From contig OZ037765.1 of the NCBI GenBank assembly GCA_964035545.1, positions 8,194,698 to 8,258,697 of the forward strand: 64,000 nucleotides of DNA, read 5' to 3'. Source of the stretch: Bugula neritina (taxonomy: Eukaryota > Animalia > Bryozoa). Position numbers and translations under genes: made by a program. The notes below the pieces were generated by a model that made no database searches, had not been told where the DNA came from, and saw nothing but the letters and a program-made list of their open reading frames with translations. Shown in pieces: positions 1 through 64,000 of this stretch; the first letter of the stretch is position 1; each line of letters starts with the position of its first letter.

Positions 1-2815
1 ATATCTATAAAATTATAGTACAAAATAAATGTTGAAATGAATAAATATTGAAATCTTTTGAGCTCAGCCCAAGTGAATCATTTGCTAGTCTGTCGGCAGC
101 CGTTAAACGTCTGCAAAAATCAACAAGATTCTGTAAAATTATTTAGAGGAACAGAAACATGAGAGATGATCAAAATCAAATTGGTTGCAGCAAAATATAT
201 AACAAATGTCTAAAAATAGTGCTTTATTATGAAAAAGTATTCTCCCCATCATTGTCACTGCCGTCAGTCTCATCAGCTTCTTCCCCAATATAGAGCTTCT
301 TTTCAGACAATCCTTACATTGACAAACATCAGTGCATGCACTGCATTTGAGACTTCTGACATCCACATCTTGATATGTTGCAGCTGGTCTTACAGGAGCA
401 GTTTAAACTTTGCAATATACATGTTCAGGTGCGGAAGCTTGAATCATCTACTTTATATTTATGCTGCCATGATTCTCAACAATCTTTTTATGATGTTCTG
501 GGGGTGGTGCATCAATATGGGCTGTTGTCACCCTTCTCCAAATGGCTGCCTGATAATTTGCTCTTTTTACGTGCAAATTTAATTCATCTTTTGTTGGAGG
601 CAAACTCTATTAAGTTATTTTAGACGGTGAACAAAATACAGTGTATTAGACATCATCTATATTTGAATTTCCTGCTCCATAAAGCTTATAGACAAATTGT
701 TCTACTTCAGCCGCTGCAATGGCTTACAGCTTAAAATACTTCCCAAGGTTTTCAAAGCTTCCCATATATTATAGATATTTTTTCAAAAGAGAGTAGGCTG
801 TGCGCTATCCTTTTCCATAAAAAGCACTATAGTCGAACCACAACCTGTTGAAGTGTGAAATCTAGTAGGCCTAAGTGCTGCACGCAACTGCGGTCTGGAT
901 TTATTGGCTGCAATGTTGACATCCAAATACCTAATACGATTATGGTTTCCTCTCAGCGAGATGCTGTTTTTATTTTGTTACTATATATATTAATATTACC
1001 TATATAACTGATGAATTGATTGCTAAATAGCTCATATGCTAATAGCTATAGTAGCTAACATGAATTATCTAGAATAATATTCTATTATTTTTACGAATTT
1101 GTGTGGGACAAAAAGTAGTAATACATTATTAATTATAGACACTATCTTTAATGGATACTTATTACCAAAATATCTTTTCAAACAACAGGCAAGATGTATA
1201 AAATATACAAAATTAATAAGTTATTGCAAATCAAAGGAATTTATTTATGTGCTAAATAACAAGCAATTGATCCAAGTTTATTTAAATATACATATATTTC
1301 AATAATATTAAAATAAGTTGCACATGAAAATACATTTTATCAAAATAAATAACTATCGTCTAAGTAAAAAATTTAGCCTAGCCTCTATCTGGCATGACAC
1401 CATGATTACCACACCCGTGAAAAAATATAATTGGTAAGAAGGTAATGTTTTGCAAATAGCGAGACTTAGGATGAAAACATCAGTGTCTTGAGATTTGATT
1501 ATTACACGTGAGATTATGATGTTCATAAGATATTTTGCATGTAACAAAGTTTGGTATCTGCTTCCTCGTGATCTAATTGTAAGCATCTGAGTTCTGCTTT
1601 TTTAGGAATTCCACCATGTTTGAAAAATTGTAGCTGAACACAATTTTTTTGGTATGCATCAACTATAATAACAATATTGTTCTCTAAAATATTTTTACTC
1701 CATGTTTCACACAAAAATGCACCAGTCTCAAACTCAGCTTGTTTTATTCGCTGATAAGAAATTATTATTTTTGTGACAAATGGCACACATAAAAAAAGTA
1801 CATGCCTATGATCTTTGAATGAGGCAGCCCAAGATCATTTTTCTAATGGGTGGCCTAAATATAACCATATATATTATTTCAAATTATAGGGAAGCTTTAG
1901 GGTATTTCTTTTGTAAATATAACTGAGATTAATTGACTCTATACTATGCATATTTTTATACTATCAAGATAGTACAAAAATATTCATTTTAACCAATAGC
2001 ATTGTTTTAAAAACCAAATTGCTTATTTATATATAGTTCAGCCTATAAAATTTATTGGCAAAGCTCAATTGTACACATTTAAAATATTATCTTCCGGAGT
2101 CCAGATCAGCCTGCTCATGCTTTTCATTACTTTTTGTAAAAGTAGTTATTATAATAAAAATGGTGAAGAAAATCATTATTAGACGCAGATTTACTTATAA
2201 CTCGCCTTTTTTTATAGCCAATCAATAATAATGTTTGCCTTATAACTAATAAACCCATTCCTTTGCTTGTTTTAGTCCATATAATCCACTTTTTTCCAGA
2301 TTTTTTCACAAGAAACTCACTAGAATTAAACTCAGAAAAGTGAAAAACACATCTATGATCATCTGCAAAAGTTTTTGCTAGTATATATAATAAACTAGCT
2401 TCAATAATTTCAAGATAATGTTTAATGGATTTGGACAAAGTTGTGGGGAAACAACTCCTGTAACATTTTAAAGAGTTTTTGTGACTAACTGGGTGGACAG
2501 AAAAATTTAGAGTTTTATAAAACAAAAAGTGAAAAGAGTATCTATAATTATCAGCAAAATTATTTTGCTTATATAAAATAAATTAGCTTGAATAATTCTA
2601 AAATATTTAGCCGATTCACAAAAACGTTAAGAGAAAACAACTCCTGATTAATTTTAAAATTTCGAAGCGCTTTTGTGGCTAACTGGGTGCACAGAACAGT
2701 CTAGAGTTTTCACAGATTAATTAGGACCCTTCAAACTCTCTATTTCTAAAAAAATTGCGTGGCCACCCTGCGAAGTGTAATGAGTGAAAGATAATTGGAG
2801 GTTACTTCTAGACTA
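1..2815 (-). mobile_element. Decayed Academ-like (XPG/PIN-nuclease plus Cys-rich) DNA transposon, copy 1; left end lies outside the window
   Basis: Frameshifted minus-strand fragments read HEEADT, SQDTDVFILSLA, LPPTKDELNLHVKRANYQAAIW and a Cys-rich CTDVCQCKDC tail, which is the XPG-like plus Cys8 architecture of AcademX proteins. The element ends in the terminal repeat GGAGGTTACTTCTAGACTA (2797-2815) and is colinear with copy 2. Confidence 0.7.
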
Positions 2816-5800
2816 GTCTAGAAGTAACCTCCCAAAAAGTGCTCAAAAAATTGGCTTATTACACTTTACTAGGTGGCCACTCAAAAAAAGTTGTTTCTAG
2901 ATCAAAATTTTGTGCTGATTCTGAATCTACAAACTCTAGAATTCTATCTCTACCCAAACTCAAGATATTACAAAAAACAAATCGGCATTTGTGAATTGTG
3001 CAAAATAGTATCCAATTTTATCAAGCTATCTTGAAGAAAAAATATTTGTTGAAATACCAAAAATAATTGCCTCTTACTTAGAATTCTATGCTGATACTGA
3101 ATTTAAAGGCTGCAAGAGGCTATCTCAAATTATAACCACGTTGTTTATATAAACATATGTGTTTGTTATGAATCGACATATATTGCATGCGGCATAAGCA
3201 TGCAGAATAATCATGTATGACCAAGCTATTTATACAAAAATAAAAACAAAGTCATGCTGATGTGTGAAAAAACTATATTTATAAAATTATAGTACAAAAT
3301 AAATGTTGAAATGAATAAATATATTGAAATCTTTTGAGCTCAGCCCAAGTGAACCATTTGCTATATAGTCTGTGGGTAGCTGTTAAACGTCTGCAAAAAT
3401 CAACAAGATTTTGTAAAATTATTTAGAGGAACAGAAGCATGAGAGATTATCAAAATCAAATTGGTTGCAGCAAAATATATAACAAATGTCTAAAAATAGT
3501 GCTTTATTATGAAAAAGTATTCTCGTCACCATTGTCACTGCCATCAGTCTCATCAGCTTCTTCCCCAATATAGAGCTTCTTCTCAGACAATCCTTACATT
3601 GACAAACATCAGTGTATGCACTGCATTTGAGATTTCTGACATCCACATCTTGATATGTTGCAGCTGGTCTTACAGGAGCAGTTTAAACTTTGCAATATAC
3701 ATGTTCAGGTACGGAAGCTTGAATCATCCACTTTATATTTATGTTGCCATGATTCTCAACAATATTTTCATAATGTTCTGTGGGTAGTGCATCAATATAG
3801 GCTGTTGTCACCCTTCTCCAAATGGCTGCCTGATAATTTGCTCTTTTTACATGCAAATTTAATTCATCTTTTGTTGGAGGCAAACTCTATTAAGTTATTT
3901 TAGACGGTGAACGAAATACAGTGTATCAGACATTATCTATATATGGATTTCCTGCTCCATAAAGCTTATAAACAAATTGTTCTACTTCAGCCGCTGTAAT
4001 GGCTTACAGCTTAAAATACTTCCCATGCAAGGTGTTCAAAGTTTCCCATACATTATGAATATTTTCTCAAAAAAGAGTAGGCTGTGCGCTATCCTTTTTC
4101 ATAAAAAGCACTATAGTCGAATAAAAACCTGTTAAAGCATGAAATCTAGTAAGTGCTGCTCACAACTGCGGTCTGGATTTATTTGCTGCAATGTTGACAT
4201 CCAAATACTTAATATGATTATGGTTTCCTCCCAGCGAGACACTGTTTTTATTTTGTTACCATATATATTAATATTACCTATATAACTGATGAATTGATTG
4301 CTAATATGCTAATAGCTATATGTAGCTAATACATATACTAATACTAATACTAATACTAATATAGTAATACAATTAATAATAGACACTATCTTTAATGGAT
4401 ACTTATTAGCAAAATATATTTTCAAACAACAGGCAAGATGTATAAAATAATATACAAAATTAATAAGTTAATGCAAATCAAAAGAATTTATTTATGTGCT
4501 AAATAACAAGCAATTGATCCAAGTTTATTTAAATATACATATATTTCAATAATATTAAAATAAGTTGCACATGAAAATACATTTTACCAAAATAAATAAC
4601 TAGCGTCTAAGTAGGAAATTTAGTTTAGCCTTTATCTGGCATGACACCATGATTACCACACCAGTGAAAAAAAAAAATTGGTAAGAAGGTAATGTTTTGC
4701 AAATAGCGAGACTTAGGATGAAAGATTGAGATTTGATTATTACACGTGAGATTGTGATGTTCATAAGATATTTTGCATGTAACAAAGTTTGTGTAGATCT
4801 GCTTTCTCATGATCTAATTGTAAGCATTTGAGTTGTGCTTTCTTAGGAATTCCACCATGTTTGGTAAAATTGTAGCGAACGAAATGTTTTTTGGTATGCA
4901 TCAACTATAATAACAATATTGTTCTCTAAAATATTTTTGCTCCATGTTTCACATAAAAATGCACCAGTCTCAAACTCAGCTTATTTTATTTGCTAATAAG
5001 AAATTATTATTTTTGTAACAAATGGCACACATGAAAAAAGTACATGCCTATGATCTTTGAATGAGGCAGCCCAAGATCATTTTTCTAATGGGTGGTCTAA
5101 ATATAGCCATATACGGTATATTAAACATTATAGGAAGGCGTTAGGGTATTTCTTCTGTAACTATAACTGAGATAAATTGGCTCTATAGTCATTATATCAA
5201 GATAGTATAAAAATATGCATTTTAACCAATAGCATTGTTTTAAAAACCAAATTGCTTATGTATATATATATAGTTCAGCCTAAATTTATTAGCAAAGCTC
5301 AATTGTACACATTTAAAATATTATCTTCCGGAGTCCAGATCAACCAGCTCATGCTTCTCATTACTTTTTTGTAAAAGTAGTTATTATATAATAAAAATGG
5401 TGAAGAAAATCATTATCAGACACATATTTACTTATAATTCGCCTTTTTTATAGCTGATCAATAATAATGTTTGCCTTATAACTAATAAACCCATTCCTTT
5501 GCTTGTTTTCGTCCAAATAATCCACTTTTTCCAGATTTTTTCACAAGAAAATCACTAGAAATAAACTCAGGGAAGTGAAAAACACATCTATGATTATCTG
5601 CAAAAGTTTTTGCTTGTATATATAATAAACTAGCTTCAATAATTTCAAGATAATATTTAATGGATTTGGACAAAGTTGTGGGGAAACAACTCCTGTAACA
5701 TTTAAAAGAGTTTTTGTGACTAACCGGGTGAACAGAAAAATTTAGAGTTTTTATAAAAGAAAAGTAAAAAATTATCAATAATTATTAGCAAATTTATTTT

Positions 5801-6048
5801 GCTTATATAAAATAAATTAGCTTGAATAATTCTAAAATATTTAGCCGATTCACAAAACGTTAAGATAAAACAACTCCTGAATAATTTTAAAAGTTTGAAG
5901 CGCTTTTGTGGCTAACTGGGTGCACAGAACAGTCTAGAGTTTTCACAGATTAATTAGGACCCTTCAAACTTTCTATTTCTAAAAGAACTGGGTGGCCACC
6001 CCTCGAAGTGTAATGAGTGAAAGATAATTGGAGGTTACTTCTAGACTA
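2814..6048 (-). mobile_element. Decayed Academ-like non-autonomous DNA transposon, copy 2, with both termini (about 3.2 kb)
   Basis: 19-bp perfect TIRs: TAGTCTAGAAGTAACCTCC at 2814-2832 and its reverse complement at 6030-6048. A subterminal ATTACACTT...GGTGGCCAC motif is shared by both ends. It carries the same transposase remnants as copy 1 (ORF fragments 3419-3646, 3683-3883, 4600-4785). Confidence 0.72.
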
Positions 6049-6692
6049 AATGCTTTATTGGCCAACTATAAATAATAGAACAAACCAGCAGGTCTATTAC
6101 TCTGTATTCTAAACAAGCTACGGTGTCTTTCAACAACTAACACATTTCTATACCATTGGGAAGCTTGATATTCACAGAGTTTACCTAGCACGGAGAAAAA
6201 TATACTTATGCATTGGAAAACTGAATCCCAATACACTGGAGGGTAAAACCAGTCTGTGACAACATAATGCCAAAATACTACATTTTCAGACATTTTGTCT
6301 AAACTCTAGAAGTACATAATATTTCACAGCTTACAAAACGTAGTGTTGTTTGAAATTTAAATGAAAATTACAGCATTTAAGAGATATAGAAATTGTCAGA
6401 TGGCATAACACCTTAAAACAAGCATTTGACAATATTCAATGTACTCAACTTCACCTATCATTTGTACGACATATCACACATCATGAGAAATGCAGGTCAA
6501 TAGGCATTTCCAGTGATGGTTGAACTGGCATATTAATGATATTGCTCTCTCACACAGTGTACAGTTTTTCACTGAGACTAAAGTGAGTATTGATTGATGA
6601 GTATAACTTAATTATGTGCCCTAGTTTAGGTAATTAATGGCAGTACACAAAGGGAGCTAGGCACAGCTGCTGCATTATAGTAATGTACATAC

Positions 6693-9600
6693 TTGACTAT
6701 ATGTGCCCTGGCAGAAAGTAGGGTGCTCCATACCATATCGTTCATCATATTCTCTAATAAACTTTTCAACATCAGCTGTGGGGTCTGTGAGTCCTAAAAA
6801 AGAAGCATAAGAAGGTTACAGCTTACGTCCCAGACCAGTGTCCCAGACCAGTGTTTCATAGAGTGTTGTTTCATAAGTGAGCACTAGTGACCTTTGTGTA
6901 ACCCTACACATTTTTAGAATAATCGCCATACAATTTGAAGACAATTGGTATTGAAAAACCTTAAATATGATATCAATTATTAATGAAAGGCGGTGCAAGA
7001 TTGCCCTGTGCTCAAGGATTGCCCTGTGCTCAAGGCAAGGCCAGGTAATTGTATGTCCAAGAAAATTAGCCAAGATTAAGCCTTTCAGTTATTCATCCAT
7101 AATGATTGCTGCTATATGAAATATCATACTTGGCAGCATATATTGTCAGCATTAAAAATAGCAGCAAAAAGATTTTAAACACTTGATGAAAAATATTAGG
7201 TGATCAGATGAGTCTGAAAGTTCCCATTGTTTCATTAAGCAAACAAATCTGTCATTCAACTAATGACAGATTAATCAATTGAATTGGCTGTTTTCTCTCA
7301 TTCTATTAATGAAAACAATGCATTTCTGTAAGCAGGACAAAGATTAGCAATTATGGCAGCAAACAGCTACAAATTGTAAACAATAGTTATAAGCATCTCT
7401 CGCAACTTTGGACTGGGGTTCAGTTCAATTTATAACAAGATTCTTATCATTATATCCTAGCTGCTATTATTTGAGATATATGGAGCACTTTGAATCCACA
7501 AGGTGTTTTGAAGCCTAAAATAAATTGGCAGACATTTTCATTTTAAAAATTGCTAAGCCTTTGTTTATATGCACTATAAAATTGCTTGAGCTGCAATTAA
7601 TTGGTAAACTTTTTAAATTTAAAAAATCTGAGCTAAAAAATTGAACTTAGCAAAACATTGCAGAGAGAGTGGAGTGAATAAAGAATTTTTACTAAAACTG
7701 AGCAAATGTTGACCAAGTTTGTTTAAATTATGAGGTAACAGCAGTATTCCTATCAATGAATTAAAACTCTTTGGAGTTATCCTTCAATGTTTCTTATAAC
7801 AGTTACTGATAGTGCTGGCTGATTTATTTGGAATTGCTTTTTAGAGAGGAGAAAACTTCACACAAGAAGACCATAGGATTTGTCTAAGCCTAGGGCCACA
7901 CTGTGCGTATTTTCGCATGCGAAAATTGAAATCACAAGTAGCAAAGGTGTCCACTGTACGCGTTGAGAAAACATTCCCACTTGTAGCTCAGCATTCTCCG
8001 TCGTCGTCACCTAATTGGCTGGTAGTTATTCAGCGAGCCCAATTTCTTTATTTTAGTGCTACATTCCAGTAAATTGCGTTTTATTGAAAGCGAGTGCGAT
8101 TTAAAAATGAAAGCTTTATTTATCACTCATCACACGCATCATTGACGCTACAGTGGACACCTTTGCTACTTGTGGTTTCAATTTTCGAAAATACGCACAG
8201 TGTGGCCCTAGGCTTAGGCTGCAAGCTGAATGAACTTCTATTAAACATTGGAAATGTAGTGATTAACAATAAGATAGCCTCAGTTTAAGCAAGTAAAGAC
8301 GTATTCCCATTAATAAAAAAAACTCATGCTTGTTTTTATGTTTCCATCTGTGTGAAAACCCATGGTGGTAAGGTTTTTTTAACTGGCAAAGAACTTGTTT
8401 CTTTTGTGGCAAAAAAGCAGTATGCCCTTCGTATGTCACATATTCAACTACTGTGCTCTAACCACTAGACCATCGATGCTTTATCGTACTCTAATTAATT
8501 TACCTTAATTTGTAAACTAAAGGTAACAAAATTGGCAAGAAAAAAAATGCTATTTTCCAATCGCTGCAAGCTAAACTTTAGAGAATCAATATTTCACCAA
8601 CCTCACACTAGAATATTATTCAGGGCAAAAAAATACAAAAAAGTTTGGGTGTTAAGAACTCACTTCTTCTAGGGTCCGGCCTGAATAATCCCACTACAAA
8701 ATATAAAACACAGAATTATTATTATAACTTCAAAAATATTAATTTATTACCAAAAGATACTATGCTGGGCAACTTACATTTTAACCAAGTTTTAGTTTTG
8801 AGCATCATACGGTAAAAACTAACTGTAGATAAATTAGAAAATGTTTGAAGCAACATTTTTTTACCATTGTGTCCCATATATATAATTTTAATAGATAATT
8901 AATAATCAACATTATACAATAACTAATGAGTAACTTGTAGTGACTACCATTTGATAAGAATAATTAACTTATTTTTATCTGAAAAAATATTTTTAAAAAT
9001 AATCCTTAAAAAATTTGCTAAGAAGTTGGAAAAACCCTTTACAAAACTATTTTAATACACAAACATTTCAAGAAATTCTATTATAATTTATTATAAATTG
9101 TTCCACAGTGAAAGCGAAATTTTTGTTGCAACTACAATTACTATATTATAGCAGATAAGTGACAATTAATCAGCTTTTTACTTAAATTATCAAATTTTTA
9201 ATTTCTGCTAGTATTTTTGCAAGTGTTTTATCAAATATCTAAAGATTTGTCAATGATGATTTTAAACATATTTAATGACAATAAAGCATATATTAGACTT
9301 AAGTTGTTTAATTATTGAAAATTTAATTTCACAATTTTAGTAACCCATGAGAGGTAGTTTGGACCTAGTAAAGTTGATTGGGTACATAGAAACAGTAAAG
9401 AACAGCATCTAGGAAATATGAATGTTTCAATTTATGAATTATCTGCCCATTTACTATTAAAGAAGAAAACAGCTTTGACCAGATAAACAGCTTTAATTCA
9501 AACAAAACACTTACCTAAAAATCTGAATATATCATAGATAGAGGAATACACAAATCTAAAGGGCAGGTATAGCAACTGAAGGCCCCATGTAGTCATGCTC

Positions 9601-11162
9601 CATCTTTCATCGGCATGAGCAACACGCCGAAACACCCTTAAAGTATAATTCAGAAATCAGTTGTACAATACAAACCATTGCACCATAAATTCACTTACGC
9701 TAATAATTTTAGGAATTTAAAATAAGACAAAGAATATTCAAGTAGAAGAAAGACTTACCTCTGCTGAGATCTGTTGTCAACTGTGGGAGTTGGTGCGGGA
9801 ATACGTCTTCTCACTTCAGGCTGGTCAGGTGGAGGTAAAGGTTGCTCATCATAGACTCCAGATACGCCCTCTCTTTCGTTGAATGTGTCCTGCACTGCTC
9901 TCTACACAAAAAGTATGAGTTGGATTTACCACACTTTTTATCAAATTCTAATCTTTAACTTACTTTAGTTGAGTTATATAACCACCAGTAGCTCTGGGAA
10001 ATGCTACCTTTATCATTACTTTGTTGATGGCTATGCCTCTTGCTACCAACAAAATATGTCACTTTTGAAAAATAGAACAAAAGCAATTTGTTTTTCTTTA
10101 AATGCAAATAAAAAGATCACGTAATGACAAGGAATACGGAAGGACATACAACAGCTGAAAAATTTAACTAGGCCAATTTAAAATAGTAAAACAAAAAATT
10201 ATTGATGGTTCACCTCCAAATCCCAGAAATGATTTTCTAGTTTTTGACGACATTCTTCTAAATCTTCAATGCCAGTTAGTTCCTAAAACGAAAATATGCA
10301 TAATATTAAATGCAGGTTCAACAGTCCAACAATAAAACTTCTTTGTCTTTATTTCATGCATTGCAACATTGAGCATTGTATATTAGCTTCTCAGTTCGAC
10401 TAACAAAAATGGCAAGAAGCAACAGAAAAAATATTAAATTAATAGCAACAATTTTATATTCACAACAGTTTTATCTTTTTTATTATCAATTATTGACATT
10501 AAACAATAACGTTAATAAAAACTTGACACCTTAACACTTAAATTAAATAATTATATATATAAGCAGTAAGTATAATACAGGTTATTGTTAATTCAATGTT
10601 TATATTTGTCTTTATAAACTATTGAATGAATGAATCAATCAATAAAATCTAATTTAAATATAAATTTTTACTATAAATTATATAAGCTAGTCAAGAACAA
10701 TTTACAAGTTAAGTCCATTAGTTGGACAAGTTATGTCAAAGCTGGGTGAATTAGTCAACGAATTTAGAACACTAAAGTCAACTAATATTTTTATTCAGGT
10801 GCTACCATAGCTGTTACCATGAATATAAATATCAATATGCCCACGGTACCTAACCGAACTAAATACACATACACATATTAGGTCAATTAGTCACTCTATA
10901 TTCACATCGACTTATTTAGAATTTTAAAGCAATAAAATGAAGATGGTTATGACAATAGTAACTCATCAACTCATCAATAACTATTAAATCACTTTCACTC
11001 AAACTTAAATCACACAAAAGAAACTCAAATTATAGTATATACCTGAAACTGGTTAATCTTGGCTACTTCTTCTCCATCTCTATTTTCACTTTCAGAATTT
11101 AAAGTTGCGTTTCCTTGCAAATCATGCCGACCTTCATCACCATTTTCTCCAGCACTAGCCAT
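6693..11162 (-). CDS. FAF2: FAS-associated factor 2 / UBXD8, first six coding exons; gene continues beyond the left edge
   Basis: Exons 11162-11043, 10282-10214, 9901-9759, 9636-9515, 8693-8664 and 6793-6693 have GT-AG boundaries and compatible phases. Translation includes KINQFQELTGIEDLEECRQKLENHFWDLERAVQD (UBA-like), LPFRFVYSSIYDIFRF (hairpin membrane anchor) and RPDPRRRLTDPTADVEKFIREYDERYGMEHPTFCQGTYSQ, matching FAF2. The UAS and UBX exons are not in the window. Confidence 0.93.
7887..8214. mobile_element. MITE with about 70-bp terminal inverted repeats (Harbinger/PIF-like termini) in a FAF2 intron
   Basis: The left arm AGCCTAGGGCCACACTGTGCGTATTTTCG..AAAATTGAAATCACAAGTAGCAAAGGTGTCCACTGTA is mirrored at the right end with one 6-nt indel. 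It is flanked by TA on both sides, so the exact TSD is ambiguous. Confidence 0.8.
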
Positions 11163-12015
11163 TATGGTGTACACTGATAATCACCATCATAATAGTAACA
11201 GCAAAATATATTAATACTAATACACTTATTACCACATTGCATATATACCAATTAATATTATATTCATAATAAAATATTTTAACTAAGGTAACCACACTAA
11301 TACTATAACTAATATATATGTATATGCAACGATTAAAAGTTAAAAGATGGAGTACAATTATTACTCTCACCCTTAGTAGAGTAATACTAATACCATGCAG
11401 ATTGTCACCAAATGAGACAGTTTTAAATGCCATCTGGCTCTTGCGTTAGTTTTTGGCTCTGCCTCATCACAACTGCTTATTATTATGATTATCATTATAA
11501 ATATATATAGATATATTGATAATATTATTACCATTATGATTAGCTTCATGGATGTACTTAATTTTATTTGTTTTATTATTTAATTTTATTGAAAAATATT
11601 TTAATAGCTACTGCTAGTAAAATAGTATTAGTACAAGGCTGTAAGTATTACATTTGCTATTAGTCTTAGACATTCACATTATGATTAGACTTATTATTAG
11701 TTGTATTTAGTATTACTTTATTACAACATTATAAACAATAATTATAATAGTAATACTCACTATTAGTACTACCATTATAATTATAGTAATAGTAATTATA
11801 ATGGTAATACTAATACGAATACGGAATAGTGAGTATTACTATTACTATTCGGATTAGTACTACTGCTGTGATTATTATATTTGTAATTAGTATTACGAAT
11901 TATTAGTAATTGTAAACTCTAAGTCAAACGGAAACTGTGATATAAAAGTTGAAATGATTACTGTTATGACTTATGAAAAGGTGTAGCCTTAGGTGCAAGA
12001 CTAAGTATCAGTCTT

Positions 12016-12530
12016 CAGTACCAGTCGTTTCGTACACCTGTCGTTTCATATACAAGTGGCCATTTCGTTCACAAACTGCTATCCATTTCGTACCCAAAAT
12101 CAAAAATAAATTAATCCACTGGATAATCACTTGAAAGTCAAATAATACTGGTTTACTTATTTATTGCATCCCATGTCGCCTAATGATCAATGTTTTATAT
12201 TAATCTATTGTATATTATGATAAAACTAAATGGGTTATTATTTATTTTTATGATTATAAATCATTATATTTATCAAATACAATTTATTGAACATGCTATG
12301 TTTTTAATTTTATTTTGATCAATGCTAATGTTTATATTAATCTATTATTGCTGTACTACTTATACATCAAATAACAAATAAATATCATAAAATATGTATT
12401 TTATTTAATTTATACTGATGTGTACGAAATGGCCCGAAAAAGTAGGTACAAAACAGCCCGAAAAAGTGGGTACGAAACGGCCCGAATAAGTGGGTACGAA
12501 AGGACTTATGTACGAAATGACTTGCACCCG
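12016..12530. mobile_element. Foldback-type non-autonomous element with modular subterminal repeats
   Basis: The left end has repeated CGTTTCGTAC-like units. The right end has the inverse units, including a 24-bp tandem repeat GTACGAAACGGCCCGAAAAAGTGG at about 3.5 copies (12422-12503). The core is AT-rich and no clear TSD is visible. Confidence 0.65.
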
Positions 12531-14114
12531 TTTCACCTTCATTAAACTTGTACACTGAGTACTTTGAAGTTCATAATTTAAAGGCTTATACAAATTTATA
12601 GTATTTTACAGTTATTCTTACAATTAGTTCTAGTCTAAGTTTAATATTATTATAGTTATACACTTTTAGTTATACTTATAGTTTAACTTAATGTTATACT
12701 AAATTTAATGCGTATAGTCATTTCATATTTGAGTTATACTATAACTATTAACTAACATTAACTTTAAGTTTAACTATTACTATTAGCATTACATTTACTT
12801 TTAGTTCACTAATAAAATATTGCTTATAAGTTATATCAATTAGCATCATTTAAGTTATACTATAACTAGAAAATTAAGTATAACATTAAATTTAATGATT
12901 AAGTATAATTATTACTATTACTATTAGTATTAGCATTACTAAACTATTGCTATTAGTATTAGCATTACATTTACTAATAAATAATTAATTATCATTTATA
13001 TTATTATTAATTAACATCATAATCATTGCATGGTTTATAGTAATACTAATACTAATAGTAATAGTATTATACTATTACTATTACTATTAGTATTACCATT
13101 ACTATTACTCAGTATTAGTAATAGTATCAGTATGAGTATTACTATTAGTATTACTAATAACTAATAAGTAATAACTAATACTCAGTATGAGTACTACTAG
13201 TACTACTACTAATACTAATAGTAATAGTAAAACTAAAATTTAAATATAATTAAATCAGTACAACTAAAAGAAAAAGTAAAACTAAAAGTAAAACTAAAAG
13301 TAAATTACTAGCACTAGCAGTATATGTAAAACTTTAAAACTAAGTATCAGTATGACTTACAGTTACACTGTAACTATATTATAAGTATATCAGTATCACT
13401 TTTGATCATACTATCATCCTTTAGAGTTTATATAATTTTTGCCTTTTTTATGCCAGCAAAATAAAGGCCATAGCTTCTAGTTGAGTGGTAGAGAGAAGTT
13501 CTGACAGAGCTCACCAATTAGAAAGGTCAATGTCGCAAGTTTTAGCTCCAATCGGGCAGGATTCGTTTGGAATTATTTGGAGGGATAACTCCGAGAAAGG
13601 CCATCCACGTCAGTAGGCGTTGCCCCTTTTTATAATTATTTTGCTCTCCTATTTTATTCTGGCCAGACTATGAAATCACTACAGACAATCCTAACAAATA
13701 CATGGCTTGTTACCTCTAAAAATCTTTCTATGGACTACTACATACGCGTAAATACACAACACTCAACATTTTGACCACTAAACTATGATCATAATGCGTT
13801 TATTTATTGAAATTTTAAACTACAGAAAACACTAAAATTCTGCATGAATGCTGTAAAATTAATATTACTATATTAATATATAACATCATAAGTAAAGTTT
13901 AGTGTCTAAATATAGATATTGCAAATTGCTCATTGCAGATTTGATAAAAAATTGAAAAAATCACCAGAATTTGAAAGCGCAAATGTGTATATATAATACC
14001 CTGCCACATAAAAGTTTAACATACAAAATCACCATTTAGAATGTTATGATGGCTAGTATGTAAAACATATTAATAGAAACTAATATGCAGTTAGTCAGAC
14101 TGATAAGTCGATGT

Positions 14115-17100
14115 TTACACTGTAGATGGTCTGAGAGAGAAAAGGGTATCAACCACCGACTCGTCCGCCATTGTTGACACGTCACCAAGATCTCTGTCCC
14201 CTCGAGCAATTTTTCGAAGTACTCTCCTCATAATCTTACCGGATCTAGTTTTAGGGAGACCTGGGGCATTTTGTAGCATATCTGGTTGAGCAAATGCTCC
14301 AATTTTTGTTCTTACTACAATTAAACAATGTTGTATAAGCTAGCTGGATCAATCCATGATAATGGATACTAAAATATCTATGCAGCACTCTTTCTATATT
14401 AGTAAAACATTAAACTTTAATTTAAAAAGTTCAAGTTTGCATCCTTCATTGTAACACCGTATTATCATAAACTATATGAAAATATTATATAATATATCTA
14501 TTACCAGCAGCTTTGAGTTCCGTCACCAAGTCCTCAGTAAACTCTATACCCTACAACATACAACAGTGTAAACTTAGGAAGAATGTGGGACATTTTTATA
14601 GATACTTAAATCACACAGACAGACCGTGTTAGGTTCTATTAGACATTTATAATCGATTGTGGACTGGGTTAAGCTTCTCAGACCTGCTGCGACATTAAAA
14701 CAGATACATGCCTACGATACACGCTAAGAGCTAACTTATTAGAAAGATCAAAGCTGCACAAAGAAGTCAAATTACACATGGGAGTTGAGGTGTATAACTG
14801 ACATAAACACAGAAATAGCTCAACAAAGTTTGGCAAACAGTAAAGTTTGGTTTGATCACTTGAGTACTTCGCTCATTTTTTATTTGGAATATTAATACAA
14901 TTAATGATGCATAAACTTCACAAATTGTCTGCTTCAGAAAGTAACACATATTAACCTTTACATCATTCAAACAACTGAGCAAGCAAATAGGAAACATTTC
15001 TTAGACAAGTAGTAGTGCTGTATACCTGACACAAAGTCACAAAACAGTATGTACTCTCTCCTTTGATGGAATGTGGCTGAGACACAACTGCTGCCTCAAC
15101 TACACTGCTGTGCTCTATTAATGCTGACTCTATTTCAGCAGTGCTTAGTAGATGACCCGAGACATTTACCATGTCATCAATACGCCCTGTCACCCATATG
15201 TACCCATCCTGAAATAGTGATATAGTAATATACACTTGATATAGTAATATGCGACTGTAATTGTAATAAACAATCACTAGAAATTTAAAATAAGCAGATG
15301 GGTTCTCAAACAGCTGCATCAAGCTGGTAACTTACTTCTTGGTCTACAGCATTTCATACCAAAGCATAAGTCAGAGTGATTATTGATTGACAGTGAGTCA
15401 TAAGCTAGCTGTTAGCCAAATGAATTAGTGTCAAGTGAGCATGTGCTAGTACCAGCTTATAAGTCAAAAAGTCATATGCATGGCATTTGGACTAACCTTG
15501 TCCATTTTAGCTCCATCACCGGTGCAATAGTAACCTGGAAACTTTTTGAAATAAGTTGTTTCAAACCTTTGATGATCGCCATACACAGTCCTCATTATTC
15601 CAGGCCATGGTTGGGAAAAGACCTAAACAATTAGAACACATCTTACAAGTGTCTACTGAAGACGCCAATTAATGTTTTTTTATTTCAGCACATTTATTGT
15701 GAAAATGTTGGTTGCAATTTAACTGGTTGCGTTTGACATGTAGCAATAAGTAAACTATAGTTAGTCCAACAAATTGGTGGCTCTAAATCACTATTGACCA
15801 TAGTAACAAGACTCCACTCATAGCACCAGGAGAGTACCAACCAGATATCCTTCTTGATCAGTCTCCACGGGCTTGCAATTCTCGTCAACAATGCTTGGCT
15901 TTATGCCAAAGAATGGGAATGATGCAGAACCTGGCTTCATGGGTGTACAACCAGGCAGAGAGGTAATTGCGTGGCCCCCAGTTTCAGTTTGCCAGAATGT
16001 ATCGACTATAGAACATCTAGCATCACCAACCACATTGTAGTACCACACCCATGCTTCAGGGTTAATCGGTTCGCCAACTGTACCCAAAACCTTTAGAGAA
16101 CTCCTGTCATATCTACAAATTTTATACTCAAAATCACAGTCACAAACCTCATATAATAGACACTTCTTCAATTAACTTCAGTATTTATATAGAAATTAGC
16201 CCAAAAGCAAGAGCTTCTTACAAAGAAGCAAGTAAACAAATAATTAGCTACAAAAAACAATGCAAGTAATACTTATAATGCCTACTTTTTAACTATTTCA
16301 TCTCCGTATTTCATCAAAGCTCTTATTGCTGTAGGAGCTGTATAAAACTTGGTAACTTTGTATTTATCTACTATTTGCCAGAGTCTCCCTGCATCTGGAT
16401 AGAATGGCGTGCCTTCGAACTACATTCACAAATAAATTAATAAGTAAAACCAATAATTTATGCAAGACTACTAGGAAATGGTTAGAAGATTTGAACCAGA
16501 ACTGAAGTGAATTATTTATATCTATTGTATTAGGCACAAAGCCAACTATAAACAAAAATATCATATCACATACATGTAAAACTTATACTGCTTGCACATA
16601 TCATTGAAACAGCTACATACATAGAACTGTTAATGTGTATTTCCAGTAGTATATAAAACAACAGTACTTACAATGACACTGGTGCACCCATTCAACAGCG
16701 GGCCATAGCAAACATAAGTATGACCAGTGATCCAGCCAACATCTGCAGTGCACCAGTAAATATCACCATCGTGATAGTCGAATGTATACTTGAAGGTAGT
16801 AGCTGCATAGAGCATGTAACCCCCAACAGTGTGAAGAACACCTTTCGGCTTTCCTGTTGAACCACTGAAAATCATACATTGCAATAGAGTTTATGACCTT
16901 TTAATAAGTCGACTAAACTGTTCAGTTTAGAATTACTCCACGGATAAAATGATGATTGGCATTTTTCAGTCACACTTGTCAAAATATTCTATACAAAGAT
17001 TTCAAAGTGCAACCAAACACAAGCCAAGGCAACATTTCTAAGAAATTGTGATCCATATTTCTCAGAGTACCGCTGCTCTTATGCAGCAAACACTTCAACC

Positions 17101-20100
17101 ATATTATATACAAATAATAAAGTATTACTATAAAGAATGAATTCAGATAATAAATAAAATATTCCTAAATTTAGTTGCAGCTTTAAGTCATGGTCTTGAG
17201 GTAGACTGCAAAAATTTAAATCCCTAGGTTTTAAGTTCTTTTGGGTTTTCACTTAGTAACCTGAGGTGGAATTGTTGACTATTACAAATTTGGCTATATT
17301 TAATAACTGATTTTTAGAAAACGACTCCCAAAACAAACCAAACTCTAGAAATCCTAGCAGCTTAAAAGCAATAGTTTGACTTCAACTATAGAAAGAACTT
17401 TTCCATTGAAAGATTATTTAATGAGCAAATGGTTGGTAAACTTTTGCAGATTTCTAAATAAATTTCAATTAAACTAAGCAAATTACCAGATGTTTTTAAC
17501 ACCAAAACAATTAAAAACATAATAATTTTAGCTATTTGAAAATAAACTATCTATCATCTATACTACCTAACAGCAACCATGTGAACCTGGTGCAGAATAT
17601 AAAGTGTTTTCCAACCAAACCACATGAATTACCTGGTATAGAGCATAAATAGCGAATCCTCAGTGTCCATCCATTCACAATGGCATTCCTCACTAGCAGC
17701 TGGGACAACTTGATGCCACCATTGATCTCGACCTTCAACCCATTTCACCTGTCATAAAACCAGCAATGTCTTCATTCAAACAAGAAGTACCGTATAGATA
17801 GAAAAACAGTTCTGAAAAGACTCATTTTCAACACTGGTACTATAAAACATAACCTCTTCACTACATCAATAAAATCCGGCATCAAGAAAAAAATTGGATA
17901 ACTATTATTAGTCTAATTTGTATATGCTATCAAAAATGTGATCATTGGGGAATGAAAAAAAGGGTTAAAATTAAAACAGCAAGAACGCCATCTAAAAATA
18001 TTTGTTATTGAAAGTTACAGGGCTGTTCTATGAACTTTGGCATGTATGTCAATTCTGGTCATCTAGATCTAATGGTATAAAAGTTTCCAGCATTTCAGTA
18101 GATAAAAATATTTATTTCAAGAAAGCCAGCCGCTGCAAAAACATGGTGGTAAGTAGATGTTAAAGGGTTTTTGATGTGACACAGCAACCATTATGACTAA
18201 ATGACTTTTATGATATCATCAGGTTTGACCTACTAGCTGGGAACAATTTGTGTCAGCTAATCACTCTACCACTGCTGCCCGCTTGCATTTCTTTAATAAT
18301 ATTCCCAACAAAATGTTGAGGTACAGACTATCAAGTTGAAAATATTACTGTAAAATTCACTTAGTAAGCAGCTGTGTTACATTGAGTATTCTATTTAGTA
18401 ACTTCCCAAGATACTGCAACTAAAATCTCAGACTAAACCTAGGCATATATGAAACAAAGTTCCACACCTAATATTTTGCGCTTGTGAAGCTGGTTTTTAT
18501 TTTTATAATATATTCCAATAAATTTGTCGAAAATGGGGCACCTTCAACTTATGACAAGGTCTTTTAGCAACACCATCACATTGGTCTCCATCAGCATTAC
18601 CATTGGTTTCTACTATCTCATCAGATGGGCTCAGGTGTCTTACAACCAGACAGGTGCGAATCTGCAACCCTCTATAAAACATATAGATAAGATGTGCTAG
18701 TTCTAGTCAGTTAAGAACTCAGCCTGTTCATTGTACACATTGGTTAAACATAATTACCTTTTATTACACACTTCTAGGAAAAATGAGATTAAAATACTTC
18801 CTTTCAATATTCACTATAAGAAAGTTTTGGATGTTGATTAGCATAAAATTCTGGAATTCCAAAACATCCCTTCAGGCTTTCAAGTAAAACTAAGATTCCC
18901 AACTAATATACCGAGCAAGTCGAGGTAATACTTCTAGCAAGTCACTTGAGTCAGATAATATCAAATACTGGATATGGACCTAGCCTTGGCAACGAAACTC
19001 ATAGAAATTGTTGTAGATTAAAGCCAAAGTAAACAGACACACCGTAGCCAAACTACCTTCTTTATTGCTTTTGCACAGTATATTTACATCCTAAACACTC
19101 ACTTTTCACTGCACAAATCAATGGCTTTGTCACTGATAGATTTCAGATCTACAAGTTTAGTGCCTCTCCAAAAGCCATCTACAACATACAGTAGAAAAAC
19201 TACTAAAGGATGCTCACAATGTAGAAATATAATATATGATTAAACGTTTTGAGTTGACAACTTTTCATCAGATTGTTAATATTGTTACAGTAGTATACAT
19301 ATTTCAAAAAAAGTCTTTATATTATTAACACATTTCGTATTTCCTGTGAGACTTACCTGTAGTGATAAGAGCGGATACTTCACCATCTTGCATTCGCTCT
19401 GCTAGAGATTCAGCTGAAAACCCTGCAAACTTAACACCAGGCAAAGTAAATGAGCATGCATGCACTAGAAAAGACATGATAAAACATGACTGCTATTAGA
19501 ACTAGGTTACTAAAACAGATTTTCATAGTATTTCCACTAATTATTTTGAGTCTAAACTTAAAAGATTTTACCTACTATAACTTTTTTCTACAATACTAGT
19601 AGACTCAGCATAATATTATAACAAATTTATAAGTATATAAACAAGAACTGAACATATTGCATTGAAATTACAGAGTTAAACCTGCAATAATGTATTCAAT
19701 AAATCAGACTGCAACCTTACAGAAACTACTAACAATGCTTACCACTATTGAGTGAATAGCCCCTATTCTTGCACATGCAAGTAGAGCAATAGACAATTCA
19801 ACTATCATTGGCATGTAAATAGCAACACGGTCTCCTTTCTTGATTCCTACAGAAAGAAAACAATGTTATATCAAAGCACTTACATATTAAAGTCATTAGC
19901 CTGAATGTATAAATTATAAAATGCCTTTACATGCACAAATACAAAAGACTATTTACCATTGTTTTTAAGCACATTGGCTAATTGACAGACTTGTTTAAGC
20001 AGTGCTGAGTATGTAATTTTTCCTTCATCGGCAGGGTCATTTCCTTCCCTGGAATATTCCACAAAAATATTTTGTCATTGAACTACTTTTCTAAAAACCA

Positions 20101-20513
20101 GAATAATGAATACTAATTCATAACAACTAGTTACCTAGTTGTAGACAACGAAATCATATTGATAGTGAAAAATTGTATGAAATAACTTAAACTTACCAGA
20201 AAAAAGCAACTTTTTCACCATTTCCATCTTGAACATGACGATCCAGGGCATTATAGCAGATATTAGTAGAGGCTCCTTGCATCCAACTTATCGATATGGG
20301 CCCCTTACGTACATCAAAATTGTATTCTAGAAACTTGCCTTGGACAGGTGTCTTAAAATAAAACTTCTCGGCAATATCTTTCCAGAATCCTTCAGGATTT
20401 TCAATGGAGTGCTTATACATCTCATTGTATTGTTCCATTGTTTTAACGTGAGCTGATTCAAAAAGCTCAGACTTTGGCAGGTAAGTTTGATGAAGAGCTT
20501 GTTTATCAGCCAT
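14115..20513 (-). CDS. ACSS2: Acetyl-CoA synthetase, cytosolic ACSS2-type, 14 coding exons, about 686 aa
   Basis: Exons 20513-20197, 20048-19957, 19846-19743, 19429-19357, 19178-19103, 18671-18542, 17748-17633, 16864-16672, 16419-16286, 16112-15842, 15622-15497, 15208-15026, 14550-14505 and 14314-14115 total 2061 nt in frame. Motifs include [11 protein letters not shown] (AMP-binding), [16 protein letters not shown] and [12 protein letters not shown]. No mitochondrial presequence is evident. Confidence 0.93.
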
Positions 20514-23500
20514 GCTGATAGATTGCTACAAGTTATACGTTTAGTCATCAGAAATCAATGCTAATGCAAATCACGAACTCTAATATACCATGTAAAACTC
20601 AGCCAATGAGTGGTGTGTACCAACTCAAAAATCCCACTCTTATAACTTATATAAAATTTTGCAAGTTCAAATGCAAAGTGCATACTTCCAAAAAATTGCT
20701 GTGCAACCTTTGTTACGTGCATTGCTTTATTTCATCTCATAAATTTGAGTTTTGAGTTCATTTTTCAAAATTTCTAAATTATGTGTTTATAAAATGCAAT
20801 GAAAAATTATGTCGGCAAAAGTACCCTACTACAGTTTACCTCAACTTCAGTTGTTGAATAGCTGTAGTTATGTTTATGTTTATAGTGTCACCATACTGAA
20901 TAACTTTGTAAAGGCTTAGCAAAAGAATGACAAAGAGGTTGAGAAAACTGAAAGATGAAAAGAAAAGGCTTTACATGGCCTGTGCAAGAAAAGTAGAAAA
21001 AATATAAACATACATAAATACTAGTAGTATTAGTATTACTAATACTAATAGTAAAAGACAATAGTAATAAGCTTAATACCCCTGGCTCTACACAACTGCC
21101 AGTTTGGGTGCCACAAATAGATTTAGCAATAGTGACTATCAGATTGAGAGAGTCTAAGTCATACAGTAAGTGATACTGATAGTCCAAGTCATAGAGTAAG
21201 AGTGATGGTCATGGATAATGGTGAATTTAATACTAATAGTAATCGTATAAGTAATACCTATACTAATACTGATAGTATTACTATTAGTAATAGTTATAGT
21301 TTCGCAGCTGAAAGAAGGTAATCGTAACCAAAGAAGGGCCAGACTGAGATCTAAACTGTGAAGCAAACTTTGAAAAAGATAGATATGAACTGAGATGGCT
21401 GGCAATGGAAGGCTAAATCTGGAGACAGATGGAAATCTCTGATTAAATCAAATTGAAACAAACATTGTCACACCATAGCCATAGTCATAGCATCACATTT
21501 ACTATTAGTATTACTAATACTATTACCAATACCATTATGATTACTATTAGCTCTACTTATCAGGATTAGATTTACTTTTAGTAAGACTTATATTAAATAA
21601 TAATAGTAATACTAATAGTTCATAACTTAGTCTTATAACTCTTATATTTATAACTGATAATATAAGTTATAAATATAAGACTACCTTTAAAACTTAAGTT
21701 AAGACCAAGTCCTTTATATTTGTCTTTGATCTATAATTATATTTTAATTTATTATATTTAACCATTTAAGTTTATGACAAATATAATTATATAATTAAAT
21801 TTAATATTATTATTATACATGTATATATTTATATTATTATTAATATTATATTTATTTTATATTCATATTGAAACTGATGAAGTAACTCATATTGTATAAG
21901 TTATCACTATAAGTATAAGTATACTGAATACTGTAAGACTAAGTAATAAGTACAACTACAAGTATAAGTAAAACTATAAGTATAAGTTAATCTATAAGTA
22001 TAAGTATTACTATTACTATTAGTAATCCTGTATTACTATTAGTATTATTAATACTATTACTATTAGTATTATAATTACTATCATATTGATATACTGTAAG
22101 ACTAAGTGTATAGTTATACAGTTAATGTTATACTTATACTAATACTATAGTTTAAGTTATACTTATAGTTATAGGTTATAAGTACAGCCGTGTTTTTGCA
22201 AACATCTTGCTTTTGATCTAGCTTTAAAAAAAAACTAAAGTACAACTACATTTGAATAAAAATTGATATCATTTTTTAAAAAATTTATATGATCAAGAAA
22301 ATCATTAGAGTAGTCAGACTTAGTTGAAACTTTAGTCGAAAATGAAAGTAAACTTAGTCAATACTGCATTTTGATTGGAGTATAGATTTCGGCTTTTCAA
22401 GGGATCAAACGCGCCCATATCAAACTGCAAAAGGTTCATGCTCGCATTTCTCGTTAAATGAACTAACGTGCTAGAAATAGAATAGAGGACTGAATGTCGA
22501 ATTAAAGTAAGAGACAGTTTATAAAAAGTGTAGCAACTCCGTAGCTGCTCGCAAAATAAGCCAAAGACAACAAAAACCGCCTATAATACTATGCTATTAT
22601 CATTACTTATTACTAGTTGCACACAATACAGTACTGTTGTAGCCATGTGCTGAGATCAGTTTGTAAGCTAAACCCTGCTGTAGATGCAAGAGCGACAAGA
22701 CTAACATGAAAAGGAAATGTTTTTCATCATTATTGGTTTTCTCAAATCTTGAACTTTATTAAGTCTGAAAATTAAACTAGCTTAATTAGACTGAAGTATG
22801 TAGAACTTTTTTCCTGCTGCTTATAACTAATCCTAGCTGGGCTGTCTGTTGAATCAGTTGTGTAACTGCAAGTGTCATTTAGTCCACAGTTTAATCTTGA
22901 TCCTGAATATAATATACATTATTATAATGATATATTGCATATGAAGTGTCAGTAAGTTTTAAAAGTTCTTATGCTACATCAAAATAACATATAGGTCACA
23001 ATCTCTAATTTATAATTTAAATTTGCATAAACAAAGAAAACGCACAAAAGCCTGTTTGTTTGGAAACTTAGACTCTCAATGTTTTCATAGTTTATAAAAA
23101 AGTCTGTCACACAACCTACTGGTTTTGTAATGTTTAGTCCAGATCATCCAGATATAAATAATTAAGGTTTATGTTTCAGAGTAGCAAGTTTTATTGTTGA
23201 GAAGATAACTCTCTGGTGTAGATACAGCAACATAGAAAGGTATAGCTAGAGCCACCATATAATTTGCATAGTTTTCATGCAAGTCTAAAATATTACTGAA
23301 CTTTGTTTTTATCATACTTTACAATTATATTTTAAAACATGAATCCTATTAGATGCAAATAATTTTTTTTCATATATTTTATTATCTTATTGATGCTAGT
23401 GAAGCTAGGCAACGCTTATAACCCCTGAAAGGCGATATAATTAATTTCACTGCAATGTTTGCAACTATTAGCCAAATAACTACTATAATATTCATTTACC

Positions 23501-23924
23501 TGTATCAATACTTTTTGATTGATATTTTAAACTAAAGACTCCATTATTATATTTTTCAACTTTTGTGATACTTTATAAAACCATATTAAAAGTATAAAAC
23601 AGATAGGCATCAACAATTTTATTATAAGAATAACATTAGTATATAGATGCATGTGCACAATGAACTAGAACTTTACAGTTCAATGGATGTGCACATGAGA
23701 GTTCTAATAATATTTCAATGTCCGCTTAACTAGGATATGTCAAGCACTGAACTGAAACTATAACCAGGGGGGTTATAGTTCAATGATGCCAAGCACTGAA
23801 AGTTTTTTTGGTGGGACAACTCTAAGACTTGCTAAAAAGTAAGTAGTTTCGTTTCAAATACTTGCTCAATCTGATTGGGCAAAATTGAAACCAATAATAG
23901 TTATGAATAATCGAAAAAGACTGA

Positions 23925-31533
<7,609 letters not shown>

Positions 31534-31769
31534 CCTTAGAAAACTGTTACATCTTGTGAAAAATTGTAATGCTACAGAAAATATTGAAAAATGATATGAA
31601 AGAATCGAGAAATCAACATTATATTTATGCTAAGATTTTATATTTCAAAGTTTATGATGTGGTGATGTAACTTTGTTTAATATAAATATAATGTTCAGGA
31701 TTTTATTATAAATTCTAAGGGATGAAAAGATTGTATATTACAATTATATTCAAATTTGTAAATAAATGG

Positions 31770-34700
31770 CTACCATGTCGATCTTGTAACCCCTGAGAGT
31801 TTATTGTAATCTGCTAATAACCTCCACTGTATTCTGCTGAGACGGTACCTGCTAACCAATCCTCTTGGTCTAGAGGTTAAAACACATCTTTTGTGTATTC
31901 TAGTTGGAAAGGCATCTCTAGGTAGCTTAGTTATATCTAGTTCTGCTTGTTCCTGTAATACAATAGCAAATTACAATAATTTACAGTGCTTAAGATTGTT
32001 CAAGCCGAGAATTCATAGAGTAAAGCCGTATTTTTAAAAAGATAGTTGATAAAAATAAAGTAATGAATCATAATATAATTATTTAGTTAATAGGGTTGGT
32101 TTCAAAAAGCTATTTATAAAAAATAGCCTCACTACACACATTGCTTGAAGCCCAGTTTTTTGTCCTCTCAATAAAATCATAGATTTTAACTGCAATAGCT
32201 GCGACCTCTATCTAGCTTCAAAAAATGCTAGGGAAGTACTTATAAAATAATCTCTCTTTAGAAAAGAACTATGAAAGCCCCCCCCCCCCCCCCAAGACCG
32301 CATAGCGGGCCCCAGTGTGACATAATTCTGCATTAACAGCTTTCCTAACTCAAACTTTAACTTAGAAACAAATTAACAAAAGACAATGGTGAACCAATAT
32401 ACCTGCAGTTCTTTGGGTAGAATTTTGCTTCGCTTGATAGAAGTCAGTCGGATTCTTTCATTGTTGAATTGTTTGGACAACTCCCTTCTTTTGACATCTC
32501 TTCTCATCCACTTGTTCACATAGCTAGCAAATCGGGAAGAAGTAGAACAACAAGTACTAGCTGCTAAGAAAGTCCTATTGGCAATTGAACCAACGTTCTA
32601 AAAATAGATACAACCACTATAAATTTAACTTATTTTTTAAAAGTAGTTGATAAGCATTAGTTGCTAAATGAAAGAATAATATAAATTTGAGAAAATATAA
32701 AGGTTCCTTTTATTAGAATATTAATTATTTATTGGCATTAGTTCTACTGATTGGCAATTAACTTTTCACAAGCTAACCTTACAAGTTATATCAACTCACA
32801 AAGGAGCATTAAGAAGCCTAATGCTAAGCACTACCCGAAAAATAGCAAATCTAGCTTCACTTGAATTAATGGAAGCCTGTCTTATGACACAGGTATCTTG
32901 GTCATAAATATTATTAACAATAAATCCACAATGATGATTATAAAATAACTATAAAATATGATGATAATTTTATATTCAACAAGTATCCTGCCTTAAAACA
33001 AGATTAAAGTATAATATTAATTAACTTCGAAATTATAGAAACTCAAACAATACAAATTTATAGGTTAAGGATTTTTTAATTAAGTTTTTATTATGAATAG
33101 AATCATTATGATATAGATGTCATTATCATTATGATGGCAATTATTTTTGAGACGAAATTACTTATGACAAATGTATGTGTATCACTATCAGTATAAGACT
33201 AAGTTGATTATATTGTAGTAATTTATGTAACTACTATGCGTGGGTTCCTAGCTTGTAATTATGTCTATTTATCTACACCAATAAAGTATTTAGGTAAAAG
33301 CTTCCAAGTTTATTTACTACTAAATATATAAAAGATACAGCTCGTACACAGATTAGAGATTACATCTTCGCTTAGTTAGCACGCTCTCTCTACTGCAAAA
33401 CTACTACTAACTAACTCAGGCCTATCACGTGACGCACTTGGATAGGCTGAAGGAATGCGGGGGACGCGCGTATTACGTCCTCACTACACCGCCCCCTCCA
33501 GCAGAAAGCCCTACTTTCTGATAACACAGACTAGATAATTCAAACATAAAATGTCATAAAACTATATATATATAAAAACTGAGAGAGCGTGTGGCACACA
33601 AAGGAAAACATGGCTATGTACAGTAGTAAGAAACATATACATACATAAAAAAATATAACAGTAAATGTACAATGGCACCGGCGGGAGGCACTATAAGGGA
33701 ATAGTTTGTAGAGGTAGAGCTGTATACTGGTAGGTTACTATATTGTTACACTGAGTAATTGTCTGTGAGCACTAGCGTGAGAAGGGTCTGTACTGGGGCA
33801 CCACCTGCTGTACCATCACGGATAGGAAAGGAGGGACATCACCTTCAAGCACTTCCTTTCATTCGGGCTACAGAGGCAGAGAGGGCCCGGAGTTCTGATG
33901 CGGCGGCGGAGATTCTCGGTGTCAGTCTTTGCACCTCTTTCTCTAATTCTCGTATCCGCTCTTCTGCCTCGCCTAGATTCCTGGCGGGGGCAGAGTGTCG
34001 ATTGGGGGATGAAGATGGCCAACGCCGCTTACGAGACGGCCTTGGGGAGACAGGGGGGGAGGGACGCCATCGCTGTGGTATATCGATGCGTCGTAACACG
34101 ACTCTTGGTATAGAGTCGGGGCGAGGCACTGTGCGTGCGGGGGGTGAGGAATGGGATATGCGGGGTTTCCTATATCCGGGTGGTTTAGGGCAGGGTCCCT
34201 GTGTGATGGTCCTGGGTGCGGGGAACTCCTGGCGCAGCCGTTCATATCGAACTGGGTCTGATATGAACGGTCGGATGAGATTAAGGAATTGTGGAAAGGA
34301 GGGTTCGTCGACTTCGAATAGGTGTCCAATATGGCATCCCATGGTTCGTTGGTGACGGAGGATGTAGTCCCTGTGGTAACTATATTCACCACAGGGACAA
34401 AAGGTGGTGAAGTAATGTTGGGGAATATGAACTCGGAGTCTTCGTGGGGTAGTGAAGTGAAGCTGGCATAAACGGCAGGTGGTGCATTGGTCATCTCCTT
34501 TGTGCTCTCGTATCAGTGTTTCCGTATCTGTTGTAACCCAGCATGATTGTTGTAGGAGTGCCTCCGGAAGAGTAGTGGGAACGGGTTCCTCGTTCCAAGC
34601 CATTTCTAGTGACGGCATGTCACCAGATAGAGGAGAGAGAGCGGTATCTAAAAGAGCAGAATTACTGTTAGATCGGATATGATCTTTACACCATAATTCT

Positions 34701-37700
34701 GATGACAACCGACTGTTACTAGTCTGAGAGTCATACATCTTTTCAGATAGCACTCGCGGGACTGAGTCGTGTCGTGTAGACTGACAGAGAGACATAGTGT
34801 CAAGCTCCAGATCTAGTAGATCGTCGGCCATCTTTATGTTCTCGTCGCCTTTCACGTAGGACTCAGTCCCCAGTAGTTGTGATTCAATCAAGGCGATTAA
34901 ATCAGAACTGACTGATGGTAGACTGGTTTCCATGAGTGGAAATGTTAGCTCAGAGCAAGCTTACCTGAGAACCCGGTATTTGTAATCATACTCAGCGTTC
35001 AAGCTTGGATGTCCGTGGATTGAGTTTGAATGCGTCTTCCCTTGACAATGTCAGCGTACGAAAAGACTGGGCAGCGTGGTTGTTGCGCACGGCTGGAACT
35101 ATTTGCCTCGGGCGTAGTAGTTTTGTTTACTACTCCGCCTTCGCAAAAGTTGAGATTTCCGTGGTGTTCACAACTCCCACGCTTTGTTGCCAGTCTTTCC
35201 GTACGGCGCCCAGCTAGACTTTCATAACTGCCGTTTGTAACACGGTCACATATGAAATCTTTAAGGTATGCTGGGGGTTGTCTAGTACGCTGTCCCCGTT
35301 CCAGGGGAGGTGACGCATCAGCTGGAGAGGGAGTTGTAGCTGTTGGTTGGGGCGGCGTACTCACTGGTGGGCTATTTTGCTCCACCTGTGGTGTTTCTGG
35401 CCCGCCGTTGGTGGTGGTGTTCCCCTCTCTGCTGTTGTCTCCAGATGGAGCCCCTCCCACGGGGGGGTTTTGCACTTCCGGACGCGGATGCGGAACCGGA
35501 AGTGGTGGGGGTAGACTTGGTACTGGGGGCGGTGGGCGCACTTCCGTTGGTGGGAGTGGCGTCTCCTGCCTCACTAAGTCCTCTCCCCGCGGCACAACCA
35601 CTTCGTATTCTGGTCCATGCCGTTGCCGCCCACGCGTTACTGTCTGCCTCCTGGGCTCCAACAACGGGGGGGCTGCTCCTGCTGCTCCTGGGCTAGCCCA
35701 ATACGGTTTCAAGCGGGCTTCGTTCTGGACAGAGACCTGTCCAGATCGCTCCAACTTGTACGTATGATTGGGCATAGCTTCAACTACTACGTAGGGTCCC
35801 ACAAACTTAGGCTGGAGCTTAGCCGCTTGTCCTCGACGCCTACGGTAGTTGATCATCCACACCCAGTCCCCAGTTCGATAGAGGGGTGGTTCCTGAGAGT
35901 CCTCTCGCCGTACCTGCCACTGCTTTGCCCGCAGTATTTCGTGTGCGGCCCTCAGGTCCTCTATCAATTTACTGGCATACTCGTGGATGGTATAGTCCTG
36001 CTCTGGGATGTGGTATGTGAGGTGGTCAGGCACTCGCGTCTCTCGACCGAGCATCAGGAGGTTAGGGGTTTCCCCCGTACTGGTGTGTGGTGTACTACGG
36101 TAGGCCCGCATGACTTGCGGTAGTACCGTATCCCACTCCTCCTGACCCCGGCCGAGGAGCAGGCTGCGCAGTGCATCGCCCAACATGCGATTGTTGCGTT
36201 CCACCACCCCGTTGCCCTGAGGATGGTACGGGGTGGTCCTGCTTTGGTTCACTCCCCAGAGGCGGCAGAGGTCGCTCAACAGTTGGGACTGGAATTGAGC
36301 CCCCTGGTCCGAATGTATTTGCTCAGGTAGTCCAAGATAGCAGAATACATTTTGGTCCAGCACCCTGGCCACCGTGGGGGCGGACGCATCTGGAATAGCC
36401 AGGGCATCCGCCCACCGTGTAAAGTGGTCGGTTAATACTAGGATCCAGCTGTTTCCCCTGGGGGTGACGGGCATGGGTCCGACTAGGTCGATAGCTACCA
36501 CCTGCCATGGCCTTCCAGCATATAGCCGACGCCGTCCCGCTTCACCAGGGATACGGCCATGCTTGCTGGCCTGGCAGATTTCGCATTGTTTGACTCTACG
36601 CCGCACCTCACGCTCCATGCCGGGCCAGTACCACCGGAGTTGTAACTTGGAGAGAACCCTGCTCACTCCGGCGTGGGCTTGCTTGTGGGTGTCCCATACT
36701 AACTCCCGGCGTATGGCGGCTGGGCAGATCACCCTTTGTCTGCCGTATTGGTTGTTGTGAGCAGCCACTGTGATGGTCAGCAGACCATCTGGCCCGATCC
36801 GCAGGGAATCCCAACGTTGGCAGTACAACCGTAACTCGGTGCATCCCTGCCGCAGTTGTTCTTCACTGGGTCGTCGCCCCTCCTTTTTGGCACGATATAC
36901 GTCGGCTACCACTCCAGGGAGGTCCTCCTGGAGTCTTCGTAGCTCTCTAACGTTATCAGCCAAGACAGGATTGGCACGGAGGCGTTGGATAGCCTCCGGG
37001 GGCGTAGAGGCCTTCTGTAGGAGTTGACCCTGGTCCCAGTCATACTCCGTTTCAGAGTGGTTCAGTGCTCTCAACTCGGATTTTGGAGGACCTCCGTCCC
37101 TCTTCTCGATGTTGAGGCACTGTTTACACCCCTCGTCCGGTCGCCGGCTCAGTCCATCAGCATTGCCGTGTTTCTTACCGGGTCGGTGTTCGATCCGGTA
37201 AGAGAACTCGGCCAGGACCTCGAGCCATCGGGCGACTTGGCTGGACGGTTCTGCTCTCTTACATGACCAAATCAAGGAGGCGTGGTCGGTCCGCAAGCGG
37301 AACTTCCTGCCGTATAGATAAGGTCTGAAATGCTTCACCGACTTGATTACTGCCAGCAATTCCTTTCGGGTAGTGCAGTAATTTCGTTCAGTGGGCGAGA
37401 GAGACTTACTGTAGTAGGCCACGACTACTTCGCGGCCCTCCTGCACCTGGGACAGCACAGCGCCGACATTTTGGTCACTGGCGTCAGTATCGAGGATGTA
37501 CTCCAGGGCAGGGTCTGGATAGGCCAGGATAGGGGCCTCCAGCAGGCGGCCTTTGAGGCAGTCGAACGCTCTCTGTTCGACGGGAGTCCACTGCCAGGTC
37601 ACCCCCTTTGCGGTGAGCCGGTTTAACGGCTGCGCTACCCCCGCAAAGTCTGGTATGTATTGCCTGTAATACCCTACCAGCCCCAGGAAAGCCCGTAGCC

Positions 37701-40700
37701 CGGTCAAATCCTGGGGGGTTACCCAATCTTCTATAGCTCGTACCTTTTCAGGATCCGTCGCCACGCCGTGGCGGCCGACGATGTGCCCTAGGTACTTCAC
37801 CTCTGGCTGCAAGAGAGCGCACTTGGAGGGTTTGAGCTTCAGATTGGCGCCTCGGAGTCGATCGAAGACCTCCCGCAGACGACTGACGTGCGTCTGAAAG
37901 TCTGGGGAGATCACGATGACGTCGTCGAGGTACACTAGCAGTGTCTTCCAGTGGAGTCCACTGAGGACCTGTTCCATGAGCCGCTGGAACGTGGCGGGGG
38001 CGGAAGTCAGTCCGAAGGGGAGGACTTTCCACTTCCATAAGCCGTCCCGCGTGATGAACGCCGCCTTCTCCTGGGCGTCTGGGCTGAGGGGGACCTGCCA
38101 ATAGCCGCTCAACAAGTCTAGCGTACTGAAGTACTTGCTGCCGGCTAAGGCGTCCAGAGATTCGTCGATCCTGGGTAAGGGGTAGGCGTCCTGTATGGTC
38201 ACGCTATTGAGCTTGCGATAATCCACACAGAACCGCCAACTGCCGTCTTTCTTTCGGACCAGAACGACCGGTGAACTCCACGCGCTATGCGCTGGTTCGA
38301 TGAGGCCGCGGTCCAAAAGATCCCGGACTTGTTGGCTTACCTCTTTTTCCTTCTCTGGTCCCAGCCTCCTGGTGGGCTGCCGAATAGGGGTAGTCCCTGC
38401 AGCCAGCAATATCTCATGACGGACGGCCGTGGTCAGGCCGACGTCATGGTCCCCACTGCTGAACACGTCGCTATAATCACGTAGCAACTGAGCCATAGTC
38501 TGGCGTTCCACGTTGCCCGTGCAGCCGTTACACGCTGCCTGGTATAGCTCTTTGACGTGTGATGGGACGGTCCCCCGCCTAACTGACGGGCTCTGTTGGG
38601 GACCTTCCGTCGCAGCTCCCAGCGACGGCCCTACATCCCCCTCCTGGATGGAGTGGAAGCGACCCAGCATGGATCCTGACGGTAATTGTACCGCTTCGGA
38701 GAAAGGGTTGACACACTGCACCAAGATCTCTCCTCGGCCAGTCAGCCGGTTAAGACTGCTGGCGAGTTGGATTCTAGAGTGCGCACCTTCGACAACCCCT
38801 AGCCCCGAGAGTTGGCTATTGTTCACTCTGCAGTGAACGGTAGCCCGGGAGCGGCCGGGTATAGTACAGTTGCGTACTACCTGCACACCTCCCGCTAGAG
38901 GACGACCGAACTTGTCGACACAGGTGAGCTCTTTGCCGCCCATTAGCATGGCTGACTTGCTAAAGTCAATATGGCACCCGTGTCTCTTCAAGAACGGCAT
39001 CCCTAGTATGGCATCTTCCTCCAGTGGGCTGATGACGAAGGTTTCCTGAATGGCTTGGTCGCGGACGCGCCCAGCCAATTCTATGATACCGTAGAAAGGA
39101 ATCCGTGACCCGTCAGCTAGGGTGCCCGGTTCCCCGGTATAGGGAGCTAAGGCTCCCCTCTCCTTGAGAGGGAGGGTGTCGAAGACCCGACGGCTGAGGA
39201 TATTAGTGGTACACCCGGAGTCTAACAGGAAGGTGACAGCTTTACCGGCCACCTTCCCTGGCAAGAAGTAGCTGCCTCCGTGAGGTTGTACCCGTATTCC
39301 CCCAGCGTGCTCGGTCTCGGCCGAACGGGGCTGTGCCCGTTTGTTCCGCGGTTTGCGGGGCCGGTGAGAGTTTCCTTGCGGGGAGGTGTTCTGATCCTCC
39401 CCGATGCCCTGAGGGGCCTCGCTGGTCTGTTCCATTACTGGTAACGGACTGAAGCGGTTGGTGAGAGGCAGAGAGAAGGGGTCTCGTGGTCGACCTGGTT
39501 GGCTGGTACGGCGAGGTGTTTGCCATTGACGGGGGGTGTGTCGCTGGGCCCGTACGGGCTCCTGGCGACACCCACCCCGTTTTTCTCTCTGTGTGTGTCC
39601 GCGGAGCTCTGGGGGTCTCCGGGGAGGTTGTGGTTTCTGCTGCCGTTTGAATCGTGGGCCGCTCAGGTGGCGGTGTCCCTGACTGCCGCTTTCCCAGCGT
39701 CGCATCATGGGTCTTGGGGGTTTTGCTGCCGTCCTCTTACTCTTCCTTGAGTGGTTGTATGTCATCGTCGCCACCAATTGTCCCAGTCTAGTCATCAAGC
39801 GGCTTATCTCCGTCTCTATGGGGTTTTTAGTGGTCGCGGCAGCTATGCGGACCGGATGGTCTGGTTCCCTAGAGGGCTGTGGCGTGGCCTCCTCCGTCTT
39901 ATAGTCGTTCGGCTCCAGCGTAGGCCTTGTTCTCTTGGATTGCAGCCTCAATTGTGGTCACTCCCTTGGCTTGCAACTGGTGATGGAAGTCCAAAGAATT
40001 GAGAGACTGTACAAAGGCTTCGAATGTGTAGTGCCGTCTGTGTGTTTCTGGCAGATCGCTATACGCGGTCCGTGCCAGTCTCTGCACCAGAGTGGCGTGG
40101 TCAGAAAGCGGTGTACATGTCTTGCGGAGTAATCCTCGCAGTCTGGACTTGGCGACGGCAACGGGCATGCCAAAACGGGCCCGTAGTGTAGCAATGATCC
40201 CGTTTATGCTAGGCTTCCACCCGTACGGCTTGGCTTCTCCCGTCAGTGCCATCCGCAGTTTTGTAAGGGTTACTCTTGGCGGCCATCTTGCAATGGCGGC
40301 AGTTTCACGGAATTCTTGAACGAATTGTTCAATATCCTCGCAGCCTGTGAACACGGGAACCTCCAACATGTTCCTATATACCTCCTCTCCAGCTCCGAGA
40401 GGGCCTATAATAATGTTCTGCTCACCTCCTTCCATTGCAGTTACTCCTTCGTCCATGATGTTCTAATACTTCTCATTGTTCTAATACAGTAGCTAGAAAT
40501 CCCACCGCTGCCACCACTGTAGTAATTTATGTAACTACTATGCGTGGGTTCCTAGCTTGTAATTATGTCTATTTATCTACACCAATAAAGTATTTAGGTA
40601 AAAGCTTCCAAGTTTATTTACTACTAAATATATAAAAGATACAGCTCGTACACAGATTAGAGATTACATCTTCGCTTAGTTAGCACGCTCTCTCTACTGC

Positions 40701-41611
40701 AAAACTACTACTAACTAACTCAGGCCTATCACGTGACGCACTTGGATAGGCTGAAGGAATGCGGGGGACGCGCGTATTACGTCCTCACTACAATATTACA
40801 GACTCAGACTGAGACTAACCAAGTCTTAGTCTAATCCAATAAAAAAAAACTTATAGTCACTTTATAGTCACTATCCCTGTGAGAAACCCCTGATAGAAAG
40901 GGTTTTTGTTAAAGCGGGCTAAGGACTTATTTAAAATGAGGCACAGGAGCAATTATGACTGGATGCTCTTCCTAACATCACCAATGGCCTTTAGTACTGG
41001 GGGTTTAAACTCATGAATTCGTGCTTACTAAGCTAATGCTCTAACCTCTAGGCCACGGCTGCTCCCTAGTCTAATCCAATAACAATATGCTTAAATAAGT
41101 TTTGAGCATTGATTTTGAATGGATACATAAATTATAAAATCATTTATTAACAAATATACTAATAATAATAAATAATAACTAACAGTAACTCTAAGATAGA
41201 CTGAGACTTAAGACTAAAGTTTAATTATAATTTATGTTATTGTGGTGGTCACTAGTGGCTGAGATAGTTACAGTTGCCGTTGAAGCCATTGACGCAGGCC
41301 GTAACAATCACAATGTGAATGTAAACTCAAGCTGAATCTGACAGAAATACTGAACAGACGTGACAGTTTGAGTCACAGTGAGTGTGATAATCAGTGTGAG
41401 TGTGACATTCGAAGAGGGAGCACTGATAGAGATAACTCACTAACTATAAGTTAATGTAAATGTATAACTATAAGTATAAGTATTACTATAAGTATAAGTA
41501 TAACTATAAGTTAGTATAAGTATAACTATAAGTATAAGCATTTCGATTTTACTTTTTAGTGACGTGCCCTACCGTTGAAACAACAGAAAAAGCTTGTTGA
41601 AATAGGCTCAT
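31770..41611 (-). CDS. MRPS14: Mitochondrial ribosomal protein S14 (uS14m), 3 exons, about 138 aa
   Basis: Exon 32597-32403 reads ..YVNKWMRRDVKRRELSKQFNNERIRLTSIKRSKILPKELQ and exon 31952-31770 reads ..LPRDAFPTRIHKRCVLTSRPRG..RLSRIQWRLLADYNKLSGVTRSTW*. The likely first exon is 41611-41573 (MSLFQQAFSVVST, GTAGGG donor, phase 0) on the far side of the Gypsy insertion, and this assignment is less certain than exons 2-3. Confidence 0.9.
33214..33488 (-). repeat. 3' LTR of Gypsy element 1
   Basis: Direct repeat of 40518-40792. Contains a minus-strand AATAAA (33309-33314) and a CACGTG E-box. Confidence 0.96.
33489..33500 (-). other. Polypurine tract of element 1
   Basis: TGGAGGGGGCGG lies immediately before the 3' LTR on the minus strand. 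Confidence 0.85.
33845..34933 (-). CDS. Gypsy ORF3 in the env position: zinc-finger / basic / coiled-coil protein, 362 aa, not Env-like
   Basis: Intact ORF between pol and the 3' LTR. It has a canonical C2H2 finger CRLCQLHFTTPRRLRVHIPQH, a variant finger CPCGEYSYHRDYILRHQRTMGCH, a basic RPSRKRR patch and a C-terminal heptad repeat. No signal peptide or transmembrane segment is visible. Confidence 0.85.
   Translation of the reverse strand: METSLPSVSSDLIALIESQLLGTESYVKGDENIKMADDLLDLELDTMSLCQSTRHDSVPRVLSEKMYDSQTSNSRLSSELWCKDHIRSNSNSALLDTALSPLSGDMPSLEMAWNEEPVPTTLPEALLQQSCWVTTDTETLIREHKGDDQCTTCRLCQLHFTTPRRLRVHIPQHYFTTFCPCGEYSYHRDYILRHQRTMGCHIGHLFEVDEPSFPQFLNLIRPFISDPVRYERLRQEFPAPRTITQGPCPKPPGYRKPRISHSSPPARTVPRPDSIPRVVLRRIDIPQRWRPSPPVSPRPSRKRRWPSSSPNRHSAPARNLGEAEERIRELEKEVQRLTPRISAAASELRALSASVARMKGSA
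34999..39951 (-). CDS. pol: Gypsy Pol frame of element 1 (former Gag C-terminus fused to protease, RT, RNase H and integrase)
   Basis: Protease LLDSGCT (about 39214-39222), RT YLDD (37921-37932), RNase H LDTDASD, integrase HHCC plus D-D-E (IDLVGP, SDQGAQF, VVERNNR) and a GPY/F module. The ORF opens at a TTG, so the true initiation or recoding route is unclear. Confidence 0.95.
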   Translation of the reverse strand: MRLQSKRTRPTLEPNDYKTEEATPQPSREPDHPVRIAAATTKNPIETEISRLMTRLGQLVATMTYNHSRKSKRTAAKPPRPMMRRWESGSQGHRHLSGPRFKRQQKPQPPRRPPELRGHTQREKRGGCRQEPVRAQRHTPRQWQTPRRTSQPGRPRDPFSLPLTNRFSPLPVMEQTSEAPQGIGEDQNTSPQGNSHRPRKPRNKRAQPRSAETEHAGGIRVQPHGGSYFLPGKVAGKAVTFLLDSGCTTNILSRRVFDTLPLKERGALAPYTGEPGTLADGSRIPFYGIIELAGRVRDQAIQETFVISPLEEDAILGMPFLKRHGCHIDFSKSAMLMGGKELTCVDKFGRPLAGGVQVVRNCTIPGRSRATVHCRVNNSQLSGLGVVEGAHSRIQLASSLNRLTGRGEILVQCVNPFSEAVQLPSGSMLGRFHSIQEGDVGPSLGAATEGPQQSPSVRRGTVPSHVKELYQAACNGCTGNVERQTMAQLLRDYSDVFSSGDHDVGLTTAVRHEILLAAGTTPIRQPTRRLGPEKEKEVSQQVRDLLDRGLIEPAHSAWSSPVVLVRKKDGSWRFCVDYRKLNSVTIQDAYPLPRIDESLDALAGSKYFSTLDLLSGYWQVPLSPDAQEKAAFITRDGLWKWKVLPFGLTSAPATFQRLMEQVLSGLHWKTLLVYLDDVIVISPDFQTHVSRLREVFDRLRGANLKLKPSKCALLQPEVKYLGHIVGRHGVATDPEKVRAIEDWVTPQDLTGLRAFLGLVGYYRQYIPDFAGVAQPLNRLTAKGVTWQWTPVEQRAFDCLKGRLLEAPILAYPDPALEYILDTDASDQNVGAVLSQVQEGREVVVAYYSKSLSPTERNYCTTRKELLAVIKSVKHFRPYLYGRKFRLRTDHASLIWSCKRAEPSSQVARWLEVLAEFSYRIEHRPGKKHGNADGLSRRPDEGCKQCLNIEKRDGGPPKSELRALNHSETEYDWDQGQLLQKASTPPEAIQRLRANPVLADNVRELRRLQEDLPGVVADVYRAKKEGRRPSEEQLRQGCTELRLYCQRWDSLRIGPDGLLTITVAAHNNQYGRQRVICPAAIRRELVWDTHKQAHAGVSRVLSKLQLRWYWPGMEREVRRRVKQCEICQASKHGRIPGEAGRRRLYAGRPWQVVAIDLVGPMPVTPRGNSWILVLTDHFTRWADALAIPDASAPTVARVLDQNVFCYLGLPEQIHSDQGAQFQSQLLSDLCRLWGVNQSRTTPYHPQGNGVVERNNRMLGDALRSLLLGRGQEEWDTVLPQVMRAYRSTPHTSTGETPNLLMLGRETRVPDHLTYHIPEQDYTIHEYASKLIEDLRAAHEILRAKQWQVRREDSQEPPLYRTGDWVWMINYRRRRGQAAKLQPKFVGPYVVVEAMPNHTYKLERSGQVSVQNEARLKPYWASPGAAGAAPPLLEPRRQTVTRGRQRHGPEYEVVVPRGEDLVRQETPLPPTEVRPPPPVPSLPPPLPVPHPRPEVQNPPVGGAPSGDNSREGNTTTNGGPETPQVEQNSPPVSTPPQPTATTPSPADASPPLERGQRTRQPPAYLKDFICDRVTNGSYESLAGRRTERLATKRGSCEHHGNLNFCEGGVVNKTTTPEANSSSRAQQPRCPVFSYADIVKGRRIQTQSTDIQA
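39899..40456 (-). CDS. gag: Gag capsid-like ORF of element 1, 185 aa, ending before the nucleocapsid region
   Basis: Aligns to the N-terminal two thirds of the element 2 Gag (FTG.E..EQF.QEF, WPPRV.L.KLRMAL..AKPYG, LRARFG, AYSDLP). Confidence 0.88.
   Translation of the reverse strand: MDEGVTAMEGGEQNIIIGPLGAGEEVYRNMLEVPVFTGCEDIEQFVQEFRETAAIARWPPRVTLTKLRMALTGEAKPYGWKPSINGIIATLRARFGMPVAVAKSRLRGLLRKTCTPLSDHATLVQRLARTAYSDLPETHRRHYTFEAFVQSLNSLDFHHQLQAKGVTTIEAAIQENKAYAGAERL
40499..40516 (-). other. Primer binding site complementary to the 3' end of tRNA-Leu (AAG/TAG type)
   Basis: TGGTGGCAGCGGTGGGAT starts 1 nt after the 5' LTR and is the reverse complement of the ...ATCCCACCGCTGCCA-CCA end of metazoan tRNA-Leu. 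Confidence 0.9.
40518..40792 (-). repeat. 5' LTR of Gypsy element 1
   Basis: 275 bp, TG...CA, adjacent to the PBS and matching 33214-33488. Confidence 0.96.
40843..41066 (-). mobile_element. tRNA-headed SINE with a 16-bp TSD
   Basis: The minus-strand head GGAGCAGCCGTGGCCTAGAGGTTAGAGCA carries an A box, followed by a degenerate B box GAGTTTAAACCC, a (GTGACTATAA)2 repeat and a T-run tail. The TSD TAGTCTAATCCAATAA is at 40827-40842 and 41067-41082. Confidence 0.8.
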
Positions 41612-41759
41612 AACTTTAAGTATTAATTTTTTGAAGTAAATTATATTTTAAATGACAGCAAAGATTCTTCATTCAATAACTGCAAAGTCTAAGTCACAGT
41701 CTGAGTCCTAGCTGATTCACTTTCAGAAACTGGTAGAGATTGCTTCAATCGCTCTCAAG
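41612..41759. promoter_or_regulatory. Probable bidirectional promoter region between MRPS14 (minus) and the LZTS-like gene (plus)
   Basis: The MRPS14 ATG is at 41611 on the minus strand. A plus-strand donor CAAG|GTTAGC at 41759/41760 and a candidate UTR exon 43909-44005 (TTTAG...GTAAGT) lead to the acceptor just before the ATG at 45235. This is inferred without transcript evidence. Confidence 0.4.
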
Positions 41760-44700
41760 GTTAGCGCAATGTCAATGTCAATGTGCAAGTTTGAAGTACG
41801 CTTTTCATTGCAGTTACTTTATTCGGAGTATAAATTCGAGTAACATTTTATGTAGCTTTAATGTAAATTCAAAATAGAAATATGTTGGAGCGAAATGAGA
41901 ACTATCGCATGCCAGGTTGCATAGCAAACTAATAATTATATTATTATAATATACTTGTAAAAAAACTCGCCCTAACATTCTTACAATGTAGACTAATATG
42001 AAGTTATTCCCCCAATAAATATATGCGCTTGCATCTTGATTCTTGCCCGTACGTAGGTCTCACCACTGATATAATCATAATAATTAATTGATATAAATAT
42101 AAATAAAAATCAATTGCCATATATAAAAAATTATTATTTACAAATTATGTATTGCATTATATTTATTTTCAGCCGCCGTTTTCCAACTGTAGAAGTTGTG
42201 AAATTTAGTATAGCTGTATAGGCTTCCAGATTTTATTGTCACTTGATGTATTTTACTACACTGGCTTTATAGTGTGGAGCTACAAGAATTAGATGCATAA
42301 TAAAAATATAGGTTTATGATAATTTTAAACTATACCAAACCTTAGAATTGTTTTTAAACTAGTTTATGCCTAATTATATTATATGCATGACATAATTAAA
42401 TTATTATTCGAAGTATGATAGTTTTAATACGTAAACAATACCTACTACTTTAAAACTACATTGTGGTAAAAAAGTGTTGCAGCCAAGTTATATTCTTTAA
42501 GATAAAACCGATTTTTTTAAACTATAGAATCTATAATTAGATACATGTAGCAGATTTATACTAGCTCATATTTTCAAAAGATTGTTAATACTGTCAAGGA
42601 AAAACAATTATTAACCAAAAAAGTTGAAGTTTAAAATAGTGTACCTTGTTGTGTTGCTCCCATTAATTACTTTGTAGTTTTAAAATGATTATGCAAATAT
42701 AAATACCATTCTAATAAGTATAGCGTCCAAAATTAAGGTACCAAAATTATTAGATTAGAAAACTTAGAATATGTATTAATTGTTGCAAAACTAGATTCTC
42801 AGATAGTATACCTTTAGCCTACCATGCAAAATTGTGGGAAAGATAAGTTCATAACTTAATTACTCTAAAAACGTGTTTTTAACAACATTGCCATCATTGA
42901 TGAATATGTGCTACAGTAAATATTATAAGGTATAAAATAAGTTTTCATGAAACTGATGTGCTCATTTAAAGATATGTTTAAGTTTATTTAAACATCACCA
43001 ACAAAAGTAATAAAACATGAAAACTCTGACAAAATAACTTAGTAACTTAGCAATAAGGGCATAACTTTTAGTCTTTTTGATCATGATGTAGACATGATCC
43101 TTTATTATACCAGGTTTTTGTGTTGGGTATACAAGGCAGCTGCAATAGTTGCATGGAGGCTTCATAGTGTTGACATATAACCTCATATATTATAACCTTA
43201 TAATATTATTCAATTATATGACATGCATGCACACTCCTCATACCTATATATCCTATATATCATATAGTTACATGCATCACTTAATTGATTAATAGAAAAA
43301 TTATACACAATTATGACCAATGATAAGAAGTGATAAGTTTTGACACAGCAGAGTCAAAAGCCTCCACATAGAGGCCACATATACCAATATTATATTATCA
43401 CACATACACTTGGGCACATATTTTAGAAGCATCTGGCCACTGATTGTTTCACTTTGATGTACATAGTAAATAGTAGGTGTTGCTATTAATCATCATTATC
43501 ATATGTTTACCTGTACAAGTTTAATGTCTTAACCATTAGCCTATAATGCATCCAGTTTTCTTCATCTAGCAGCTAAAACTTCTGCGTTCAAATAGCAGGT
43601 TATATCTTGAATCTGGGAAACATATTTTGCTGTTTTATTGTGCACAGTACAGCTTAGCTGCAGTATACAGGTATAGTTACATTATATTGTTTATTGCTTC
43701 ATTGTCTATATCGTATAGATTGAAAAGTTTGGGATTGGCCTTTGCACATTTTTAAATCATAAATAAGCTAACAATGATTATTGTGTTTGCTAAATTGCTA
43801 CTACCTCACACCATGCTTTGATTTAGTAAATGTGAATATGTTTATGACAGAGCAGGTGGTAAATTAAGTGCAGTTAACTGTTACTAGTTCTATTGTTCTT
43901 TTATTTAGCATCCAAGTCGATCTAGCTGAAGAGGTTGTTGATGCTTGTATCTTTTGTGCAGCAATACAACTACAAAAAGCTGTGTGCAGTATACTCTATA
44001 TCTTTGTAAGTATAACAACACTTTTAATTCTTCACTGTTATTTGCTTTTACAACCTTACTGAGGTGTATTTTGTACCCGCCTACCTAGTAATTGTACTAT
44101 CACAACAAAACAATTACTTGTGAACAAATCAAAGTAATTTAAAGTCTAGTACAGTTGCTACCAGGTGGCATGGGCTCTAATTTCAATTGTATTATGTAGG
44201 CTTGCCTTGGTTGGTAATTTGAAGAACTGTATTCACAGATTGCATGACTGATAGTGATTACAACAGTGGGTCACAGCTCAGATTTGCTACGATTTAGGCT
44301 AGCTGGCATTATATTATTAATTAGACGCTAAAGTCTGCAGTGTGTTTTTCTCCTCACAACTGGAATCTTGCACATGTAAGTAGCAATCAAGAATTTTATT
44401 GTATATTCGCAATATAGTTGATTGAAGTACGTATGCAGCTAAAATTGTATTTAAGTTAAACAATATTTCTCTATAGTTTTGTTGAAAGTTGTTTTTATAA
44501 AGTGCCAAAAAATGAAGTAAGCTATAGTCTATAAATCATTGTTTAAGAAATTGTTTGTTTGTTTGTGAATATTTGAGAGCATGAATTAAATTTGAACAAT
44601 AATTATTTGTTTATTCAATTTAAGAACTTGTAAACAATTGGCAATATGTTTAGCTAGAAATCTAGATGAATCCAAAAGAATGTTGCTTTCTATACACTGT

Positions 44701-45234
44701 ATCTCTGGCATTATTTGTTAATTTACCATCTGACTTAAGCTTTATTATTTCTATCTCTTCATTTAATTATATTGTTTTATTTATTTGCAAATTATTATAA
44801 ATTTTGCTTCAAAACTACTATGTGAAACTTTATTTAATATGCATTTTACCAATGCTGGTTATACACATATTCTACTCTAAGGGATTCAAAATAAAATTTT
44901 CAACTTATACTATACCTAATTATTGTGTTGGTACTAGGTAATGTATTAACAATCAAAATTTTGCCACGGTTTCTCTGACCAAATTAATTATATTTTTCTC
45001 ATTCTAACAATTAATACTCTCTCTTCATAAGTTTTAATTGCCTTCTATCATTTAATATGTTGCATTTCTGTAGTTTAAACATCATTCTTAAAAATAGTTA
45101 CAACTGTTAAATAAACTGCAGCGTTTTAAAATAAAATGCTTTAGCTTATGATTAGTGATCAAAAACACAAGAAATAATTGAATTATATGAGTTTTGCATC
45201 GTGATTATCTCCTTAATGATGTTCTTTTAAAGCA

Positions 45235-48200
45235 ATGAAGTGTCAGGCAAAGTTAAGAGTCACTCCAACATCCTCTAAGGAGATAGAGTCTAATGGAGGG
45301 GAAAATCTCTATGCTGAAGTTGCACCACTGCCCATTGCCTGTGCAAATCAGCAACTAGATTTTTACAATCAGGTTATTCAAGATAAGCATGGATGTGGTA
45401 GTCTCAGTACTAAGACAAAAGTGAGTCAAAATGCTGAACAGAATGCTGACGTATCAGAAGAGCCAGCAACTTGTACAGTTACAACACCGACATTACCAAA
45501 GAAATGCGAGTTCATATCTATTGATGGAGATCCGGAGAAAAACCTCCCTGGCCAAGATAACTCTTCCACAGTGAAGGTAAACTAGTCCATTAGCAATGTC
45601 AATTTTATCAACACAAGTATAATCATATCATCAATAAAACTTGTTACAACCATATTTCTTTACGTGCAACAGCTAAAGCCCCCCCCCCCCAAACTGCAAT
45701 TAACCAAGGATTTAGTGTATTTTACAAGTACAAAAATAGTATGAAACTGGAAAAATGAGTTTCATATAATTCAACAAAGTAAAATGAACAATGGCTATAC
45801 AATTTTGCCCTCAGCCATACTAATGATTCATGGTTGTTTGCTGTAATAATAATAAATTGATTGATCTATGACTCAGAATGCTTCTATAATACCATTGTCT
45901 TCAATGATTGGCATAGCGATCAAAGAACTAGTTGCAGACTAATGAAAAGACATATAAAAACAATAGGTCAATAGACAGTTGCAGAATGTTGTCATTAGAA
46001 TTAATAACAACAATACCAACATATTCCATTATAATACCAGTGATATAGTTACCAATTGACATTATTTATCACAAAAGATTATTCATCAGCAAGCCAAACT
46101 AACAAATGTAGGCAGCATATTTAAAATGTCAGCAGCAGTTTCAGGCAAACAAAAAAGTAATTGAAACAGGATATAGAAATGCAGAGCCCAGGTGGCCATC
46201 TTGCAGCCCTGTTGTGATAATTGATTCCAATTATGAGCGTTGGTTGCTGTTAAAATGGCTATTCTGTTGTATTGATGGTTGCAATTCAACATTACGAAAG
46301 AAAAGATCAACATCTAAAGTGTTTAATGAAATATTATAATGCTTAAGACAACTATCTGTAGTCAAGGGTTACAGTGTTGGAGATTAAAGTTAGTGTTAAC
46401 ATTAGTGTCAGTGTGTATAGTAAATACTCAATGCTCAAGGGAATAATTATAACAGTTTGCATATCGTGTGCTTTTTATTGACTTTTGCCGATTCACCTCA
46501 TAATAGCCTACGTTATCAATGCATTCCATTTAGTTTTACTGATTTTCAGTAGAGGAGTAGACGCACATATTGCTTACTGCAACACAGTTAGTTATAAAGT
46601 GCTTTTCAATACTATCAGTCAGCAAGCAATTGATTTATAAGGAACTGCCATATACACACTGTTGTCTTGGGTTCTGGGACAATAAACCGATAATGTCTAG
46701 GGGCAAAGGCTGGATTGCTACAAACATTTCTCCCTTTTATTTTCTGGAACCATTTAGACAACGAGACACAGAAAAGGTAAACTCAGCTGCCAATGAGTAT
46801 ATTTTTATTCAACTGTCTGGCAGCTTTAGCTTTATTCACCCGGAGTTCAATATGGCTCTATTGACTCACTGTTTGTATATCAGGTTCTTAATGATGTTCT
46901 TGCTTCATATAATTTGCCTTATTGTTGTTACACACAATTCAATGTTGTTATAAACTGGATATTGATGCTTGGTAGCTTGTTTGTCTAGGATATCTAATTC
47001 ACATTATTGATAGGTCTCAGTTTTCATTCTTCAAAGAGGCGGCTTATTCCTATGAAAATGCTCTTCTAGTATTCTGTTAGTACACATCTTGTAGTTTAGC
47101 CACATATTTCCAATATAAATGTAGATAAAGTATTATAATTTGATTAGAAGAGTCAACATGATCTTATCTAAAGAGGTAAAGTATGCTTACTGTTTTCCAA
47201 TTTTTCACTGCACATTTACAAATAGGCTATCCTGTTGCAGAGTATGCAATCAGCAATTTATATTTTTTGTGCTCAAGTATGATACTATTAATCAAGCATG
47301 CACAAACATATTCCGAAGTTTTGCAGATTTATCTGCAGATAGAAATGAACTTTATAAAGGTTTAAGTTTAATTGTAGTGATATCACTGTGAAATTTTCTC
47401 TTGCTAACTACTACCCAGGCTTTTCATTTAAATAATAAATACTTAGATGAAAAATTTTAAAAAGCTGAAAGTTAACCATAGATACGACTATTTTCTAGTT
47501 TCAAATGACTGTTAACTAACAACTTACAGATCTCAAAGCACAGATTACAAGTTTATAAACAATTATTGCAACTAATTAAAAAGAAATGAGACATAACATG
47601 TTGGTTCTAAGAACTAACAGTCTGAGATGCTTATAACAATTCGAAGCTGTGTTTATGTTGCAGCATAACATTATTTGCCAATTTCCGTATTTTTTGATTT
47701 TGTAGAACTCAAATAGAGTATTAGTACGACCTATTGCCTTCAAGCCTGTAGTTCCGAATAGAGGAGATAGGAGCAGCCCCGCAGCCTCTTCTTTTACACC
47801 AACACTGTATGACGATGGATACTCCTCCCAAGGCACAAGTAGAGGATGCAGTAACAGCGTGTCTGCATCATCCGGGGAATCATCCGACACCTACTACGCC
47901 AGCCCAATACACACCAGTACTTACCCTAACGATCTTCCAGCAACTCAACATGAACAGAGTTTGAGTCCAGATTTGATTAACTATGAAAAATTATTGCAAG
48001 AGAAAGAATCTGAAATCTTGCAACTGAGGCGAACCATGGAGCTAAATGAGAGTGCTATGGTACGTGTGCATGAACATAAACGGATAGAGTGGGAGAACCA
48101 GATGAAAGAATTGACACAGGAATACCACCGGCGACTGAGATTAAAACAAGATCAGTCGAATGAGAAGGAGCTAGATCTACGGGACATAATATCAAAATTA

Positions 48201-48776
48201 GAAATGGACAACCGGCAGCTGTCTGTCAACATACAGCAGCAACAGATAGACCAAGATCGGCAGCAACAACTGAGCAGTCAGTTACACGAACTGAAGCAGC
48301 GGCATGCCGACATGACTCAGAGACTGTCACAGGAAACGTGTGAATCTGATAAATTAAGGCACAGAAATAAAGAACTAGAAGCTACAATTCAGACTTTACA
48401 AGAAAAATTAGCTATAGGAACAGCTGAACAAAATAAACTTCAAGAAAAAGTTTCAAAAAGTTCAGATACATCCACAACCCAGACTAAACAGCTAAGTGAG
48501 AGGCTGCAGCAATTGGAGAATGAGATTCTACAAGAACGCGGAAACTTTTGTATCGAAAGACAAAAATGGAAGGAGGAAAAAGAGAAAGTGCTACAATATC
48601 AAAAACAATTGCAAAAGACTTACAGCCAAATGTATAGACGAAATAATGAGTTGGAGCAGCAGTTATGTAGAATTAACAGCAGAAGGCAAGCCAGACGGGA
48701 GAGCTTACAGAACAACATGGACAGGTTCAGCTTGCTTAGTGTTGACATTGAAACCACACCAGAATCATTCTGCTGA
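45235..48776 (+). CDS. LZTS/N4BP3-family (Fez1-domain) coiled-coil protein, 2 coding exons, about 470 aa
   Basis: Exons 45235-45576 (donor GTAAAC, phase 0) and 47706-48776. Family motifs are VRPIAFKPVVP and WKEEKEKVLQYQKQLQKTYSQMYRRN..LE, with a long coiled coil and a C-terminal ESFC (PDZ-binding-like). Confidence 0.82.
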
Positions 48777-49158
48777 CACATTTTTAAAAATACATTTCCG
48801 AATTAAATTTGTTACATTTCTAAGGTGAACATTACTTCGATTATTATTATACTGCTTCAGTAAAAAAATATTCGACTTCTTTTTAACAGCACTATAGCTA
48901 AGATCTTTATCTGCCATAGCATTATCACACTGCAGGTCTTTATCACTGGATCTTAATCAATTGTTTTGTATAATTATTTTCAATTTGAATGTAGACCAGT
49001 AGATTTATGTCAGTTGTAACCCTTTCATCTTTATATTATTAACTTAATGAGTTAATATTTAATAACTTAATATTTAATTTTGTAGCATTTATTGTAATTA
49101 GCTTTATAAGGTTATATATGTACAGATAAATGAAACACTGCAAAAAATCCTATCACTT

Positions 49159-52100
49159 TTAGCCAGGTAGGGCCGAGTGTGACTCTCCCAACTCTGATGA
49201 CTTGATGAGAGTAGGAGCCAAGTCTTGCGTGCTATTTGACATGCATAGAATAGTGTCCATTGTGCCCAATAGCTGCATCAGTTGCTCCTCATACTTCAAT
49301 TCATTATTAACAACATTGGATAGAGCTATGAGTCTCGAGTAGACTGAGCTCAGCCTGTCCGGATGTTCGGTATATACATCTACAATGAGGTACAAGTGCT
49401 GTTAAAACCCACAACTGTATAGTAACTGGCATGCATAACAAATCAATCATTACAATAAGTAAATTCATTAGGCATTTGTCTAAGTGAGCCGAGAAACTTA
49501 GCAGGAGAAAAGTTGAACTCACAAGTAATTGAAGTGCTTTGTTGAAATGAAAAAGCAATGGTTAAATTAAACTTTAAAAGTACTCAACTTATACATCTAC
49601 ACTAGTTTACACACTAAATAACAAGACTTGTATAGCAAGTGCAGGCAGTACATATAACAAAATATATGACCATATTATGCAAAGCTAGTAACTTTTAGGG
49701 TTTGCCTTGGAATTAAGACAGACTGATCTCAAACTTAGAATAGTGATGCTCCTTCTGATAATCACTTTGATAATACCATTTCAGCTTTTGCATACAAACA
49801 GGAATATATGAGTAAATTTGTCAAACTCATCAAAAAGGGTACAAAGAATTGCAGTTTTTTCAACATCACTAAATCTATGAGATATTTGTGATACAAGAAG
49901 TTATTTGTCTATAAAATAAAGCAATCTTGGTCCATACTAAAAGAATGAAAACCTAAGGTAAGGGCAAATCTTTGCATCTAACGATTCACCAATTTAAGCT
50001 GCCAACCTTACACTTGCATGAATTGATCAACCCACAACATGGTCAAACCAAATACTCGTGACTAAGTTAATAGGAAAGATAGAGCTTCAATAAAGTAGGC
50101 AATGCATAGCATTCTTAGTAGGACTACTTAGGTTGACAAGATAATCAATATTGAGTTTTAAAATGAAGAGCTTCATGGCATCATTTATCACAACAACTTT
50201 TTATACTCACAGCAGACCAGGAAAATAATGACACAACACTAGCAAAATAATAGCTTATAAGTTTTTTCTTTGCACACAGGTTTCTTTTATTTGCTAACGA
50301 AAATGATACAGCTGTGTCAATGGAATTAATAATCTAATATGTGTGAGATGATACACTTGAAGACACACTTATTGCTATCATTATTATCTATATCCTAGGA
50401 CCTAGAGGGTGACTGTTTATAATGAATGTGGAAGCTATTTACATAATATCATGCCACCAACGCTTTCTTACACCATTAGAGAACTCAAGATTTACTTTAA
50501 CTTAACTTCACAAAGATAGTAGCAGAACAGCAAATTCTAGGCTGTGCATTATGTATACCCAAACTGACACACCTTTCTGAGAAATATTGCCTTCTGAAGT
50601 TTAAGATTCATACAATTTATCCACAAAAGTATGTTGTTTAACATCAGTAAGTTTCAAGGTTTTGACTTCCAATGATACAGAAAGTTCTAGATGACAGAAG
50701 ACTTTCACCAGAGTCGGTAGTTGAAGTAGTAGTGTGTGCTTAATTGCTTTTCATAATTCAACTTTCCATAACCATTTTCAATGACATATTATAGCTACAT
50801 GAACAAAGGCCGTTGACCTTCACCTTTCACTACACCATACTATGACAAAAATCTTCTAGTTAGTAACTAACGATGAAGAAAACACTTTCACAAACCTAAT
50901 TCAAATTTGGAAAACTTGCTACATAACCAGCTTTTGTGATGAAGCAGTTTAAGGCATAGATAATTAGCTTTTAGATGTGTAGCATTTCTTGAGGGTTTGT
51001 AGCATGCACTTCTCAGCAGATTTCACTTACCTAGTAACACATTGACTACATCTACCAGAGTCCTGGTGTACTGTGAACTAGTTATGTGTCTACAACGTAA
51101 ATAATTAGCATGTTCATTAAGCTTAATATAAACAAGATTTCAAATAAGAAAAAAACACATATAGTATGTAGTAGTGGTGAGTTTTAAAAACTCTTTTAAC
51201 AAGAGTGCATGTAAATTTAGTCTACTTTAAGGATCAAACAACTTAATTTTTTTAAAAGTTACGGTTCATAACTGTGACAAAGTTGTTGATAATTTGCTGA
51301 TGACTTAAGAACAGAATGTTAGCTACAAGAAAGTTCACATCAAACTCACCAATGAGATGCTTTAAGCATGTAATTAGACAAACCACCTATTGAACACGTG
51401 CAATGACACATGTAGCGATATATGGCGGAGTGATGGTAGAGAGTGACTGTATAATGAACTCCAATACAAGTGCCTCTTAGTTCTGCCAATTATGACAAGT
51501 TGAAAAACCAAAGACAAAATTGTGCAAAAACTGTTTTATTTATTTATTTATTAAAAAGTAGCTGAGGCCATTTCTCAAACTCTATTTACAAATTTGGTAT
51601 GAAATTGTATTGAGATTTAAAGCACCCCATGGACCTTTAATGATAGAAACACCAGCACAGATACAGCTTAAAGAGCAAAGACACATCACATAACCTTAAA
51701 CTACCCTGCCTAGTCTAACCTGTGGTACTTTGATCTCAGTTTGAAATTCAAATTAAAACAGAAAGTCAACAACTACTCTGGTGATAACAAAAATAATATT
51801 CAATTAAGAAAGTTCTGACATGTCAAAAAGCCCCACTGAAGCGAAATTGTTATGTAGCATAGACAAAATCGTTCCAAATCTCAACAGTACCTTGTGAATG
51901 TTATAGTACCAAAGACCATCTTTTTATACACTATAGTACCAAAGACTATCATTGTACATATTATAGTACCAAAGACTATCATTGTACATATTATAGTACC
52001 AAAGACTATCATTGTACATATTATAGTACCAAAGACCATCATTGTATATAATATAATACCAAAGACCATCATTGTATATAATATAGTACCAAAGACCATC

Positions 52101-55100
52101 ATTGTATATAATATAATACCAAAGACCATCATTGTGTATAATATAGTACCAAAGACCATCCTTGTATATAATGTAGTACCAAAGACACTTTCTAAAGCTA
52201 ACCTTGACAAGAATCGAAGGAGCGTATCAAGACTCTTCTCATCTCGACCAGCTACTGCAGGCTTTATAACATCTCTACGGATTAGCTCCTCCATTACACT
52301 AACGGTGATTTCCGGATGCTTCATGCACACCTTCGACTGTCAAAGTACAAAGAGCAGATTGTGTACCCAAAATTTTACACAGAATATTGAGATCTAGAAC
52401 TAGAAAGCATAGATAACATCTGATTGTTGGCAACTTTAATAGCTAAAAGGTGTTGATTACCATCTTAACTACTAATATGTTTTAAAATATTTTTAGATCA
52501 GCAATAAATAAATTGAGCCGTTTTTAATGCTCTAAGGGAGCACTGGTGGTCCAGAGATTACAGAAATGGCCTAGTATGACACACTTATACCGGCCCACTG
52601 GTTCCAATCTAGGCAGGGCCACTGGGGTGCTAGGAAGAGCATTCAGTCACAATTGCTCCTGTGCCACAAGAAAAGTCCTGAGAGGCACAACAATTAGTTT
52701 GCTTCAAAACCATCACTATCCAGGATTCTCATTGGAATGATGACGTTAAGGAAATGTGAGTTTTGTTTACAAAAATTAACAAAAAAAAACTCGTAACACA
52801 GGTTATTACCTCTAAAACAGCATCCAATGCTTTAGCATGTTGAAAGCTCTTTAGATATGAATCATATTTGGCTAGATGCTCTTTCCTTTGGTGTTGAATA
52901 ACATGGGCATCCTGCAATACAAACATTAAATGTAATTTATAGCAAGAAAAAAGCATTTGATTCTAAGTCTTCTGGTAATTTATTGTATTACTCGAAAGAT
53001 TGAGATATAGTGATGCTAATGTACACATTTTTATATAAATCAACTAAAAATTACAAAAGCAGATAGCTATGGTCTACAATCAACATTTGTTTTTAATCAT
53101 GTAACAAAAAAAAATGTAATAGACTAGTTAGAGAAAGGACAAACACCGCTAACCTTTGACGGTTTGAAAGAATGCTTTTGTATTTTAAACTGAAATGCTT
53201 TTCTTCGCTTCTCTTGCTTTGTGAGATGAGCATCAATCTTCCTCCTTCTCACCGACAGCATCCCATCAGCCATTCCGACAGCAAATGTTTTATTGTCTTT
53301 CTAGAAAGTTTCCACACACTTAATAAGAAAATGACAGCAGTAATCTTATGACTTTTTTTGGATTTTAACTATGATAAGGCACATAAAATTATATCGCCAT
53401 ACAAGATTCCTCAAATTAAGAGCTGATTTCTTTTTTTAATAATCCTTTCAACATGAAAAAATACACAAACTTACATTTTGCACTTATTTTATATAAACAG
53501 ATATAAACAATAGCTAGGAAAGTTTCTTAAAGAATTTCTATCAATTACTGAACAAGCAAAATTAAACTTAGTGACAAAATCAAAAAATTAGCTGCATTTA
53601 TTATATGCTTACATAGATGCAAGGCAAAATTTTAATTTCAAGTATATTTTTGCTATATAGCTATTCATCGTTTCCTCTTTAGAAAGACAACCCTCAATTA
53701 ATTTTGCAAACAAGTATCTAACAAATATTTTTATTCCTAAAACTTCTGCTGTGAATATTTCAATTTTTCCTCACATGTAAAAGTTTGATAATTCACTATA
53801 TGTAACATTTTAGCGGCACTATTTGAACTTTTAGATTTTTTATCGATTAAAAAATAGATAATTGTTGATAAGAATACATACAGAACAGCCCATACTCAAT
53901 ACTGGTGCTGGGAAATCTAATGAATGCACCACTTGATATGTTGAGCTATCATAGATTTTCACATGCCTGCAAAATTCCAAGGAGTGAATTAATTTATAGA
54001 AGGATTCTACAGCAAACTATTAAATGTGCTTCAAAAAAATTTAGGAACATGTAATGCAAAAATTACTACCAAGTGGCTATGGTTTTGGAGAAGCGCAATA
54101 TGAAGCCAACTTAAAAAAACCGTATAGCAGGCAAGCTGAAATAGAGAAATGAACGACTTTAGTAAGCTACAGCCCACAGACATTTACCTATCCAATCCAC
54201 CAGTGAGAAGTCTTTTCCCACCCTGAGCAAATGTCAAACATGTGACAGTCTTATGGTGGTTGGTGAGCTCCATGAGCAGTTTCCCTCCGGCCAGCGAATC
54301 CCAAACTCTCACATAATTCCCTCCTAAAAATACCAGTCGTTGTGATGAAAATAACAGAAGGCATGGTGAATAAATTACATAGTGCATAGTCACAGGCACA
54401 CGCACATAACTTGTAAATGGAAACTATTTGGGAGATAACAGGTTTTATTATAATTTGTTAAATTTAGTTTAATTCATATTTATCTAATTAATAAATACAT
54501 TATTATAGCAGCTAAATCTTCAATATGACACTTGAAGCACTGACCAGCGGTGAAAAAGACAGTCCCAGTGTTAAACATGAGTACATCCTCTATGGGGGCT
54601 CCATGGTGCACAGTCTGTACACAGGACTGGGTTCTTAAATCAAACAACTTGGCTGTTTGGTCGTAACTTCCTGTAACACATTATGATAATCTTTGAGAAA
54701 GCTATCTATAGAACACAATGTTGTTTTAGCATACTAGGTATACACTACATCTCCATGCTCCGTAGTATGCGAATAAACTTTTTATTCTGTGCATAGAGCC
54801 AGCATCAATCGAATGAAACTACAATCATAGGAACGTGCAGTATATCATTCAATGGATTCATATGAGCATCCCATACGAATCCATTTGATGCATAGAGCAC
54901 AAAGAATCAGTAGATTTTATTCAACAACCAAGCTTCACAAAATATGAAAAATAATGCCCTTTATTGGACATATTTTTTTCCTTGTAACTTTGACAGATGA
55001 CAAAGGATTTGATTGATAGTATTCAACAAACCTTCAATTTAATGAAGTCTTCAAGAAACATAACGTAGAGCTCACCTGTTAGCAAGATATCTTTGGCAGA

Positions 55101-57359
55101 GGGATTTACAGCACAACTCCTAACACTGTCCTGAAAAGATACAGAGTATAAGATATAAGAAAGCAATCATAACACACATATAATATACCCATCACTGGGG
55201 TCACATTGAAGAGATGGCTAAACTATGCTGCCAAGTGCAATGCCTGATTGCAACACAGAAGTCACCTTGTGTTCTTTGAGTGTCAGAATCTTTTGACCTT
55301 CTGCGATATCCCAGAGTATTGAGGTCTGGTCATTGCTGCAGCTGATGACTCTGTAGCCATCCGTTAGAAAGTCCGCTGCATGCACAGCACTGAAACATAA
55401 CAACTAACTATACATGCATTCAGATGCCAACCTTCGTAAAAAATTCAAGTTAGACTTATTCCAGGCAAACTGATTTTCAGCCTAAATATTTTACAGCCTA
55501 AGATTGACTTGCAACAGGTTTCCAGGCTAGGTTTGTATCTACATTTTTGTAGACACTAGCTACATTTACATTTTTGGGCTAGTAAATAGATGAAACAGTG
55601 TTTCATACAACAAGAATGCATTGAAAAACCACAGGTATCAAGAAAAGGTCTGTGTGGCTGTTTATACTTTCTCACCTCCAATGACCCCGGAGCATGCGCA
55701 AGCAAGATTTACTCTCTATATTATACAGTTTCACCAGTCCGGCTTCTGTGCCAGTTGCCAAAATTTTCCCATCTTTACGGTAACGACCACACAACACATT
55801 CTCCTTGAACTTTGAAAATGTCTTGACAATTTGATTTGTTTGACAACTATATATTTGTATCTAAAATGGAGAATATCAACGGTAAACTAAACTACTGCAC
55901 TCAAAGTGGAAAAATTGAGAAAATATCAACAAAATAGTTTATTGAATGCTTACAAAAGCATTTTTGTCTAAAACAATGCTAGGGATATATAAATATAAAG
56001 CAAACCCTGGATGAACTTGCTACTGCATACTGATATGGTTCGGTTGGTGAGAAGTTGACATCTATTATAGGACCATATTCCTTTTTTGTGATAGGAAACT
56101 GCAAAACAGGAAATGGCAAACAATTGGTGAAATATCTTTCATGAACATAATAAGCAGAAGATACAAATTCAAGTAATGGATATAACAGGATGTTTATGAG
56201 ATTTTAAAGCCCACATAGTTAACACAAGTTAAAAGAATGGGCAGAAGAAAAGTTTGCACATTAATCACCTCCCTAAACTGGAAAAATTGAAATTTCAGTT
56301 TAACTATTTAAAGAGAGTTAAATTCATTTTTTTTATTTCAACAAAGAAATTTTTGAATAATTATTAATTTCTTAATACATTAGAAATACTAAGATCGAAA
56401 ACTTAAAGCGATTTTCTTTTTATGTTTCAAGTGCCACAGTATTTTAATGGCCTCTTGACTACCATTATTATTTATTTGTTATCGCATACATTAATTTTGA
56501 GTATTAGTGAATAAATATAATAATAATCCCAACTTAATAATGATATTGATTATCACAACCATTTACTATTACTATTAGTATTAGTATTAGTATAAGTATT
56601 AGTATGAAATACTTTCAAGTGCAAGTCGAACTCAATTGAAAATTTACTAGAGTTGATTCATAGTAAAACTATAAGAATTACTATGAGTATTAGTATGAGT
56701 TATACAGGTAATGTTAATGTTATACTTATAGAGTTATACTATAAATATAAAGCAAAATGATAAGCTTAAGGCTAAGCAATAAAGCTCAAAGGCAAGCATT
56801 GCTTGGCTTGTGCCGTGGCACTCAACAATAACTCATAAGTACTATAACTACTAGTATTAGTCACTCACTGTGACTGATTGGGTCATTAAGTTTACCTTAA
56901 AGTTAAAGTTTAAGAATAAAATTATTTGTACGACTAATAGTAATACTAAGAGTAAGAGTAAGTATTCGTATTACAAAGACTAAGTTAGTAAGTAAAACGT
57001 CAAACTAAATACTAGGATTTAAAAAAATGACCAGGGGCTGCTGAGAGTTTCAGAATCAGTGTTAGACTGAGACTGAGTCACAGTGAGTGTGACAGTGTGA
57101 GACTGAGTCAGTGAGTGTTCGTGGGACTTAAAGTTAAAGTTGAAACTGAAAGTGAAACTTTTACTTTGAGTAACTTTGAGGTAAACTTTAACAAGGACAG
57201 CACTGTTTTATAAAGTAGACAGCCATTTTTCTAAAAATGTATTAACTAGACCTCGAATGAATCCCAAAATTGGGTATCTTTCGTGAAAGAGCTAGAAACA
57301 GGCTTCGGTTGTGATCTGATTATTGTCTTCTTGAAACTCGTGGGTGCAGGTGCCGCCAT
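49159..57359 (-). CDS. UTP15: U3 snoRNA-associated protein 15 (WD40 plus UTP15 C-terminal domain), 13 exons, about 524 aa
   Basis: Exons 57359-57252, 56098-56006, 55860-55676, 55389-55266, 55130-55076, 54670-54545, 54323-54188, 53966-53882, 53300-53154, 52911-52810, 52336-52203, 51089-51031 and 49379-49159 total 1575 nt in frame. Motifs include TGSYDQTAKLFD, HGAPIEDVL, GGNYVRVWD, NHHKTVTCL, LLTGGLDRHVKIYD and VMEELIRR..AVAGRDEKSL. Confidence 0.94.
51901..52190. repeat. 30-bp minisatellite, about 9.5 copies, at the start of UTP15 intron 11
   Basis: Unit ATATAGTACCAAAGACCATCATTGTATATA repeated in tandem. Confidence 0.95.
52536..52750 (+). mobile_element. Older tRNA-headed SINE related to 40843-41066
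   Basis: Head GGGAGCACTGGTGGTCCAGAGATT, B-box-like GGTTCCAATC, and a shared core GCCA(C/T)TGG..TG(C/T)TAGGAAGAGCAT(T/C)CAGTCA(C/T)AATTGCTCCTGTGCC. Confidence 0.65.
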
Positions 57360-58442
57360 ATTTATTCATAACAACCACTTATAATAATTCTATTTTGTCC
57401 AGTATTGAAGCAAACAGTAATGTACTAGAGCTCATTGGCTCTGTCAAATTATTTCCTTTTTCTAGCGTGATAGAAACAGCTTGAAACAGCACAAAGTTGG
57501 TGGTTGAGTACAGTGGTTCGAGTTTAGACAACGATGTCTTTGCAAATACTGCTTTGCAATAACTTTCAATTTTGTGCTGCTCTTAGCAACTGGTTTATGT
57601 AGTCGCCTTCAAAAATTATAATCGCGGCTTTCAAAAACAACAAGCGAGCTAACGAGTGATTTTATTCAGCTCTCGGCCTCCTGAATGAAGTTAGCATTTT
57701 GTCGAGACGAGGCTACGGTGTTTTTTGTTGTAATAAGTAATACTAATAATAATAATATTAATATTATTATACCGACGGCTCACCCGACCAGGTCACTAAA
57801 CTGGATTAGTCATTCACTAATTATCATTGGTTTTGATTAAATCATTAATCATTGAATTTAATGATCAAATTCAATGAGTAGCCAGTCTGAGTCTCAGTCT
57901 GAGTCTTGTAATGTGAATAATAACGTAAAGTGAAACTAAAATAAAGAAAATTATTATTATTATTAATAAAATTAAATATCTACTTAATCTTATGTCTTCT
58001 ACTTCTAGTTGAGTAGTTGAAGTTTAACTTCAACTTGAACTTCAAGTTTATAAATAATAAATATTAATATAATTACTAAATCTAATACTAATACTAATAG
58101 TAATATTAATATTATCTATAAGTATATTATTATAATATTAATAACTCATTTTCAAATTGAACCTTTAAGGTTGACTCATATTCATAACTGTTTTACTTTT
58201 AGTTTATTATAAAACTGAAAGTAAAAGTTCAATTGAATTATTATTTAATTAATAAATTATATTAATTTTATATAATATTAATATTATTATTTATTATAAT
58301 AAATCATTAATGAATTTATGAAATTAATAATGATTATAGTAATTATTCTATATACATTAATATATTTGAGTTGAACTTGAAGCTCACTTCAAATTGAAAT
58401 TAAAATTCAAAATGGTGCAACAAGTACAACTAGTAGTACTAC

Positions 58443-58748
58443 TGTGGTGGTTCGTGGAACTACCAGCAGCACAACATGTAGGGTCGCGTAATTGACCCGG
58501 AACAATGGATAGCCAATTAGCGTAGTTGATAGTTAGCAGCAATTGTAGTTTCCCGCTGCTAACTCAGTCGAAGCTAGAGTGTGAAATAGATTAGATGTAT
58601 AACTTGTTGGAAATAATGTATCGTGTTTTTATAATGTATAGTTGTGTATAAAATATACTCGTTCACTCGACTTATCCTGGTGCAGTTCTATAGTAGATAA
58701 ATAGACTCTCTGGATAGCACATCAACCCTAAATCTGAAAATCTTAACA
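58443..58748 (+). repeat. Putative 5' LTR of element 2 (about 306 bp)
   Basis: TGTGG...TAACA ends 1 nt before the PBS. The left boundary is inferred from the compositional switch because the partner LTR is outside the window. Confidence 0.75.
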
Positions 58749-58749
58749 G

Positions 58750-58767
58750 TGGTGGCAGCGGTGGGAT
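58750..58767 (+). other. Primer binding site (tRNA-Leu) of element 2
   Basis: TGGTGGCAGCGGTGGGAT, identical to the element 1 PBS. Confidence 0.9.
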
Positions 58768-58779
58768 AGTGCATCCAAG

Positions 58780-59733
58780 ATGGAGACTGAAAATGCTGGA
58801 ACTCAACCACCGGCAATCGAAGGTGAGCGTAGAGACAATGCTGTAGAGACAATGCCTGTTAACCATGTAGTAGAAGAGCAAAGGGTTCCGCGAGAACTAG
58901 CTGAAGACCGCTACAGGTTAAAGGCGCCCACCTTCACGGGTGAAGAGGAGGTGGAACAATTTATCCAAGAGTTTAGCGACGTAATGGACGTCGCTCAGTG
59001 GCCCCCTAGGGTGGCCCTGCTGAAGCTTAGAATGGCATTGATGGACAAAGCCAAGCCCTATGGGCTGGGCGTAGACATTGATAATATCTTTGCTTCTCTG
59101 CGGGCCCGCTTTGGCCTCTCTGCTACAGATGCCAGGGCCCGATTGCAGAGGTTGCGGCGTGATCCCCGCACCCCGCTGCGGGAGCATGCCGCCGCGGTCA
59201 TGAAGCTGGCACAGATCGCGTACAGCGACTTGCCCCCAGTCAACCGCGAGAGGTACACCCTCGACGCTTTCATAGCATCTGTCGACGATCTGGGTCTCCA
59301 CCACCAGTTTCTAGCTAGGGGAGTCACCACCGTTGAAGATGCCCTGACTGAGGGGGAAGCTTACCTCCTAGCTAATCAAATGCATAAAAGTCGCGGAAGC
59401 TCCCGCCAAGTGGAGATAGACCGCGCAGACACGGCCGCGGCACAAGGGGAGGAAACCCCCGCCGCGGCTGCCGTGTCCCAGTTGGCGACGGCATCAAAAG
59501 TCACTCAACTGACGGACATGCTAGCCCAGCTGATAGCAACACTGACACCACAAAACCCAGTGAGTACCGCCCCTGAGCCCATGCGGCCATCGGCGCCGCC
59601 ACAGGGAGAAACAGTCAGTTTTTGCTGGGAGTGCGGAAATCAAGGACATTTCCGCCGATATTGTCCCTTCCTAAATCAGGGGTTAAACTACCGCGGCCCG
59701 CAGATGTTCCCACCTTCCGCGGGCCGACGATGA
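58780..59733 (+). CDS. gag: Gag of element 2, 317 aa, capsid-like region plus CCHC zinc knuckle
   Basis: Starts just after the PBS and contains the knuckle CWECGNQGHFRRYC (C-X2-C-X4-H-X4-C). Confidence 0.92.
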   Translation: METENAGTQPPAIEGERRDNAVETMPVNHVVEEQRVPRELAEDRYRLKAPTFTGEEEVEQFIQEFSDVMDVAQWPPRVALLKLRMALMDKAKPYGLGVDIDNIFASLRARFGLSATDARARLQRLRRDPRTPLREHAAAVMKLAQIAYSDLPPVNRERYTLDAFIASVDDLGLHHQFLARGVTTVEDALTEGEAYLLANQMHKSRGSSRQVEIDRADTAAAQGEETPAAAAVSQLATASKVTQLTDMLAQLIATLTPQNPVSTAPEPMRPSAPPQGETVSFCWECGNQGHFRRYCPFLNQGLNYRGPQMFPPSAGRR

Positions 59734-59746
59734 AACCTCTAGGGAA
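59682..59746 (+). promoter_or_regulatory. Candidate -1 ribosomal frameshift signal
   Basis: G_TTA_AAC heptamer in the gag frame (59682-59688), a 5-nt spacer and an 8-bp stem CGGCCCGC/GCGGGCCG (59694-59701 with 59719-59726). Loop TTCCC can pair with GGGAA (59742-59746). Confidence 0.7.
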
Positions 59747-62700
59747 GAAGAAACGCAGGTCACCTAGACGGGTACCGCGTACTGGCAACCAACAGTGGCA
59801 ACAGCCACGACGGACCAGCAAGGGGCTTCGCCCCGCGGCTGCCTTTTCTATGCCCCTTCACAACAGATTCACAGGGCTACAAGTCCAAGAATCTGGATGG
59901 GAGCACACAAAGGTAGCTGAGAATCTAGCCTCGGCACCCCCGAGGCCTACCTATCACCGCCCCAAGAGACCTCCTTCGCGACCCAAAGTGAGGGAGGTAC
60001 TCCCTGCGAGAGTAAGGCCTGAAGGGAGAGTTCAGGTGCAGCCCCATGGGAACAGCTATTTCTTGCCCGGTAAACTGGAAGGCAAAGCTGTTACTTTTCT
60101 CATTGATTCGGGCTGTACCACAAACCTCTTAAGCCGCCAACTCTTCGACACCCTCAGCGCTAGGGTCAGGGGCGAGATGGAAGCATACGAAGGGGAATAC
60201 GGCACCCTAGCTGACGGGTCGTGCCTTCCTTTCTATGGTATAATTGAGCTGACGGGACGAGTCCGCGATCAAACGATCCAAGAGACGTTCATCGTCAGTC
60301 AGCTCAAGGAGGATGCTATCCTCGGGATGCCGTTCCTTAAACGGCACGGATGTCACATAGATTTTAGCAGATCTGCAATGATGATGTCCGGGCGGGAACT
60401 CGCCTGCGTCGACAAGTTCGGCCGCCCTTTAGTAGGAGGTGTGCAAGTGGTACGCAACCGTACCATACCAGGCCGCTCCCGGGCTACCATTCACTGCAGG
60501 GTGAATAGTAGCCGGATCTCTGGACTCGGGGTGGTTGAAGGCGCGCACGAAAAGATCCAACTTGCCAGCAGTCTGAATCAGCTGACTGAGCAAGGGGAGA
60601 TCTTAGTGCAGTGCGTCAACCCCTTTACCGAGCCTATCAAGCTCCCGGCTGGGTCGATGCTGGGCCGTTTTCACTCTGTTCAGGAGGGAGACGTAGGCCC
60701 GTCGCTGGGTGATGCGACAGAGGCACTCCCTCGACACCCTATTCAGGGACGAGGGGCAGTCCCCGCACATCTCCGGGAGTTATATGAAACAGCCAGTGGC
60801 GGCTGCGCGAGTAACCGGGAACGCCAAGCTATGGCTAAGTTACTACGCGACTACGGTGATGTGTTCAGCAGCGGGGAGCATGACGTGGGACTGACTGGAA
60901 TTGTCAGACACGAAATACCGCTGACTGCAGGGACAGTCCCTGTCCGGCAGCCCACCCGCAGGTTGGGGCCGGAGAAAGAGAAGGAGGTTAGCCGACAAGT
61001 ACGGGATTTTCTGGACCGGGGACTGATAGAGCCCACCCATAGTGCGTGGAGCTCGCCAGTCGTACTGGTCCGGAAGAAAGACGGCAGTTGGCGGTTCTGT
61101 GTGGACTACCGCAAACTCAATAGCGTAACCATACAGGACGCCTACCCTCTACCTCGTATTGACGAGTCATTGGACGCCCTAGCCGGCAGCAAGTACTTCA
61201 GTGCGTTAGACTTGCTAAGCGGCTATTGGCAAGTTCCTCTGAGTCCCGACGCCCAGGAGAAAGCGGCGTTTATCACACGGGACGGTTTGTGGAAGTGGAA
61301 GGTGTTGCCCTTCGGGTTAACCTCCGCCCCAGCCACCTTCCAGAGGCTGATGGAACAAGTCCTTAGCGGACTCCATTGGAAGACACTGCTGGTCTACCTC
61401 GATGATGTCATCGTAATCTCTCCAGACTTCGAGACACATGTCAGTCGTCTGCAGGAGGTTTTCGAGAGACTCCGAGGTGCCGGTCTTAAGCTCAAACCTT
61501 CCAAGTGCGCTCTATTGCAGCCGGAGGTCAAGTACCTGGGGCACGTTGTCGGTCGAAACGGCGTGGCAACGGATCCCGAAAAGGTACGGGCAGTAGAAGA
61601 CTGGGTCACCCCCCAAGACTTGACCGGACTCCGGGCTTTCTTGGGGCTGGTAGGGTATTACAGGCAATACATACCAGACTTTGCGGGCATAGCCCAGCCG
61701 TTAAACCGGCTCACCGCAAAGGGAGTGACGTGGCAGTGGACTCCAGTCGAACAAGGAGCGTTCGACCGCCTCAAGGGCTGCCTACTAACGGCGCCCATCT
61801 TGGCCTACCCAGACCCCACTCTGGAGTACATCCTTGACACGGACGCCAGTGACCAGAATGTTGGCGCTGTACTGTCACAAGTGCAGGAAGGCCGAGAGGT
61901 AGTAGTAGCCTACTACAGCAAGTCTCTCTCACCCGCTGAACGAAATTACTGCACTACCCGCAAGGAGCTGCTGGCAGTAATCAAGTCAGTGAAGCACTTC
62001 AGACCATACCTATATGGCAGGAAGTTCCGGCTGCGTACGGATCATGCCTCGCTGATCTGGTTGTGCAGGAGAGCAGAGCCCTCTAGTCAGGTCGCCCGGT
62101 GGCTCGAAATCCTAGCTGAATTCTCGTACCGGATCGAACACCGACCGGGCAAAAGACACAGCAATGCGGATGGGTTGAGTCGCCGACCTGACGGAGGTTG
62201 CAAACAGTGTCTCAACATCGAAAGGAGGGATGGAGGTCCCCCACGATGCGAGTTGGAGACGCTGGCTCATCACGGAGCACCGTTTGATTGGGATCAAGGT
62301 CAACTCAGGCAAAGAGTTGATGAGTCCCCGGAGGATGTACAAAACCTCCGCGCCAACCCTGTACTGGCCGGTAATGTTCGAGAGCTGAAGAAGCTCCAAG
62401 AAGAGCTGCCTGGAGTCGTGGCAGACATATACCGGGCCAAAAGGGAAGGGCGACGACCCAGCGAGGAACGCATACGACAGGGATGCGCCGAGTTCCGGCT
62501 ATACTGTCAGCGTTGGGACTCGCTGCGGATCGGGCAGGATGGGTTGCTAACCATCTCTCTAGCTGCCAGCGGCAGACATCCGGAAAGGAAGAGGGTAGTC
62601 TGCCCCACAGCCATCCGCCGTGAGTTGATTTGGGATACTCACAAGCAGACCCACGCAGGGGTCAAGCGAGTGATGTCCAAATTACGACTTCGGTGGTATT

Positions 62701-64000
62701 GGCCACAAATGGAGCGTGATGTCCGGCTCAGAGTCAAACAGTGTGAGATCTGCCAGGCCAGTAAGCATAGCCGCCCCCCTGGTGAAGCAGGACGGCGGAG
62801 GCTATACGCTGGTAGGCCCTGGCAAGTAGTCGCTGTAGACCTGGTCGGACCCATGCCCCTGACCCCCAGAGGCAATAATTGGATCCTAGTACTAACCGAC
62901 CACTTTACTAGGTGGGCGGATGCTCTGGCTATCCCAGACGCATCAGCCCCAACAGTGGCCAGGGCACTAGACCAACACGTATTCTGTTATTTTGGGCTCC
63001 CCGAACAGATACACTCTGATCAAGGCGCTCAATTCCAGTCTCAACTGATGAGCGACCTTTGCCGCCTCTGGGGAGTAAATCAGAGCAGGACCACCCCCTA
63101 CCACCCTCAAGGTAACGGGGTGGTGGAGCGCAACAACCGGATGCTAGGTGATGCACTCCGGAGTCTCCTCCTTGGACGAGGTCAAGAGGAATGGGATACG
63201 GTGTTGCCGCAAGTCATGCGTGCATACCGTAGCACCCCACACACCAGTACTGGTGAGACCCCAAACCTCTTGATGCTCGGGAGAGAGACTCGTGTCCCCG
63301 ACCATCTCACCTATCACGTTCCAGAGCAAGATAACTCAGTCCACGAGTATACCAGTGAACTAGTGGAACGGATGAAGGCCGCACACGAGATACTGCGCCA
63401 ACAGCAGTGGAAGGTGCGGCACGAAGATTCCGATGAACCACCCCTCTATCAAAAGGGAGATAAGGTGTGGATGGTCAATTACCGTAGGCGCCGCGGACAG
63501 GCTGATAAGCTGAAGCCTAAGTTCGTAGGCCCCTACGTGGTTGTCGAGGCTATGCCCAATCATACGTACAAGATTGAGCGCTCAGGAAAGGTATCTATCC
63601 AGAATGAGTCTCGCTTGAAACCGTATTGGGCTAGCCCCGGCGGAGTGGGAGAAGCCCCCCCGTTGTTAGAGCCCAGGAGGCAGACAACAACGCGCGGGCG
63701 ACGGCGGCATGGACCTGAATACGAAGTGGTCATACCGCGGGAAGAAAACTTGGTGAGAGAGGAGCGGCAGCTTCTACCAACAGAAGCGTGTCCGCCACCG
63801 CCAAGTCTAATTCCATCACTTCCAGAAACCGAGCCGGTTCCGGAAGTGCAAACCCCCACGGAGGGAGGGGCTCCATCCGGAGAACAAGAAGAGGTGACGG
63901 CTGACGGTGAAGTAGAGACGCCATTAGAGGCCCCTACTAACGAACCGGCAAGCGTGTCACCCCCCCTAGAAAGGGGACAGCGTACGAGGCAACCCCCCGC
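59682..64000 (+). CDS. pol: Pol of element 2 (protease, RT, RNase H, integrase), -1 frame relative to gag, open to the window edge
   Basis: One frame carries FLIDSGCT, YLDD (61395-61406), LDTDASD, the integrase motifs, FVGPY and PPLERGQRTRQPP at the edge. Its absence from the ORF track is consistent with no stop codon being reached. Confidence 0.93.

What the first reader, a model, noticed from the sequence alone, without database searches (positions are those of the whole stretch)
33845..34933. Gypsy retrotransposon with a transcription-factor-like third gene (C2H2 fingers, NLS, coiled coil) where env would be
Seen: an intact 362-aa ORF inside a young element. It has an acidic/Ser-rich N-terminus (MADDLLDLELD) and a textbook C-X2-C-X3-F-X5-L-X2-H-X3-H finger (34477-34415). 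A second C-X-C-X12-H-X5-C/H finger follows (to about 34331), then a Pro/Arg region with RPSRKRR and six heptads L-I-V-I-L-V (about 33976-33857). There is no signal peptide or transmembrane helix. Established: third ORFs of animal Gypsy elements are usually envelope or fusogen proteins, and Gag knuckles and integrase HHCC motifs are not classical C2H2 fingers. Inference: an element-encoded nuclear oligomeric nucleic-acid-binding accessory factor, such as an LTR transactivator, anti-silencing factor or integration tether, analogous to accessory genes of complex retroviruses. I do not recognise a described family.
Basis: partly seen in the sequence, partly recalled or inferred. Interest (0 to 1): 0.87.

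Follow-up and report, generated by a model that had tools for sequence, protein, structure and literature searches.

The report
Gypsy transposon zinc-finger accessory gene
A recently inserted jumping gene of an animal carries an extra, conserved zinc-finger gene where viruses keep their envelope gene; in many relatives the same module is fused to the integrase, and it likely works as the element's own nuclear regulator, a kind of helper seldom seen in such elements.

Summary
Observation confirmed. ORF3 (33845-34933, minus) is an intact 362-aa gene after pol in a full-length Gypsy element with identical 275-bp LTRs. It has no membrane segment. It belongs to a large family with no Pfam name (284 hits at E<=0.001) under purifying selection (rough dN/dS 0.1-0.3). 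New here: the same cassette (acidic helix, zinc-finger pair, coiled coil) is fused in frame behind integrase in 32 of 120 related Pol proteins, all in one clade, and co-diverges with integrase. In this subfamily it is a separate ORF. It keeps a Met ahead of the helix even when fused, and both window elements have a splice-donor motif early in gag that is in phase with an acceptor motif at ORF3 codon 8. Best reading: a separately made nuclear regulator, most likely DNA-binding; RNA export (CERV/Rev-like) and integration tethering remain open. No RNA or binding data. The scan noted the fused form earlier on other DNA (e1-7276517). Closest precedent: CERV of Cer1, by position and logic, not by architecture.

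The parts
40518..40792 (-). 5' LTR, 275 bp, TG...CA; ATAT target-site duplication at 40793-40796
40500..40517 (-). primer-binding site directly after the LTR (tRNA-Leu type, assignment recalled); same 18-mer in element 2 at 58750
39899..40456 (-). gag ORF; stops before the region that carries the CCHC knuckle in element 2; the matching stretch of this element lies in the pol frame and has no cysteines
   Evidence: (translations compared by eye)
40420..40427 (-). splice-donor-like AG|GTGAGC, intron would start at 40425, phase 1 after gag codon 10 (predicted)
   Evidence: same motif in element 2 at 58823
34999..39957 (-). pol, 1652 codons stop to stop: protease, RT, RNase H, integrase (H2C2, rve), Tf2-like SH3
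34934..34998 (-). 65-nt spacer between the pol stop and the ORF3 ATG; ORF3 is in another frame; acceptor-like CAG before 34964
33845..34933 (-). ORF3, 362 aa
34871..34915 (-). predicted amphipathic helix, aa 7-21; acceptor-like CAG before 34911, phase 1, in frame with the gag donor
34802..34831 (-). acidic leucine-rich stretch aa 35-44, spacing of a nuclear export signal (consensus recalled); M35 and L39 in 37 of 37, L44 in 26 of 37
34199..34573 (-). folded core, aa 121-245 (block pLDDT 93-98 for aa 121-240), holding both fingers plus flanking helices and a conserved VD strand
34415..34477 (-). finger 1, classical C2H2 spacing
34334..34399 (-). finger 2, C-x-C-x12-H-x5-C, non-classical
34094..34108 (-). 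PRVVL, a PxVxL-type (HP1 chromoshadow ligand) motif, conserved island in the disordered linker of the close subfamily only
   Evidence: motif definition PMC7465937
34022..34042 (-). basic NLS-like RPSRKRR; K302 in 38 of 41
33869..33976 (-). C-terminal heptad helix, aa 320-355
33489..33499 (-). polypurine tract
33214..33488 (-). 3' LTR; ATAT at 33210-33213
58477..64000 (+). element 2, sister family (LTR 58477-58749, gag 58780-59733, pol from 59577, 83% identical to element 1 over 1314 codons); cut by the window end before ORF3 would begin

Best explanation
ORF3 is an old, selected zinc-finger cassette of one Gypsy clade, fused to integrase in many families and separate in this one, and it is likely made as its own protein from a predicted spliced mRNA and likely acts in the nucleus as a DNA-binding regulator of the element's transcription. 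Shown: the gene, its conservation, its fused and separate states, its co-divergence with integrase. Inferred: splicing from a donor in early gag to an acceptor at the ORF3 start; nuclear import by the basic motif; binding of element DNA by the finger pair; dimerisation by the heptad helix; recruitment of host co-activators by the acidic helix, and in this subfamily contact with HP1 through PxVxL, which would let it counter silencing.
For: Separate ORF under selection: shifted-frame identity 37-45% against in-frame median 68-74%, simulated dN/dS about 0.1-0.3; 54 of 59 homologues that cover the N-terminus begin at the same place. A covalent tether could not survive the split. Whole cassette recurs in fused Pols after the integrase tail motif: acidic LxxLL-like helix in 10 of 20 scorable linkers (2.2 expected), heptad tail in 25 of 30, and a Met within 16 residues before the helix in 8 of those 10 (Met is about 2% of linker residues). 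Donor motif AG|GTGAGC in phase 1 early in gag of both elements; of four YAG sites near the ORF3 start only the one before 34911 is phase 1, and there codon 7 is S/P/A/T in 36 of 37 and codon 8 is V 15, A 11, D 11 of 37 distinct sequences, as a fixed CAG would give. Residues 143-199 superpose on tandem DNA-binding finger pairs (Kaiso, 57 residues, rmsd 2.7, Z 3.5) and the profile's best PDB sequence hits are C2H2 proteins. Net charge -13 for aa 1-120, +15 for aa 246-314. PxVx[LIVM] in 35 of 45 close homologues, 6.1 expected.
Against: No transcript data. The splice, export-signal, acidic-helix and PxVxL patterns were looked for after the fact, on related sequences that are not independent; the helix pattern does not match ORF3 itself. 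Start positions come from gene callers that favour Met, and one search excluded proteins over 634 aa. Fold matches are weak (Foldseek E>=0.86, Z<=3.5). Recognition-helix residues vary across distant members (R165 in 13 of 32). PxVxL is not enriched in fused Pols (5 of 32, 5.5 expected). Acidic leucine helices and basic motifs fit an RNA exporter as well. Five relatives have the upstream stretch open and in frame with ORF3, two of them including pol-tail sequence, so the split may be recent.
Confidence: 0.42

Rival explanations
1. ORF3 is a CERV/Rev-like factor: made from the spliced message, it binds unspliced genomic RNA through the fingers or the basic region, oligomerises, and exports it with the leucine-rich acidic motif.
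For: CERV sits in the env position, its last exon is in frame with the Cer1 polyprotein, it is spliced to gag exons, has a leucine zipper, NLS, candidate NES and Cys finger, and is needed for gRNA export (PMC10309623). An element with a donor in gag needs such a function. M35-x3-L39-x2-L42-x-L44 fits an export-signal spacing (consensus recalled).
Against: L44 is kept in only 26 of 37 (proline in 7). The fingers follow the tandem DNA-binding geometry (weak). CERV has a C4-type finger, ring-forming M domain and G domain, and was reported to have no homologues outside Caenorhabditis; the ORF3 model has one folded domain and a C-terminal helix.
Confidence: 0.25
2. The cassette is an integrase targeting domain, like the chromodomain of chromoviruses: attached to integrase, or supplied in trans or by rare read-through here, it tethers the integration complex to chosen DNA or chromatin.
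For: In frame behind integrase in 32 of 120 Pols, 198-727 residues after the SH3 region, reproducibly (five identical-length 2373-aa members in one cluster); co-diverges with integrase; PxVxL in the subfamily.
Against: It is a separate ORF in another frame here and still selected; the closest full Pol (P0223, 74% in integrase) also ends without it; own Met before the helix in fused forms; this copy sits about 0.6 kb from a housekeeping-gene exon in a gene-dense region, one site only.
Confidence: 0.2
3. The separate ORF is a lesion: active elements read pol through into the cassette, and this copy, or its recent lineage, is broken at the junction.
For: Fusion is spread across the clade; five relatives are open upstream of the Met; the gag-pol junction of this copy is also odd; several homologues are frameshifted dead copies.
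Against: 54 of 59 start at the ORF3 Met; among the best 150 hits of the length-unlimited search none was a Pol fused to a close ORF3; among the 12 best-supported indels shown of 33 in the one run laid, those near the junction come from one contig and sum to three bases; identical LTRs show recent mobility, though this could be in trans.
Confidence: 0.1
4. ORF3 is a recently captured, neutral piece of a host zinc-finger gene.
For: Finger 1 resembles host C2H2 fingers.
Against: Purifying selection; module distances track integrase distances, median module distance 0.77; no host protein matches beyond the 20-50 residues of the fingers.
Confidence: 0.02

Closest known systems
CERV of Cer1 (C. elegans Ty3/Gypsy), PMC10309623
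   Same: [quoted passage not shown]
   Different: CERV has an N-terminal zipper from gag exons, a C4-type finger, a ring-forming M domain and a G domain, and is confined to Caenorhabditis; ORF3 has a C2H2 finger pair in one compact domain and a C-terminal heptad helix. No sequence comparison was run (CERV sequence not in session).
Chromovirus integrase chromodomain and other integrase C-terminal targeting modules (recalled; a chromodomain clade in Cnidaria, Mollusca and Annelida is described in PMC13524379, passage)
   Same: Add-on at the integrase C-terminus in fused relatives.
   Different: No chromodomain hit in pol, ORF3 or five fused Pols; the module also exists as a free ORF.
Foamy-virus Tas/Bel1 and other retroviral accessory regulators (recalled)
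   Same: 3' accessory gene with acidic region, basic motif, predicted nuclear action.
   Different: No similarity found in BFVD (no match at E<=0.001); element is Gypsy, not a retrovirus.
Plant additional ORFs such as Grande gene23 (PMC7264820, passages)
   Same: Conserved extra ORF between pol and 3' LTR encoding a nuclear protein of unknown function.
   Different: Those are mostly antisense or env-like, in plants; 'zinc' does not occur in that review.
Host tandem C2H2 proteins (Kaiso/ZBTB, SALL, CTCF)
   Same: Finger 1 spacing; tandem finger geometry over about 50-57 residues.
   Different: Finger 2 is C-x-C; fingers are embedded in a larger 125-residue domain; no TGEKP-type linker (sequence shows this directly).

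Membership tests
Ty3/Gypsy LTR retrotransposon | Two LTRs (TG...CA), target-site duplication, PBS, PPT | tested here: met
Ty3/Gypsy LTR retrotransposon | pol order protease, RT, RNase H, integrase | tested here: met
Named Gypsy clade (Mag, CsRN1, Cigr, MolGy, PolGy, Gmr1 and others) | RT/RNase H placement with reference elements | not testable with these tools
Integrase follows RNase H, unlike Gmr1 as described in PMC8220671.
env-carrying Gypsy (errantivirus) | ORF3 with signal peptide and transmembrane helix, fusogen fold | tested here: not met
   max hydropathy 0.93; no Pfam env hit; model is a small zinc domain plus disorder
Classical C2H2 zinc finger | C-x2-C-x3-F-x5-L-x2-H-x3-H with conserved ligands (finger 1) | tested here: met
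   profile hits C2H2 proteins, best E 3.4e-8
Classical C2H2 zinc finger | Same spacing in finger 2; Pfam gathering score | tested here: not met
   C-x-C spacing; fourth ligand 3 of 32 in fused forms; no Pfam hit for ORF3, 1 of 77 relatives scanned reaches a zf-C2H2-type cut-off
Classical C2H2 zinc finger | Sequence-specific DNA binding | not testable with these tools
   needs DAP-seq or EMSA
CERV | 3' ORF in env position, in frame with the polyprotein | tested here: inconclusive
   position met; in frame in 32 of 120 relatives but not in this copy
CERV | Made from an mRNA spliced to gag exons | tested here: inconclusive
   donor and acceptor motifs only
CERV | H, M (C4 finger, ring) and G domains | tested here: not met
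   one folded domain with C2H2-type fingers and a C-terminal helix against the description; no direct alignment
CERV | Needed for export of genomic RNA | not testable with these tools
   bench test
Chromovirus | Chromodomain at integrase C-terminus | tested here: not met
HP1 chromoshadow ligand | PxVxL in a disordered region, conserved | tested here: inconclusive
   met in the close subfamily (35 of 45), not in fused Pols (5 of 32); binding untested

The most novel reading that the evidence does not exclude
A large, unnamed clade of animal Gypsy elements encodes its own zinc-finger transcription factor, the counterpart of the accessory regulators of complex retroviruses: made from a gag-leader splice, it binds the element's DNA as a dimer and, in this subfamily, grips HP1 to switch its copies on inside silenced chromatin; across the clade the cassette moves between being the tail of integrase and a free gene.
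Probability: 0.25. Interest if true: 0.88.

Novelty: new variant of a known kind. Interest (0 to 1): 0.68.

Why it matters
Animal Gypsy elements are treated as simple gag-pol(-env) parasites that depend on host factors. A clade-wide, ancient, selected regulator with a DNA-binding layout would show that complex-retrovirus-style self-regulation arose independently in them, and gives a single small protein with which to test how such elements escape silencing, export their RNA or pick insertion sites. The switch between fused and free states is a natural experiment on whether integrase add-ons act in cis or in trans. The 125-residue zinc domain has no Pfam model and could be defined from this alignment.

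Tried and rejected
No whole genome is held, so no copy census, no direct dN/dS and no view of element 2's 3' end. Scans for DNA around ORF3 relatives found none: metagenome contigs, viral contigs (20), prokaryote genome contigs (21); an integrase scan of viral contigs with the single protein matched nothing (87). Integrase-alignment scans gave 30 distant loci (25-47% identity), none with the module. No RNA holder listed. A closer look at copy differences within ORF3 in the one DNA run was not obtained; of the 4 ORF3 differences shown, 3 are synonymous, too few to count. The search for longer proteins with alignment A2 found none, but it also missed the 32 fusions known, so it is uninformative. 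Homodimer prediction: no verdict, score 0.03. Foldseek on PDB and BFVD: nothing at E<=0.001; the wide structural search was filled by the C-terminal helix; the core was not folded alone. ESM Atlas: ORF3 hits all under 0.9; a fused module's best hits are unnamed clusters with no taxa. Pfam DUF4140 (E 0.09, helix only) rejected as a coiled-coil artefact. LTR binding-site hunt: the two LTRs share only AT-rich 7-mers; short inverted repeats at the LTR start were seen by eye and not tested. Nine paper searches gave no description of this domain; Repbase, Dfam, GyDB and subscription journals could not be searched, and supplements of the annelid and mollusc surveys were not read and may hold members of this clade.
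Full report
1. The observation. Window 33845-34933 on the minus strand is an open frame of 362 codons. It lies between the pol stop (34999-35001) and a polypurine tract, inside an element that runs from 40792 to 33214 with two LTRs identical at 275 of 275 bases, an ATAT duplication, a primer-binding site, gag, and pol in the order protease, RT, RNase H, integrase, SH3. ORF3 begins 65 nt after the pol stop in another frame. It has no hydrophobic segment and no Pfam family of note. AlphaFold2 with a 53-sequence alignment gives one confident domain (about aa 121-245), a confident C-terminal helix (315-361), a short N-terminal helix (7-21) and disorder elsewhere (the 18-sequence model agrees).

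2. A selected family. A word-index search gave 74 homologues; a full HMM search gave 284 at E<=0.001, of which 150 were listed. The zinc ligands are kept in 94-99% of close homologues. DNA of the homologues could not be fetched, so selection was tested through frameshifted copies whose predicted proteins read the shifted frame. Eight such matches were found: four over the core at 37% (140 aa), 45% (119), 38% (50) and 43% (109); three others at 31% (77 aa, C-terminal part), 60% (20) and 48% (31); and one near-identical copy at 84%. In-frame identity over the core has a median of 68% (n=52) to 74% (n=53). In simulation, neutral change gives equal identity in both frames, whereas the observed gap needs dN/dS of about 0.1-0.3. 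This compares different copies and is rough. In the one public DNA run that holds the element, which may be the window's source, summed contig depth over ORF3 (6,900-12,600) is like that over gag (6,500-7,400) and far above the flank (103); the tool warns that this is no copy number.

3. Context of the relatives. One homologue reads through its stop into sequence that matches this element's 3' UTR, PPT and LTR start (E 3e-7 against that region, 2e-4 against the window). Several carry pieces of this clade's pol. The decisive result came from the other side: a search with the integrase end of pol returned 742 proteins, the best 120 listed, and a profile of the ORF3 core hits 32 of these 120 (E 3e-31 to 9e-9; next best 0.049) as an in-frame domain 198-727 residues behind the SH3 region. 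Seven ligands are kept in 28-32 of the 32. On an integrase tree of 120 rows (118 of the 120 proteins plus both window elements; P0316 and P0321 dropped as too short) all 32 fall in one 86-row branch (SH-aLRT 95) that holds the window elements, and none among the 34 rows outside; the tree is a quick, midpoint-rooted one. Many of the 52 unfused rows inside are probably truncated: two of them have cluster mates that carry the module. The closest full Pol, P0223, ends without it. Module and integrase distances correlate over 33 sequences (Spearman 0.69, 0 of 999 permutations; 0.68 without near-copies), so the module is old and inherited with the element. Thirty more distant integrase loci lack it. 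Its sequence was not shown, so identity with this family is likely but unchecked.

4. The cassette travels whole. After the usual integrase tail motif, fused Pols show an acidic linker, an amphipathic LxxLL-like helix (10 of 20 scorable, 2.2 expected; 10 lacked the tail motif and 2 were not located; the pattern was chosen after seeing examples and misses ORF3's own helix), the zinc domain, and a heptad tail (25 of 30). In 8 of those 10 a Met stands within 16 residues before the helix (some are near kin), as Met1 does in ORF3. In the window's subfamily 54 of 59 proteins that cover the N-terminus start at the ORF3 Met; 5 extend upstream in frame, two into pol-tail sequence. Gene-caller bias and the length limit weaken this count.

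5. How it would be expressed (inferred). The element's sense strand has three AG|GTRAGY sites in 7.6 kb; one is after gag codon 10, phase 1. Element 2 has one in 5.6 kb, after gag codon 14, also phase 1, in an otherwise diverged stretch. Of four YAG sites near the ORF3 start, only that before 34911 is phase 1 and would join the gag leader in frame to residue 8. Among 37 distinct homologue N-termini, residue 7 is S, P, A or T in 36 and residue 8 is V, A or D in all 37, the pattern that a fixed CAG would leave. Against this: the pyrimidine tract is poor, Met1 and E2 are also conserved, and a message spliced at 34964 and started at Met1 is an equal option. The tie to CERV is direct: its last exon is in frame with the Cer1 polyprotein and is spliced to gag exons (PMC10309623; seen: abstract, outline, passages, sections 6 and 15, supplement legends in the main text).

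6. What it would do (inferred). Persistence under selection after separation from Pol argues for action in trans. The layout, acidic helix, tandem fingers, basic motif, heptad helix, is that of a dimeric DNA-binding regulator. Residues 143-199 superpose weakly on DNA-bound finger pairs (best Z 3.5, rmsd 2.7 over 57 residues); no match is significant. The linker has a conserved island, PRVVL, that fits the PxVxL ligand of the HP1 chromoshadow domain (PMC7465937, passages): 35 of 45 close homologues against 6.1 expected, but it is not enriched in fused Pols, so it is at most a subfamily trait. I give the DNA-binding regulator 0.42, a CERV/Rev-like RNA exporter 0.25, an integration tether 0.20, a lesion 0.10 and neutral capture 0.02. 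That the cassette is made as a separate nuclear protein, whatever its ligand, I put at about 0.7.

7. Comparison with what is known. It is a Gypsy element and not an errantivirus or chromovirus. It works most like CERV or a retroviral accessory gene but fails the CERV architecture test. Passages of two annelid surveys, a mollusc survey and a survey of env-carrying elements hold no mention of such a finger (PMC8220671, PMC8556966, PMC6238403, PMC13524379; passages only), nor does a review of plant additional ORFs (PMC7264820, passages). Nine searches found no description; repeat databases were out of reach, so members may already be filed there without comment. Statements on Tas, Rev, chromovirus targeting, export-signal spacing and the tRNA type of the PBS are recalled.

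8. Verdict. A real, old, selected and apparently undescribed accessory zinc-finger cassette of a Gypsy clade, seen here in its free form: a new variant of a known kind, with function untested. Interest 0.68.

Noticed in passing
window 39899-39957 and about 39700 (-): Element 1's gag stops after 187 codons stop to stop; the stretch matching element 2's gag C-terminus lies in the pol frame and its zinc knuckle has lost all three cysteines. Programmed shift, family trait or lesion is not decided.
   Followed up: partly
window 31771-32600 (-): Two exons of a mitochondrial ribosomal protein S14-like gene (name recalled from the translation) start about 0.6 kb downstream of the 3' LTR, same strand; the insertion may lie in its promoter or first intron.
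   Followed up: no
window 14966-20525 (-), 29808-30038 (+), 47706-48776 (+), 49162-54423 (-): Host genes with introns: AMP-binding enzyme (acetyl-CoA synthetase-like, recalled), RNA polymerase Rpb8, Fez1/LZTS-like coiled-coil exon, WD40 gene. Host is an AT-rich animal; taxon not determined.
   Followed up: partly
window 86-6048: Tandem duplication with a period of about 3.24-3.28 kb, 77-96% identical, with broken reading frames.
   Followed up: no
window 51832-52246: 30-nt minisatellite, about ten overlapping copies, inside the WD40 gene region.
   Followed up: no
window 40861-41042: A very high-copy repeat abuts the 5' LTR (summed depth up to 450,000); an inverted copy lies at 52628-52668.
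   Followed up: no
P0091, P0122: Two relatives carry the zinc domain twice in tandem before the coiled coil.
   Followed up: no
P0212, P0130, P0136, P0200: ORF3-family proteins joined to pieces of this clade's protease or integrase tail, as internally deleted elements would give.
   Followed up: partly
P0408; L001-L029: Eukaryotic Gypsy integrases lie in bacterial and archaeal metagenome bins and one is named as a cyanobacterial integrase; these look like bin contamination.
   Followed up: no
P0314: A related Pol carries PF00692 and PF22769 hits (dUTPase family, name recalled).
   Followed up: no
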